DNA from: a virus
Taxonomy: Duplodnaviria; Caudoviricetes
Length of the DNA stretch: 56,874 bases
Virus record (IMG/VR): IMGVR_UViG_3300030108_003878
Location: 1 to 56,874 of that record
Strand: one strand, 5' to 3'
Shown: positions 1 to 56,874 of the stretch, piece after piece
Position numbering within the stretch: the stretch's first letter is position 1
Layout of the letters: every line of letters starts with the position of its first letter
The notes under the pieces: model-generated
Told to the model about the DNA's origin: nothing
The model's database searches: none
Seen by the model: the letters and a program-made list of their open reading frames with translations, nothing else
Translations under genes and position numbers: made by a program

Positions 1-124
1 TAATAAGGACTGTTTAAAACTACTTGAACAAATGGGGAATAAATATGTAGACCATTTAAGGAAAAAACTTAATTCAATAGTTAATGATAAAGATAAACGA
101 TACAGAAATAAAAGAGAGAGCTAA
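1..124 (+). CDS. Partial hypothetical early protein (5' truncated)
   Basis: Open frame from nt 2 (NKDCLKLLEQMGNKYVDHLRKK...) to TAA at 122-124, overlapping the next ORF. Confidence 0.45.
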   Translation, partial: NKDCLKLLEQMGNKYVDHLRKKLNSIVNDKDKRYRNKRES

Positions 125-320
125 TAATAAAATTTGGAGTAAAATTCAAATGGGCCAAATACATTTAGAGGATTTAAGACAACAATTAAAAACCAAATCG
201 TATAGACCTTTTATTGATGAAGAACAACAACGAGGCTTAATAGAGCACCAAAAGCTAGATTTAAAAGTATTAAATTATATTTACAAATTAATTGAACTTG
301 ATAACCATGAAGCTATTTAA
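84..320 (+). CDS. Hypothetical phage protein
   Basis: 78-aa ORF in a tightly overlapping + strand run. Confidence 0.6.
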   Translation: MIKINDTEIKERANNKIWSKIQMGQIHLEDLRQQLKTKSYRPFIDEEQQRGLIEHQKLDLKVLNYIYKLIELDNHEAI

Positions 321-525
321 CTTTAATTTTAAAAGACTTTTACCTAATTCAAAAAAAGAAGCTCATAAAAAATTCTTGATTGATAATATATTTTTATTAC
401 ATAAAGAAATATTAGAAGATGTTTTAAGTTATAATAGAACAGGTATTTTGCCTATTAAAAGTTTAAAACATAAGGCCGGTTTAGTTTATAAATATTCTAG
501 ACGTTTACGGCTAATTAATATGTAA
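292..525 (+). CDS. Hypothetical phage protein (true start may be ATG 307)
   Basis: 77-aa ORF overlapping the upstream gene. Confidence 0.55.
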   Translation: MNLITMKLFNFNFKRLLPNSKKEAHKKFLIDNIFLLHKEILEDVLSYNRTGILPIKSLKHKAGLVYKYSRRLRLINM

Positions 526-573
526 AGCGACGATAGCTTATTAAAATATAATAATAGCACCCTAGTGTCACAC
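525..573. repeat. Imperfect-palindrome site A (putative operator/origin), paired with site B at 55875-55923
   Basis: GCGACGATAG-N29-TGTCACAC; same arms as site B, core inverted; overlaps the GTG start at 565. Confidence 0.75.
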
Positions 574-1185
574 CGTAAAATGCAATATTTAAACCGCAAC
601 CGAATCATTTATAGAAGAGACCCAATAAACGATGAGCCTACTTCTTCATTTGATTGGGGTTCATTTTATAAAAATGGAACTTATGAGTATTATAGCTTAT
701 TTTTTAGTGACGCAAAAATTAATACAATCAAATCATTATTGTGGCATTTATATGTATTATTATATTTGAATCCTAATTTAAACGAAGAAAAATTTAAAGA
801 GTTAGTTAGGCATATTACAAACAAATCAAATAATTTTATTACTTTTACTTTATCTAATGAAAAAATTAATAGTATTATAGAAGATACTTTAAAATTAAAT
901 TTAGACAAGCCACCTAAAAATAAACTTAGAAAAATTATTTTTAATGACTATAGCCTACTAAGTAAGCATGAAAAGCTTAAAATTGTAGGCCAAATGATTG
1001 GGCGGCAAAAATTATCGTTAGATAAAATATATGATGCCATGTTATTAATTAATAGTATGAATAATAAAATTACTATTAAAAGCTTAGCATCTTATTTTAA
1101 CTGCTCAACGCGGACTATTCATAGAAATATAAATAGTGAGTTAAGAGCAGAGATTAAAAAACTAAATGAAAAAATACAATGTTAA
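565..1185 (+). CDS. DNA-binding protein with C-terminal HTH, possible replication initiator
   Basis: C-terminal ITIKSLASYFNCSTRTIHRNI is HTH-like; helical middle region resembles PriCT; start codon lies inside site A. Confidence 0.6.
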   Translation: MSHRKMQYLNRNRIIYRRDPINDEPTSSFDWGSFYKNGTYEYYSLFFSDAKINTIKSLLWHLYVLLYLNPNLNEEKFKELVRHITNKSNNFITFTLSNEKINSIIEDTLKLNLDKPPKNKLRKIIFNDYSLLSKHEKLKIVGQMIGRQKLSLDKIYDAMLLINSMNNKITIKSLASYFNCSTRTIHRNINSELRAEIKKLNEKIQC

Positions 1186-1915
1186 AAACTATATTAGATA
1201 TAAGACAGATTTACGAGACTCAATGCCGAAGCAAAAAGAGTTTGAAGATTATACTCGTGATGAGCTTATTATTAAGTTTTTACCACTTGTAGAAAATATT
1301 GCACATAAATTTTCGACCATGCAACAAGCGTCAGGCGTTTTAGATATTACCGATTTAATTCAAGAAGGAGCAAAAGGTTTAACAATTGCTGTAGATAAAA
1401 TTGAATGGTTAACTATTAGAGTAAGTGAAGACCCTGAAAAAACTTTAAAATCTTTTTTAAGTAAAAGAATTAAAGGAGCAATAAGAAGAGCAATAGACAT
1501 AGCCCGTGGCCATATAAGAATACCAGAGCATAAGTTAAACGAGATGCGACAAAACCCAGAAAATACTAAAATGGTAGAGATGTTTTTTAATAGTATTTTT
1601 TTAAGTATTGATGAACAAATTGAAAATGAAGATAATAATTTTGATACAATACCAGACCAATCAGAACCATATAATATTGAGTTATTAAATTTATACTTGA
1701 AAGGATTATTAAAAAAGCATTTAAATAAAAAAGAATATGAAGTTTTAAGATTATCATATGGTTTAGATTGCAATAAGCATACTGCTAATCAGATTGCTGC
1801 ATTAATGGGTATTGATGGACCGAGTGCTTATGTTCGCATAAGTGAAATAAAAAAGAGTGCTGTAAATAAACTAATAAATAACGTAGACCATTCGCAAGTA
1901 TTAGATTATCTTTAG
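1166..1915 (+). CDS. Phage RNA polymerase sigma-70-family factor
   Basis: Region 2 motifs LIIKFLPLVENIA, DLIQEGAKGL, RIKGAIRRAI, IRIPEH; region 4 LNKKEYEVLRLSYGL...IAALMG...RISEIKKSAVNKL. Confidence 0.9.
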   Translation: MKKYNVKNYIRYKTDLRDSMPKQKEFEDYTRDELIIKFLPLVENIAHKFSTMQQASGVLDITDLIQEGAKGLTIAVDKIEWLTIRVSEDPEKTLKSFLSKRIKGAIRRAIDIARGHIRIPEHKLNEMRQNPENTKMVEMFFNSIFLSIDEQIENEDNNFDTIPDQSEPYNIELLNLYLKGLLKKHLNKKEYEVLRLSYGLDCNKHTANQIAALMGIDGPSAYVRISEIKKSAVNKLINNVDHSQVLDYL

Positions 1916-1920
1916 CTTCG

Positions 1921-1949
1921 CAAAAAAAATACGTTTATAAATAGATACT
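1921..1949 (+). promoter_or_regulatory. Putative phage early/middle promoter (class E)
   Basis: CAAAAAAAATACG-N10-GATACT, same motif and spacing as three copies at 56122-56804; upstream of the recombination/replication operon. Confidence 0.75.
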
Positions 1950-1973
1950 AAATAAAACCTAAAACCCGTAATT

Positions 1974-2438
1974 ATGAAAACAACTATCAACCAAAAATTA
2001 AAAACGATTCAAACTGAATTTAAATCAAAAAAAAATAGATTTAATAAATTTGGTAATTATCATTACCGTTCAGCAGAAGACATACTTGAAGGGCTTAAAC
2101 CTTTTTTAACTAACTTAAATGTAAGTGTTACAATAAACGAAGAATTAATCAGTTCAGAACCTCCCGTAATAAAATCAACCGCAACAATTTGCGATGATGA
2201 AAATAAATCGTTAAGTGCAACCGCTATTGTTGGAATAGATTTAACTTCTAAAGGCCAACAAATGCCTCAACGATATGGTGCAGCGTCATCTTATGCAAAA
2301 AAATATGCTTTAGGTAATTTATTATTAATAGACGATACACAGGACAGTGATGCCATGAATAAACATCCTGAGCCTCCTAAAAAAATAAACCATCAGAAGA
2401 TTAATAATATTGAGATAGACGACCTTATTACACTTTAA
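1974..2438 (+). CDS. ERF-family single-strand annealing recombinase
   Basis: FNKFGNYHYRSAEDILE and QRYGAASSYAKKYAL...DDTQDSD motifs. Confidence 0.85.
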   Translation: MKTTINQKLKTIQTEFKSKKNRFNKFGNYHYRSAEDILEGLKPFLTNLNVSVTINEELISSEPPVIKSTATICDDENKSLSATAIVGIDLTSKGQQMPQRYGAASSYAKKYALGNLLLIDDTQDSDAMNKHPEPPKKINHQKINNIEIDDLITL

Positions 2439-3172
2439 TGAACTCAAAAGAAATAATAGAAAAGCTTCAAGACGACAAACATTACTACGGTAAATTTGGC
2501 CGTCAATTTTTAAGTAACTCTGATATAAATACTTTAATTAAAGGTAAGCCTGAGGATTTATATAAACCAAAGAAAAAAACTTCAGATATGCTTATTGGTG
2601 GATATTTTCATACTATTATATTAGAGCCTGAAAAAGTAAAATCTTTTAAAATTATAGAAAGTTCAACACGCAATACAAATAAATATAAAGAAATATCAGG
2701 CGGTGAAATGTGTTTATTACAACACGAAGCTGACAAAGCAAATTTATTAACAGAAAAAATATTAAAAAATAAATATTGTGAGTCTATGATATTTGGTAGT
2801 GCTAAACAACATGAGGTCCCCGGTGTTAAATCAATTGAAGGAAACTTATGGAAAGGTAAAGCAGATATTATAAACCACGATGACCATTTTATAGTTGATT
2901 TAAAAACGACGCAAGACGTTGAAAATTTTAGATACAGCGCAAATAAATTTAATTATGATAGTCAAGCTTATTTATATCAACAAATATTTGGTTATGAAAT
3001 GATATTTATTGTAATAGATAAAAATACACAAAGAATAAAAGTATTTGATTGCTCAGATACTTTTTTACAACGGGGATATGATAAAGTTATGAGAGCAACA
3101 GAAGTGTTTAATTTATTTCATAAGACTTTAGACTTTGACCCAAATCAATATTTTATAAACGATACACTTTAA
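2438..3172 (+). CDS. PD-(D/E)XK exonuclease (RecE/exonuclease VIII-like)
   Basis: LSNSDI, GGYFHTIILEP, KGKADII...VDLKTT, YDSQAYLY; adjacent to ERF. Confidence 0.8.
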   Translation: MNSKEIIEKLQDDKHYYGKFGRQFLSNSDINTLIKGKPEDLYKPKKKTSDMLIGGYFHTIILEPEKVKSFKIIESSTRNTNKYKEISGGEMCLLQHEADKANLLTEKILKNKYCESMIFGSAKQHEVPGVKSIEGNLWKGKADIINHDDHFIVDLKTTQDVENFRYSANKFNYDSQAYLYQQIFGYEMIFIVIDKNTQRIKVFDCSDTFLQRGYDKVMRATEVFNLFHKTLDFDPNQYFINDTL

Positions 3173-3188
3173 TTTAAATTTAATCATT

Positions 3189-3497
3189 ATGGCAAGCATA
3201 ATAAATGGAAGCATTGACTTAACAAAAATACCTAAAGAAAAAATTATTATAGGTAAAAAAGGTAAGTACTTACCTATTTCAATTACTATTAACGACGAAC
3301 AAGACCAATTTGACCAAGATGGTCCTATAGTCGTACAACAGTCTAAAGAGGAAAGAGAAAGCAAAGAAGCTAAAACTTTTTTAGGAAATGTAAATGTTGT
3401 TTGGAGTAATGGACAAAATGTAGAAGCAAAGATAAAAACAAACGGTGCACAACCTCAAATAAAAGCTGAAGAGCCCGAAGACGATTTACCATTTTAA
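3189..3497 (+). CDS. Putative single-stranded DNA-binding protein
   Basis: Small beta-rich protein ending in acidic EDDLPF tail, between exonuclease and primase-helicase. Confidence 0.7.
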   Translation: MASIINGSIDLTKIPKEKIIIGKKGKYLPISITINDEQDQFDQDGPIVVQQSKEERESKEAKTFLGNVNVVWSNGQNVEAKIKTNGAQPQIKAEEPEDDLPF

Positions 3498-3501
3498 ATA
3501 A

Positions 3502-5217
3502 ATGAAAATTAATACTCAAGAGATTAATGGTTTTGAAATAGAAACTTTTAATCAATATAAACTTGAAGAAGGAAAAGCGCAGGGGATATGCCCTCTGTGC
3601 TCACACGAAAGAAAAGGTGCTAAGCAAAAACTTAAATGTGCTTCTTATGATTGGGAGCGCGGCTTAGGCACTTGTCATAATTGTAACAGCACTTTTCAAT
3701 TACATACATATATGCGTAAAGGTAAAGTTGAAAAAGAATATATCCGACCAAAAGCTGTTATTCATAATAAAATAAAAAGCACTAGGATTGAACAATGGTT
3801 TCAATCAAGAGGTATATCTATTAAAACGATAAATGATTTTAAAATATCGGAAGACATAGAATATATGCCTCAAATAGATAAGAAAACTAATATTATAAAA
3901 TTTAATTATTATATAGGTAATGAATTAATAAACATTAAATATAGAGATGCAAGAAAAAATTTTAAACTCTATAAAGGAGCCGAAAAAATATTTTATAATA
4001 TTAATAGTATTGTTGGTTATAATGAGTGTGCTATTGTGGAGGGTGAGATGGATGCTTTATCTTTACACGAAGCTGGTTATCCTAACGTAGTATCTGTTCC
4101 CAATGGTGCTACTATTAATAATAACAATTTAGATTACTTAGATAATTGTATAGATTACTTTGAAGACAAAGAAAAAATAATATTAGCCACTGATAAAGAT
4201 GAAGCTGGTATAACTTTACAGCAAGAATTAATTAGAAGATTAGGGGCAGAAAAATGTTATATAGTTGATTTTGAAGATTGTAAAGACGCTAACGAATATT
4301 TATTAACACATGGAAAAGAAAACCTTATCAGGCGAATTACAGAGGCAAAACCCGTGCCTTTGGAAAACGTTACTACTTTTAAAGATGTTGAGGACGAAAT
4401 TAAAGACTTTGTACAAAACGGTTTTAAGCCCGGTTATCAAGTTGGGCTCGCGAATTTTGACCAAATTTTTTCAACTTATACCGGTCAGTTTATTACTGTT
4501 ACTGGCATACCTTCTTCTGGTAAGTCTGATTTTGTGGATCAGATGGTCATCGGTTACAACTTAAAATACAATTGGAAAATTGCTTTTGCTTCACCAGAAA
4601 ACCAACCAACATATTTACATGCTCACAAGCTTATGCGAAAAGTATGGCAGGATATGCCAACTTTATCTCATGCAATTAAATGGCAGCAAGTTAGTCAACA
4701 TATTAATGATAATTTTTATTTTATTGATATGGAAAGATATACGCTTGAATCTGTGCTAAAAAAGGGAGCCGAACTAGTAAAGCGAAAAGGAATTAAATGT
4801 TTAGTTATAGATCCTTATAATAAAATAAGAGATGTAAATTCTAATTCAGATGATGTAAACCGTTATACAATGGAATACCTAACTAAAATAGAAATATTTG
4901 CAAAAAAATATGATGTTTTAGTTATCATAGTAGCACACCCTACAAAAATGTATCGAGATAAAGATGGTAATATAGAAGAGCCAACAATGTATAATATTAA
5001 AGGTGGCGGTGAATGGTATGATGCAAGTTATCACGGCTTATTAGTTCATAGAAATTATGAAGAAAAAACAGTTAAAGTAAAAGTATTAAAAGTTAAATTT
5101 CAAAATTTAGGTGAAAACGGAGCGGAAGCGTATTTTACTTGGAAACCAAAGTCAGGATGTTTTATTCCGCATTATATAGAATCTAATAACGAACCAATGC
5201 CATGGGAAGCGGACTAA
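3502..5217 (+). CDS. DNA primase-helicase (T7 gp4/Twinkle-like)
   Basis: Zn finger CPLC...CHNC; TOPRIM VEGEMDALS, DKDEAG, KDANE; Walker A GIPSSGKS; VIDPYN. Confidence 0.93.
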   Translation: MKINTQEINGFEIETFNQYKLEEGKAQGICPLCSHERKGAKQKLKCASYDWERGLGTCHNCNSTFQLHTYMRKGKVEKEYIRPKAVIHNKIKSTRIEQWFQSRGISIKTINDFKISEDIEYMPQIDKKTNIIKFNYYIGNELINIKYRDARKNFKLYKGAEKIFYNINSIVGYNECAIVEGEMDALSLHEAGYPNVVSVPNGATINNNNLDYLDNCIDYFEDKEKIILATDKDEAGITLQQELIRRLGAEKCYIVDFEDCKDANEYLLTHGKENLIRRITEAKPVPLENVTTFKDVEDEIKDFVQNGFKPGYQVGLANFDQIFSTYTGQFITVTGIPSSGKSDFVDQMVIGYNLKYNWKIAFASPENQPTYLHAHKLMRKVWQDMPTLSHAIKWQQVSQHINDNFYFIDMERYTLESVLKKGAELVKRKGIKCLVIDPYNKIRDVNSNSDDVNRYTMEYLTKIEIFAKKYDVLVIIVAHPTKMYRDKDGNIEEPTMYNIKGGGEWYDASYHGLLVHRNYEEKTVKVKVLKVKFQNLGENGAEAYFTWKPKSGCFIPHYIESNNEPMPWEAD

Positions 5218-5489
5218 CTAGTAGAAAAAAAAGGCTTAATTATACTATGCCTAGTTATAATTTAAGCGCAGACGAAATTAAATGGAGAAACTTTTGTATT
5301 AAAAAAAATATTAGAATATCACCAAAAGGTATATATAAAGACCCTGATAATTGGTATATTCAAATAAATTTTGGCCCTTATAAAAAAGGAGAGATACCTC
5401 ACGTATCACCAAATTCATTTGATCGTAAAAATATATGGCCTGAATATTTTAAAATATGTAAACATTATTATGATAAATATACAAAATGA
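5202..5489 (+). CDS. Hypothetical phage protein
   Basis: 95-aa ORF bridging helicase and TS-like gene with short overlaps. Confidence 0.65.
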   Translation: MGSGLTSRKKRLNYTMPSYNLSADEIKWRNFCIKKNIRISPKGIYKDPDNWYIQINFGPYKKGEIPHVSPNSFDRKNIWPEYFKICKHYYDKYTK

Positions 5490-6291
5490 ATATCGCGGTT
5501 TACTAGCCGGTATATTTTACGGAGGATCTAAAAAAGAAGATCGAACAGGGATAGGTACTAAAGCTGTTTACGGAAGAATGATCAGACACGATATGGCTTT
5601 AGGCTTTCCATTATTAACAACAAAAAAAATATTTTTCAATCATGCAACTACGGAATTATTATGGATACTACAAGGTCGTTCTGATCTTGATTATTTGCAC
5701 ACTAACGGTGTTACTTATTGGGACGCTAATTACAAATCCTCAAATAGAAATGATAACACGCTTGGGCCTATTTACGGGCATCAGCTTCGCAACTTTAATG
5801 GGATTGATCAACTTAAAAATGTACTCATCAACATTAAAGAAAACCCGAGCTCGCGGCGCATTATGGCAAGCTTTTGGAATCCCAATGACTTGGGTAATAT
5901 GGTCCTTCCTCCTTGTCATTATAGCTTTCAAATATATATAAATGATGATAAGCTTGATTTATTATGGACTCAGCGATCAGTGGATGTTTTCCTGGGTCTT
6001 CCTTATGATATTGCAATGTATGGGCTATTATTACTTATGTTTGCGAAAGGTAGTGGATATAAGCCCGGTACGCTTATCGCTTCCTTGGGTGATTGCCATA
6101 TTTATAATAATCATGCAAGTCAGGTTCAACAGCAATTACTTCGTAATTTTAGGAAATTACCTAATGTTAGTGTTGATATTGGACTTACTTATGATAAAAA
6201 ATTAAAAAAAGTAATTATACCTACACATAATATGGTTAATATTGTAAATTATGACCCTCACCCATATATTAAAGCACCTATAAACGCATAA
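5470..6291 (+). CDS. thyA: Thymidylate synthase-family enzyme, with Asp at the pyrimidine-specificity position (possible dCMP methylase/hydroxymethylase)
   Basis: DRTGIGT, FPLLTTKK, ELLW, LPPCH, QRSVDVFLGLPYDIAMY, GDCHIYNNH; start moved to in-frame ATG 5470. Confidence 0.9.
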   Translation: MINIQNEYRGLLAGIFYGGSKKEDRTGIGTKAVYGRMIRHDMALGFPLLTTKKIFFNHATTELLWILQGRSDLDYLHTNGVTYWDANYKSSNRNDNTLGPIYGHQLRNFNGIDQLKNVLINIKENPSSRRIMASFWNPNDLGNMVLPPCHYSFQIYINDDKLDLLWTQRSVDVFLGLPYDIAMYGLLLLMFAKGSGYKPGTLIASLGDCHIYNNHASQVQQQLLRNFRKLPNVSVDIGLTYDKKLKKVIIPTHNMVNIVNYDPHPYIKAPINA

Positions 6292-6293
6292 GT

Positions 6294-7049
6294 ATGTATT
6301 ATCTTTATCATATACCCGGTAAAAAAATAGGTGTAACACGTAATTTAAATAATAGAGTTACGCTAATGCAGGGCTATAAGTCTAATGAATATGAAGTTCT
6401 TGCTTCTTCTGATGATATTAATTTTATATCGTCGAAGGAAATAGAGCTTCAAAAGTCTTATGGCTATAAAGTTGATAGACAAAGCTATACTAGTTTAAAT
6501 AAATTAAATACAATGAAAATAAACATTACGGAACAAACCACAACTTTTCCAGTGCCCCGCACGCAGCTAGCGGATTGGCTTATTGAAAATAAAGAGTTAA
6601 CATGGGAAACAGACCATGGGGAATTTAATATTACTGAAGAATCATCCAGAGCCTGGGTATTAGCTAATGCTAAAAAATCTATGTATAACGACCAGCGCAC
6701 TTTTATTTATAACAAAGCATACGCTGAGAATGTTTTAAACAATCCCCAGGTTGAAATAGATTTTAATACTATTAGAGAGTGGGCAGATAAAAGAGGCATT
6801 GTAAAGGAAGGTAATGTTAATACACAATATATTAAGCTAATGGAAGAAGCTGGAGAGCTAGCCCAAGCTTTATTAAAAGATAACAAAGAAGAGATAAAAG
6901 ATGCCATAGGTGATATGGTTGTTGTACTTACTAATTTATCTTCTTTGTCAAAATTAAAAATTGAAGACTGCATTAACCATGCATATGACCAAATAGCTGA
7001 ACGAACGGGAGAAATGATAAATGGAACTTTTGTAAAAGATACGCTATGA
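6294..7049 (+). CDS. Fusion: GIY-YIG-like N-terminus, unknown middle domain, C-terminal MazG-like NTP pyrophosphohydrolase
   Basis: YYLYHIPGKKIGVTRNLNNR; C-terminal KLMEEAGELA...IKDAIGDMVVVL; in-frame internal ATG at 6513 with A-rich leader. Confidence 0.75.
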   Translation: MYYLYHIPGKKIGVTRNLNNRVTLMQGYKSNEYEVLASSDDINFISSKEIELQKSYGYKVDRQSYTSLNKLNTMKINITEQTTTFPVPRTQLADWLIENKELTWETDHGEFNITEESSRAWVLANAKKSMYNDQRTFIYNKAYAENVLNNPQVEIDFNTIREWADKRGIVKEGNVNTQYIKLMEEAGELAQALLKDNKEEIKDAIGDMVVVLTNLSSLSKLKIEDCINHAYDQIAERTGEMINGTFVKDTL

Positions 7050-7273
7050 GAGACTTAATTATTAAAAATGTTATTGAAAAAATTAAAAAACGTTCCGACG
7101 TTGGCTTTAAAAAATATGGCGTTACTTTAAAAGATGACGATCAACCACTCGACGTTTGGCTACAACATATTCAAGAAGAATTAATGGACGCAGTTAATTA
7201 TATTGAAAAAGCACGTTACGCACTTCGTGAAGAAATAGAAGAGTGTTATATTAATGATGCGAAAGAAGATTAG
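7046..7273 (+). CDS. Small all-alpha NTP-pyrophosphatase-like protein
   Basis: RSDVGFKKYGVTL...WLQHIQEELMDAVNY (EExxD motif). Confidence 0.6.
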   Translation: MRDLIIKNVIEKIKKRSDVGFKKYGVTLKDDDQPLDVWLQHIQEELMDAVNYIEKARYALREEIEECYINDAKED

Positions 7274-7703
7274 AAAACGTGGCCCAGTACAGGCTAAAAA
7301 AATAATTTATGATGGAATTAAATTTGCATCTGGATTAGAAAAATATATGTACATAGCTTTAAAAAAAGCTAAAATTAGATTTAAATACGAAGGAGAAACA
7401 TTTGTTTTATTAAATGGTTTTCATTTTGATAATCAAGTGTTTGAAAGACAGTCTAATAGTAAAGGAGAATATATAAATAGAGGTGAAAAAAGAATTCTAC
7501 CTATTAAGTACACTCCAGATTTTATTGGTAATAATTTTATAATTGAAACAAAAGGCAGACCAAATGAATCCTTTCCTATTAGATGGAAGTTATTTAAAAA
7601 ATTAGTTGTAGAACAATTTCCTAATTATACTTTGTATAAACCTCAAAATCAAAAAGAATGCGACAAAACTATAGATCTGATCCTAGGCATGCAAAAAAAA
7701 TAG
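7254..7703 (+). CDS. Holliday junction resolvase, T7 endonuclease I-like
   Basis: FASGLE...FKYE...YTPDF...IIETKG. Confidence 0.8.
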   Translation: MMRKKIRKRGPVQAKKIIYDGIKFASGLEKYMYIALKKAKIRFKYEGETFVLLNGFHFDNQVFERQSNSKGEYINRGEKRILPIKYTPDFIGNNFIIETKGRPNESFPIRWKLFKKLVVEQFPNYTLYKPQNQKECDKTIDLILGMQKK

Positions 7704-7831
7704 CGCGTATAAAATATGCAGAAAGACAGATTGAAAAGTATATTAAATGGACAATTGAAAATAGAGGAAAATTAATATATAGTGAATTAGAGGAATTACA
7801 TAATAAATATAATATTAATTGTTATGGCTAG
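7658..7831 (+). CDS. Small hypothetical protein (57 aa, not in ORF track)
   Basis: MRQNYRSDPRHAKKIARIKYAERQIEKYIKW...CYG*; fills the operon gap. Confidence 0.55.
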   Translation: MRQNYRSDPRHAKKIARIKYAERQIEKYIKWTIENRGKLIYSELEELHNKYNINCYG

Positions 7832-7961
7832 ATTAATTGTAAATAATAAATTTATAAAACCAAAAAAAAGAAGACCAGGAATTCATGCAAAATCAAAAAC
7901 ATCAAAAATTAAAACGAGCAAAAATTATGTCAAAAAATACAACCGACAAGGAAGAAGGTAA
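7824..7961 (+). CDS. Small basic protein (45 aa, not in ORF track)
   Basis: MARLIVNNKFIKPKKRRPGIHAKSKTSKIKTSKNYVKKYNRQGRR*; overlaps both neighbours. Confidence 0.6.
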   Translation: MARLIVNNKFIKPKKRRPGIHAKSKTSKIKTSKNYVKKYNRQGRR

Positions 7962-8091
7962 GGGCTGGGAGCTAACTCTCGGCTTTTATCCAGGAATATT
8001 ATTAGGGATAAGAAGTTATTTTAATAAAAATTATAACGAGCACGTTATATATGTTCCCTTTATAGATATTTGTTTAACTATTGATAAATAA
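7927..8091 (+). CDS. Small hypothetical protein
   Basis: MSKNTTDKEEGKGWELTLGFYPGILLGIRSY...; start moved to ATG 7927. Confidence 0.55.
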   Translation: MSKNTTDKEEGKGWELTLGFYPGILLGIRSYFNKNYNEHVIYVPFIDICLTIDK

Positions 8092-8095
8092 AAAT

Positions 8096-9064
8096 ATGGG
8101 ATTATTCGATGAAAGAATTCCTTATAAACCGTTTGAATATCCGGAATATTATACCGAGGGGTGGCTTAAGCAAGCCCAGGCTTTTTGGCTTCATACGGAA
8201 ATACCGATGTCAGGTGATGTTAAGGACTGGAAAGAAAGGCTCACCGACGGGGAAAGGCATCTCGTTGGAAATATACTTTTGGGATTTGCGCAAACAGAAT
8301 GTGCGGTATCTGATTATTGGACGCAAAAAGTGGTTAACTGGTTTCCAAAGCATGAAATACAGCAAATGGCAATGATGTTTGGATCGCAAGAAACTATTCA
8401 TGCGGTTGCTTACAGCTATTTAAATGAAACATTAGGCTTAGAAAATTTTGAAGGATTTTTACACGAACCAGCAACAGCCGCTAGGTTTGATAATTTAGTA
8501 AGTTATAATGGCAAAGAAGCAAAAGGTATTGGACGCTCGCTTGCAATATTTAGTGCATTTGCCGAAGGAGTTTCGTTATATTCTGCATTTGCTGTTTTAT
8601 ATAGCTTTCAATTACGAAATTTATTAAAAGGTATAGGTCAACAAATGAAATGGAGTGTAAGAGATGAATCGTTGCATTCTAAAATGGGATGTCAGTTATT
8701 TAGACATATGTGTAAAGAAATACCAAATTTACAAAACGATTGTTATGATGATGTTATTAAAGCGGCCAAAACAATGCTTAGTGCCGAGGAAAATTATATC
8801 GATAAAATGTTTGAAAAAGGAGACATCGAAAACCTTAAAGCTTACGACCTCAAACAATTTATCAGGAAACGTCTTAATGAAAAAATTACAGAACTCGGTT
8901 ACAGCAACGGACGGGAGTACTTTGAATTTGACGAAGTCGGAGCAAGTAATCTTGACTGGTTCTATCATCTTACCGGGGGGCATACTCATACTGATTTTTT
9001 TGCTATTCGGCCAACGGATTATTCGAAGGCTAATGAAGGTGAAGACTTTGATGACATATGGTAA
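8096..9064 (+). CDS. nrdB: Class I ribonucleotide reductase beta subunit
   Basis: Ferritin-like ligands QETIHAVAYS, FAEGVSLYSAF, RDESLH; C-terminal HTDFFAIRPTDYSK. Confidence 0.95.
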   Translation: MGLFDERIPYKPFEYPEYYTEGWLKQAQAFWLHTEIPMSGDVKDWKERLTDGERHLVGNILLGFAQTECAVSDYWTQKVVNWFPKHEIQQMAMMFGSQETIHAVAYSYLNETLGLENFEGFLHEPATAARFDNLVSYNGKEAKGIGRSLAIFSAFAEGVSLYSAFAVLYSFQLRNLLKGIGQQMKWSVRDESLHSKMGCQLFRHMCKEIPNLQNDCYDDVIKAAKTMLSAEENYIDKMFEKGDIENLKAYDLKQFIRKRLNEKITELGYSNGREYFEFDEVGASNLDWFYHLTGGHTHTDFFAIRPTDYSKANEGEDFDDIW

Positions 9065-9212
9065 AAAAAATATAATTAAATGTAGTCAATGCGATGAAGA
9101 GTTCCCTGGAGGATTTGAATATAGAGAACATTGGGAAAAAGAACATTTTTATCCTTACTTAAAAAAAGATTCTTTTGATTATGAAAAAGCAAAGGCAGAT
9201 GGCCATAAATAA
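9051..9212 (+). CDS. Small protein with classical C2H2 zinc finger
   Basis: CSQCDEEFPGGFEYREHWEKEH = C-x2-C-x3-F-x8-H-x4-H; ATG 9051 overlaps the end of nrdB. Confidence 0.6.
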   Translation: MTYGKKNIIKCSQCDEEFPGGFEYREHWEKEHFYPYLKKDSFDYEKAKADGHK

Positions 9213-9366
9213 AGTTTGGAGAATTTGGGCAAAAGCTTTAGGAGAAAAAGCTGAAGAAAATGCGGATAAAGTTGCTTTTGTAAGAACGTTATTAATTGCA
9301 CAAGCAATTATAACAAACATTTTAATTTCTATTAATATTATTTTAAATTGGTTATATGTGGAATAA
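9199..9366 (+). CDS. Small membrane protein
   Basis: MAINKVWRIWAKALGEKA plus hydrophobic C-terminal helix. Confidence 0.6.
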   Translation: MAINKVWRIWAKALGEKAEENADKVAFVRTLLIAQAIITNILISINIILNWLYVE

Positions 9367-11104
9367 CGATTGGATAAAAGGAAAAGACTATCCTGCTTGG
9401 GGTGATACAGAAGTATATAAAAAAACAATTGCTGGAGGGTATTTAGTTTATGATGAAACACCTCGTGATGCTTATATGCGAGTTGCTAAAACAGTAGCTA
9501 GAAGATTATATAAACCAGAACTAGCAGATAAATTTTTTCAATATATATGGGATGGGTGGTTATGTTTAGCTTCTCCTGTTTTATCTAATACAGGCACAGA
9601 TAGGGGTTTACCTATAAGTTGCTTTGGAATTGATGTTGCAGATAGCGTACATGACATAGGTAAAAAAAATTTAGAAATGATGATACTTGCAAAACACGGC
9701 GGGGGTGTAGGTATAGGCATCAATATGATTAGACCTGCCGGAGCTAAAATTACAGGTAATGGAACTTCAGACGGCGTTGTCCCTTTTTGCAAAATATATG
9801 ATTCAACTATCCTCGCGACCAACCAAGGTTCGGTTAGACGAGGAGCTGCAAGCGTTAATATCAATATTGAACACAATGATTTCCTCGAATGGCTTGAAAT
9901 TAGAGAACCAAAAGGTGACGTTAACCGCCAGTCTCTTAACCTGCACCAGTGTGCTGTCGTTGGTGATAAATTTATGCGAAAATTACAAGCAGGAAATCCA
10001 GACGCAAGAACAAAATGGTCTAAGCTTATCCAAAAACGTAAAGCAACTGGAGAACCTTATATCTTATTCAAAGGAAATACAAACAAAAATAATCCAGAAG
10101 CATATAAAAAAAATAGTTTAAAGGTACATATGACCAACATATGTAGTGAAATAGTATTACATACAGATGAATCACATAGCTTCGTGTGTTGCTTATCATC
10201 TGTTAATTTAGATAAATATAATGAATGGAAGAATACGAATTTAATTTACGACGCGACATGGTTCCTAGACGGTGTGCTAGAAGAATTTATTCAAAAGGCA
10301 AAGAATATGAAGGGATTCGAGAACTCTGTACGGAGTGCAGAGAAAGGTCGCGCACTTGGACTGGGTGTCCTTGGGTGGCACAGTCTATTACAAAAAAGCG
10401 GTATAGCTTTCGAGAGTTTATTAGCTCAATACAAAACGCGAGAAATTTTTTCAAAGCTAAAATTAGAAACTGAAAGAGCTTCAAGAGCATTAGCTGAAAC
10501 ATATGGAGAACCATTATGGTGCGTAGGGACAGGTATGCGTAATACTCATTTACGCGCTATTGCACCTACAGTTTCAAATAGTAAATTAGCGGGTAATGTA
10601 TCGCCTGGAATTGAACCTTGGGCCGCTAACGTTTTTACAGATCAATCTGCTAAAGGTACGTTTATTAGAAAAAATAAAGAACTAAAAAAGTTATTAAGAA
10701 AAGCAGGGATAGATACAAAAGAAACATGGGATAAAATACTTGCAGACGGCGGTTCTATTCAAGATATTAAAGAACTCGACGAATGGTATTATGATAATTT
10801 AGGAAGGCTAACTAATGAAGAAGAAAATAATGAATCAGCTAAAAATGTATTTAAAACATTTAAAGAAATAAATCAGTTAGAATTAGTGAGGCAAGCCGGT
10901 ATAAGGCAAGATTATATTGATCAAGCCGTAAGCTTGAACCTAGCTTTCCCCTCAGTGGCTACACCGAGATGGATTAATAATGTACATATTGAAGCGTGGA
11001 AAAGAGGTATAAAAACTTTATATTATACCCGAACCGAATCCGTATTAAGAGGAGATATAGCTGCAAAAGCAATGGATCCTGATTGTATAAGTTGTGATGG
11101 TTAA
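9356..11104 (+). CDS. nrdA: Class I ribonucleotide reductase alpha subunit (no ATP cone)
   Basis: LASPVLSN, ISCF, GGGVG, RRGA, TNICSEI, VCCLSS, APTVSNS, KTLYY, C-terminal CISC. Confidence 0.95.
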   Translation: MWNNDWIKGKDYPAWGDTEVYKKTIAGGYLVYDETPRDAYMRVAKTVARRLYKPELADKFFQYIWDGWLCLASPVLSNTGTDRGLPISCFGIDVADSVHDIGKKNLEMMILAKHGGGVGIGINMIRPAGAKITGNGTSDGVVPFCKIYDSTILATNQGSVRRGAASVNINIEHNDFLEWLEIREPKGDVNRQSLNLHQCAVVGDKFMRKLQAGNPDARTKWSKLIQKRKATGEPYILFKGNTNKNNPEAYKKNSLKVHMTNICSEIVLHTDESHSFVCCLSSVNLDKYNEWKNTNLIYDATWFLDGVLEEFIQKAKNMKGFENSVRSAEKGRALGLGVLGWHSLLQKSGIAFESLLAQYKTREIFSKLKLETERASRALAETYGEPLWCVGTGMRNTHLRAIAPTVSNSKLAGNVSPGIEPWAANVFTDQSAKGTFIRKNKELKKLLRKAGIDTKETWDKILADGGSIQDIKELDEWYYDNLGRLTNEEENNESAKNVFKTFKEINQLELVRQAGIRQDYIDQAVSLNLAFPSVATPRWINNVHIEAWKRGIKTLYYTRTESVLRGDIAAKAMDPDCISCDG

Positions 11105-11451
11105 GCTCTAATAATAATTATTTGTGCTTGTGCGTGTATAGAATTATTTTCTCGCGCGTAATCCATAATGTCTTTACCTTCTTCACACACAGGATTATAT
11201 AGCATAGCGCTATAATTAGCTAATAATAAAATCATTTCAGCTTTATCATGAATAGCAGCATGAATGATCAGTGGCTTTCCATAAATGCAAGCAGTTGATT
11301 TTATTAATTTATTCTGTAAAACAAATTCTACATATTTAAAATCATCATTTAAAATTGCATTTAAAGTTTTTTCTTCTACAGATAAAGAATGTGCAGATAG
11401 TAACTGCATTGAAGAGAATAAAAAAATAAGTAATAATAATAAATTTTTCAT
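11101..11451 (-). CDS. Secreted ankyrin-repeat-like protein
   Basis: Signal peptide MKNLLLLLIFLFSSMQLLSA; GKPLIIHAAIHDKAEMILLLANYSA...EEGKDIMDYA. Confidence 0.65.
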   Translation of the reverse strand: MKNLLLLLIFLFSSMQLLSAHSLSVEEKTLNAILNDDFKYVEFVLQNKLIKSTACIYGKPLIIHAAIHDKAEMILLLANYSAMLYNPVCEEGKDIMDYARENNSIHAQAQIIIIRA

Positions 11452-11474
11452 GTAATTAAAAAGGGTTTATACTT

Positions 11475-11505
11475 TTATATTTACACGTCTTACATTTTAT
11501 TACTA
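11475..11505 (-). promoter_or_regulatory. Putative late promoter (class L, variant)
   Basis: Minus strand GTAA-N15-GTAAATATA upstream of the ankyrin-like gene. Confidence 0.4.
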
Positions 11506-11592
11506 GGCAGTTAAAGAATTTAATTTATTTTTGCTAATTGATTAATTTTCAATGATTAAACATATCAAAACAATAAAAAAAATATATTATTT

Positions 11593-11937
11593 TTAATAAG
11601 TCCATATTGTTTGTTTAGGTGCGTCAGGATAGCCTACCCCTAAATGTATAAAACCTTTTTTTCTGCTAATACCAATTCTTTCAAAACCTACATTTAAAGC
11701 TGCTTTAACTAATAAAAAAGTTTTATTACCACCGACACTTTCAATGTCTACCGCAGCGCCATATGCATGCTCTCCCGGCTCTTTTTTTGCTGCTTCAATT
11801 GGATGGTCAGGACTCCTATAACTTGATGTTATTTTTATTGGGTATCCGTATTCTTCTCTTAATTCATCTAACATATTTAATAAATTTTGATCCATCATTT
11901 CAAAATTATTAAATTCAGATTCTTTAAAATATTTCAT
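11593..11937 (-). CDS. Peptidase M15-family endolysin
   Basis: ITSSYRS...HAYGAAVDI...FIHL zinc-peptidase motifs. Confidence 0.85.
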   Translation of the reverse strand: MKYFKESEFNNFEMMDQNLLNMLDELREEYGYPIKITSSYRSPDHPIEAAKKEPGEHAYGAAVDIESVGGNKTFLLVKAALNVGFERIGISRKKGFIHLGVGYPDAPKQTIWTY

Positions 11938-12011
11938 TTATATTTTTTAAACATTAATTTATATAAAAGACTATTCCAAGCCGCTTGTAATTTATCTATA
12001 AATTTTTTCAT
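11934..12011 (-). CDS. Micro-protein (25 aa, amphipathic)
   Basis: MKKFIDKLQAAWNSLLYKLMFKKYK*; TAATG and ATGA coupling to both neighbours. Confidence 0.5.
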   Translation of the reverse strand: MKKFIDKLQAAWNSLLYKLMFKKYK

Positions 12012-12193
12012 TATTTATTTTTTAGCATTTCATTATATAAATGTTGTGCTAATACCACTTCATTTTGATTGGTTACATCTATATTTTTTGTAATTTTTTT
12101 ATATTGTGCTAATTTTTCAGAAGGAATAGAAGCACAGCTTATAATATTAATCGTTATGACTACTATTAGTAATTGTATTATTTTTTTTACCAT
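12011..12193 (-). CDS. Small lipoprotein (possible lysis accessory/spanin)
   Basis: MVKKIIQLLIVVITINIIS-C lipoprotein signal; near endolysin. Confidence 0.6.
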   Translation of the reverse strand: MVKKIIQLLIVVITINIISCASIPSEKLAQYKKITKNIDVTNQNEVVLAQHLYNEMLKNK

Positions 12194-12317
12194 GATTGTT
12201 TGTTTGTGCGTTATGTATATTAATAAGCGCGTTAGTTAGTTTGTCAATACTTTTACGTATTTCCTTTAATTCATTTCTTATACCATTTGATTTAATTAAA
12301 ATAGGATCTTTACTCAT
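12147..12317 (-). CDS. Small coiled-coil hypothetical protein
   Basis: MSKDPILIKSNGIRNELKEIRKSIDKLTNAL; start moved to ATG just after the upstream stop. Confidence 0.5.
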   Translation of the reverse strand: MSKDPILIKSNGIRNELKEIRKSIDKLTNALINIHNAQTNNHGKKNNTITNSSHND

Positions 12318-12318
12318 T

Positions 12319-12597
12319 TTATTTTTCTCCGCATTTTTTACTTGGGTTAGCAACCTGCCTCCAATCTTCTTTTTTAAACCAGTCTCTAAGCGTAGCGCCC
12401 GGCTTACTCGCTCCTTTAACGTTTGTTTTCGCATCTCTTTTATATTTACCGGCTTTGCCGGCTTTTCGCTTTGCACGAATAACTTTATCGCGTTCTGCTT
12501 TGCTCATGCTTTTAATCTTGCTTAAGGGCAAACAGGCTTTAGTAGTTCCTCCACCTTTTTGCTTTAAAAAAGGCGAATTAAATTGATTATATGGCAT
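12319..12597 (-). CDS. Small basic phage protein
   Basis: K/R-rich; ACLP...SKAER...RAKR and LRDWFKKEDW...CG motifs. Confidence 0.7.
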   Translation of the reverse strand: MPYNQFNSPFLKQKGGGTTKACLPLSKIKSMSKAERDKVIRAKRKAGKAGKYKRDAKTNVKGASKPGATLRDWFKKEDWRQVANPSKKCGEK

Positions 12598-13141
12598 ATC
12601 CTTTTTGTTTTAAATGTCTGTACATACGGTCTCCTAATTCTTTTCCAAAATTACTATCTGACATATAATGAGCTTTACCAATATTACGGCTATCTGATAT
12701 TTCGTCCGCTTCTTTTTGATATTGAAATCTTAATTCTGGAAACTTATCACTTAATATATTTGCAAATAATTTAGATTGCGCGGAATGACCTGAAGGGTAA
12801 GAAGGTGTTTCCATAGATTTTAACTCAACATTTTCTATTTTAATTCCTAAGCTATTAGCTAATTCTTTCGGCCGTGGTCTATTAAAATAATTTTTTAAAC
12901 TTTTAATTACTTCACGAGAATCATTTTGTAATTTAGTTATTTCTTTTGTAGGAAAATCTAAACCTGCCTCATCATTTATATTTTTAAAACTTTTTATCAT
13001 ATCGTCTTTTTCAATAACAAAATTTTTATCGGTTTTAAGATTTTTTAATTCTTGCAATTCTTTAAATGTTTGTAAAGAATCATTTGCAGGAGGCTTATGT
13101 AATGTTAATGATGACGTATCAAAGTCTTCAAATAAATTCAT
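12587..13141 (-). CDS. PAP2/haloperoxidase-superfamily phosphatase
   Basis: KNYFNRPRP, PSYPSGHS, SRNIGKAHYMSD: all three PAP2 motifs. Confidence 0.85.
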   Translation of the reverse strand: MNLFEDFDTSSLTLHKPPANDSLQTFKELQELKNLKTDKNFVIEKDDMIKSFKNINDEAGLDFPTKEITKLQNDSREVIKSLKNYFNRPRPKELANSLGIKIENVELKSMETPSYPSGHSAQSKLFANILSDKFPELRFQYQKEADEISDSRNIGKAHYMSDSNFGKELGDRMYRHLKQKGYAI

Positions 13142-13146
13142 TGTTA

Positions 13147-13344
13147 TTATTTTCTACAACCAAAATTTTTTGCGAAGTTAGCTTGCTTAACTATAGTAGC
13201 ACTATATTTATCTTTGTTTTTCATTACTGCAGATGCCGCACTACAGACAGATTTTCCAGGCATATTTTTTTTTACCCAATTAGTAAATTTACCTTTATTC
13301 TTTGGATCTAGCTTTATTTCTGTTTCTTTTTTTTGCTTTGCCAT
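13147..13344 (-). CDS. Small basic phage protein
   Basis: KNKGKFTNW...KQANFAKNF; K-rich. Confidence 0.65.
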   Translation of the reverse strand: MAKQKKETEIKLDPKNKGKFTNWVKKNMPGKSVCSAASAVMKNKDKYSATIVKQANFAKNFGCRK

Positions 13345-13346
13345 AA

Positions 13347-13505
13347 TTATTTCTTTTTTGATTTTCCCATTTTACTTGGCCCGCCTGCTCGGGTACATCT
13401 TACACCCCAGCCTGAAGCATATGCAGATGGCCATACTTTAAATTTTCTTTTAGCCGCTGCTTTACACGGCGCGCTAATTTTTTCTAATATTGGTGTTTTT
13501 TTCAT
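13347..13505 (-). CDS. Small basic phage protein (52 aa, not in ORF track)
   Basis: MKKTPILEKISAPCKAAAKRKFKVWPSAYASGWGVRC...; WPSAYASG motif recalled from other phage proteins. Confidence 0.7.
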   Translation of the reverse strand: MKKTPILEKISAPCKAAAKRKFKVWPSAYASGWGVRCTRAGGPSKMGKSKKK

Positions 13506-13519
13506 AACTTTATAATTTA

Positions 13520-16500
13520 TTAAAATCCTCCACTAGGTTCAAAGCCTCCTGAGGTATCAAACCCGCCGCTTGCATCAAATCCGCCTTCTTCTATTGGTTG
13601 TTTAGTTTTTTTATCAATCCCTAATTCCCAATCTGACCAGCCAAAAAGTAATGCTGCTCTTTCCCATGCGGCTAGATCAGCCTGAGTCATGCTAACAAGG
13701 TTATCTGTTTTTTTTACTACCCTATCTAATGGAATATTTGTAAAAGCTGAAATAACATTTGCAGGTGGTAAGTATAGTTCGTCGTTAAATTTAAATCCAT
13801 CTTTACCAAATGCTTTTTTAGCATATTTAGATTGATCTCCAGCCTTAACTAATTTTTTTACTTTACTTTGCACTGGAGGTGAAATACCTAAAATTTCTAA
13901 TCCAAGTGCTTTACCATACTCTTGCTTATATTCAGCTTTGTCAGATTCATCAATTAATTTTAATATTACATTTTTACCTGTAGCCACTGCAGCACCTGCA
14001 AAACCTAATCCTCTTAAAAAACCATCGGTCATACCATTAGCTATACGCAAATATTTTTCCTCTTTCTTTTTATCGTCTTCATCTTCATCATCAAAAGCAA
14101 AAGCAAATAAAGCACTTTGCAAAGCGGTAAATACTAAGTTTTGTACAACAGTATAATAAATAGCTTTAGATATATTTTCTCGGCGACTACCACGGTTGTT
14201 TATAGCATCCGAGAGAGCTTTTTTAGTTAATCTAGCATACTGAGCCGGTGTATTAGCAAAAGCTAATATAAAGCGTCCTAATGAGCCCGCTTGCTGAGCA
14301 CTAATTCTATCAGGCCTACTCGATTGTTGTGCTTCTTCAGCAACTTCTCTAAAATCTAAAAATGCTTTTTCTTGGGCTTCTTTTTCAGATAAACCTTCTT
14401 TTTTATATTTGTTTAATCTATTTCTATAAAATGTAGCACCTCCCGATGCAATTGCAAAGCTATCAGCTGTTTGTGTAGGCAAAAATCCTGCCTGTAATAT
14501 TTTACTTATTACTCCTCTAGCTCCGCCTTGTTTTGCCATATCTGCTATATCTGACTCACTAACATTAAATCTTAAACCGCCACGTCTTTCTTTTAAGAAA
14601 TCAGAATTAAATAAAAACTTAAAGTCAGACCAGTATTGTTTTTGATTACCAAAAGCTTTAGCCGCTTTAAATATATTATTATCAGAGTAATTAATAAAGT
14701 TTATACTAGATATAGTTTGTAGTAAAGCCGATCGCATATTAAAAAACATAATTGCTCCAACTGAATTATTAATCCAATCTGTAAATCTACCAACAAGAGC
14801 ATCTTTATTATAACCACGATTCCTTCCAGTTTTCATTCGGGTTAAAATATTTTCTAATGCTTTTCTATACCCAGTACCATATGCAGCTTGTAACTTATTT
14901 AAATTTTCTTCAGAAAATATTATATCTACATTTTCTTGCCATTGTTGTAATGCTTCTGCACGGCGAGTTGTATTTATACTATTTATTAAATCTGTAGTAA
15001 TAGTGCCTGCTTCCCAACCTGCATCAGGTTCTGGGTAACCTTTACCTTTATTTATATCAATTAAATTATCCGCAAATACAACTAACTCATTATTATTAGC
15101 TACATAAGATATTAATTCGCGTATATCAGCATTATCTAGCCCTGGAATTTCCATCCCTTGCTTATTCCATATATAAGCGCGTACGGCTTGTTCTACTGTA
15201 AAATCGTCTCCAGGTATTTTTTTACGTAAATTTTTAGGTATAATTTTTAAATCTTCTTTTAATGTTTTATAATCCTCAAACAATGCTACCCTAGCTGAAG
15301 ATATTTCACTCATAGCTCTAGCGTACGGATCTAACAAATTTTCTTTATACCAAGCCATTTGTTGTTCACCGAGCTTTCCTTTACCTAAAGTATTATATAA
15401 TAATCCAACAAAGTCTTCTGCCGACGGCGGTATAAAAAATTTAAACCTGCCTTTGTTAGCTCCGATAGTTTGTGCTCTTGAATCGCTGTATTTTTTTTCT
15501 TTAGCAATACCAGTTTTGTTTTCTATTATTTTATTAAAGTCTTGGCTAAGCTTTTCACTATCAAAAAATTCTTTACGTCTTTGATTTATTTCTTCATCAA
15601 TTAATTTCATGTTATCCAAAACTAGCTGATTGTCCGTGCCCTTTGGTAAACGTTTAGATTTGGGTAATTTATTATTATTTTTAGCGGATGCTTTCCTTAC
15701 TGACGATCTTATAAGAACTTGACCCTCTGAAGTAGATCCATCGGGGTTTATACCTAATTGTTCTCCTAGTGTAATAAAGTTTTTACCTTCCGTTCCTACA
15801 AAAATTATATCGTTAGGATTAATACCATTATCTATAGCAGCTACTTTCGGATTAAAATATCTTTGCCACCAAAATTTCCAAGAATCTTCAAATTTATCTT
15901 TATACCCTGCTTTAGCTACTTTTTTATCATTTACTTTACCTAATGCTAATACAAAATAATTATCAGTTACATTTTTAAATTCTTTATTAAAATTCTTTTT
16001 ACCTAAAATAGCTTCTATTAATTTACGGTAAGCTATAGCCTGCTGCATAGCATGCTCGTAAGAAAATTGTTTTGCATTGTCTTGAAAACCAATTACAGGA
16101 GCACCTAAAGACATAAAGCTAGTTCTTTCGTTTTGAGAAAAAGATAATAAAGTTAAAATTGGTCCCGCTAAATTTTTATCTTTATCTATTAATGATTTAA
16201 TTTTAAGCCAAGTATCATCAAATACTTTTTTATGTTTTTTATTAAATTCATCAATTTTTTCTATATTATTTTCAAATTCTGCTGGAGTACTGCCAAACCT
16301 TTGACCTGGCCGAGATGCGCCTACTGTTAATCTATCAGGTAATATACCTTCATCTTTTAATTTTTCTAATTCTCCTTTTATATTTTTATCTTTATTACCT
16401 ACTAAATATTCAAAAACTTCTTCAGAAACCATTTTTCTATTAGGAGACACGCGCGATAAATTTAATAATTTAAATTCTTTAGTATTAAATATTTTAACTA

Positions 16501-25224: not shown

Positions 25225-28200
25225 TGGTCTTATTTGTGATGGTACTGCAGTTGCTCTTTGCTTTAGTCCATTAGAATCAAAATAAGCAGCCCAAATTCTA
25301 AATGGTAATAAATTACTTGCATTTCCATAATTTTGTTGTAATACATCCGTACCTAATTTAGATACATTAGCTGTATTTGTACCATCATATTGTGGATAAA
25401 AATCTTGTCCAGCTAAAATATTATAACCTCTCCATGCAGCCGACACACTCCAATTTGAAGGACTCCAAGTTGTAGTTAAAGCTTGATCTGTATAAAATTG
25501 TGTTACATATTTTAAAAATGGCTCTCTTGCCCATACTGTTTGCTTGCCTCCTGATAAAGCTAATTGTGTAGCATCTGCAGGGTTATTAGCGCCTGATGTT
25601 GTAACTTGATATGCATATGAAGTAATACTTGGATTAGTTCTTAAATAAGGGTAATACATATCTCCCCAATCTATATTATAAATAAAAAATGGAGAGTTAG
25701 CATACGTATTGTTAGGTAATTGACCTCCACTTATACTACTATCAGGCCAACCCGGAACTATAGGTATATTATTAAAACTTTGATTTCCTTGGCCATAAGG
25801 GTATCTAATAATTAATCTATAATCACCAAATCTATCTTGTGCATCACTATATATTTTGTTTCCATTTCTAGTTTGAGCCATTCCTACACAAAACATTTTT
25901 TTACCCTGTACAGCAATGTAATCTTGATTATTTTGTGATAATGTATCAACGTTGAGTTCTATATAATCTGTTTGATTAGAACTGTTTGTTGAACTAGGAT
26001 CGTTAACCCTAGAACCAAATCCTGCACGGGCTGTATCAGATTCTTCTAATCGGCCTTCATAACTTAAACCTTCGTTACCATTAATAGAATATACAGCATA
26101 GTCATCATATCTATTTAATGTTGTAGATCCCCATCTTATTTCATTTCCTTCAATATCTTTTGCAATTTCCCATGCATCTGCAGCAGCCCCTAACGGTCTA
26201 TATTGTAAAGCCGCTGGAAACTGAACTTTCATTAATTCTGATGTTGATAAATTTTCTGAATATGTTTCTGATATTGCGTCATTATCCATTGAAATATCAA
26301 TAAGTACATACCCTGTACCTCTTGTTAAACCGCCATCAGCCTGAGTAACTGTTGATGTAGCGCTTCCAATTGCATTATAATTACTATTTTGAAATTCATA
26401 AGAAATACCGCCAATAGATGTAGTTATATTTTTTGTTTCAATATAATTACCCGATGTTGGCAAAGTGCTATTCAAAACTAAATTATTACTTCCACCAGGA
26501 GACCAACTGTCCATAGTTCTATCAAGTATGGGCGTAACACTTGCACCTGTACTAACTGCATTAGTTGCATCACTTGTCCAATATATGGCTAAAGAAGAAC
26601 CTCCTGCTGCTAATAAAGATTCTTGAGCTATATTAGCGCCTCTCCCCCAGCCAGGATTAACTGCTGCTTCTCCAAATATTATTTCGGTTGAAAAAGAATC
26701 CGTTAATTCCCCTGCGTCTTTTACTTGTATTGTAACGTCATTTATTCCAGCGGGCGTACCTGTTATAGTAATTTCTCCTGTAACACTGTCTATTGAAAAC
26801 GGATTGTCTGAAGGTTGTGAAGTAATACTGTATTCTAAATCTTTTTTATTTACAGGAGTACTTTCCCCTACTAAAGTTTGTGTGTCAGCACTTCCGTTTA
26901 CCGAATCAAATAAACTATTACCTGAATTCAATGTTGTTTGGCCAGCTGAAGTTGGAATACTTGCTGGTTTAGGGCTTATAGTAGGTGCAACATTTTGTAA
27001 TGATCCTGTAGACGTTAGTGTAGTTCCGTCATTATCAAAAGTAAATTCGTACTGATCGACTACATTAGAATTAGGCCCGTAATAAAATAATTTAGCTGTT
27101 TTAATAGTATAATTATCATAAGTAGCAGGATCATTTTTATCCAATGTTTGACCATTATTTGTACTTTTAGTCATAGTAAAAAATGGCCCATTATCTCCCT
27201 CTTGAATTATTTCATTATTACCGTTTCTAATATTAACAATAGTTAAATTTGATTCTTGTTCAGGTTCTGGCCCGGTAATTATTGCCGCTGAATTAGCTGA
27301 TTCAACACCAAATTGGTCAGCTACAATTGTATCAATAGCCATTCCTTCATTTAAAGAAAAACTATATTGATAAAACCCTGTGGCTAGCCCTGAATTTCCT
27401 GCTAATATGGCAGCATTAAGTGATGAAATTAATCCAGTAGTAGAAGTTTCATAATAAATATTTAATAAGGATTCAACAGGAGTAGTTTCAAATACACCTA
27501 ATTGAAATGTATAAGAGCTAGCACTCGATGCTAAACTACCAATAGGATTAGATGCAATTTGTGTAATTTTAGCAACTAATGGATTTGAAGATGAATTATA
27601 TAATTCAGTAGCGTCCCCCCCATTGCTTACACTAAATAAATCTGTTACTGTTCCTAATATACTAACATTATTATCTACACTAGTTAGTGTATCTGTATTT
27701 GGATAAAATGGAATATTATAAGTTGGAGTAGCTGAATTTTGAGGTGTTACTCTTCCAAATAACTCTACACTACTTTGTGACACTTCTACATTTTCAGATT
27801 CTTCACTTAACTCTTGACTAGAAGATCTAAATTGTTTTTGGTCAGGCCCTACTAAAGTTAAATCTCTAGGTATTTTATTAATGTTATCACTAAATAAAGA
27901 AATAAACCCATCTTCCCCAGCTGAATCATTGCTTGTAACCCCATCAGGCGGACCATCTAATATACCGGCTGTATATACATTATAAAATTCTTGTTCTGTT
28001 TGTTTTATAACCACTTTAAATGAATACCAACCAAGAGGATTATAATCCGCAGACCCTTGATTACCATTATATAAACCAGGTGCTCCACTGCTTAATAATT
28101 TATTACTAGTTATTTCTTGGTTAAATAATATTTTTATAGAATCCCCGCTTAAAGCTGTTATTGGCAAATCCGTAGCATCTTGTGAAGTTCTATAATTATG

Positions 28201-29712
28201 ATATACAGTTGCTGCATCAAATGCTAAATCAGATCCTGAGCTATCAGCTTGTATTTTTTGAATTTGGCTAGTTGATAATAATACAGTTGAGCTTCTACCA
28301 TACCTATCAGATAAAACAACACCAGCCTGATAATTTCTATTTTGCTTTACCGTGCTATTTGGATATTCGGTAATAGCAGTAGTTCCAAAAGGATTATTTG
28401 TAGCTGATCCTGGTAAAGCAAATACTGTTTTTTGTGTTACACCTACATTATAATCTAAAGCTACAGGTGGAGTATGTTTGTCTTGAAAATTGCCATATAC
28501 AACTCTATTAGAAATAATTTCTTGTGATAATGCTCTAACCGGCACTGCATCAAATACTCTAAGTAGTTCACTTTCTGGTAATGTTTTATATGGTTTAGTT
28601 GCTTGATAAGTATATTCTATAGTTGAAGCAGTACCAAAATCCGATTGTTGTATTGTGTCTAATACTTGAACAGATAGTTTATTATCTTCTTTATATAATA
28701 TTTCTATTTCTTTTATTTTAAATTGAGAAAATAAATTATCACCTGTTACTGCTGTATTAGCACCATCTAAAGGTAATGGTATCTGTAATTTTATTTCATT
28801 AACTTTATTTTCCATAAAATTAACTACCGTACTTATATATGCTTTTTCTTCATCTCCAGTTAAAAAATAGCCATCTTGTTTAGGGATAAATGCAGCTTGG
28901 GTAAAAGGAGCAAAAGATGAATATTCATTATCATCAAATCTAAATCTATAACTAAATCTTACAAATCTACTTTCTAAATAATCAGGATCACCCGGATAAG
29001 TAGAGTTATAAGGTGCTGTTGTTCCTTGAAAATAAGGATTTTGCGTAGAATCATTACCTAAGGTAGGGGAAACAACGTCGTACATAGTAGTTTCATACCC
29101 TGTTAAATAAGGTGATGAAGAGCTTGATGGAGCAGCGTCACTTAATTTATATAAATTTATTGGCTGAAATGGGGTATATTTTGCAACAGATATTTGATCT
29201 TCATTAGTATAATAATTAGTATTTTCAGCTGCTAATCTTACATTAATTTTTCTTGGCTGATTCCTATTATCTGTAAAAAATAAAAGATCTTCAATTAAGT
29301 TTACTCCTGTAATTAAATTAGTTGTAGAAAAATTTAACCATGCCCCATTAACCAAAGAAGAAGCAGAATTATTCGCTACATTAAATGCATATATATAATT
29401 TTTAGCACTAGAACTATAACTAATGTTAGTCAAATAAGTAGGATCCGTATAGTCTGTTAAAAATATATAAATTGTATCATCATTTGTATTAGTAAATTGA
29501 CCAATAATTTGCAGATTAGTTGTGCCTGCTAATGAATTGAAGTCCGCTAATAATTGATTACCTAATACATTTTCTAATGCGCCAACATCTGCACTTTCAG
29601 ATTTACTTACTTGAATATTATTACCTTCTCTATATTCCCCTTTTGGCAATAGCCTTGCGTCGAGGTCAAGGTTCATTTTTGACTTTACAAAAGCATTTTT
29701 AACCTCAGCCAT
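25219..29712 (-). CDS. Large tail stabilisation/nozzle protein
   Basis: SKMNLDLDARLLPKGEYR, LLFFTDNRNQPRKIN, FSYRFRFDDNEYS, NRVVYGNF; C-terminal Ig/cadherin-like repeats. Confidence 0.75.
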   Translation of the reverse strand: MAEVKNAFVKSKMNLDLDARLLPKGEYREGNNIQVSKSESADVGALENVLGNQLLADFNSLAGTTNLQIIGQFTNTNDDTIYIFLTDYTDPTYLTNISYSSSAKNYIYAFNVANNSASSLVNGAWLNFSTTNLITGVNLIEDLLFFTDNRNQPRKINVRLAAENTNYYTNEDQISVAKYTPFQPINLYKLSDAAPSSSSSPYLTGYETTMYDVVSPTLGNDSTQNPYFQGTTAPYNSTYPGDPDYLESRFVRFSYRFRFDDNEYSSFAPFTQAAFIPKQDGYFLTGDEEKAYISTVVNFMENKVNEIKLQIPLPLDGANTAVTGDNLFSQFKIKEIEILYKEDNKLSVQVLDTIQQSDFGTASTIEYTYQATKPYKTLPESELLRVFDAVPVRALSQEIISNRVVYGNFQDKHTPPVALDYNVGVTQKTVFALPGSATNNPFGTTAITEYPNSTVKQNRNYQAGVVLSDRYGRSSTVLLSTSQIQKIQADSSGSDLAFDAATVYHNYRTSQDATDLPITALSGDSIKILFNQEITSNKLLSSGAPGLYNGNQGSADYNPLGWYSFKVVIKQTEQEFYNVYTAGILDGPPDGVTSNDSAGEDGFISLFSDNINKIPRDLTLVGPDQKQFRSSSQELSEESENVEVSQSSVELFGRVTPQNSATPTYNIPFYPNTDTLTSVDNNVSILGTVTDLFSVSNGGDATELYNSSSNPLVAKITQIASNPIGSLASSASSYTFQLGVFETTPVESLLNIYYETSTTGLISSLNAAILAGNSGLATGFYQYSFSLNEGMAIDTIVADQFGVESANSAAIITGPEPEQESNLTIVNIRNGNNEIIQEGDNGPFFTMTKSTNNGQTLDKNDPATYDNYTIKTAKLFYYGPNSNVVDQYEFTFDNDGTTLTSTGSLQNVAPTISPKPASIPTSAGQTTLNSGNSLFDSVNGSADTQTLVGESTPVNKKDLEYSITSQPSDNPFSIDSVTGEITITGTPAGINDVTIQVKDAGELTDSFSTEIIFGEAAVNPGWGRGANIAQESLLAAGGSSLAIYWTSDATNAVSTGASVTPILDRTMDSWSPGGSNNLVLNSTLPTSGNYIETKNITTSIGGISYEFQNSNYNAIGSATSTVTQADGGLTRGTGYVLIDISMDNDAISETYSENLSTSELMKVQFPAALQYRPLGAAADAWEIAKDIEGNEIRWGSTTLNRYDDYAVYSINGNEGLSYEGRLEESDTARAGFGSRVNDPSSTNSSNQTDYIELNVDTLSQNNQDYIAVQGKKMFCVGMAQTRNGNKIYSDAQDRFGDYRLIIRYPYGQGNQSFNNIPIVPGWPDSSISGGQLPNNTYANSPFFIYNIDWGDMYYPYLRTNPSITSYAYQVTTSGANNPADATQLALSGGKQTVWAREPFLKYVTQFYTDQALTTTWSPSNWSVSAAWRGYNILAGQDFYPQYDGTNTANVSKLGTDVLQQNYGNASNLLPFRIWAAYFDSNGLKQRATAVPSQIRPT

Positions 29713-29716
29713 TTAT

Positions 29717-30943
29717 TTAAGTTTTTATCCATTTAGATTTATTGCGCATAACTTGCACTATTTCATCTAATTTAATGTTTGATAATCTAATTTTAGCATT
29801 TCTAAGTTTTGCACTTTTTTCATCCCTATATCGTCTTACAATATATTCAGGTGTATTTTTTTTGCTAGCAAGTACCGCATGATTAACATAAGCATATACT
29901 GCATCTTCAGCTAATTTAGGCACTCTTGATTCAATATCATATGCAAGGCCATCTGATATATATTCAAAAATTATGAGCTGGTCTCTTAAATTACTTGAAA
30001 AAGAAACTTTACCTTCCCGGTAATTCATTGTAAACCAACCATTTTTTTGAGTAGTTTCAGGATCTAATCCATAACGTTGGCCCCAAAAACCTTCGTAACC
30101 GTAGCCGTAAAATGCTCCTGGATAAACACCAGCATTAATATTATTAACATCAATATTTCCTGTTATTAAATTATCATTTGCTTCACGCCATCTTTTCTCT
30201 GTTATAGAAGTAGCTTCTAAATTATCTTCAAAGTTATCTTGAATTGGTACTGATTGCCAATCCTCTGGTAATAAGCTATAAGGATTAGATGTTAAAGTTG
30301 TAGGATATATAATATGTTTTACCCCAAGAGCATCTACCCATGACATTTTAACATAATTAACATAATCTTGCGGTAGTGGTATGGATAAATTTTCAGGTAT
30401 TGTAGCTTCTTGTGAATGTATACTTTGCAAAGTGTCATAACTAAATTCTTGTAAAGCGCGTTTTACATGAAAAATTATATCAGTACGTTTAACTTTCTCA
30501 ATTAATTTTCCTGCTCCTACGTATCCTACTAAAAAATTTGTAACTAAATCTGAAACTTTTATATATGCATAACTCCCGTAATTTTCCTCAACTGTATCTC
30601 CATATGCATCTTTATTTCCGTAATAACCACCTGTTAATATTTTAAGTTGTACTACTATATATAATCCTTGAGCCGGAGTTGAAGTAATTGTTATTACATT
30701 ATCTACTACTGTATACTCTGATGTATATTCTGTAAAAGTACCCGGTGTGCCCGATGTGCTTGTATATAGTTTAAAATTATTTAAAGCGTAATCTACCTGA
30801 GTTGGATCATAATTACCAAAAATTAAATCAGTATTAAATGTTGTTGTATAAGTATTATTAGTACCATCAGCTATAAAAGTTTGCGTACCTGCATAATATT
30901 GCGCATTAGTTTCTTGTATTAATCCACCGTCGGGCCTTGCCAT
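29717..30943 (-). CDS. Tail ring/adaptor structural protein
   Basis: LPQDYVNYVKMS, EYISDGL; structural operon position. Confidence 0.65.
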   Translation of the reverse strand: MARPDGGLIQETNAQYYAGTQTFIADGTNNTYTTTFNTDLIFGNYDPTQVDYALNNFKLYTSTSGTPGTFTEYTSEYTVVDNVITITSTPAQGLYIVVQLKILTGGYYGNKDAYGDTVEENYGSYAYIKVSDLVTNFLVGYVGAGKLIEKVKRTDIIFHVKRALQEFSYDTLQSIHSQEATIPENLSIPLPQDYVNYVKMSWVDALGVKHIIYPTTLTSNPYSLLPEDWQSVPIQDNFEDNLEATSITEKRWREANDNLITGNIDVNNINAGVYPGAFYGYGYEGFWGQRYGLDPETTQKNGWFTMNYREGKVSFSSNLRDQLIIFEYISDGLAYDIESRVPKLAEDAVYAYVNHAVLASKKNTPEYIVRRYRDEKSAKLRNAKIRLSNIKLDEIVQVMRNKSKWIKT

Positions 30944-30946
30944 AAT

Positions 30947-31702
30947 TTATGATTTTTTATTTATTTCGTCCATTTGAACTTGCTGAGCAGCCGCTTGAAC
31001 AATTTGTGGGTCTTTAATAATTATACCTGAATACATTAATATTCTTAATATTACTTCACTTTGTTCACTTATATCTAATTCAAAATCTTGAGATCCTGTA
31101 TTTGTTGCGCCATTAAATTCTGCTGAATTATATACATATTGACCTAATGATCCAACAGTAAATCCCCATACTACATCAACTGGTTTGCGAACATATTCTA
31201 CTTGAATATCGCTTTGTATAGTAGTAGGCCTAACAAATAAATAATTATTCTCAAATAAATATGTGGGAAAAGTTTTTGTAGCTTTTGTTAATTTAGACTT
31301 TTCAGAAGTATAAAAGTCATTTCGTTGAAGTCTTTGAACAAGTACTTCATTTTTATATGTTACTTCACCAATTCGGTATAAAGTAACTGATTTACCATAT
31401 CCATCGGTATTGGGTAAAGTAAAATACTTATCGGTAGTTACTGCACTACTATTATATACTGCATTACCAAAAGTTTTAAATACAGCTATTTTTTCGTCAA
31501 TATTTTCTACCCTATCAGCATAATTCATGTCAGTTTGCGGAACACGAATTTGTTGATTTAAATCTTCAAAATATTTTTCAAAGATTTCTAATTGAACCTG
31601 TGTTGCAACATTATTGAATTCATCAGGGGTCATATATCCCCTTTGCTCTTTGTTTAATATTGTCAACACTGTTTGATATACAGTGTTTACGTTTATAGCC
31701 AT
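30947..31702 (-). CDS. Tail tubular/head-tail ring protein
   Basis: NKEQRGYMTPDEFN, YVRKP; structural operon position. Confidence 0.65.
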   Translation of the reverse strand: MAINVNTVYQTVLTILNKEQRGYMTPDEFNNVATQVQLEIFEKYFEDLNQQIRVPQTDMNYADRVENIDEKIAVFKTFGNAVYNSSAVTTDKYFTLPNTDGYGKSVTLYRIGEVTYKNEVLVQRLQRNDFYTSEKSKLTKATKTFPTYLFENNYLFVRPTTIQSDIQVEYVRKPVDVVWGFTVGSLGQYVYNSAEFNGATNTGSQDFELDISEQSEVILRILMYSGIIIKDPQIVQAAAQQVQMDEINKKS

Positions 31703-31720
31703 ATTGATTTTTTATAATAC

Positions 31721-31762
31721 AATAGCAGGCCGAATTAACGGCCTAGCTATTATATATATTAC
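31721..31762 (-). promoter_or_regulatory. Late-promoter-like element followed by a GC-rich hairpin
   Basis: Minus strand GTGTAATATATA then stem ATAGCTAGGCCG-TTAATT-CGGCCTGCTAT before the 31702 start. Confidence 0.5.
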
Positions 31763-31765
31763 ACA

Positions 31766-32590
31766 TTATCCTAATTTTTTTTGTATAGTTTTGTATAAAT
31801 CAACACCTTCATCAGTTTTAAAATATGCGGCCATAGCTGAATAAGGATTTTCATCAAAAGGTACGTTCATTATTTTACGTCCTGTTTTCCCAATACTAAA
31901 AGATCTTTGGTCTTGAGAAAGTTTTATAATTCCTAGCTCTTCAGCATTTATTGCAACATTTCTTAATTGTACATTTTCATCGTTTGCTAATTCTAAAAAC
32001 AATACGGGATTATCTTTAGCATATCTTAAAACATCTCTTCTAATTTCTTTAGAACTCATTTTAGTTACCTCTGAGCCTAAATCAACTCTTAATATAGCTT
32101 CAGCTAAATCAATTTCAATTTCTTTAGCTGCATTTAATGCTTCTATAATTAATTCCATTTCTGATAAATCATCCCCGGCAGACACTACTGGGTCAAACTC
32201 TTTATATTTTGTATTTTTTAAAGGATGATATAATGAAAGTAATTTTTGTAAATTTTGTTGTTGTTTAGGAACAAATAATACGCCATTTCTAAATATAATA
32301 TGCCCTAAAGTAGCTTCTCCTTTTTGTTCATCTACAAAAGGAGACGACTGATTAGTTGCATATCTTAATTCTCTTTGTTGATTTGTTGTTTCATCAAACC
32401 ATAATAATGGATATTTATATGTATGTCTTGATGATATAGTATAAGTTATTGGAGAATGTTCACCTAATAATAAATAGGTTCTATCTTTAATTTCCCAATT
32501 ATTTTTTTTAACTATTGTTTTTGCTACAGGTTGTGAGTCAGGTTTTTTAACTGACTTTACTGCAGGCTTATTTTTTGCTGTTTTTTCCAT
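31766..32590 (-). CDS. Conserved phage protein downstream of major capsid gene
   Basis: 274 aa; RELRYATNQSSPFVDEQ. Confidence 0.7.
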   Translation of the reverse strand: MEKTAKNKPAVKSVKKPDSQPVAKTIVKKNNWEIKDRTYLLLGEHSPITYTISSRHTYKYPLLWFDETTNQQRELRYATNQSSPFVDEQKGEATLGHIIFRNGVLFVPKQQQNLQKLLSLYHPLKNTKYKEFDPVVSAGDDLSEMELIIEALNAAKEIEIDLAEAILRVDLGSEVTKMSSKEIRRDVLRYAKDNPVLFLELANDENVQLRNVAINAEELGIIKLSQDQRSFSIGKTGRKIMNVPFDENPYSAMAAYFKTDEGVDLYKTIQKKLG

Positions 32591-32612
32591 GATAAAATAA
32601 AATTAAATAAAT

Positions 32613-32654
32613 AAAAAAGACAACAGAGGGCAGCGTGCACCACCCTCTTTGCCT
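32613..32654 (-). terminator. Intrinsic terminator after major capsid gene
   Basis: Minus strand AGGCAAAGAGGGTGG-TGCA-CGCTGCCCTCTGTTGTC-TTTTTT. Confidence 0.8.
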
Positions 32655-32664
32655 TAATAAAAAA

Positions 32665-34128
32665 TTATGAAGATGTAAACAATACGAAGTTATTTGCACC
32701 TTGCACACACAAACATCTTTCAGATAGGAAGTGTACTACCATAGAGTCAATGTCTGTAGTGAATGCTCCACCAGCAGAACCTGTTATCCATGATTTCATA
32801 CGTCTATCTTCAGTTTGTGAAGCTCTATACCTAACGTGTAAGAAAGGTCGTCTAATATTTGAGCCAAGAATTTGATCGTATACAGTTGAAGTACCAGCTG
32901 GAATTAAAACTCCATCAATACTAGAAACTGCTACACCACCTCTTGTAGAAGCGTCATTTAAATATTTCCAATCAGTTTTATAAAAATCGTAAGAACCTCT
33001 TCTAAATCCTGAAAAACCAAGATTTAAAGCCATTTCTTCTGAATTTTCAAATAAACCAAAAGCTGTTCCGCCTTGCATACCAGTAGAAATACTAGCAAGC
33101 ATGTCGTCAATATCTAATGAGGTACCTCTATTTAAGAAAAGCATATTTTCTTCAATAGCTCCCTGAGTATCTAAGTTTTTAAGAATACTATCAAATTCGC
33201 CTAATCCAGCAGCAGCACTAAAATTATTTAGTACATTACCTCTTGAATTAATTGCAGCAAATAGACCTTCAGTACCTTTAATACTATCAGCTAATCCAGC
33301 AACCCCTGATCCAGTGGCTGTTTTTTCACCTTCTACTACAGACATTTCTAAATAGTCTTCAAATCTTAATCTAGTTTCAGATTCAGCTTTTAAATACCAT
33401 AAGTAACCAGACGTTCCATCTTCTGTAGCTACTTCAATCCAACCAATCTGAGCCATATCCGAACCATTAATTTCGTATCTGTCTTTAATGATAATAGGAT
33501 TATTGTTAAATTGAGTTAGTATTGGAGTAATACTTTTAATATCAGTATCGCCTGTTCCTTTTCTGTATTCAGAACCGTAAACAAATATTTTAAGACCTGC
33601 TAAAGTTGATCCAGAGGTACCAAGCGTAGAAGAAAGATCGGCGCCCGTGTAAGTTGCTACTGTAATTGTAGCAGTCGCACTACCTGCAGCTACTGTACCT
33701 GTACTATTTGTTACTAAGGCTTTAACCTCAACGCCTGTAGCAGGATTCATAACAACTAAAGTATCATTTTTAGAAATGTTATTATCTACAAAATTAGGCC
33801 CTAAAGTCGAATTTAAAGTAAAAGTTAAATCAGTATCGTTAGCAGCTTTAGTAACATCGTTATAAGCTACGTGTAATCTATTTTGTTCAGACCAAATTAC
33901 CTGGTCAGAAGTCATAGGCATTTCAGCTCCTACCATACGTAAGAAACCTGAAAGAGTTCTATTTCCATATCGTTCTACTTCTTGTTCGTAGATCTCAGGA
34001 AGATATTGCTGTGCAAAATCAGAAAAGTCATCACCTGTACTATCAGTAAATTGAATATAGTTAGTTGATAAAACTTGCTGCTTAGCACTTGGTTTAATTG
34101 TCCCAAATTGGGGAGAAACATTTGCCAT
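32665..34128 (-). CDS. Major capsid protein
   Basis: 487 aa; after scaffold and portal, followed by a strong terminator; QQYLPEIYE...RYG, WSEQNRLH, LGFSGF motifs. Confidence 0.85.
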   Translation of the reverse strand: MANVSPQFGTIKPSAKQQVLSTNYIQFTDSTGDDFSDFAQQYLPEIYEQEVERYGNRTLSGFLRMVGAEMPMTSDQVIWSEQNRLHVAYNDVTKAANDTDLTFTLNSTLGPNFVDNNISKNDTLVVMNPATGVEVKALVTNSTGTVAAGSATATITVATYTGADLSSTLGTSGSTLAGLKIFVYGSEYRKGTGDTDIKSITPILTQFNNNPIIIKDRYEINGSDMAQIGWIEVATEDGTSGYLWYLKAESETRLRFEDYLEMSVVEGEKTATGSGVAGLADSIKGTEGLFAAINSRGNVLNNFSAAAGLGEFDSILKNLDTQGAIEENMLFLNRGTSLDIDDMLASISTGMQGGTAFGLFENSEEMALNLGFSGFRRGSYDFYKTDWKYLNDASTRGGVAVSSIDGVLIPAGTSTVYDQILGSNIRRPFLHVRYRASQTEDRRMKSWITGSAGGAFTTDIDSMVVHFLSERCLCVQGANNFVLFTSS

Positions 34129-34133
34129 GTTGT

Positions 34134-35351
34134 TTAAGTTTTAAATTTTTTAGTTTTAATTTTAAGTTTTGAAGAGTCAAGCCCACTTACTGCTTTTACT
34201 TTTAAACCATTTACAAATACTTCGCCTGAGGCGGTTTGCCGAGGTTCGGTAGTAATATTTTTACTTTTAGCAATTTGTTCTTTAATTGCATCTGTTTTAC
34301 CTTGCTCATAAAAATGATTAATAATAGTATCAGCATTTTTAGCAGTATAAAGTGCTTTGTGATAATTTGATAAATCTGATAATTTACCTTCTTTATTAAG
34401 AAACGTTCCTATAAATTCTGATAAATCATTTTGCGATTTAGCTACACTAGTTGGGTCTTTAATTCCATATCTAAATTTTTTATCTCCTAGCTGAAAATCA
34501 AAACCTTTAAATTCTTCGCTAAAAAATGTATTAGTCCGGTCTATAAAACCTTTTCTATAAGCCTCTTTATTTTGCTCTTCTTCTTTATATCGGTTAAAAA
34601 AGTCTAACGCTTTTTGTTGCTCACTATTAGCTGAAGGCCTTAACTTAATTTCTTCATAATATTTGCTTTTAGTTTGCTCTAAAAAGTTTTTAGCTTTTGC
34701 AACTTCTTCTTTATATGCTATTTGTTTTTTTCTAATGTCTTTAGGTTCATCAATTTCTTTATCAAAATTAAATTCTTCTAAAATTAAATTAACATCTTCA
34801 TTATCTAAATGCGGTTTTGTTTGTCTATAAAATTCTCTTATTAAAGAATTATTATCTACATTACTATAATCCGTATTTAATCTAGCATAATCTTCTATAG
34901 AACCACCTGTGTCTTCCATAAACTTTATAAGCTTTTCTATATTTTCAGGTAATTCTTGTGCTTTATTTTCTTGTAATATTTCTTTTTGTTCCGATGCGGT
35001 AGAGGTAACCTCATTGCTTGGTTCCACTCTTGCCTGCTCAGCATTATCTTTTTCATCTTCAATTAATTCAATTGGAGATTCTTCTTTCGCTTCCGGGGTA
35101 TCGCTATTTTCTTCAGTATTTTCTACTGTTTTTTCGGCGGGCCGTATTTCTTCAACCACTCCTTTGCCGTTTTGACTGTCTTCGGATTTTTTGACAGCAA
35201 CATCGCTATCATTTGCCGCTTGTGTTGAAATGGCATTTTCTTCTTCTTTTTTTGTTAAATCTACTTTAGTTACTTCTTTTTCCGTAACTAACTTTCGAGG
35301 GGCTTTCTTTTTAATTTTAAAAGATCCCTCTTGTTTTACTTCTGTTGACAT
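34134..35351 (-). CDS. Putative capsid scaffolding protein
   Basis: Acidic low-complexity N-terminus, helical C-terminus (HFYEQGK); between portal and capsid. Confidence 0.65.
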   Translation of the reverse strand: MSTEVKQEGSFKIKKKAPRKLVTEKEVTKVDLTKKEEENAISTQAANDSDVAVKKSEDSQNGKGVVEEIRPAEKTVENTEENSDTPEAKEESPIELIEDEKDNAEQARVEPSNEVTSTASEQKEILQENKAQELPENIEKLIKFMEDTGGSIEDYARLNTDYSNVDNNSLIREFYRQTKPHLDNEDVNLILEEFNFDKEIDEPKDIRKKQIAYKEEVAKAKNFLEQTKSKYYEEIKLRPSANSEQQKALDFFNRYKEEEQNKEAYRKGFIDRTNTFFSEEFKGFDFQLGDKKFRYGIKDPTSVAKSQNDLSEFIGTFLNKEGKLSDLSNYHKALYTAKNADTIINHFYEQGKTDAIKEQIAKSKNITTEPRQTASGEVFVNGLKVKAVSGLDSSKLKIKTKKFKT

Positions 35352-35379
35352 AATTAAATAATATAAAATAAGTTAAAAA

Positions 35380-37794
35380 TTATCTTGGTTCAAATTGCTC
35401 TAAACCAAATCCATCTAAATTATCAAATCCTGCGGATTCAAAATTTTTAGGTAATAAATCGTTTTTTCGTTGATCTATTAATTCTGATTGTTGCGTACCT
35501 TGGATTCTTATACGCTCATCTTTTCTATCTTCTATTTCTTTTTCTTTTGTTTTTTCAGCTTGAGCCCGTGCTGTAGCTAATTGAATATTATAATTAAATT
35601 CTTCAGCCATTAATTGTTTTTTAATTTCAGCCTCTTGCTGCATACGATTAATTTCGAAATCTGATTTGGCTCGTTCTAATTGTAGTTTTGTATCAGATAA
35701 AGCTTGTTGTTTTTGAACTTCAGCTAGTGCAGCTGCTTCAGCGGCTTTAGCATTAGCTTGTGCTTGCGCTTGTATATTAGCTTGTTTTATTTGTACGTCC
35801 CGCTTAGTTTTTTGTTTACGTTTAAGCTTTAATAATTGATTTGCTAATTTTAAATTTTTAATTGACCTTATATCAATTGCGTCTTCTAAATCTATACCAT
35901 TAGATTTTAAAGCAATTTGAATATTTTGCTCTAATTGAGATTTTTCTTCTGCATCAGGCTCTAATTCTAAAAATATACCAAAGTCATGCATCGCTACTTT
36001 TTCCATATTTTCTAGCGTTGATACATTTATTTTATTAATACTATTTAAAAGTGCTTCTCTTGTAAGCGGAAAAAGTAAAGCATCATTAGCTCTTAAACTT
36101 ATATTTTCAGCTGTTCTTATTGTAATATACATTAAAGCTTTTAATACATGTCGTGTTGCTGTATTAGAATTCGCAGCAGCTATTTTTTGCAACCCAACTA
36201 ATGCATTTTTATCAGGTGAACTCCCATCTACCGCTTCATTTAATCCTGTAGTATCACGTATCATTTGTAAATAATATTGATAAGTCTGAATTAAAGATTG
36301 AATTTTGGCCATACCACTTGAAGATTGTAATTCTTGAATAGGAACTTTTCCTCTATTTAATTCTCCATCTTGTGTAAGTGATCGTCCTACAATACTTCCA
36401 GTTTGGAAATACATATTTAATGCTTCTGCAGGATTATAATTTGTGCCATTACCTAAATCAACTTCAGCCAACCCATCCATATCTAAATAAACTCCATCAG
36501 GAACTACACGTGCTAAAACTTGTTGAAGTTTTAAATGCGTTAATTGAATCATATCAGCAAAACTTGTAATTCTGCCAAGTAAAGAATCAATTCTTCCTTT
36601 ATATATACGAGGAGCACAAATACTATAATTCATATTAACTTTAGTAACATCCCCGTAGGGTCGTGTCATATTTTCAGATAATTGCCATTTTATAACTTTG
36701 CTCATACCTAAAACCTTTGCACCTGTATATAATACTTCTATACTCCTCGATACTCTTTCAAAATTATCATTTTCTGGAGGATTAAAAGTATCATCTTTTT
36801 CTATAGTTTTTTCTAATCCTTGATCCGTCTTTTTTACCTTAAACACTTGATTAGTATAAGTTTTATATTCAAAAAATAAAACTGGTATTAAATTATAATC
36901 ATCTTGACCTCCGTAATTTCTTACATAATTAGTATAACTTGCCGGCCCTTTATATTTTTGTATTTCTTTTAATTCTGAATCTGTTAATTCAGGAAATAAT
37001 CTTTTTACTTCTGAGATAGTTAAATTTTTGACTTCTCCAACATAGTAAATATCATTAAAATTAGGATCTTCTGTATATGAATAAACCATAGAAGCAGGAT
37101 CAACATAATCTATAGTAACACCTTCAGATAAATTAAAATTAGTTTTTGAAGCAGCAATTCCTAAAACAGCTAAATCATATGCTAATCTTTTTTTAATTTC
37201 ATCATATTTATTATATGAAAAAACATTATTAATTATTTCTTCTTCAGCAATTTCTACACTTTGTTTATAATTTAATTGAGTGTATAAATCTAATTCTTCT
37301 TTTGAATCTGGTAATGATTGAGGGTTAGGTGAAGAATAAAAGCTTCCTCCTAATAATTTATTAAATTTTTCTATATTTTCTCTTTGCATCATATCCCGTA
37401 ATGCATTAGAAATAAAAGTTGTTCTTTCTTTAACCGCAAATGGATCAGTAGCGTAGGATTTAATTTCATAACCTTTATCAGTCATGCCATTAACAATAAT
37501 ATCTACAAATTTTGGTAATATAGGTACTATCTTCCAATCTAAATTTAAATAAGATAAATCGCCATTAATAGACAATTCATCTTTGTATTTTTGTATAGGT
37601 TGCTCACCTCTAGCGTATAAACGTAATCTATGAAAATTTTGAAAGTTTTGCAAATATCTATCGCCACTATAATCCTGGTTAAACCATTCATTTTCAATAG
37701 CTTGCGCAACCTGTAACCCATATTCATAACTGTTCTTTACTGCGTCTGGTACTACCTGATCTGGAAAGGAACTGTTATAATTTGTATAAACCAT
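35380..37794 (-). CDS. Portal protein
   Basis: 804 aa after TerL; LRLYARGEQ, PKFVDIIVNG; long C-terminal coiled coil. Confidence 0.85.
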   Translation of the reverse strand: MVYTNYNSSFPDQVVPDAVKNSYEYGLQVAQAIENEWFNQDYSGDRYLQNFQNFHRLRLYARGEQPIQKYKDELSINGDLSYLNLDWKIVPILPKFVDIIVNGMTDKGYEIKSYATDPFAVKERTTFISNALRDMMQRENIEKFNKLLGGSFYSSPNPQSLPDSKEELDLYTQLNYKQSVEIAEEEIINNVFSYNKYDEIKKRLAYDLAVLGIAASKTNFNLSEGVTIDYVDPASMVYSYTEDPNFNDIYYVGEVKNLTISEVKRLFPELTDSELKEIQKYKGPASYTNYVRNYGGQDDYNLIPVLFFEYKTYTNQVFKVKKTDQGLEKTIEKDDTFNPPENDNFERVSRSIEVLYTGAKVLGMSKVIKWQLSENMTRPYGDVTKVNMNYSICAPRIYKGRIDSLLGRITSFADMIQLTHLKLQQVLARVVPDGVYLDMDGLAEVDLGNGTNYNPAEALNMYFQTGSIVGRSLTQDGELNRGKVPIQELQSSSGMAKIQSLIQTYQYYLQMIRDTTGLNEAVDGSSPDKNALVGLQKIAAANSNTATRHVLKALMYITIRTAENISLRANDALLFPLTREALLNSINKINVSTLENMEKVAMHDFGIFLELEPDAEEKSQLEQNIQIALKSNGIDLEDAIDIRSIKNLKLANQLLKLKRKQKTKRDVQIKQANIQAQAQANAKAAEAAALAEVQKQQALSDTKLQLERAKSDFEINRMQQEAEIKKQLMAEEFNYNIQLATARAQAEKTKEKEIEDRKDERIRIQGTQQSELIDQRKNDLLPKNFESAGFDNLDGFGLEQFEPR

Positions 37795-37798
37795 CTAC

Positions 37799-40018
37799 TT
37801 ATATTAATTTTGAAGTTACACCTTCGTTGTTATATTTTTTTAATCCTATACTCAAAGGCTTAAAAACTTTTTTTGCCGTTGGAGTATATTTATTTTTATT
37901 ACATGCCATAATAGCAAGCCCCGAACTTATCGAAGCATCATGTTTAGTTCTACTATTTAAATTAAACTTTGACCAGTCATTTAATGTTCTTAAAAATAAC
38001 ATATTGCCATAAGTGTCATTATTAAATCCAATATTTTCATCTATATACGATTCTATTGCAGCAGCATGAGCTTGTTTCATATCTTCACTTGAATTAGGTA
38101 TACCCCCTATTTCTCTTTCAGTTATAGATAATTTTGATCTTAACTTATCTGGCCTGTTCATAGAATATCCTCTATAGCCACGTCTTTTTAAATAATATAA
38201 TAATCTGGGTTTATTATTTTCTGCAAGTATAGGCATTCCGTAAAAAACTAATGCCATTAATACATCTTCAAAAAATATTTCAGTATTATCAGGGCGAGAT
38301 ATATATTCTAAAAAAAACATATTTATAGGAGCATCTTCCATTGTAAATTTAGTTAACCCGTGTAGTGCTCCTTTAGAGCCTCTACCATCTACTGTACCAG
38401 AAATATCGTAACTATCGCAACCAAATGCACCAATATGCTCATTGCCCGGATATTTTAAACCATTTTTTAAAATAATTTTATTTTGTAAATGTTGTGGTGG
38501 TACCCAAGATACATAAAATCTTCCATTATTACTAGGAACAAACATTATAGTTGTATCTTTTACACCATTAAACCATTGAAAATTACCTTGTGTTATTAAA
38601 TTTTCATATTTAGTTTCTTCTAAATAATCAATTTGCTGATAAATTTTAGTTAAATTAAATAGTGATTCTTTTGTTTCATCACGAAATGCATGCTGCGTTG
38701 TTCTTGGGAATTGTCTATAAAATTCGTTAAGTGCGTCTTGATCAGTTTTTAAACCATCTACTTCGTTTAACCAATGGTCTATTACTCCAATCTCAATTTC
38801 CGTTTTGTCAATACCTTTGACGGGCTGTTCGGGGGTATTGAAGACAGGTAATCCATAAATATCAATGAATCCTTCGTAATTCCATTCCATAGGAATGAAC
38901 AAAGAATATAATCCTGAGCTAGTCTGTCCGTTACGGTTTCGATATTTGACATTGGAATTTTCATATATTTTTTTAAAGTTATCGCCTCCTTTATCTAATG
39001 AATTAGAAGTAGAGCCCATCATACATTTGCCAACAACTTTACTACCTAATCTTAATGTTGTTTTTGTTACACGCCAATTATTTATTATATTATCTGGTCT
39101 TTCCCACTTGCCTGATTCATCATGAGCTAATAACTTAAGTTTTTCACCATCATAAGAATTGTCTCCTGTATTTTTCCAATCTATAGTAGTATCAAGCCCG
39201 TCAATTTCTTGTAACTGTTCGCCTATTTCTATCTTCCTACGAGTTAGTTTGGAGGCTGGTACTCTATAGGCAAGCTCTGTCTTGGGGCGATCCATCCCGT
39301 CTTGCACGGGCTTGAAGAAGAATGGGTAATTAACACTGATTGGGACAACTTTGTCTGTGAACATTTTCTTTGCATCAGATCCGGTTTTGGAGAGTATTCC
39401 AAATCGTGAATCGGAAGATACTGTTGCTTGGTTAACAAGTTCTGCCGAAGCCATGAAGCTAAATCCAGACCGTCTATTCTTGAGGTAGCATATTCCGTAA
39501 CATCTTTTGTCGGCACGACATGCTTCCCAAAATATAAAGAATAACCTGTTGGACTCACGAAATTCAGCAGCGCCAACGTCAATTTTAGTCCACTGCAAGT
39601 ACATGTAATGAGCACCAGTAATATAAGTAGGTTGCCCGTTATTATAGAAAGTAAATCCCTCATCCCTTCTTCTAAATTCGGTATCTATATAATCATACCA
39701 TTGTTCTTTAAAGCTTTCAGGATAACCATTCCATTCAAAAACTGTTTTAATTTTTTGTAATTGTTTAGGATATGGTATTTTTTCCCAATACTGCTCTGCT
39801 TTTTTATTAGATCTTTTATAAAAATCATTAAGCAATGGTAAAGCTATTTTTAAATTTTGAATTTCATATATTTCACCTATTTGTCCAGTTTTGCTTATTA
39901 TAATAATATCATGCTCTTTATTATAACCATATTGCCACTGTTTACTTTTATTATATTTTTTTAAAATATTAGGTTTAATATAATTATCTAAAACTTTATA
40001 TAAATCTTGTTTATACAT
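37799..40018 (-). CDS. terL: Terminase large subunit
   Basis: Walker A LKNRRSGFS, Walker B LAHDESGKW, MGST, nuclease GCDSYD...HDASIS. Confidence 0.92.
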   Translation of the reverse strand: MYKQDLYKVLDNYIKPNILKKYNKSKQWQYGYNKEHDIIIISKTGQIGEIYEIQNLKIALPLLNDFYKRSNKKAEQYWEKIPYPKQLQKIKTVFEWNGYPESFKEQWYDYIDTEFRRRDEGFTFYNNGQPTYITGAHYMYLQWTKIDVGAAEFRESNRLFFIFWEACRADKRCYGICYLKNRRSGFSFMASAELVNQATVSSDSRFGILSKTGSDAKKMFTDKVVPISVNYPFFFKPVQDGMDRPKTELAYRVPASKLTRRKIEIGEQLQEIDGLDTTIDWKNTGDNSYDGEKLKLLAHDESGKWERPDNIINNWRVTKTTLRLGSKVVGKCMMGSTSNSLDKGGDNFKKIYENSNVKYRNRNGQTSSGLYSLFIPMEWNYEGFIDIYGLPVFNTPEQPVKGIDKTEIEIGVIDHWLNEVDGLKTDQDALNEFYRQFPRTTQHAFRDETKESLFNLTKIYQQIDYLEETKYENLITQGNFQWFNGVKDTTIMFVPSNNGRFYVSWVPPQHLQNKIILKNGLKYPGNEHIGAFGCDSYDISGTVDGRGSKGALHGLTKFTMEDAPINMFFLEYISRPDNTEIFFEDVLMALVFYGMPILAENNKPRLLYYLKRRGYRGYSMNRPDKLRSKLSITEREIGGIPNSSEDMKQAHAAAIESYIDENIGFNNDTYGNMLFLRTLNDWSKFNLNSRTKHDASISSGLAIMACNKNKYTPTAKKVFKPLSIGLKKYNNEGVTSKLI

Positions 40019-40290
40019 TATTTAGCTCTGCTTTCTGCAAATCCTCCAAATTTTGTTTTATTAGAATTTATATCTTTTAGAATATTTTTTTCTTGTTCTA
40101 TTCTTGATAAAATTTCAAATGCATCAAATATTGCAAGCTTTTTAGTTGCTGCAGCATTTTTTAATCTATCCGCTGCTAAATCTTCCGAAGCATCATTAAC
40201 TATAATTTCTTCTTCTGCAACTTTAATTAATTCCTCAACTGCTTTATGCCCAGCTTGGATTATATTCAGTTTGGTTTTTTTGATGTTCAT
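40018..40290 (-). CDS. Putative terminase small subunit
   Basis: 90-aa helical protein directly upstream of and coupled to TerL. Confidence 0.5.
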   Translation of the reverse strand: MNIKKTKLNIIQAGHKAVEELIKVAEEEIIVNDASEDLAADRLKNAAATKKLAIFDAFEILSRIEQEKNILKDINSNKTKFGGFAESRAK

Positions 40291-40840
40291 ATTTAATTAC
40301 AATATCATTTGATTTCATACAATATAAAAACTCATTATTAATTAAAAATTCAAACTCTGAGTTTGGCGTAAAGCCTACACAGTCTCCGGATTTAATTTTA
40401 AGCTTGTTTAAAGAGCTATTGTCATATTTTAATACACCAATATGATCTTGTAATTTTTGAAGCTTTAAATCGTCTTTATTTATCATTGGTTTAACAAAAC
40501 ATCGATCTCCAAAACTTTTCCAACCATTACCATCATCATATAAATAAACTTGATCTATTTGGCAAAAGTATTTATTTTCTTTAAAATATTTACTGCTATT
40601 TTTTTCTTGCCCTCTAATGTCATAATATCTTCTAAATACATTATGATGAATCATAATTTTATAACCAGGCTTTATAGGAGTTTTATATGCTAAAGGTACT
40701 GAAATAACTTTAGCTATTTTATTAATAAATTTAAAAGCTTCTATACTTGTATTTAAAATTAATGTTTTGTCGTTTATTTTTTTTTCGTTGTTATATCTTT
40801 TGCCTAAAGGCTCAACAATAAAATCATAAACACTATTCAT
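40244..40840 (-). CDS. Tandem GroES-like co-chaperonin
   Basis: Two GroES-like units (DFIVEP...AKVISVP...IKPGYKI; DRCFVKP...IKSGDCVGF...LYCMKSNDIV). Confidence 0.55.
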   Translation of the reverse strand: MNSVYDFIVEPLGKRYNNEKKINDKTLILNTSIEAFKFINKIAKVISVPLAYKTPIKPGYKIMIHHNVFRRYYDIRGQEKNSSKYFKENKYFCQIDQVYLYDDGNGWKSFGDRCFVKPMINKDDLKLQKLQDHIGVLKYDNSSLNKLKIKSGDCVGFTPNSEFEFLINNEFLYCMKSNDIVIKYEHQKNQTEYNPSWA

Positions 40841-41063
40841 ATTCTAAATTGTATTCGATAGAGATAGCCATGCTGCTATTAAATTTTTTCCATGGCAATA
40901 CTTCTTTACCTTTTTTTATATATATATTATAAGAATTATCAGAATCGTCAAATATGATGTAAGCTATTTTATGACCCCCGTAAACTTCTTGTCCTAAAGA
41001 GTAATGCATAGCATCATTTTTATAATCAGAACCAATACTGATTTTTCTTATAATACTAGACAT
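40833..41063 (-). CDS. Conserved hypothetical phage protein
   Basis: MSSIIRKISIGSDYKNDAMHYSLGQEVYGGH; start moved to 41063. Confidence 0.7.
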   Translation of the reverse strand: MSSIIRKISIGSDYKNDAMHYSLGQEVYGGHKIAYIIFDDSDNSYNIYIKKGKEVLPWKKFNSSMAISIEYNLEYE

Positions 41064-41325
41064 CTTTATTGTCTTCTGCTTTTTTTGGTTGTTCAACCGG
41101 CTTATAAATACCTGTTTCAAGATCAATAGTTATAGCACCATAAATGCTTTCTAACTCTTTCTTAAAATCTTCGTTTTCTTTTATAAGACCTGCGTAGTCA
41201 TGCAAAAATAAATGCTTTTGGTTTTCTACTTGTCCAATGTCTCTTAAAAGATTATTCATTTTAAGTTGATGATCTTTAATCTTTTTTAATTGCTCTTCTG
41301 TAATTTTTTTTTCTACGTTTTCCAT
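41056..41325 (-). CDS. Small coiled-coil protein
   Basis: 89 aa; ...LESIYGAITIDLETG. Confidence 0.7.
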   Translation of the reverse strand: MENVEKKITEEQLKKIKDHQLKMNNLLRDIGQVENQKHLFLHDYAGLIKENEDFKKELESIYGAITIDLETGIYKPVEQPKKAEDNKDV

Positions 41326-41352
41326 TTGATTAAATTTAAATTAATAATTATT

Positions 41353-41961
41353 TTAAAATAGCGCTAATAAATTTGTTACTGTAGTTGCAGCATCTGTGTT
41401 ATGTATTTGCCTGCAAGCTACGGGTACAAAAGTACCAGCTGTTAACCCCGTTAATACAGTAGGGTCAAAGCCGTTAAGGCTGTCGTTGGCTAATGTCACT
41501 TTAACATCGCCAGTTGAACCTACATAGAGTGATGGCAATCTGTCATAAAAAATACCACTAGGCTTTTCTAAATCAGCACCTGCTAATGTAGCTGTTACAT
41601 CTCCTGTAATATTTGAAACTCCAAAAGCTAAGTTAAGAGAATCTGCGTTAAAAATAATAGTATCTCCTGAAGTAGCTACATTAGAGCCTTGATTAATTAC
41701 TGTTACTGCGCTTACTGCACCCGCCCCATCTGTTGTAATTGCAAATGTAGCGCCTGTATATTGTGCACTTCTAGCCGCACCTCCCGTCGGGGATAGCCCA
41801 TAACTTCCACCTGAGGAATAGGCAATTGCTGTTTGTGATGCTGGAGCATTTACCGTTGAATCCACTATGCTACTTAAATCTTGCGCTTTCAATGTTTTTT
41901 CCGCTAGCATGTCAATTGCAGTTACTGCAAAATCACTAAAATTTTTTTGATAACTTCCCAT
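41353..41961 (-). CDS. Putative capsid decoration/spike-base-like structural protein
   Basis: C-terminal LYVGSTGDVKVTL...LTAGTFVPVACRQI...LLAL resembles head spike base proteins. Confidence 0.5.
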   Translation of the reverse strand: MGSYQKNFSDFAVTAIDMLAEKTLKAQDLSSIVDSTVNAPASQTAIAYSSGGSYGLSPTGGAARSAQYTGATFAITTDGAGAVSAVTVINQGSNVATSGDTIIFNADSLNLAFGVSNITGDVTATLAGADLEKPSGIFYDRLPSLYVGSTGDVKVTLANDSLNGFDPTVLTGLTAGTFVPVACRQIHNTDAATTVTNLLALF

Positions 41962-41962
41962 T

Positions 41963-42343
41963 TTATTTTGTTTTATCTTTTACTTTTTCAAATGTTCTTA
42001 GACCGCCTAAACCTAACATACCTAGTAGTACAGTCATTAAATGTTCCATTTGTAATGCAGGTGGAACATCCTGCGGCTCTAATGCCCAAATAAATAAATC
42101 TCTTATTATAAAATTATAAGCTAATGCTACACCACATACCCATCCTATAAATGGTCGCCAGCCAGCTACAAATACTGTTCTATGACCAGCTTCAATTTCA
42201 TTTATTTTTGTTTGAATAGATATAAGCTCATTAGGATCTAATTCTTTTCCTTTAATTGCTTCCCTTATTTCCCAGGCTAGATTGCCTGCAACGGACTTAC
42301 GGCCATTACCGCCTTTTAAAAGTCCTATTAAAAATTTTAACAT
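41963..42343 (-). CDS. Holin (3TM, GTA-type)
   Basis: FVAGWRPFIGWVCG...LLGMLGLGGLRTFEK. Confidence 0.85.
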   Translation of the reverse strand: MLKFLIGLLKGGNGRKSVAGNLAWEIREAIKGKELDPNELISIQTKINEIEAGHRTVFVAGWRPFIGWVCGVALAYNFIIRDLFIWALEPQDVPPALQMEHLMTVLLGMLGLGGLRTFEKVKDKTK

Positions 42344-42347
42344 TTAA

Positions 42348-42653
42348 TTACGCATTATATGCCTCGGCCTCCCAAGGTAATTTTTTATTACCTTCATGCA
42401 TTTTATTTCTTGGATATATCTTTCCTTTCCAGTAAACGTTATCATCGTCATAATCTAAATCTCCTCTACGAAATTGTTTTATATGAACCATCTCATGTTT
42501 TATAACCCGCCCTCTCTCGCACGGGTCTAATTTACTATTAATTAAAATAGTTTCATTGCGATTTGCTTTACCTAATGTATCATCGCCTAAATCTACATGA
42601 TACACTGGAACTCCTAATGGTTTATATGGAGGATTATTTAGCTTAAACGCCAT
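42348..42653 (-). CDS. Small zincin-like metalloprotease
   Basis: VIKHEMVHIKQ...LPWEAEAY; start moved to MAFKLNNPPY. Confidence 0.65.
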   Translation of the reverse strand: MAFKLNNPPYKPLGVPVYHVDLGDDTLGKANRNETILINSKLDPCERGRVIKHEMVHIKQFRRGDLDYDDDNVYWKGKIYPRNKMHEGNKKLPWEAEAYNA

Positions 42654-42807
42654 TTTGTCTATATGGAAATTTTTTATTGAACCATTCTTGTCTAGCAGCA
42701 CAGCCGCAAGGGATGTTTAACCCCTCGCTGACTCTGTCTACTATTGATTTAATACCGGTTACAGTAGTAAATTTGTGAATATCATCACCAAGTCCGGTTG
42801 ATTTCAT
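42643..42807 (-). CDS. Small phage protein (54 aa, not in ORF track)
   Basis: MKSTGLGDDIHKFTTVTGIKSIV...PCGCAARQEWFN; fills the operon gap. Confidence 0.7.
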   Translation of the reverse strand: MKSTGLGDDIHKFTTVTGIKSIVDRVSEGLNIPCGCAARQEWFNKKFPYRQNGV

Positions 42808-42809
42808 AA

Positions 42810-43112
42810 TTAAGCTACGTCTATTGCTGTAATTTCTACAGTTGAATCTAAACCAACTGTTGCTACAACTCCGCCTGGATTAGCAGTAAGTGCACTGTTA
42901 ATTCCGTTTGCAATGTCTACACCTTTAGCTGTATTTGTAAAAGTTACATATGAACTTGCATCTTGAAAAAAGATAGTTGCTGCATCTGAACTAATTGCGC
43001 TGTTTGTACCTTTTTTTACTAATGCAATTTGATCCGCCCCTATAATCATATCAGCTGTATAGTTTAAGCTGGATGCGAAGTTCTCTTTTTTAATTTTGAT
43101 AAATTTTGCCAT
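42810..43112 (-). CDS. Hypothetical, probably structural protein
   Basis: 100 aa; ALTANPGG. Confidence 0.65.
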   Translation of the reverse strand: MAKFIKIKKENFASSLNYTADMIIGADQIALVKKGTNSAISSDAATIFFQDASSYVTFTNTAKGVDIANGINSALTANPGGVVATVGLDSTVEITAIDVA

Positions 43113-43121
43113 GATTGTTTT

Positions 43122-43153
43122 TGTTTATGTTTATGTTTATGTTTATGTTTATG
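43122..43153. repeat. Hexanucleotide tandem repeat (TGTTTA)x5
   Basis: Direct reading; lies in the 5' leader of the 43112 gene. Confidence 0.9.
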
Positions 43154-43184
43154 GTTAGATTTATACAGTTCTATTCTGTTTTAT

Positions 43185-44027
43185 TTAACTTTGTCTACCA
43201 AATTTTAAAGATTTCATAGGGCTTTTCATCATACTTGGTCCTTCAAAGTCTCTGCGTGATCTACTTAAATCACCTTTGTTACCACCATATTTTTGTGCCT
43301 TAACAGGAGATTTATGTCCCATTTTTGCAGGAGATTTATGTCCCATACTTGGTCCTGCAAAGTCTCTACGTGATCTGCTTTCGTCTCCTTTGTTACCGCC
43401 ATACTTTTGTTCTTTAACAGGTGATTTATGACTCATGCTAGGTCCTGAAAAATTAAACGTGCGATATTGATTTGCTGCCCCACCTGAGTATTGTTGTAAT
43501 TTTTTAAAATCACTAGGATTAGTTTTTTGAAACTCTTGTAAATCAGCTTGTGTAAATTTACCAGTATTTTGAACATTTTGAATAAAGTCGGGATTATTAG
43601 CATTATCCCGTAGAAATTTATTAGCTCCTGTTACTATTTTAGATGTCATAGTATCTATCTTGCTAGTTCTTGTTTTATCCGTTGGATCACCCGCATCTGA
43701 TTTAAAACCTTCAGGTTTTGGGTCGAGAAAAGGATCTGGATTATTATTAATAGGATTAGTTTTCATATTAACACCTTCAGTTCCTTGGCCTGCTATGTCT
43801 TCTACTGGCATATATTTTAAATCATCGTCCATAGCTTTCATAGGGCTTTTAGGGTCTCCCATCATTGCTACGCCTTTTGAATACTTAGGATGATTACCTG
43901 AGTATTCACCTGCATAACCTCTTCGTTTGTACATGTCATGCTCAAAATTTTCCAAGTAATGCAGCCTTGCTTTACCGGTAAGCTTTTTATTATAAGCTTC
44001 TTTCAAATTATACTTTGTCGCGTCCAT
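43185..44027 (-). CDS. Low-complexity protein with internal repeats
   Basis: Repeated KSP[VAM]K and duplicated QKYGGNKGDxSRSRRDFxGPSM. Confidence 0.75.
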   Translation of the reverse strand: MDATKYNLKEAYNKKLTGKARLHYLENFEHDMYKRRGYAGEYSGNHPKYSKGVAMMGDPKSPMKAMDDDLKYMPVEDIAGQGTEGVNMKTNPINNNPDPFLDPKPEGFKSDAGDPTDKTRTSKIDTMTSKIVTGANKFLRDNANNPDFIQNVQNTGKFTQADLQEFQKTNPSDFKKLQQYSGGAANQYRTFNFSGPSMSHKSPVKEQKYGGNKGDESRSRRDFAGPSMGHKSPAKMGHKSPVKAQKYGGNKGDLSRSRRDFEGPSMMKSPMKSLKFGRQS

Positions 44028-44057
44028 TATATGTTGTTTTAGTTAACTAATTAATAT

Positions 44058-44372
44058 TTAGCAGTTCCAGCGACGTCTCGCTGCTCTACCTCTTTTTGAT
44101 TTCCATCCCTTTGATCTTGCACAAAAAGATTTTCTTCTTTTCCAAGCTTTACTTCCCCTTTTGAGTTTTTTAGGATCAGTAGTTACTGCTGTTTTAAGTT
44201 TGCTGCCTGGATTATCTTTTCTATATTTTTTAACACCTTTTTCCGACATACCGCCTCCAGCGTCTGCCCCGGTGCCTGTGTCTTTAGCTTTATTATAATA
44301 TCCTAAAGATTTTTTACGTGAAGGTGCATCTCCTTTTTTAGCAAAGGGTGAGTTAGTTTGCACGTAAGCCAT
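44058..44372 (-). CDS. Small basic phage protein
   Basis: GGMSEKGVKKYR...RRKSFCAR...RRRWNC. Confidence 0.75.
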   Translation of the reverse strand: MAYVQTNSPFAKKGDAPSRKKSLGYYNKAKDTGTGADAGGGMSEKGVKKYRKDNPGSKLKTAVTTDPKKLKRGSKAWKRRKSFCARSKGWKSKRGRAARRRWNC

Positions 44373-44375
44373 AGT

Positions 44376-44522
44376 TTATTTTTTAATGTTCCACCACTTA
44401 GTTACTGTATACCCTATAGTAACTAATAAAAGTATAATTTTTAGCCACCACTCAATGTCCATCATTGTAACCCCCAATGTAATAGAATTTATTACATATA
44501 GTTTTAAATCGGCAATATTCAT
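44376..44522 (-). CDS. Small membrane protein (48 aa, not in ORF track)
   Basis: MNIADLKLYVINSITLGVTMMDIEWWLKIILLLVTIGYTVTKWWNIKK*. Confidence 0.65.
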   Translation of the reverse strand: MNIADLKLYVINSITLGVTMMDIEWWLKIILLLVTIGYTVTKWWNIKK

Positions 44523-44523
44523 T

Positions 44524-44730
44524 TTATTCGCCTCTGGCAGATTTTGCTATTTGTGTAATAGGGCCGCCTTTATACATACATGGAGCTTTTTTAACCTGAA
44601 CTGGGTTACTGCCAGAACTACTTCCGCCAACCATTGGGAAACCTGTAGTGTCCATTGGGCCACTCCATAAAGCATCTGCGCCTACTACGCCTTCTTCTGC
44701 TTTAATTACTGCTGATGTTTTTTTTCTCAT
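44524..44730 (-). CDS. Small hypothetical protein
   Basis: 68 aa, tightly packed in the operon. Confidence 0.65.
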   Translation of the reverse strand: MRKKTSAVIKAEEGVVGADALWSGPMDTTGFPMVGGSSSGSNPVQVKKAPCMYKGGPITQIAKSARGE

Positions 44731-44731
44731 T

Positions 44732-45178
44732 TTATCTGTATTTATCTTTGTTTACATTATGTATAGATTTTTGTAATACTTTTTCAATATACGTTTTACC
44801 TAACATAATTTTATTTCTTCTTTTACTAATAGGAATATCTATTTCACCTAATATAATTTTATAAATTGTATTTATTAATCTTTTACCCTTAAATGTAACA
44901 TTATAAATATTATATTTTTGCGACGTTCTATTCCGTTCACGCCAAACTTTTATCCAGCCATTTTTTAATAATCTATTCCATCTGCGATTATCCCAGCTAT
45001 AAGAATAAGATCCTTCTTTAAAATCAATTTTAGTAAACAGCTCTATGCAATCTAAGTAAATAAGTAGCTCTAAATCAGGCTCATTTAAATTATTATTTTT
45101 GCTTGCCCATTTTCTAATTATTCTATAATGCTTAAAAAGATTTAAACTTTTTAAATCAGCTGGTTCTAATTGTTTCAT
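44732..45178 (-). CDS. Winged-helix (MarR-like) DNA-binding protein
   Basis: LNEPDLELLIYL...RLLKNGWIKV...YNVTFKGKRLI. Confidence 0.6.
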   Translation of the reverse strand: MKQLEPADLKSLNLFKHYRIIRKWASKNNNLNEPDLELLIYLDCIELFTKIDFKEGSYSYSWDNRRWNRLLKNGWIKVWRERNRTSQKYNIYNVTFKGKRLINTIYKIILGEIDIPISKRRNKIMLGKTYIEKVLQKSIHNVNKDKYR

Positions 45179-45435
45179 AAAACAATAACTACATCATGCT
45201 CTTTAATAACTTGAAATATTTCTTTTTTAAATTCAACGTCGTGGCCGGCATGCTTGTCATAAAAAATATTATCATTTTCTTTAACGCCTACAACCTCAGA
45301 GCCTATTGATATTACTTGTGCTTTATTATATCTTAAATCTTCTCGTATTTTTTCTGTTAATAATAAACCACCTTTAGTTTTTGATATACCTTGCTTTTCT
45401 TTTTTTATAATAATGTTTTTACCCACCGCTCTCAT
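45175..45435 (-). CDS. groES: Co-chaperonin GroES
   Basis: KTKGGLLL mobile loop, AQVISIG, VKENDNIFY; coupled to groEL. Confidence 0.88.
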   Translation of the reverse strand: MRAVGKNIIIKKEKQGISKTKGGLLLTEKIREDLRYNKAQVISIGSEVVGVKENDNIFYDKHAGHDVEFKKEIFQVIKEHDVVIVL

Positions 45436-46972
45436 TTGTTCTTAAATTATTAATTACACAATCGGTAGATAAAATAGTAGTTGCAACGGATGCTGCATTT
45501 TTTAAAGCTGTTTTCGTTACTAGCAGCGGGTCAATAATTCCTGATTTAATCATATTAACTTTTTTGCCAGAAATAACATCTATACCCCAACCTTCTTTAG
45601 CATTGTAATCAACTGTTAAATTACCATTATCTAATATAGTATTATAAGGAGCAGTTATAGAATCTAATAAAATTTGTTCAGCTGTATTTTTAGCAACAAT
45701 ATTTTGATAAGCATTTAAAAGAGCAACACCACCTCCGGGAACAATACCTTCTTTAATTGCAGCTTTAGTAGCAAAAATAGCGTCTTCAACTCTATCTGCT
45801 TTTTCTTTTAATTCAATACTAGTTTCTGCACCAACTTTAACAGTTGCAATTTTAGCTGAGAGTGTTGCTAATCTTTTTTCTAATCGCTGTATTTCAGCAG
45901 TATTTTTTGTATCATTAATTTGTTGTTTAACATTTTTAATAATACTTTTTACACTATCTTCTATTTCAGCAACCTTAATTATAGTTTCAGTATCTGTAGT
46001 TATAGCTTTTACACAATGACCAAGAAATTCTGGTTGTATTAAATCCATATCATCTCCTAAATCTTCATTAACGATTTTAGCTTTAGTTAATAATGCTAAA
46101 TCTGTTAAAGTATCTTTTTTTGACACACCGTACGTAGGAGCATTAATAATATTAATTTTAATATTACCTTTCATTTTATTCATTGCAAGGGTTGAAATAA
46201 CTTTAGGATCAACATCTGCAATAATTAAAAGAGATTTATTATTCTTAATTACAAACTCTAATACTGATTGAATTTTTCTAATACTTTCAATCGGAGATTC
46301 TACAATTAAAACTAAAGCATTTTCTAATTCAGCTACCCTAGTATCTTTCCTAGTTATAAAATTTGAATTAGTTAATCCTTTATTATATTGTATACCATCT
46401 ATTAATTCACAAGTTGTTTCTGCATTTTCTGTAGTTTCCATTATAACTACTCCCGTTTCATCTACAGATCTATATGCATCAGCTATTACTTTACCTAGTT
46501 TTATATCATTGTTAGTAGATATACTAGCAACTTGATCAATCATTTCTCCTGTTACTTTTACAGAAGTTTTTTCTAAATATTTTAAAACTTTATTTATTGC
46601 TGAATCAATCCCTTCTTTTATTTTACGCGGGCCTAAATTACTAAGCTCATTACCAGCATTTTGTAGGATTGAATATGCAAGAACTGTTGCAGTTGTAGTT
46701 CCATCTCCAGCTTCTTTTACAGTTTTTCGTGCCGCTTCTTTAATTAATTTAGCACCTAAATTTTCAACTGAATCTAATAATATTATTGAATCAGCTACGG
46801 TTACTCCGTCTTTTGTAATAACTGGATTACCGTTTTCATCTTCAAGAATTACGCGTTTGCCGCTAGCTCCTAGAGTTGAACTAACGGCTTGCGTAAGTTT
46901 ATTAATACCTTTAAATATTTTCTTTTTAGCTTCGTCTCCAAAGCTAAGATTTTTGACTATTGCGTCTGTCAT
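45419..46972 (-). CDS. groEL: Chaperonin GroEL (no GGM tail)
   Basis: ITKDGVTVA, AGDGTTTATVLA, EGIVPGGGVAL, GIIDP. Confidence 0.96.
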   Translation of the reverse strand: MTDAIVKNLSFGDEAKKKIFKGINKLTQAVSSTLGASGKRVILEDENGNPVITKDGVTVADSIILLDSVENLGAKLIKEAARKTVKEAGDGTTTATVLAYSILQNAGNELSNLGPRKIKEGIDSAINKVLKYLEKTSVKVTGEMIDQVASISTNNDIKLGKVIADAYRSVDETGVVIMETTENAETTCELIDGIQYNKGLTNSNFITRKDTRVAELENALVLIVESPIESIRKIQSVLEFVIKNNKSLLIIADVDPKVISTLAMNKMKGNIKINIINAPTYGVSKKDTLTDLALLTKAKIVNEDLGDDMDLIQPEFLGHCVKAITTDTETIIKVAEIEDSVKSIIKNVKQQINDTKNTAEIQRLEKRLATLSAKIATVKVGAETSIELKEKADRVEDAIFATKAAIKEGIVPGGGVALLNAYQNIVAKNTAEQILLDSITAPYNTILDNGNLTVDYNAKEGWGIDVISGKKVNMIKSGIIDPLLVTKTALKNAASVATTILSTDCVINNLRTNESGG

Positions 46973-47002
46973 GATTAAATTAAATTAAATTATAGTTATA
47001 TA

Positions 47003-47293
47003 TTATTTAAAAGTTTTAACGACCTTAGGGCCATTAATAAATTCCAACTTTTTATTATAATGCGCTATCGATGCTTCAATAGCTTTTTCTGCGCCTTCTA
47101 TAGTTTCTCTTCGTGTAACATCGTGCCATGTATCCTCGTTGTCAAGGTCTTGATATTCAGTTTGATAAAAACCATTTGGTAGTTGGGTGATACGCCAATT
47201 TGCTTTTTCTACTATATGCTTCCAAAGCTTTAGGGTTTCACTGGAAATTTTTGGTTGACTAGACCAAGAATGAGTCTGATAAAATAGTGTCAT
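47003..47293 (-). CDS. Conserved hypothetical phage protein
   Basis: WRITQLPNGFYQTE...VTRRET; preceded by a class L promoter. Confidence 0.7.
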   Translation of the reverse strand: MTLFYQTHSWSSQPKISSETLKLWKHIVEKANWRITQLPNGFYQTEYQDLDNEDTWHDVTRRETIEGAEKAIEASIAHYNKKLEFINGPKVVKTFK

Positions 47294-47328
47294 AGGTTTT
47301 GGTTTTAAATTAATATAAAGGTTTATTT

Positions 47329-47359
47329 TATAATTACTTAGTTTTATTCTCCTTTACAA
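47329..47359 (-). promoter_or_regulatory. Putative late promoter (class L)
   Basis: Minus strand TTGTAAA-N15-GTAATTATA. Confidence 0.65.
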
Positions 47360-47751
47360 CTACAATTATTTTCACCGCATACGCATTTTTTAAAATCCAT
47401 CTCTAATGTTTTATTCAAAAGTAATCGATCTATCATATCGTCTTGCAATTTAATAACCATTTGTTCTAAAGAATCTTTTTGACTTACTAACATATCAATC
47501 TTCATTTGCAAAGATGATATATTTTTTTTAGCTTCTTCTAGTTCATTTGGGCGGGCGCCAGTAATGGCACTTATTATTAATGCCAAACTAGCCGCTAGCA
47601 TTCCTACAAGTGTAGTTAATAAATCTCTATTTGTATTTGGTATTTCATATTGTGTTAAATAATACATAATCCCCATGATCATGCCAAACACAAGCAAACT
47701 GCCCGCAAAGTGGCGAATATCTTTTGCTACTCCGTTTCTTGGAATTCTCAT
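47344..47751 (-). CDS. Membrane protein (2 TM plus coiled coil)
   Basis: Two hydrophobic helices, coiled coil, Cys-rich tail. Confidence 0.7.
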   Translation of the reverse strand: MRIPRNGVAKDIRHFAGSLLVFGMIMGIMYYLTQYEIPNTNRDLLTTLVGMLAASLALIISAITGARPNELEEAKKNISSLQMKIDMLVSQKDSLEQMVIKLQDDMIDRLLLNKTLEMDFKKCVCGENNCSCKGE

Positions 47752-47771
47752 AATTAATTTGTTTTATAGTA

Positions 47772-50700
47772 TTAGCTAAATGTTACTGTTTCTCCTCCTG
47801 TTGCAGTTGCAGTAACTTTGTAATAATAATCTGAACCAACAGCATTACCACTGACTGTCCCTCCGGTCGTACCGTTTACTGTTACACCAGAACTGAACAC
47901 TAAGCTTGCTTTTGAACATCTTATTATAATTACACCAGAACCTCCAGCTGCACCACCTGAAGATGCTGAACTATATGAGCCTCCTCCACCCCCGCCGGTA
48001 TTTGCAGTTCCAGCAGTTGGAGCAGTACTAGTACCGCCACCATTTCCACCTCCATTTGTGCCTGTACCCCCAACGGTAGCATCGGATCTTCCTCCTCCAC
48101 CGCCACCAGCGTAAAACAAGTTTAGTCCGTCAATATTACTTTGTAATCCAGCTCCGCCATTTCCAGCTGTGCTCCCAAATCCAGTTGCACCAGCACCGCC
48201 GGCACCACCACCACCACCTGCACCAGTAGGTGAACCACTACCGGCTTTACCTCCAGCGTTTCCTTGACCGGTTGTTCCAGATCCTCCATTATCACCACCA
48301 CCAGAATAAGGGGCTGCGCCACCACCCCCAGAACCTCCTGATGGGGCATTTGGAATATTAGGAGCTGTACCCGTAGTACCTCCTCCTCCACCACCGCCGA
48401 CCGCGACGATAGTTGTAAAGTCAGAATCTTGTCCATTAGATCCATTGGTATTTGCTGATGAGGTCGCTGCACCTCCCGCACCTACTCTCAGAGGTACTGC
48501 TCCAGCAACAGATATTGCAGTTCCTCCAAAGTTTGTTCGGAAACCACCAGCACCACCACCACCACCGGGTACTCCATTTGCACGTGTACCACCACTACCA
48601 CCACCTGCTACAACTAAATAAAATACTTCAGTAAGTTGAGCCGCGGCTGGAATTGAACAACTAGTACTTAGTGTTATAGTTCCTGCTGCAGTACCTGGAT
48701 TTGCTGATCCCCCAAATATTCTAAAATAATATCTTTTACCGCCTGCGGAATATAAATAATAATATCCGTTGAAAGCAGCTGTGCTACTTGCATACCCGGT
48801 AGTAGAATCTGTTTGAAATACTCTATCTCCAACTTCAGGAAATGTTGATCTACCATTATGCCAATATTTTATATTTGAATTAGGGGGCGTTTGAACACTA
48901 CAAATAGCTGATTGTCTGTTATTACTAGCTAAAAATGCTGTTCTTTGAAATGTAACCGTTGGACTAGGACTAGCACTAGTTACACTTACTGCTTGTTTAT
49001 TTGCATTATTTACTAAATTAGTTCTATTAATAGCTACGTATTCTACATAAAAAAAGCAGTCATTAAGAACATTACCATCAATTCTAGTAGTACCTACAAG
49101 CATTAGTCTTAAACTTGCAGCATTTGCATAGGGAGGGTTTACTACAGGAGGAGGATTTGTTATTTGCCACCAACTTAATCCACTCTGGCCTCTAGACATA
49201 CTATATTGAGCCATACTATCATATCCTCCGCTGTTATTAAATTTACCTTGGACACCTATTGGCATTTGATAAAATCTATAATTTCCGGTAGCGCCTAAAT
49301 AACCGGTAAGCCCATCGTTTGGAACCCCAGAAAGAGTACAAAAATTATTACCGTTTGTATATGGAATATTAGGATTACCAGCCATTATTAATCTAATAGG
49401 ATATGGATCAGTCCCCCAACTTGGTGTTGGAGAACCAGTTGTTGCTAAATTAGGTATATACATAGCCGTGCATCTTACATCTAATATAACCTGGCCTGAT
49501 TTAAATGGAACTAATTGAATTGAAGTTTGCGCTCCAGCCCCTAGCCCATTACCCGCTGGCCATGAATCAGGAGGTATTCTTACAACCATTGATCTTCTGC
49601 CCTCTATCATTTTACCATTAAGCCCGTAAGCGCCATACATTGATGGAATATTTTCTTCTCCTTGTTGTTGAAAGAAATTACCTCTACCATATGCTCCTTG
49701 CTTAATTGCTGGTTGTGAACTTGATGCAAAAAAGCCTTGCTCACTTGCATTAATCGATGTTGTTTTTACATTTCCTTCCACATGTAGCGCTGACCCCGGA
49801 AATGCAGTTCTTACACCAACTCTATCACTTGTTGAATTAGCTATTGTTACATCTGTAGCATTTGGCTGATCAATTATAGAATCACCAATAGCCGTTGAAG
49901 CCGTAAACTTAGGAATTTTATTTGTAGTACCGCTACCAGTTATTCCGCTTCCACTCGGTGTACTCCAATTACCTGTATAATCTAAATATTGTCCTGCTGA
50001 TCCACCGTTTATTCCAAGGGTCAATGTACCAGAGCTTGTAATAGGTGAACCGCTTACTGAAAAAGCTGAAAAGGCAGAAGCATCTAAACCTACCGAAGTA
50101 ACCGTTCCACCTGAATCAATGTCTGTCCATGAGGCGGTAATCGTACTTGAATCCTGCTGTGTTAATGTAAGTGTTTTAGTAGTTGTTCCTGTAACTGCCG
50201 CACCTGTTAAACTTCTATCATAAGCTGTAGTCCACTGCGTAGAAGTTGCGCTATTTACTGTTAATACATCGGTGGAAGCGTCGTAGGTCATACCCGCATC
50301 TCCGGCTAATTGCGAAGTAGTAGACCAATAAGCTACTTGACCTGCTACACCTGAACCATCAAGCGTTGATGAATTATCAATTTTATCCCATTGATCAGCT
50401 CCTCCTGCTCCATCATCTGTAAATACAGCCCAATCACCAACTTGCCAATCTGTAATACCATCTAAGTTTGTACTACCAGCAACGGATACAATATAATAGT
50501 TACCTACAGTGCCTGTTGCGCTTGCTAATGTTGGTGTATTAGTATTAGCATTCCAGTTGCCCTTAAATACTAATCCAGCTGGTACTGTTGAAATCATACT
50601 ATCAACATATGCTGTTGTTGCTAGTTTTGTAGAGTTATCGCTATTTGATTGAGTTGTTGCACTTGAACCATCAGGCGCTGTAAAGCCTCCAGCTGGAAAA

Positions 50701-53087
50701 CCTATGGCAGCAACCCCTGCGTCACCTGTAGTAACTGTTATAGCTATTTCTGCTGTATCATTTGGAATAACTGAAAATGTTCCTGCACTTGTCCCCGAGT
50801 TTTCATCAAGTGTTAATGTTGCGCCATTACTTGCAGATGTAGTATCAAAATCATATGCAGCTCCTGCTGGTGTAGACCAAGCTCCTGTATAATCTAAAAA
50901 CTGCCCGGCTGAGCCGCCATTTATACCAAGTGTAAATGTGCCACTAGAAGATATTGCTGTAGAGGGTGAAATTGAAAATGCGCTATATGCAGATACATCA
51001 AAGCCTATAGATGTTACAGTTCCAGGTGCATTTGTATTAACATAACTATATACATCGCCGCTGGTTACTAAAGCCGTTGACCCAGATGCTACAGCCGCAG
51101 TTACAGCTGTTATTGCAGGAGTTGTAGTTGTATTAGCAACTGTAATCGTATTTGTATCAGCTGAGGTAACGCTAGTTACAGTACCGCCACCACCACCAGA
51201 ACCAGAAGCTGCTACTGTTACTCTACCATATGTATCAACTGTTATATCAGCATTAGTATAAGATCCAGGAGTAACACCTGATGATGCTAAGTCAACATTC
51301 ATAGTACCATTTGCCGTTAAAGGCGAACTACCTATAGTAATAGTTCCTGCTGTACTAGTTAGACCAACACTTGTAAGCGCAGTAGTCCAGGAGTTATCTC
51401 CTGCTAAAAAGTTTGATGAACTAGGTGTACCTGTAGCAGATAAATCTGCAGTGACTGTTACAGCTCCTGAAGTTGGAGATGTAGGTGTTAGGTCTATAAA
51501 TGTACCATTAGTTGTTGTAACTGTTTGTGTAATGCTAGCTGGTATATCAGAGCTTAATGCATATCTGCCGTCTAAATCTTGTGTAAGATCGGAAAGTGCA
51601 CCTGTTCTATCTAAAGTTAAAACACCTGTTGCAGTATCAAAAGATATACCGTCAACATAATTATCTGTTACAGGTGGGGTTGCCCATTGATTATCTCCTC
51701 TTAAAAAGGTTGTCGAATCTGCAGTACCTGTTGCAGATAAATCAGCTGTTACTGTAACTGCTCCTACAGCGGGCGCATCAGGAGTTAAATCTATAAAAGT
51801 ACCATCTGTAGTTGTAACACTTGTTACTTCACCACCCTGGCTCACACTCCCACCCATGTTTGAATGCACTGCACAACCATAATATAGCACGGGTGCTGTT
51901 TGTGTTAATGTTACTCTTAGCTTTCTTGTAGTAGTACTTGAAAAACTACTTTCCCAATCAGTTTGGTTTACTGCTGCATTGTTTACTAAATATATTATAC
52001 CAGTTGTATAAGCTGTAGCACCGGATCCAGCCCCTGAAGTTTCGGTTAATATAAATGGATGATTATTAACTGATAAATCGCTTACATCTATTAAGTATGT
52101 AACATCGGGTAATAATGTAATTGTTGGTTGAGCTGTTCCATCTATTTCATATTTTGAACTACTATTTACTGTTACAACTATATTATTAAGAGTAGTTGAG
52201 GTTATAAACCCATCAGCAGTAGCTGCAAACATTTGATTATCGAAACCTGATACACCTTTTGTAGTTGCACCATCGGTTGCGCCTGCACTTGCTGGAACTA
52301 CATTTGATTCTATTGTAATCCAATCACCAATTACTGAAGCTCCAACCACTGCGGCTGTTTGAGCATATACTTGATCGCCTACAGCTAAAGGTACGGTAGC
52401 ATCACCATAAAAATCACCTGCTGTGGTTACTACATATAAATCTCCTACATCAACTGCAACTCTAGAACCTCCTGAGGTTAGATTATCTGTTCCTCCGTCT
52501 ATTACACCTGTTGTTGCATTAAAGCCCCCTTTGAATGTTACTCCGCCTGCTGTTAATTGATCAACATATGATTTAGTCGCTACATCTTGTGCATCAACTG
52601 GATTGGTTATATTTTGTATTCTTGCATTAACTCCTGTAGTTACAAAGTTATATATTGAACCCGCCGTTGCTAGATTAACACCACCACTACCAATAGTAGC
52701 TGTTGTATTTGCTGCTACAGTTGGTGCAGCTGATGTTCCGCCTATAGTTATTGTATCTGTATTACCGGATGTTACACTTGTAACAACACCCGTAACACTT
52801 ACATTAACATCACCTACTCCACTGGCTGGAGAAAGTGAAATATTTGCACCTGCTATTAAGGATGTTACTCCTGGATCTAATGTACAATTTATTGTTACTT
52901 CTCCAACTCCATCTGTTGGGCTAATTGATATATCTGTACCTGCTATAATTTTTTTAACACCTGATGTTAAATCAGCAATACTTTGTACTGTAAAAGTTTT
53001 TGTAGGGTTACCGCTACCAACTTTTGTACCTATTATTAAATCTGATAATTCTGGTGTTGCTAGTGGATAACTATATATTATTGCCAT
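47772..53087 (-). CDS. Long tail fibre / receptor-binding protein
   Basis: 1771 aa, T/G/S-rich; repeats GTVTSV and FLRGDNQW; DVATKSYVD; C-terminal Gly-rich domain; N-terminus shared with 54513-55556. Confidence 0.85.
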   Translation of the reverse strand: MAIIYSYPLATPELSDLIIGTKVGSGNPTKTFTVQSIADLTSGVKKIIAGTDISISPTDGVGEVTINCTLDPGVTSLIAGANISLSPASGVGDVNVSVTGVVTSVTSGNTDTITIGGTSAAPTVAANTTATIGSGGVNLATAGSIYNFVTTGVNARIQNITNPVDAQDVATKSYVDQLTAGGVTFKGGFNATTGVIDGGTDNLTSGGSRVAVDVGDLYVVTTAGDFYGDATVPLAVGDQVYAQTAAVVGASVIGDWITIESNVVPASAGATDGATTKGVSGFDNQMFAATADGFITSTTLNNIVVTVNSSSKYEIDGTAQPTITLLPDVTYLIDVSDLSVNNHPFILTETSGAGSGATAYTTGIIYLVNNAAVNQTDWESSFSSTTTRKLRVTLTQTAPVLYYGCAVHSNMGGSVSQGGEVTSVTTTDGTFIDLTPDAPAVGAVTVTADLSATGTADSTTFLRGDNQWATPPVTDNYVDGISFDTATGVLTLDRTGALSDLTQDLDGRYALSSDIPASITQTVTTTNGTFIDLTPTSPTSGAVTVTADLSATGTPSSSNFLAGDNSWTTALTSVGLTSTAGTITIGSSPLTANGTMNVDLASSGVTPGSYTNADITVDTYGRVTVAASGSGGGGGTVTSVTSADTNTITVANTTTTPAITAVTAAVASGSTALVTSGDVYSYVNTNAPGTVTSIGFDVSAYSAFSISPSTAISSSGTFTLGINGGSAGQFLDYTGAWSTPAGAAYDFDTTSASNGATLTLDENSGTSAGTFSVIPNDTAEIAITVTTGDAGVAAIGFPAGGFTAPDGSSATTQSNSDNSTKLATTAYVDSMISTVPAGLVFKGNWNANTNTPTLASATGTVGNYYIVSVAGSTNLDGITDWQVGDWAVFTDDGAGGADQWDKIDNSSTLDGSGVAGQVAYWSTTSQLAGDAGMTYDASTDVLTVNSATSTQWTTAYDRSLTGAAVTGTTTKTLTLTQQDSSTITASWTDIDSGGTVTSVGLDASAFSAFSVSGSPITSSGTLTLGINGGSAGQYLDYTGNWSTPSGSGITGSGTTNKIPKFTASTAIGDSIIDQPNATDVTIANSTSDRVGVRTAFPGSALHVEGNVKTTSINASEQGFFASSSQPAIKQGAYGRGNFFQQQGEENIPSMYGAYGLNGKMIEGRRSMVVRIPPDSWPAGNGLGAGAQTSIQLVPFKSGQVILDVRCTAMYIPNLATTGSPTPSWGTDPYPIRLIMAGNPNIPYTNGNNFCTLSGVPNDGLTGYLGATGNYRFYQMPIGVQGKFNNSGGYDSMAQYSMSRGQSGLSWWQITNPPPVVNPPYANAASLRLMLVGTTRIDGNVLNDCFFYVEYVAINRTNLVNNANKQAVSVTSASPSPTVTFQRTAFLASNNRQSAICSVQTPPNSNIKYWHNGRSTFPEVGDRVFQTDSTTGYASSTAAFNGYYYLYSAGGKRYYFRIFGGSANPGTAAGTITLSTSCSIPAAAQLTEVFYLVVAGGGSGGTRANGVPGGGGGAGGFRTNFGGTAISVAGAVPLRVGAGGAATSSANTNGSNGQDSDFTTIVAVGGGGGGGTTGTAPNIPNAPSGGSGGGGAAPYSGGGDNGGSGTTGQGNAGGKAGSGSPTGAGGGGGAGGAGATGFGSTAGNGGAGLQSNIDGLNLFYAGGGGGGRSDATVGGTGTNGGGNGGGTSTAPTAGTANTGGGGGGSYSSASSGGAAGGSGVIIIRCSKASLVFSSGVTVNGTTGGTVSGNAVGSDYYYKVTATATGGETVTFS

Positions 53088-53101
53088 TTTGTTTTATTTT
53101 T

Positions 53102-54511
53102 TTAAGGACATGTAACAGTGTTGTCTATACCATTGTAGTAATAGAACACGATGTTATCTCCATTAGAATCTTGTTGATCAGTTGTTACAAACCATCTGAA
53201 ATTAGTTAGCTGTGAACCAAGCCCGTTGTCTATATCCCATGTTTGACTTATTGTAGTTCCAAAAGGTGGTAATATCCCTTCACCCCCATTGAAATAATTA
53301 TAATCAGCTGAAGCTCCAACACTACCACTGTTCCTATCACTACAAGCAGCAGTTAAAGATGTATAGGGACCATATCCATAAGATTGATCTGCAACTGGAT
53401 TAATGTTAGCTTGAGCACCGGATCCGCTTGTTCCTACTAAATTATAAGTTGTAGGGCTACCAGAAGCTGTGCTTAAAGAAGATGCGGTTATTACATCAGG
53501 CATGGTAATGTCAACACTACCTTTTTGTATTTTTGAATCTGTAGTAAATTGATAACCACTACTGAAAGTATCAAAAGTATACCCTATTGTAATTGTTGAA
53601 GAGGGGGTTGTAGAAATTACCAGTGTTGCGGTTTGATCAAAATCGTTAGTACTATTTAAATTTCCTGTAGTATTACCACTACCTGTAGCACCTGATATAC
53701 TGTAATCAAACTCTCCTTGCGAAGGATTACTTGCAACATCTCTAGTAAATTTAACATAATAACTTTGTAAACTCGCACTTTCAGTACCGCTGATAACTCC
53801 TGCAATAGTTCTATCTGCTGAACTTATAGTATTACTATATGAATAAGTCCAAGTATATCCATCTCCATTTGAATTAGTCATGTTTACTGCTGAGCCTCCA
53901 TCTATTGATATTTGTATTCCTGTGTAGGTATAACCCGAAGATGCACCGGTATATTTGAATACTGTTGATGAATCAGTACCTGGAGACGCTGGTCCTACGG
54001 GAGATGGAGTAACTGATACGCTACCTTGCGTTAAGCTAGAAGTTTTAGATACAGTATAAGTATCAGTAAATGTAGTTACTGGTGCTGTTGTAGAACCGCC
54101 AAAAATTTGATAAACAGTTGTGTTTACACTCGGTATTGTTCCAGCTAGTGTTCTAGAAACCGGTGTAGATGTACTTGTTGAATTACTTGAACTTCCAATC
54201 CATACAGTAGGATTTCCGCTATAGCCACCTGCTGTATTAACAGCTATCGTATTTGTAAAAGAGTATGAATCCACCCCTGCTTGTCCTGATTGTGTACTAC
54301 CGCTGCTAGGCCCACCTATTGTATAACCTGCAGATCCACCCGTCCCACCTGGGGATCCTGAATAAAGCATAGTAACTGTTACAGGTGTGAAACCACAATT
54401 ATCAAAAACCTCTGTAGTGCCTAAATATGCTTTACATATTTGCTGGTCTCCTAAGTACATATATCTACTAGAGCCTTGATCAATTTGAGTTGAACCTAAA
54501 TATATAGCCAT
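53102..54511 (-). CDS. Tail fibre-associated / adhesin protein
   Basis: N-terminal YLG repeats (IYLGST, MYLGD, AYLGT); S/T-rich beta domains. Confidence 0.7.
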   Translation of the reverse strand: MAIYLGSTQIDQGSSRYMYLGDQQICKAYLGTTEVFDNCGFTPVTVTMLYSGSPGGTGGSAGYTIGGPSSGSTQSGQAGVDSYSFTNTIAVNTAGGYSGNPTVWIGSSSNSTSTSTPVSRTLAGTIPSVNTTVYQIFGGSTTAPVTTFTDTYTVSKTSSLTQGSVSVTPSPVGPASPGTDSSTVFKYTGASSGYTYTGIQISIDGGSAVNMTNSNGDGYTWTYSYSNTISSADRTIAGVISGTESASLQSYYVKFTRDVASNPSQGEFDYSISGATGSGNTTGNLNSTNDFDQTATLVISTTPSSTITIGYTFDTFSSGYQFTTDSKIQKGSVDITMPDVITASSLSTASGSPTTYNLVGTSGSGAQANINPVADQSYGYGPYTSLTAACSDRNSGSVGASADYNYFNGGEGILPPFGTTISQTWDIDNGLGSQLTNFRWFVTTDQQDSNGDNIVFYYYNGIDNTVTCP

Positions 54512-54512
54512 G

Positions 54513-55556
54513 TTATACGATTACATAAAGTGTATTAGCGTCGGGTGAAGTAATTGCGTTGTATTCAGTTTGAGTTAATGAAACTACATTATTTACTTTC
54601 GGTGAGGTATAACTATCTGTTGAGTTAGATAAAATATTTAATAATGCTATTTCTGTATTTTGTGTACCGCTAATAGATAAGTTTTTAGTAGTATTAGCTG
54701 CGTCATAAACTTGTGAGGTATTTCCTGCTGCTATAGTTTGCGGTACTGTTGCCTCTAAAGCTACTGTTACCTCTGCAACACCTGCATTATCAGCTATTGA
54801 TGTATCAATTCCAGATCCACCTACCATTTTAACTTGCTCGGCATCTACAATTGTCTCATCTGTTCCGGTATCTGCTTGTAAATCCCAGCTACTCATTGTT
54901 CCGCCAGCTGCAATTGTTGCCCATGAGCCATCACCTCTTAGATATGTGCTGCTACTTGGGGTACCGGTTGCTGTAAGTGCTACAGTTGGGGCTTGCGTTG
55001 TTCCTCCTATTTCAATAAATGAGGCCGCAAAGACTGTTCCGGCAGCAACAGCGGCAGTTACACCGGTTACAGCGTCACTTCCGATGGTAATTTCGCTCGT
55101 TGCGTCATTATTACTTATAGTTATAGGCGTCGATGGGATTAATTTTACTATATCAGGCGTTCCTGTAGTAGGAGTAAGCGTAATATCTGTGTTCGATGCG
55201 TTAGTTGCGGAGGTTAATGCATAAGTTATTTGCGTACCTGTCCCAACTGGCTCGGCCCATTGCCCATCACCTCTATAAAATGTAGTTGTACTGGGTGTTC
55301 CTCCGTTATCGGTTAACGATACGGTCATATTCCCGCTTGTAGTAATAGGTGAATTAGTTACTGTTATAAAGGTAGTACCCGTTATACCAACAGAGGTTAC
55401 AGTACCACCGGTTCCGGCAGCAGGTATAAGCCCTATAATGTCGGATATAGCAAAAGTTTTAGTTGGATTTTCTCCACTTGTATCCGATGTAAGCGTACCG
55501 ATCAATAAATCTGAGGCGGTCGGGGTTGCTTTAGGATATGAATATATTACTGCCAT
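54513..55556 (-). CDS. Short tail fibre protein
   Basis: MAVIYSYP...SDLLIGT...NPTKTF anchor; YLRGDGSW repeats; C-terminal LTQTEYNAI...NTLYVI. Confidence 0.75.
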   Translation of the reverse strand: MAVIYSYPKATPTASDLLIGTLTSDTSGENPTKTFAISDIIGLIPAAGTGGTVTSVGITGTTFITVTNSPITTSGNMTVSLTDNGGTPSTTTFYRGDGQWAEPVGTGTQITYALTSATNASNTDITLTPTTGTPDIVKLIPSTPITISNNDATSEITIGSDAVTGVTAAVAAGTVFAASFIEIGGTTQAPTVALTATGTPSSSTYLRGDGSWATIAAGGTMSSWDLQADTGTDETIVDAEQVKMVGGSGIDTSIADNAGVAEVTVALEATVPQTIAAGNTSQVYDAANTTKNLSISGTQNTEIALLNILSNSTDSYTSPKVNNVVSLTQTEYNAITSPDANTLYVIV

Positions 55557-55570
55557 GGTTATATTTATTA

Positions 55571-55801
55571 TTATCTATTTAATGCTCGTTGTTTTACTTT
55601 TTCTTTTGTACTTTTAGGATGAGGTAGGCCCCGATGCATCTTTGTTGGAGCCCCCGTGCCGTACTCAGCTTTCATAGTGGCAACATTGTTGGCTAATATT
55701 TCTTTTGTCTTTTCGTAATCTCCACCGGTATCAGCCATTACTTTTGAAAATGTATTACCTCTTACAGGGGAAAACATAGGCATTCCTTTAATTGCTTTCA
55801 T
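55571..55801 (-). CDS. Small hypothetical protein, first late gene
   Basis: 76 aa directly after a class L promoter. Confidence 0.6.
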   Translation of the reverse strand: MKAIKGMPMFSPVRGNTFSKVMADTGGDYEKTKEILANNVATMKAEYGTGAPTKMHRGLPHPKSTKEKVKQRALNR

Positions 55802-55830
55802 ATTGTTGTTTTTAAAGTATTTGTACTCAT

Positions 55831-55863
55831 TATAAAATTACTCACTTCACAAGTATTTTACAA
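55831..55863 (-). promoter_or_regulatory. Putative late promoter (class L) heading the late arm
   Basis: Minus strand TTGTAAA-N15-GTAATTTTATA. Confidence 0.65.
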
Positions 55864-55874
55864 TTTTTACTAAA

Positions 55875-55923
55875 GTGCGACGATAGGGTGCTATTATATT
55901 TATTTAATAACCTTTTGTCACAC
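55875..55923. repeat. Imperfect-palindrome site B, paired with site A at 525-573
   Basis: GCGACGATAG-N29-TGTCACAC; reverse complement matches site A at 36/49 positions by hand alignment. Confidence 0.75.
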
Positions 55924-56121
55924 TTCTCTAAAAAATCTATAAGATATTAAGAAATAATGGGTTGCGCATATGTATTTGACAATCAGCCACTTACACAAAG
56001 TTACATTTTAAAACACCACCCCCCTGTCTTTTTTTTTAATTATAAAAATATTTTTTGACTTTTTTTTAAAAATTACACACACTATTTAAAATTTTTTTAT
56101 ATATACTCTCTTGATCGTTTG

Positions 56122-56150
56122 CAAAAAAAATACGTAATCTATTTGATAAT
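56122..56150 (+). promoter_or_regulatory. Putative early promoter (class E)
   Basis: CAAAAAAAATACG-N10-GATAAT. Confidence 0.8.
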
Positions 56151-56174
56151 AATATAAATATTAAAATATATAAA

Positions 56175-56336
56175 ATGTTAAAAACATATAAAATAAAATA
56201 TAATAATGATTTAATAAAATATTTTAATACAAAAGATTTTGAAACTTTATTAAAATATATTAAAAATAAAAATAATATTATCTTAATAAAACAAACAAAT
56301 AAAATACCAAAAAACAAATACATAACAAAACTTTAA
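56175..56336 (+). CDS. Small early protein (53 aa)
   Basis: MLKTYKIKYNNDLIKYFNTK... directly after a class E promoter; extremely AT-rich. Confidence 0.45.
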   Translation: MLKTYKIKYNNDLIKYFNTKDFETLLKYIKNKNNIILIKQTNKIPKNKYITKL

Positions 56337-56346
56337 AATAAGAATA

Positions 56347-56496
56347 ATGAGAATACATAAAATTACAGACTGGGAGATTAAGCCATCAATAATAAAAGGT
56401 AAGTGGGAACTGTGGACCGAGCGAGGTGGCACTTGGTATCTGCATGACATTGCAGAGAATCACGTAAGGTTGTACAGACAAGCGTTGAGGTTCTGA
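56347..56496 (+). CDS. Small early protein (49 aa)
   Basis: MRIHKITDWEIKPSIIKGKWELWTERGGTWYLHDIAENHVRLYRQALRF*. Confidence 0.6.
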   Translation: MRIHKITDWEIKPSIIKGKWELWTERGGTWYLHDIAENHVRLYRQALRF

Positions 56497-56573
56497 GTGA
56501 GTTCCCGCGTTGGAACTTATAAAATCTCTAAACCTCTCGTTTGCTGGCGACCTCACGGCCAGGCGAAGCCTTG

Positions 56574-56602
56574 CAAAAAAAATACGCTCTTAGCTTGATA
56601 AT
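56574..56602 (+). promoter_or_regulatory. Putative early promoter (class E)
   Basis: CAAAAAAAATACG-N10-GATAAT. Confidence 0.8.
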
Positions 56603-56627
56603 ATAATAAACTTAAAATATATATACT

Positions 56628-56768
56628 ATGACTATTCAAATTTATGACCAAGACACTAATAATTATTTAGATTCAATTTATTTAAATGAAAAATCAAATA
56701 AAAAAGAAATTGAAAATAATATAAAAGAATATTATAATTTAAATAAAATATATTATTCGATAGCTTAA
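56628..56768 (+). CDS. Small early protein (46 aa)
   Basis: MTIQIYDQDTNNYLDSIYLNEK... after a class E promoter. Confidence 0.5.
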   Translation: MTIQIYDQDTNNYLDSIYLNEKSNKKEIENNIKEYYNLNKIYYSIA

Positions 56769-56775
56769 GCCCTTA

Positions 56776-56804
56776 CAAAATTAATACGTTTCAACACTGA
56801 TAAT
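56776..56804 (+). promoter_or_regulatory. Putative early promoter (class E)
   Basis: CAAAATTAATACG-N10-GATAAT. Confidence 0.8.
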
Positions 56805-56828
56805 ATAATAAATTTAAAATATAAAATT

Positions 56829-56874
56829 ATGTATAGATTTCCACAAACTTACACACAAAAACAAATTAAACAAT
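56829..56874 (+). CDS. Partial early protein (3' truncated)
   Basis: MYRFPQTYTQKQIKQ... after a class E promoter. Confidence 0.45.
   Translation, partial: MYRFPQTYTQKQIKQ

Follow-up and report, generated by a model that had tools for sequence, protein, structure and literature searches.

In phage lambda, the operators OL and OR, each with three tandem 17-bp sites, are associated with the divergent promoters PL and PR, and the cI mRNA that starts from PRM is leaderless. Late promoters that depend on a phage sigma factor are known from SPO1 (gp34, together with gp33), T4 (gp55, together with gp33), and phiEco32 (gp36). Among replication origins, oriL and oriR of SPP1 combine direct repeats with a longer A/T-rich region and have a binder encoded beside the helicase loader, and lambda ori is a further parallel for an initiator-bound origin in or next to the initiator's own gene. 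The recombination sites loxP, FRT, and hix consist of inverted arms around an asymmetric spacer that defines their orientation. In phi29, the sites of the p4 protein are pseudo-inverted repeats (CTTTTT-15 bp-AAAATG) whose halves differ in their contribution to affinity, and, depending on position, p4 activates the late promoter A3 and represses the early promoters A2b and A2c (PMC3100819).

Here, we describe a paired element that shares features with several of these systems and differs from each of them. It was found in a window of 56,874 nt, which is the whole of IMG/VR record IMGVR_UViG_3300030108_003878, a caudoviricete sequence that is classed as linear and 94 per cent complete and has a G+C content of 32 per cent.

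The genome in the window

In the ORF map, plus-strand genes extend from 84 to 11104, and the structural genes form an array on the minus strand, from 55801 to 11101. The plus-strand set comprises small early ORFs and the genes of a 206-aa HTH protein, a sigma factor, ERF, a PDDEXK nuclease, a primase-helicase, ThyA, MazG, and ribonucleotide reductase, and the minus-strand array encodes terminase, portal, GroEL/GroES, holin, and giant virion proteins. No DNA polymerase was found among the scanned ORFs of the window; a primase-helicase, ERF, and an exonuclease are present. The nearest homolog of the terminase belongs to a record of an uncultured podovirus (63 per cent), and Flavobacterium Elemovirus and Cellulophaga phages are at ~45 per cent; such relatives suggest that the hosts are marine Flavobacteriia. 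Phages that carry the element are 45–69 kb in size, and the abundant uncultured group that they represent consists of marine podovirus-like phages. The contig of the window is broken inside the early block, of which only 951 and 526 nt are present, and a 95 per cent identical relative (G001) is broken inside the same early block.

Several features elsewhere in the window are recorded here in their own right. Genes for GroEL (Cpn60, E = 1.5e-54; 45419–46972, minus strand) and GroES (Cpn10; 45175–45435, minus strand) are located within the structural array. A 2412-aa ORF (13520–20758, minus strand) is without a Pfam or PHROG match, and a 511-aa ORF (23652–25187, minus strand) contains the C-terminal domain of the crAss-virus muzzle protein (PF25729, E = 6e-14), a sequence match that hints at a crAss-like virion architecture. 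DxDGD, the signature of the crAss-type virion RNA polymerase, is absent from the 2412-aa ORF and from a 1497-aa ORF, although this is a simple pattern and either ORF could still be a polymerase. A tandem hexamer, (CATAAA)x5, occupies 43113–43184 (minus strand) in the intergenic space upstream of the ORF at 42810–43112. G+C-rich hairpins with T runs at 31703–31765 and 32591–32664 (minus strand) flank a 274-aa ORF (31766–32590), the second of these gaps being directly downstream of a 487-aa virion structural gene. The two hairpins look like internal terminators in a long late operon, which would require read-through or antitermination. Finally, a G+C-rich island at 56347–56496 (plus strand) is an open 49-aa ORF (MRIHKITDWEIKPS...) with no obvious RNA gene, and its depth in public contigs is several-fold higher, which suggests that the sequence is common to co-occurring phages.

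Two inverted copies of one element

The element is present in two copies, to which we refer as P (site A) and D (site B):

Site A (P), 527..573 (527–571 as defined by the family), plus strand: GCGACGATAG, a 25-nt A/T-rich asymmetric core, and CTAGTGTCAC(AC).
Right arm of site A: the GTG start codon (565) and codons 2–3 of the HTH gene.
Site B (D), 55877..55923 (55877–55921 as defined by the family), minus strand: outer arms on the plus strand as in site A, core inverted.

An earlier note on this DNA, made from the sequence alone, had claimed that both sites follow one pattern on the plus strand, and we recovered GCGACGATAG-N29-TGTCACAC exactly at 527–573 and 55877–55923. These are the two matches in the window, and none of 100 dinucleotide-preserving shuffles contained even one. 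The claimed inverted 14-mer, TAGGGTGCTATTAT, is likewise exact, at 55884–55897 on the plus strand and 551–564 on the minus strand. Taken alone, the 14-mer is weak, as 21 of 100 shuffles give at least two loose matches when two mismatches are allowed. A repeat finder, however, reports a 45-nt inverted repeat (78 per cent complementary; 529–573 versus 55875–55919), so that the inverted similarity spans the whole site and reaches beyond 14 nt. The arms also proved to be imperfect inverted repeats of each other, as had been described (G.GAC..TAG ... CTA..GTC.C), and site A does cover the GTG at 565. What the window contains is therefore one element in two inverted copies, with the peculiarity that the outermost arm bases agree on the same strand.

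The earlier note had named an assembly artefact as an outcome that would speak against the pairing, and no such artefact appeared, because contigs from four of four public runs (X1–X4) span site B unbroken. These contigs were compared over 54900–56874, where they are short and fragmented, with many loose ends in the early region; they show site B to be contiguous and are uninformative on termini or rare inversions. In run X2, a C>T difference at 55878 converts the left arm of site B to the family consensus GTGAC, and G001 has the same base.

The element as a family trait

Across 183 unique sites, the family consensus is GTGACAWTAG-N24-26-CTAWTGTCAC, and an inner TTA and an inner TAA are also conserved. 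The element is situated on the HTH start codon in seven of seven aligned upstream regions (the window and six relatives), and in the relatives, the right arm reads CTA-ATG-TCA-C, which specifies Met-Ser-His. In a motif scan of IMG/VR (GTGACANTAG-N20-30-CTANTGTCAC, with position 7 left free), at least 126 stretches matched; the element is 44–46 nt long in 135 of 140 matches, although lengths of 40–50 nt were allowed.

The linkage to the HTH gene holds in both directions. A protein-profile scan found at least 479 IMG/VR viral stretches that encode a relative of the HTH protein. That the motif should recur near homologous genes had been proposed as a check, and at 80 of 80 loci identified by the protein alone, the element lies over the start codon (a pattern matched fifty-six of them, and the other twenty-four, in which GTCAT or GTCCT closes the right arm, were recognized by eye). 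Conversely, 36 of the 45 motif-bearing records have the HTH gene, which is never missing from the subset with a completeness of 90 per cent or more (27 of 27). The motif is absent from MW202828.1 and from an Elemovirus, the two nearest deposited phages by terminase that were checked, and no HTH homolog was found in 50,697 deposited phage records. Among the papers listed by our searches of open-access full text, none describes such an element, and the three arm 10-mers occur, among the matches listed, in unrelated uses in other fields.

Copy number and position are equally regular. Six whole genomes contain only two or three full sites each, all at borders of the early block: copy P is always on the HTH start, and the D copy or copies are at the far border. 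Where the region is contiguous, D is located 5.9–10.5 kb upstream of P in the relatives, with small genes co-oriented with the HTH gene in between. The conjecture that the two sites bracket the early region, which the earlier note had made conditional on a circular or permuted genome, is supported by relatives in which P and D flank that block on one contiguous stretch. The counts given throughout are not independent events, since the sites are related by descent.

In two relatives (G023 and G027), the inner D site is directly followed by a conserved G+C-rich stretch (beginning ...GGGCATAGGTCTGCTATACACAT...), which may be a non-coding RNA or a structured leader and has no counterpart in the window:

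G+C-rich stretch of ~150 nt, G023:C1 ~55500–55665 and G027:C1 ~31470–31629, minus strand: downstream of the inner D site.

Core orientation and arm asymmetry

The core of the element is asymmetric in that a conserved block, AGTAA-nn-GG, adjoins one arm. With this block as the guide, all 23 genomes that can be scored for P have it directed into the HTH gene, and all 20 that can be scored for D have its core in the opposite direction. The score fails on the window's own clade, in which the block is AATAGCACC; there, orientation was taken from the direct comparison of site A with site B. The inner parts of P and D match better with D inverted in 24 of 25 genomes (identity of 0.63 versus 0.40). 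In addition, the cores of P and D resemble each other more when both come from one genome than when they come from different genomes (0.63 versus 0.55, a difference that none of 2,000 permutations reached), which fits one lineage-specific reader for both sites.

The arms behave differently from the core. At arm position 7, P and D have the same base pair on the same strand in 14 of 25 genomes, one arm agrees in nine more, and the exact complement is found in none of the 25; in the remaining two genomes (G021 and G005), D is close to a plain inverted copy of P. The arrangement that had been noticed in the window as direct arms with an inverted core is therefore a reproducible and conserved trait of the family in these 25 genomes, with G021 and G005 as exceptions.

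Within a site, the two halves are never alike. Position 7 is non-Watson–Crick in 102 of the 104 unique sites from the motif scan, none of which has perfectly palindromic 10-bp arms. Among the 183 unique sites obtained with a looser pattern, no site has identical half-sites, and none has the same triplet at positions 6–8 in both arms, where 52.6 such sites would be expected. Exactly one half is of the canonical GTGACATTAG (ATT) type in 160 of these sites, neither half is in twenty-three, and both are in none. In P, the canonical half is the downstream one, and its complement holds the ATG; in most D sites, the canonical half is upstream relative to the core. The deviant half takes the forms AAT, ACT, GAT, AAC, GTT, AAA, and ATA and never ATT, and this variety without a single ATT suggests that a second canonical half is selected against.

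The HTH protein and the sigma factor

Copy P overlaps the first of two adjoining genes:

HTH protein (206 aa), 565..1185, plus strand: candidate binder of the sites; Pfam HTH_11 at 26.5 bits (cut-off of 25).
Sigma factor (249 aa), 1166..1915, plus strand: first 20 nt shared with the end of the HTH gene.

The structure model of the HTH protein (pLDDT of 88.8) is mostly helical, with an N-terminal domain (residues ~1–147) and a C-terminal three-helix HTH (~148–206). VIA-align gave Z-scores of 5–6 to TetR-type HTH domains over residues 148–206 only. A Foldseek search against the PDB returned no match at E ≤ 0.001, and a sequence-profile search of the PDB yielded only SlmA, over the HTH, at E = 0.07. 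ECF sigma factors surfaced as weak Foldseek rows (E = 0.6–0.9, TM ~0.16) that we do not trust, and the only transposase-like match, on the HTH region, reached 17.9 bits against a cut-off of 150. The description of the protein as 'Rep-like' was not upheld, as domain and structure searches recognized a generic C-terminal HTH only. The N-terminal domain delimited by the model matched nothing and is, on that footing, putatively new. Of the 8,000 clusters at 90 per cent identity that were scored, 7,990 match the HTH family, and the only name given to its members among the 120 rows listed is 'hypothetical protein'.

The second ORF is assigned to the sigma-70 family by PHROG 351 (E = 4.4e-21) and TIGR02937 (48.8 bits against a cut-off of 42.9), its Pfam r2 and r4 matches being below cut-off. 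The HTH gene is followed by a sigma-like ORF of 249–255 aa with an MK[KN]YN start, usually overlapping it, in 12 of 15 distinct cases.

Promoter-like features and neighbouring genes

On the late side, site B contains a promoter-like sequence and is followed by the first gene of the structural array:

Sigma-70-type promoter-like match in site B, 55893..55921, minus strand: GTGACA, 17 nt, and TATAAT (11/12).
First ORF of the late array (76 aa), 55571..55801, minus strand: ATG 76 nt downstream of site B.

Read on the minus strand, site B points toward the late (structural) operon. Its promoter-like sequence is the best in 55400–56874 and is a match to consensus only, in a region with 15 matches where 10.2 are expected; the family consensus of D is GTGACA-N17-TATAGT. 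Site A, with GCGACG as its left arm, has no −35/−10 match of at least 9/12 on the plus strand, and promoter-like matches are not enriched in the A/T-rich region around it (13 found versus 14.5 expected). P sites often have poor −35 or −10 hexamers.

Relatives have small ORFs at the same place as the 76-aa ORF of the window, and of 62 D-class loci, 46 have an ORF of 50 aa or more whose start is 14–119 nt downstream in the direction of the core. In two relatives (G007 and G015), D is directed at convergent genes of the early type and at a terminator, with the late operon ~1.8 kb further along behind a different promoter-like motif. D is therefore not always a late promoter, and its constant feature is that it marks the border of the main early block.

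In many relatives, a small basic ORF of 75–95 aa follows D at a fixed distance of 38 nt (or 59–77 nt); such loci include L015, L017, L039, L050, L062, L076, and L078. Between D and this ORF is a second motif, ACTTTTAA-N14-16-(A)TGTAA(T/G)(A/T)AT, which may be the real late promoter. A strict genome-wide pattern (ACTTTTAA-N14-16-TGTAA(G/T)(A/T)AT) does not find the second motif at the D sites of six genomes, which indicates that it is clade-specific.

The early genes of the window have a promoter-like repeat of their own:

Early-type promoter-like repeat (53 nt), 1916–1968, 56117–56169, 56569–56621, and 56771–56823, plus strand: TTGCAAAAAAAATACG ... TTGATAATATAAT.

Its four copies precede small early ORFs and ERF and do not share the motif of sites A and B; in relatives such as G007, each early gene is preceded by a long repeat that is comparable in kind but different. 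The 53-nt repeat could be either a host-type (Bacteroidetes −33/−7) or a phage-specific early promoter.

An operator model and its alternatives

Among the roles that the earlier note had offered for the sites, that of operator is the best reading of the sequence, as the element is paired, conserved, and tied to the HTH gene. We favour, by a little more than an even chance, a model in which the sites are obligately asymmetric operators of the HTH protein that overlap outward promoters and control both the HTH-sigma cassette and late transcription. The model is suggested by three observations, namely a sequence-conserved pseudo-palindrome, its position on the HTH start codon, and its co-occurrence with the HTH gene; from these, we infer binding, promoter activity, and the direction of regulation. 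Each site would be a pseudo-palindromic operator of ~45 bp in which a short A/T-rich centre separates two half-sites of 17 bp each (GTGACAWTAGnnnnTTA), and the likely binder of both sites is the 206-aa HTH protein. Through P, the protein would control the HTH-sigma cassette by autoregulation, and if transcription starts inside site A, the HTH mRNA would be leaderless or nearly so. Through D, it would control transcription from the other border of the early block toward the late structural operon. Transcripts would be expected to begin ~7 nt beyond the −10-like block, near 558–565 at site A and, on the minus strand, near 55884–55890 at site B. The promoter part of the sites may be read by the phage sigma factor, which is a natural candidate because the motif of the sites differs from the 53-nt early repeats.

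The asymmetry has a place in this model. Each site would need one canonical (GTGACATTAG type) half and one deviant half, and since P and D have these halves in opposite order with respect to the core, the arms look 'direct' and the core 'inverted'. We propose that at P, the strong half would lie over the start region, where the bound HTH protein would repress, and that at D, it would lie over the −35 region, where the protein would activate. Such opposite outputs could produce an early-to-late toggle like that of phi29 p4. Several observations count against the operator model: site A lacks a good −35 element on the plus strand, promoter-like matches are not enriched around either site, D is directed at convergent genes in G007 and G015 and nears a plain inverted copy of P in G021 and G005, and in nine genomes only one arm agrees between P and D. 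In addition, the arm centres are ~39 bp apart, a long reach for a plain HTH dimer, which would have to be extended or act on bent DNA.

The promoter-like core of D invites a simpler interpretation, in which the sites are pure promoters for the phage sigma factor and the HTH protein is uninvolved, with one arm as the −35 element (GTGACA), AGTAA as the −10 element and discriminator, and the second arm as the initially transcribed sequence. The sigma-70-family gene in the same cassette, the GTGACA-17-TATAAT match of site B (11/12) and the D consensus GTGACA-N17-TATAGT, and the restriction to two or three sites per genome, which are directed toward the HTH-sigma cassette and toward the late side, agree with it. 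Nevertheless, it does not explain why the downstream arm is as strongly conserved as the upstream arm or why identical arms are banned, and it sits poorly with the poor hexamers of many P sites and with the D sites of G007 and G015, which would fire into convergent genes; we consider it unlikely. Replication origins, with the HTH protein as an initiator that binds in or beside its own gene, are also rather unlikely. Inverted-repeat arms around an A/T-rich centre and the overlap of one site with the binder's gene would suit an origin, as would a need for host-dependent initiation in a phage that has a primase-helicase, ERF, and an exonuclease and in which no DNA polymerase was found. The minimum of the cumulative GC skew near 54–56 kb would also suit one, but the skew merely follows the coding strand and switches where the coding strand switches, so that origin and coding-strand bias are inseparable by skew in the window. 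The A/T-rich centre is, moreover, only ~8–10 bp, the HTH gene is coupled to a sigma gene and not to a helicase gene, and an origin has no need of an asymmetric core that points along the neighbouring genes. A third interpretation separates the polarity of the arms from the promoter-like core and regards the sites as polar boundary elements, or gates, that fence the early block and are read by a one-way process (read-through early transcription, a replication fork, or DNA entry). It draws on the same-strand polarity of the arms, which holds for both arms in 14 and for one or both in 23 of the 25 genomes, exact complementarity being found in none, and on the universal property of D, which is the border of the early block and not adjacency to late genes. 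If true, it would amount to a hitherto undescribed type of boundary element in phage genomes. However, the window has no co-directional genes upstream of D that would need a block, G021 and G005 break the polarity rule, and no known protein for such a role was recognized among the 57 ORFs, and we judge this interpretation to be unlikely.

Two further interpretations treat the inverted arms as the functional feature. Recombination sites of the lox, FRT, or hix type that invert the early block would account for the inverted arms, the asymmetric core, and the inversion of the core between copies. The HTH protein model is mostly helical and has no significant recombinase match, and, in accordance with the statement that no recombinase was visible, integrase, resolvase, and transposase domains are present in none of the 57 scanned ORFs. 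The early genes are co-oriented with the HTH gene in the window and in the four relatives mapped. The 'flip/flop' label is not supported, as the arm-exchanged form that inversion should leave, with two identical arms, is found in 0 of 183 sites, and the search for both core orientations revealed no inversion joint at site B in contigs of four of four runs, which is a statement about abundant variants because contigs drop rare ones. We regard inversion as extremely improbable. A single-strand hairpin or cruciform signal, be it an N4-type promoter, an ssi or primosome site, or an RNA hairpin masking the start codon, would make sense of a quasi-palindrome in which the central mismatch, at position 7 of the arms, is conserved, and site B, as single-stranded DNA, does fold modestly better than shuffles (z = −2.1 and −3.2). 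For site A, on the other hand, folding gives no advantage over shuffles (z = −0.7 and −0.2), and the minimum-energy structure leaves its arms unpaired; furthermore, hairpins of P and D on one strand would carry complementary, and hence different, loops. The proposed hairpin also finds no support in covariation, as Watson–Crick pairing at the variable mirror positions falls below the level of shuffles (position 7, 0.09 versus 0.22; position 11, 0.41 versus 0.54; position 14, 0.17 versus 0.28; position 18, 0.05 versus 0.33), so that the element behaves as duplex DNA and not as a stem. With no Rfam match in the window either, a hairpin function is very unlikely.

With the operator model as the preferred reading, the element is probably a phage operator–promoter pair with an unusual and strictly kept asymmetry. 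Together, the site, the HTH gene, and the sigma gene would probably form the master switch of these abundant, uncultured marine phages. Halves that are never alike, in an order reversed between P and D, amount to a testable design principle that could explain opposite outputs of one protein. The element also provides a sequence signature for early/late borders in hundreds of uncultured phage genomes.

Comparison with known systems

The arm-and-spacer design of the element is that of loxP, FRT, and hix, whereas no recombinase, flipped state, or arm exchange was found here in the window ORFs, public contigs, and unique sites surveyed. As in SPP1, two distant copies of the element exist, one of them in the gene of the presumptive binder; in SPP1, they are initiator elements, and here the binder is encoded beside a sigma factor. 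The pairing of a sigma gene with a small partner gene and the existence of few dedicated late promoters are reminiscent of SPO1, T4, and phiEco32, although the late promoters of those phages are not palindromic, unlike the sites described here.

The likeness to lambda lies in two outward-firing operator–promoters that bracket a regulatory region, in pseudo-palindromic operators that combine consensus and non-consensus halves, and in a regulator mRNA that would start at its AUG. In lambda, the regulator gene is located between the operators; here, it is outside, and each site is a single 45-bp unit. Also unlike lambda, the phage described here appears to be lytic and carries its own sigma factor.

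With phi29, the comparison concerns regulatory logic only and implies no membership in that system. In phi29, p4 is not an HTH protein, its sites are shorter, the host sigma factor is used, and p6 is needed. Here, the sites are 5.9–10.5 kb apart, at opposite borders of the early block, one of them is on the start codon of the regulator, and the order of the halves is inverted between the copies. What the two systems have in common is pseudo-inverted sites with unequal halves.

What the first reader, a model, noticed from the sequence alone, without database searches (positions are those of the whole stretch)
5470..6291. ThyA homologue carries Asp instead of Asn at the dUMP/dCMP specificity site
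Seen: QRSVDVFLGLPY-D-IAMY (GAT at 6007-6009), where canonical ThyA reads QRSxDxxLGxPF-N-IASY. Established: this Asn (E. coli N177, L. casei N229) selects dUMP; changing it to Asp yields a dCMP methylase, and T4 dCMP hydroxymethylase has Asp here. Inference: an otherwise canonical-looking ThyA may make 5-methyl- or 5-hydroxymethyl-dCMP, giving a cytosine-modified genome that automated annotation would miss.
Basis: partly seen in the sequence, partly recalled or inferred. Interest (0 to 1): 0.85.

Follow-up and report, generated by a model that had tools for sequence, protein, structure and literature searches.

The report
Phage ThyA-like predicted dCMP methylase
A marine phage carries a thymidylate-synthase look-alike whose base-reading residue is switched from Asn to Asp, so it most likely methylates dCMP and lets the phage build restriction-resistant 5-methylcytosine DNA, a trick already known from phage Xp12 and virome surveys.

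Summary
ORF 5470-6291 (+) is a full-length ThyA-family protein, and GAT at 6007-6009 puts Asp where ThyA has the dUMP-selecting Asn (E. coli N177). It is not an error: the query and its 120 best database homologues all have Asp (121 of 121), as do 44 of 44 syntenic IMG/VR loci, and contigs from four other studies show no listed difference there.

Published residue rules predict a dCMP C5-methyltransferase (5-methyl-dCMP synthase):
- Asp177 selects cytosine.
- Ser167 and Arg126 select deoxyribose.
- Leu143 and the kept C-terminal tail favour methyl over hydroxymethyl.
- Asp169 rules out the 5-hydroxylase type.

A MazG-type pyrophosphatase always follows the gene. The lineage has no recognisable DNA polymerase, dNMP kinase, dCMP deaminase or DHFR.

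New supporting evidence: six genomes with this enzyme avoid no 4-bp G/C palindrome. Six of seven cultured relatives, all without any ThyA homologue, avoid at least one strongly (for example GATC 0 seen against 199 expected).

The kind is already known, from Xp12, MetaGPA (2021) and in vivo assays (2024). This scan has flagged the same clade before (e1-6196444, e1-3269957). The verdict is a new member of a known kind, of moderate interest. Enzyme activity and virion DNA composition remain untested.

The parts
5470..6291 (+). ThyA-family gene (P0001, 273 aa), predicted deoxycytidylate C5-methyltransferase (5-methyl-dCMP synthase)
   Evidence: Pfam PF00303 at 1.9e-83 over residues 7-271. PHROG 160 at 7.1e-93. 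AlphaFold model with pLDDT 96.1; the best PDB matches are ThyA at TM 0.87-0.93. Residue pattern.
6007..6009 (+). GAT = Asp180, the position of E. coli ThyA Asn177 (base-specificity residue)
   Evidence: Asp in 121 of 121 sequences and in 44 of 44 syntenic loci.
5914..5916 (+). TGT = catalytic Cys149 (E. coli C146) in the LPPCH motif; His150 (E. coli H147) follows
   Evidence: sequence. The column is invariant.
5905..5907 (+). CTT = Leu146 (E. coli L143), three residues before the Cys; Asp or Glu here marks hydroxymethylases
   Evidence: Leu in 164 of 164 clade rows. The rule comes from PMC6400193 section 20 and passages of PMC13326640.
6294..7049 (+). 251-aa protein with a C-terminal MazG/PRA-PH-type NTP pyrophosphatase domain and an unassigned N-terminal domain. 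Candidate dCTP pyrophosphatase; its specificity is inferred, not shown.
   Evidence: Pfam MazG at 3.7e-06 and PRA-PH at 6.1e-05. PHROG 1992 and 715 'MazG-like pyrophosphatase'. PDB 1vmg at 1.3e-4. A homologue lies downstream of the synthase in 43 of 45 clade loci and in 0 of 35 others.
7046..7273 (+). Conserved 75-aa protein of unknown function.
   Evidence: Only PHROGs of unknown function match. No Pfam, NCBIfam or PDB match of note. A homologue was found in 36 of 45 clade loci.
5202..5489 (+). Conserved 95-aa ORF of unknown function; its end overlaps the synthase start by 20 nt
   Evidence: No family match. A homologue lies upstream of the synthase in 42 of 45 clade loci.
8081..9064 (+). Ribonucleotide reductase small subunit (deoxynucleotide supply, same module)
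   Evidence: Pfam PF00268 at 1.1e-56. Syntenic in clade loci.
9356..11104 (+). Ribonucleotide reductase large subunit
   Evidence: Pfam PF02867 at 8.4e-90. Syntenic in clade loci.

Best explanation
ORF 5470-6291 most likely encodes a phage deoxycytidylate C5-methyltransferase (5-methyl-dCMP synthase, the activity of the Xp12 ThyA homologue).

Proposed chemistry (inferred from the retained residues):
- It uses the thymidylate synthase mechanism: Cys149 attacks C6 of the pyrimidine, methylene-tetrahydrofolate gives the carbon, and hydride transfer from the folate yields a methyl group and dihydrofolate.
- Asp180 replaces the uracil-reading Asn, so the substrate is dCMP.

Proposed pathway (inferred, none of it shown):
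- The MazG-type pyrophosphatase encoded directly downstream turns dCTP into dCMP. This feeds the enzyme and drains the canonical dCTP pool.
- Host kinases make 5-methyl-dCTP.
- The host replisome builds it into phage DNA, because no phage polymerase was found.
- The resulting 5-methylcytosine DNA resists restriction enzymes.

Shown here: family membership, the residue pattern, its fixation in a phage clade, the conserved gene order, and relaxed restriction-site avoidance. Inferred: substrate, product, the pyrophosphatase's specificity, and the extent of cytosine replacement.
For: Family and fold:
- Pfam PF00303 at 1.9e-83.
- 40-43% identity and TM 0.87-0.93 to solved ThyA structures.

Residue rules taken from papers:
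- Position 177, Asn for dUMP and Asp for dCMP (passages of PMC8670742, PMC13326640, PMC5175136).
- Position 143, Leu for methyl and Asp/Glu for hydroxymethyl, plus a Ser two residues before Tyr94 and loss of the C-terminal tail in hydroxymethylases (PMC6400193 sections 17 and 20; PMC13326640 passages).
- D169N marks 5-hydroxy-dCMP synthases (PMC13326640 passages).
- Ser167 and Arg126 mark deoxyribose substrates; Ala and Lys mark CMP (PMC5175136 passages).
- P0001 has D177, L143, P92, D169, S167, R126, and E58, W80, Y94, C146, H147, H207, Y209 and the tail ...IKAPINA.

Fixation in a phage clade:
- Asp in 121 of 121 sequences, in 44 of 44 syntenic loci and in 164 of 164 pooled clade rows.
- The clade is one branch (SH-aLRT 98) of 14 all-Asp rows.
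- It is essentially virus-only. Of the 80 best loci in 185,579 species genomes, 1 is a clade member (Asp, on a 3-kb contig) and 79 have Asn.

Experimental precedent: the Xp12 homologue and 5 of 7 metagenomic Asp-type homologues made 5mdC in vivo (passages of bioRxiv 10.1101/2024.12.05.627091). Xp12 shares the Pro-Tyr-Asp motif.

Context: a MazG/PRA-PH gene lies directly downstream in 43 of 45 clade loci. PRA-PH is among the top five domains co-localised with the dCMP deaminases mapped in that preprint's virome survey.

Indirect sign of protected DNA:
- The window and 5 relatives that are at least 93% complete avoid 0 of 12 G/C-containing 4-bp palindromes each, like 50 kb of Xp12.
- 6 of 7 cultured relatives chosen by terminase similarity, none with PF00303, strongly avoid 1-5 of them. 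Examples: GATC 0 seen against 199 expected, 0/263 and 51/184; CATG 2/146; CCGG 0/78.
Against: - No enzyme assay exists, and no base-composition data for virion DNA.
- The window and four 100%-complete relatives have no family A or B DNA polymerase and no thymidylate-kinase-family dNMP kinase. The window and five relatives that are at least 93% complete have no dCMP deaminase. The window has no DHFR.
- The NEB in vivo assays needed a co-expressed phage dNMP kinase (bioRxiv passages), so it is open whether 5-methyl-dCMP reaches the triphosphate pool here.
- The protein keeps His147. MetaGPA ranks position 147 as the second most discriminating, and Xp12 has Pro and T4 has Thr there. The engineered N177D/N229D methylases presumably keep the native His (my inference; no paper I read states it).
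- The Leu143 rule is a correlation, and Xp12 itself has Asn there.
- The MazG domain's specificity cannot be read from sequence. It has no meaningful similarity to the T4 gp56 dCTPase.
- The palindrome test used thresholds chosen after looking at the data. Hosts differ between the groups, and the six Asp-type genomes are one clade, so it amounts to one evolutionary event. The Mann-Whitney p of about 0.005 is not phylogenetically corrected. One TS-less relative (phi19:3) also avoids no 4-mer, and other anti-restriction means could give the same pattern.
Confidence: 0.6

Rival explanations
1. The enzyme does methylate dCMP, but the 5-methyl-dCMP is mainly deaminated by a host dCMP deaminase to dTMP. 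This would be an alternative thymidylate supply for a 68% A+T genome, with little or no 5-methylcytosine entering the DNA.
For: No phage dNMP kinase or DNA polymerase was found that could channel 5-methyl-dCMP into DNA. The genome is 32% G+C. In Xp12-type phages part of the methylated pool is deaminated to thymidine nucleotides (passages of bioRxiv 10.1101/2024.12.05.627091). Earlier notes of this scan propose the same route for CPR bacteria (untested here).
Against: No deaminase gene accompanies the synthase in the window or in five relatives that are at least 93% complete. In the preprint's virome survey, 70% of the dCMP deaminases on modified contigs lay within 3 kb of a thymidylate synthase gene. 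An ordinary Asn-type ThyA would supply dTMP more simply. The lack of 4-mer site avoidance fits protected DNA better than unmodified DNA.
Confidence: 0.13
2. It is a dCMP hydroxymethylase (5-hydroxymethyl-dCMP synthase) like T4 gp42. It would feed 5hmC, possibly further decorated, into the DNA.
For: Asp at position 177 is shared with T4 gp42. The C-terminus varies in length and sequence within the clade, e.g. ...APINA...KAKLNT...KAELSVGT...APLNVGKK, which could loosen active-site closure.
Against: The hydroxymethylase signature fails on every point tested (PMC6400193 sections 17 and 20): Leu rather than Asp/Glu three residues before the Cys, Pro rather than Ser/Thr two residues before Tyr94, and a C-terminal tail is present. 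No glycosyl-, carbamoyl- or other transferase was found among the ORFs scanned in the window.
Confidence: 0.1
3. It is still an ordinary thymidylate synthase acting on dUMP, and the Asp is tolerated or compensated by nearby changes.
For: Everything else in the active site is canonical. It scores above NCBI's thymidylate synthase equivalog cut-off. The phage has no other ThyA and an A+T-rich genome.
Against: 167 of 167 Asn-type rows keep Asn and 164 of 164 clade rows keep Asp, so the position is under strict and opposite constraint in the two groups. Asn-to-Asp mutants switch to dCMP (Liu & Santi 1992 and Hardy & Nalivaika 1992, as cited in PMC8670742; not read). Natural Asp-type homologues tested made 5mdC (bioRxiv passages).
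Confidence: 0.08
4. It is a 5-hydroxy-dCMP synthase (RB69/DLP3 type) or a CMP-specific (MilA-type) enzyme.
For: Both kinds carry Asp at position 177 (PMC13326640 and PMC5175136 passages).
Against: The diagnostic D169N is absent, since Asp169 is kept in 164 of 164 clade rows. Ser167 and Arg126 are kept instead of MilA's Ala and Lys.
Confidence: 0.02

Closest known systems
Deoxycytidylate C5-methyltransferase (ThyA homologue) of Xanthomonas phage Xp12 (MT664984.1, QNN97214.1) and the metagenomic Asp177 homologues tested by NEB (bioRxiv 10.1101/2024.12.05.627091)
   Same: ThyA fold, catalytic Cys, Asp at position 177 within the same Pro-Tyr-Asp motif, and Asp169 kept. A phage gene inside a nucleotide-metabolism module that includes ribonucleotide reductase.
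   Different: Only 28% identical to E. coli ThyA, against 42% for P0001, and placed elsewhere in the tree. Xp12 has Asn143 and Pro147 where P0001 keeps the canonical Leu143 and His147. Xp12 has an adjacent dCMP deaminase and DHFR, which this lineage lacks. P0001 passes the TIGR03284 thymidylate synthase cut-off and Xp12 does not.
Engineered N177D E. coli ThyA / N229D L. casei thymidylate synthase (dCMP methylases)
   Same: An otherwise canonical ThyA active site (my inference: including His147 and Leu143) with the single Asn-to-Asp change. This is the nearest mimic of P0001's residue pattern (the papers are cited in PMC8670742 and PMC13326640 but were not read).
   Different: These are laboratory mutants. 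P0001 is natural and fixed in a clade, with extra clade-specific changes I79Y, F176Y, S180M and F62I. Positions 79 and 176 contact the folate PABA ring in E. coli TS (PMC6400193 section 17).
T4 gp42 dCMP hydroxymethylase
   Same: ThyA superfamily, with Asp at the specificity position. In T4 it works together with a dCTPase.
   Different: 21% identity to E. coli ThyA. It has Asp145 three residues before the Cys, Ser94, no C-terminal tail and Thr at position 147. It is followed by glucosyltransferases, and T4 has its own polymerase and kinase.
MetaGPA class of Asp177 thymidylate synthase homologues on cytosine-modified virome contigs (eLife 2021, PMC8670742)
   Same: Phage-encoded, with Asp177, and found in environmental viromes that included one coastal seawater sample.
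   Different: MetaGPA also flags position 147 as changed, and this clade keeps His147.

Membership tests
Thymidylate synthase superfamily (Pfam PF00303, ThyA fold) | Significant match to the family profile over its full length | tested here: met
   PF00303 at 1.9e-83, 280.1 bits, profile positions 2-264 of 266.
Thymidylate synthase superfamily (Pfam PF00303, ThyA fold) | Catalytic Cys plus Glu58, Arg21, Arg126/127, Arg166, Ser167, Asp169, His207 and Tyr209 (E. coli numbering) | tested here: met
   All are present in P0001 and kept in 162-164 of 164 clade rows. Arg126 and Arg127 are invariant.
Thymidylate synthase superfamily (Pfam PF00303, ThyA fold) | ThyA three-dimensional fold | tested here: met
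   Predicted model with pLDDT 96.1 and pTM 0.94. Foldseek top hits are ThyA at TM 0.87-0.93. This is a prediction, not a solved structure.
Canonical dTMP synthase (ThyA, EC 2.1.1.45) | Asn at position 177, which reads uracil | tested here: not met
   Asp180 is encoded by GAT 6007-6009. 167 of 167 Asn-type comparison rows have Asn.
Canonical dTMP synthase (ThyA, EC 2.1.1.45) | Score above NCBIfam's equivalog cut-off | tested here: met
   TIGR03284 scores 256.8 bits against a cut-off of 108.35. This is why pipelines name it thymidylate synthase.
dCMP C5-methyltransferase (Xp12 type, EC 2.1.1.54) | Asp at position 177 | tested here: met
dCMP C5-methyltransferase (Xp12 type, EC 2.1.1.54) | No acidic residue at position 143, and Asp169 kept | tested here: met
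   Leu143 and Asp169. The rule comes from PMC6400193 and PMC13326640.
dCMP C5-methyltransferase (Xp12 type, EC 2.1.1.54) | Converts dCMP to 5-methyl-dCMP with dihydrofolate formed | not testable with these tools
   Needs an enzyme assay or an in vivo LC-MS assay.
dCMP C5-methyltransferase (Xp12 type, EC 2.1.1.54) | 5-methylcytosine replaces cytosine in virion DNA | not testable with these tools
   Only indirect evidence is available: no 4-bp palindrome is avoided in 6 of 6 Asp-type genomes, against 6 of 7 TS-less relatives that avoid at least one.
dCMP C5-methyltransferase (Xp12 type, EC 2.1.1.54) | Common descent with the Xp12 enzyme and the Xp12 cassette (adjacent dCMP deaminase and DHFR) | tested here: not met
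   Xp12 groups with other rows and the window's clade is separate. At least 9 Asn/Asp changes are needed on the 78-row tree. No PF00383 or PF00186 was found. The class is defined by function, so this bears on ancestry, not on activity.
T4-type dCMP hydroxymethylase | Asp or Glu three residues before the catalytic Cys | tested here: not met
   Leu (CTT 5905-5907) in P0001 and in 164 of 164 clade rows.
T4-type dCMP hydroxymethylase | Ser or Thr two residues before Tyr94, and no C-terminal tail | tested here: not met
   Pro at that position, and the tail ...HPYIKAPINA has the same length as in E. coli ThyA.
5-hydroxy-dCMP synthase (RB69 gp48 / DLP3 gp80 type) | Asn at position 169 | tested here: not met
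   Asp169 is kept. The rule comes from passages of PMC13326640.
MilA-type CMP hydroxymethylase | Ala at position 167 and Lys at position 126 | tested here: not met
   Ser and Arg are kept. The rule comes from passages of PMC5175136.

The most novel reading that the evidence does not exclude
A widespread, still uncultured lineage of marine podophages related to Flavobacterium, Cellulophaga and Maribacter phages replaces cytosine by 5-methylcytosine before replication. It would do so with a minimal module of an Asp-type ThyA and a MazG pyrophosphatase, without a polymerase, dNMP kinase or deaminase of its own. Host kinases and the host replisome would therefore build the modified genome, and the phage could give up the restriction-site avoidance that its unmodified relatives depend on.
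Probability: 0.3. Interest if true: 0.55.

Novelty: new member of a known kind. Interest (0 to 1): 0.35.

Why it matters
If this clade's DNA carries 5-methylcytosine throughout, several things follow.
- A common group of marine phages, probably infecting Flavobacteriaceae, would be invisible to or mis-measured by methods that assume ordinary cytosine. Examples are restriction-based assays, some library preparations, and methylation calling.
- The phages would be resistant to many host restriction systems but exposed to methyl-dependent ones.
- It would show that a two-gene module can be enough when the host supplies the kinase and polymerase steps.
- The contrast with TS-less relatives, which purge GATC, CCGG, CATG and similar sites, would be a clean natural example of two alternative anti-restriction strategies within one phage group.
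- In practice, this protein passes curated 'thymidylate synthase' thresholds, so annotation pipelines should check position 177.

Tried and rejected
- Megablast of window 3000-12000 against GenBank phages found nothing. The best tblastn hit of P0001 there was 44.4% identical, so no cultured close relative could be used.
- I first took 'WDAN' instead of 'WDEW' (E. coli W83) for a clade peculiarity. I rejected this because the Asn-type phage synthases have the same WDAN.
- Tyr176 is not diagnostic: 24 of 131 Asn-type representatives also have Tyr.
- The MazG fusion compared with the T4 gp56 dCTPase gave no meaningful similarity.
- The 75-aa ORF 7046-7273 has no Pfam, NCBIfam or PDB match of note, so the 'second MazG' reading is unsupported.
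- The N-terminal 150 residues of ORF 6294-7049 gave only T5orf172 at E 0.12, so the GIY-YIG reading is unconfirmed.
- A Walker-A scan found no kinase candidate in the early region.
- No RNA holder was listed among the sequencing runs. All runs were kept as contigs, so the reads say nothing on modification or expression.
- A paper search for thymidylate synthase + 5-methylcytosine + marine + phage + Flavobacteri found 0 papers. I did not otherwise search for prior descriptions of this clade.
They may list members of this clade.
- Complex prediction, the protein-atlas search, the listing of cluster members and the RNA tools were not used.
Ticket one search was too early and was collected.
Full report
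**What is there.** The window is a whole IMG/VR virus record of 56,874 bases, estimated 94% complete, with 32% G+C. ORF 5371-6291 (+), read from ATG 5470, gives a 273-aa protein, P0001. This start fits the N-termini and lengths of its homologues.
- P0001 matches Pfam Thymidylat_synt (PF00303) at 1.9e-83 over nearly the whole profile, and PHROG 160 at 7.1e-93.
- It matches 122 distinct PDB sequences. The best is a flavobacterial ThyA (6auj, E 5.9e-68).
- Bases 6007-6009 are GAT, encoding Asp180.
- HMMER and MAFFT both align Asp180 with the Asn of ThyA 'PFNIASY' (E. coli N177), with the Asp of the Xp12 enzyme and with D179 of T4 gp42.
- An AlphaFold model (pLDDT 96.1, pTM 0.94) matches solved ThyA structures at TM 0.87-0.93.

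**The Asp is real and fixed.**
- The query and its 120 best homologues among 5.8 billion clustered proteins (63-99% identity; 7,999 of the 8,000 scored candidates had E of 1e-20 or less) all carry Pro-Tyr-Asp, 121 of 121.
- In IMG/VR, 80 loci were kept. Of these, 45 share the window's gene order and 52-88% identity. All 44 that cover the site have Tyr176/Asp177. The other 35 loci (42% identity or less, no shared gene order) all have Phe176/Asn177.
- Contigs from four sequencing runs of four studies span the codon. None of the 40 listed differences lies on it; 5 more were not shown.
- Among the 150 closest 50%-identity cluster representatives of 1.84 billion proteins, 18 have Asp, 1 has Ser and 131 have Asn.
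- On a quick maximum-likelihood tree of 78 rows, the window sits in a branch of 14 rows, all with Asp (SH-aLRT 98). Xp12 lies elsewhere, with other Asp rows. At least 9 Asn/Asp changes are needed on that tree. Many forks are unresolved, so this number is rough.
- In one genome for each of 185,579 prokaryote species, 79 of the 80 best loci have Asn. The one exception is a clade member (61% identity, Asp) on a 3-kb contig binned with a Flaviramulus MAG.
- The clade is thus essentially viral, with a weak hint at Flavobacteriaceae hosts.

**What the enzyme most likely does.** The literature gives residue rules for this superfamily.
- Position 177 reads the base: Asn for dUMP, Asp for dCMP. Asn-to-Asp mutants become dCMP methylases (passages of PMC8670742, PMC13326640 and PMC5175136; the 1992 mutagenesis papers were seen only as citations).
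- Position 143 correlates with the product: Leu excludes water and gives methyl, while Asp or Glu gives hydroxymethyl.
- Hydroxymethylases also have a Ser or Thr two residues before Tyr94 and lack the C-terminal tail (PMC6400193, sections 17 and 20 read in full; PMC13326640 passages).
- D169N marks 5-hydroxy-dCMP synthases (PMC13326640 passages).
- Ser167 and Arg126 mark deoxyribose substrates; Ala and Lys mark CMP (PMC5175136 passages).
- P0001 has Asp177, Leu143, Pro92, Asp169, Ser167, Arg126 and a tail of canonical length (...IKAPINA). Glu58, Trp80, Tyr94, Cys146, His147, His207 and Tyr209 are all kept.
- Read by these rules, it is a deoxycytidylate C5-methyltransferase.
- There is experimental precedent. 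The Xp12 homologue and 5 of 7 metagenomic Asp-type homologues produced 5mdC in E. coli when co-expressed with T4 dNMP kinase (passages of bioRxiv 10.1101/2024.12.05.627091).
- Compared with 167 Asn-type rows, the 164 clade rows differ consistently at only a few other places: I79Y (100% against 0%), F176Y (100% against 14%), S180M (96% against 0%) and F62I (98% against 3%). Positions 79 and 176 line the folate PABA pocket in E. coli TS (PMC6400193 section 17). What these changes do is unknown.

**Context.** The gene lies in a conserved early module:

| Coordinates | Product |
|---|---|
| 1166-1915 | sigma factor |
| 1974-2438 | ERF annealing protein |
| 2438-3172 | exonuclease |
| 3502-5217 | primase-helicase |
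| 5202-5489 | 95-aa ORF, unknown function |
| 5470-6291 | the synthase |
| 6294-7049 | MazG/PRA-PH pyrophosphatase fusion |
| 7046-7273 | 75-aa ORF, unknown function |
| 7254-7703 | DUF1064 resolvase-like protein |
| 8081-9064 | ribonucleotide reductase small subunit |
| 9356-11104 | ribonucleotide reductase large subunit |

- This order recurs in the 45 clade loci. The MazG homologue is found downstream in 43 of 45, and in 0 of the 35 other loci.
- A dCTP-hydrolysing role for the MazG protein is an inference by analogy with T4 gp56. The two proteins are not detectably similar.
- The window and four 100%-complete relatives have no family A or B DNA polymerase and no thymidylate-kinase-family kinase.
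- The window and five relatives that are at least 93% complete have no dCMP deaminase.
- The window has no DHFR, no second ThyA and no P-loop kinase candidate in the early region.
- No transferase or dioxygenase that could decorate the base further turned up among the ORFs scanned.
- This differs from Xp12, whose synthase sits beside a dCMP deaminase and a DHFR, and from T4.
- It leaves open how 5-methyl-dCMP is phosphorylated. It also implies that the host replisome would have to use the modified nucleotide.

**An indirect test of modified DNA.** By terminase similarity, the nearest GenBank phages are a spring-water podovirus (63%), the Flavobacterium elemoviruses (45%), Maribacter phage Panino (41%), Cellulophaga phages (36-38%) and Tenacibaculum phage Gundel_1 (31%). 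None of the seven I examined has any PF00303 match.

I compared observed and expected counts (maximum-order Markov) of palindromes containing G or C.

| Genome | ThyA homologue | 4-bp palindromes strongly avoided | 6-bp palindromes strongly avoided |
|---|---|---|---|
| Window | Asp-type | 0 of 12 (lowest ratio 0.75) | 1 of 31 |
| G001-G005 (each at least 93% complete) | Asp-type | 0 of 12 each (lowest ratios 0.51-0.61) | 1-4 of 30-35 |
| Spring-water phage MW202828 | none | 2 (GATC 0/199, CCGG 0/26) | 6 of 38 |
| elemoE | none | 5 (CATG 2/146, CCGG 0/12, CGCG 0/12, GGCC 0/27, GATC 51/184) | 5 of 24 |
| Panino | none | 3 (GATC 0/263, CCGG 0/78, CGCG 0/21) | 6 of 31 |
| Calle_2 | none | 1 (CGCG) | 2 of 36 |
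| phi38:1 | none | 1 (CGCG) | 2 of 36 |
| Gundel_1 | none | 1 (CGCG) | 7 of 32 |
| phi19:3 | none | 0 | 4 of 31 |

- Counts are observed/expected. 'Strongly avoided' means a ratio below 0.35 with at least 8 expected for 4-mers, and below 0.2 with at least 5 expected for 6-mers.
- Fifty kilobases of Xp12, which is known to carry 5mC throughout, also avoid no 4-mer.
- The contrast fits DNA that is protected by modification, but it is only supportive:
  - The thresholds were chosen after seeing the first table.
  - Hosts differ between the groups.
  - The six Asp-type genomes are one clade, so the Mann-Whitney p of about 0.005 is not an independent-sample probability.
  - Other anti-restriction mechanisms would give the same pattern.
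- Oddly, GATATC is depleted in all six Asp-type genomes (0/10, 1/13, 0/17, 1/18, 1/14, 0/15). This is unexplained.

**Comparison with what is known, and novelty.**
- By its residues the protein should work like the Xp12 enzyme and like the engineered N177D/N229D synthases.
- By descent it is a separate lineage much closer to ThyA: 42% identity to E. coli ThyA, against 28% for the Xp12 enzyme.
- It is canonical enough to pass NCBI's thymidylate synthase equivalog cut-off, which Xp12 and T4 gp42 do not.
- Natural Asp177 homologues on cytosine-modified phage contigs were described by MetaGPA (PMC8670742) and have been exploited since, so the principle is not new.
- This scan has noted Asp-type ThyA about 150 times in at least 137 genomes. 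It has met this very clade before, with the same conclusion (e1-6196444, e1-3269957).
- New here are the product call from the four-position residue code, the finding that the whole lineage lacks a kinase, polymerase and deaminase, and the restriction-site contrast with TS-less relatives.

| Reading | Probability |
|---|---|
| Full reading: dCMP methylase feeding 5mC into phage DNA | about 0.6 |
| Thymidylate supply through 5-methyl-dCMP without DNA modification | about 0.13 |
| dCMP hydroxymethylase | about 0.10 |
| Ordinary dTMP synthase | about 0.08 |
| 5-hydroxylase or CMP enzyme | about 0.02 |

This is a new member of a known kind, with interest 0.35.

Noticed in passing
whole window; G001-G005 (L198-L216): GATATC is strongly depleted in all six Asp-type genomes (seen/expected 0/10, 1/13, 0/17, 1/18, 1/14, 0/15), although none of them avoids any 4-bp G/C palindrome. 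GAATTC is also low in two of them. It is possibly a site that stays cleavable on 5mC DNA; this is unexplained.
   Followed up: partly
relatives: MW202828.1, NC_055854.1, PP540027.1 (L087-L092, L178-L181): TS-less relatives show extreme purging of short sites. Seen/expected: GATC 0/199 and 0/263, CATG 2/146, CCGG 0/78, GGCC 0/27. This is a strikingly different anti-restriction strategy within one terminase family.
   Followed up: partly
6294-7049 (+): The N-terminal ~150 residues of the MazG fusion have no family match apart from T5orf172 (GIY-YIG-related, by my recollection) at E 0.12. Contigs of other runs pile up on short parts of this gene, and two runs have contigs that skip about 97-100 bases (6341 or 6344 to 6442). 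In relatives the distance from the synthase to the MazG match varies. Together this suggests a mosaic or mobile N-terminal domain.
   Followed up: partly
5202-5489 (+): A conserved 95-aa ORF with no family match overlaps the synthase start by 20 nt and precedes it in 42 of 45 clade loci. It is a possible coupled partner of unknown role.
   Followed up: no
23652-25187 (-): A virion protein carries a crAss-like 'muzzle' C-terminal domain (PF25729 at 6.1e-14; PHROG 14478). This links the podophage group structurally to crAss-like phages of Bacteroidota.
   Followed up: no
45419-46972 (-), 40244-40840 (-): A phage-encoded GroEL (Cpn60, 1.5e-54) and a 198-aa GroES-like protein (PHROG 13932). The elemovirus relative also has a GroES next to its terminase.
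   Followed up: no
12587-13141 (-): A 184-aa ORF with a PAP2 (acid phosphatase/lipid phosphatase) domain, 1.3e-06, just above Pfam's cut-off. It lies near the endolysin at 11593-11937.
   Followed up: no
L217 (JALRJA010000319.1, 3,002 b): This is the only clade member among 185,579 species genomes. It is a 3-kb contig binned with a Flaviramulus MAG (61% identity, Asp). It is probably a phage fragment, and a weak pointer to Flavobacteriaceae as hosts.
   Followed up: partly
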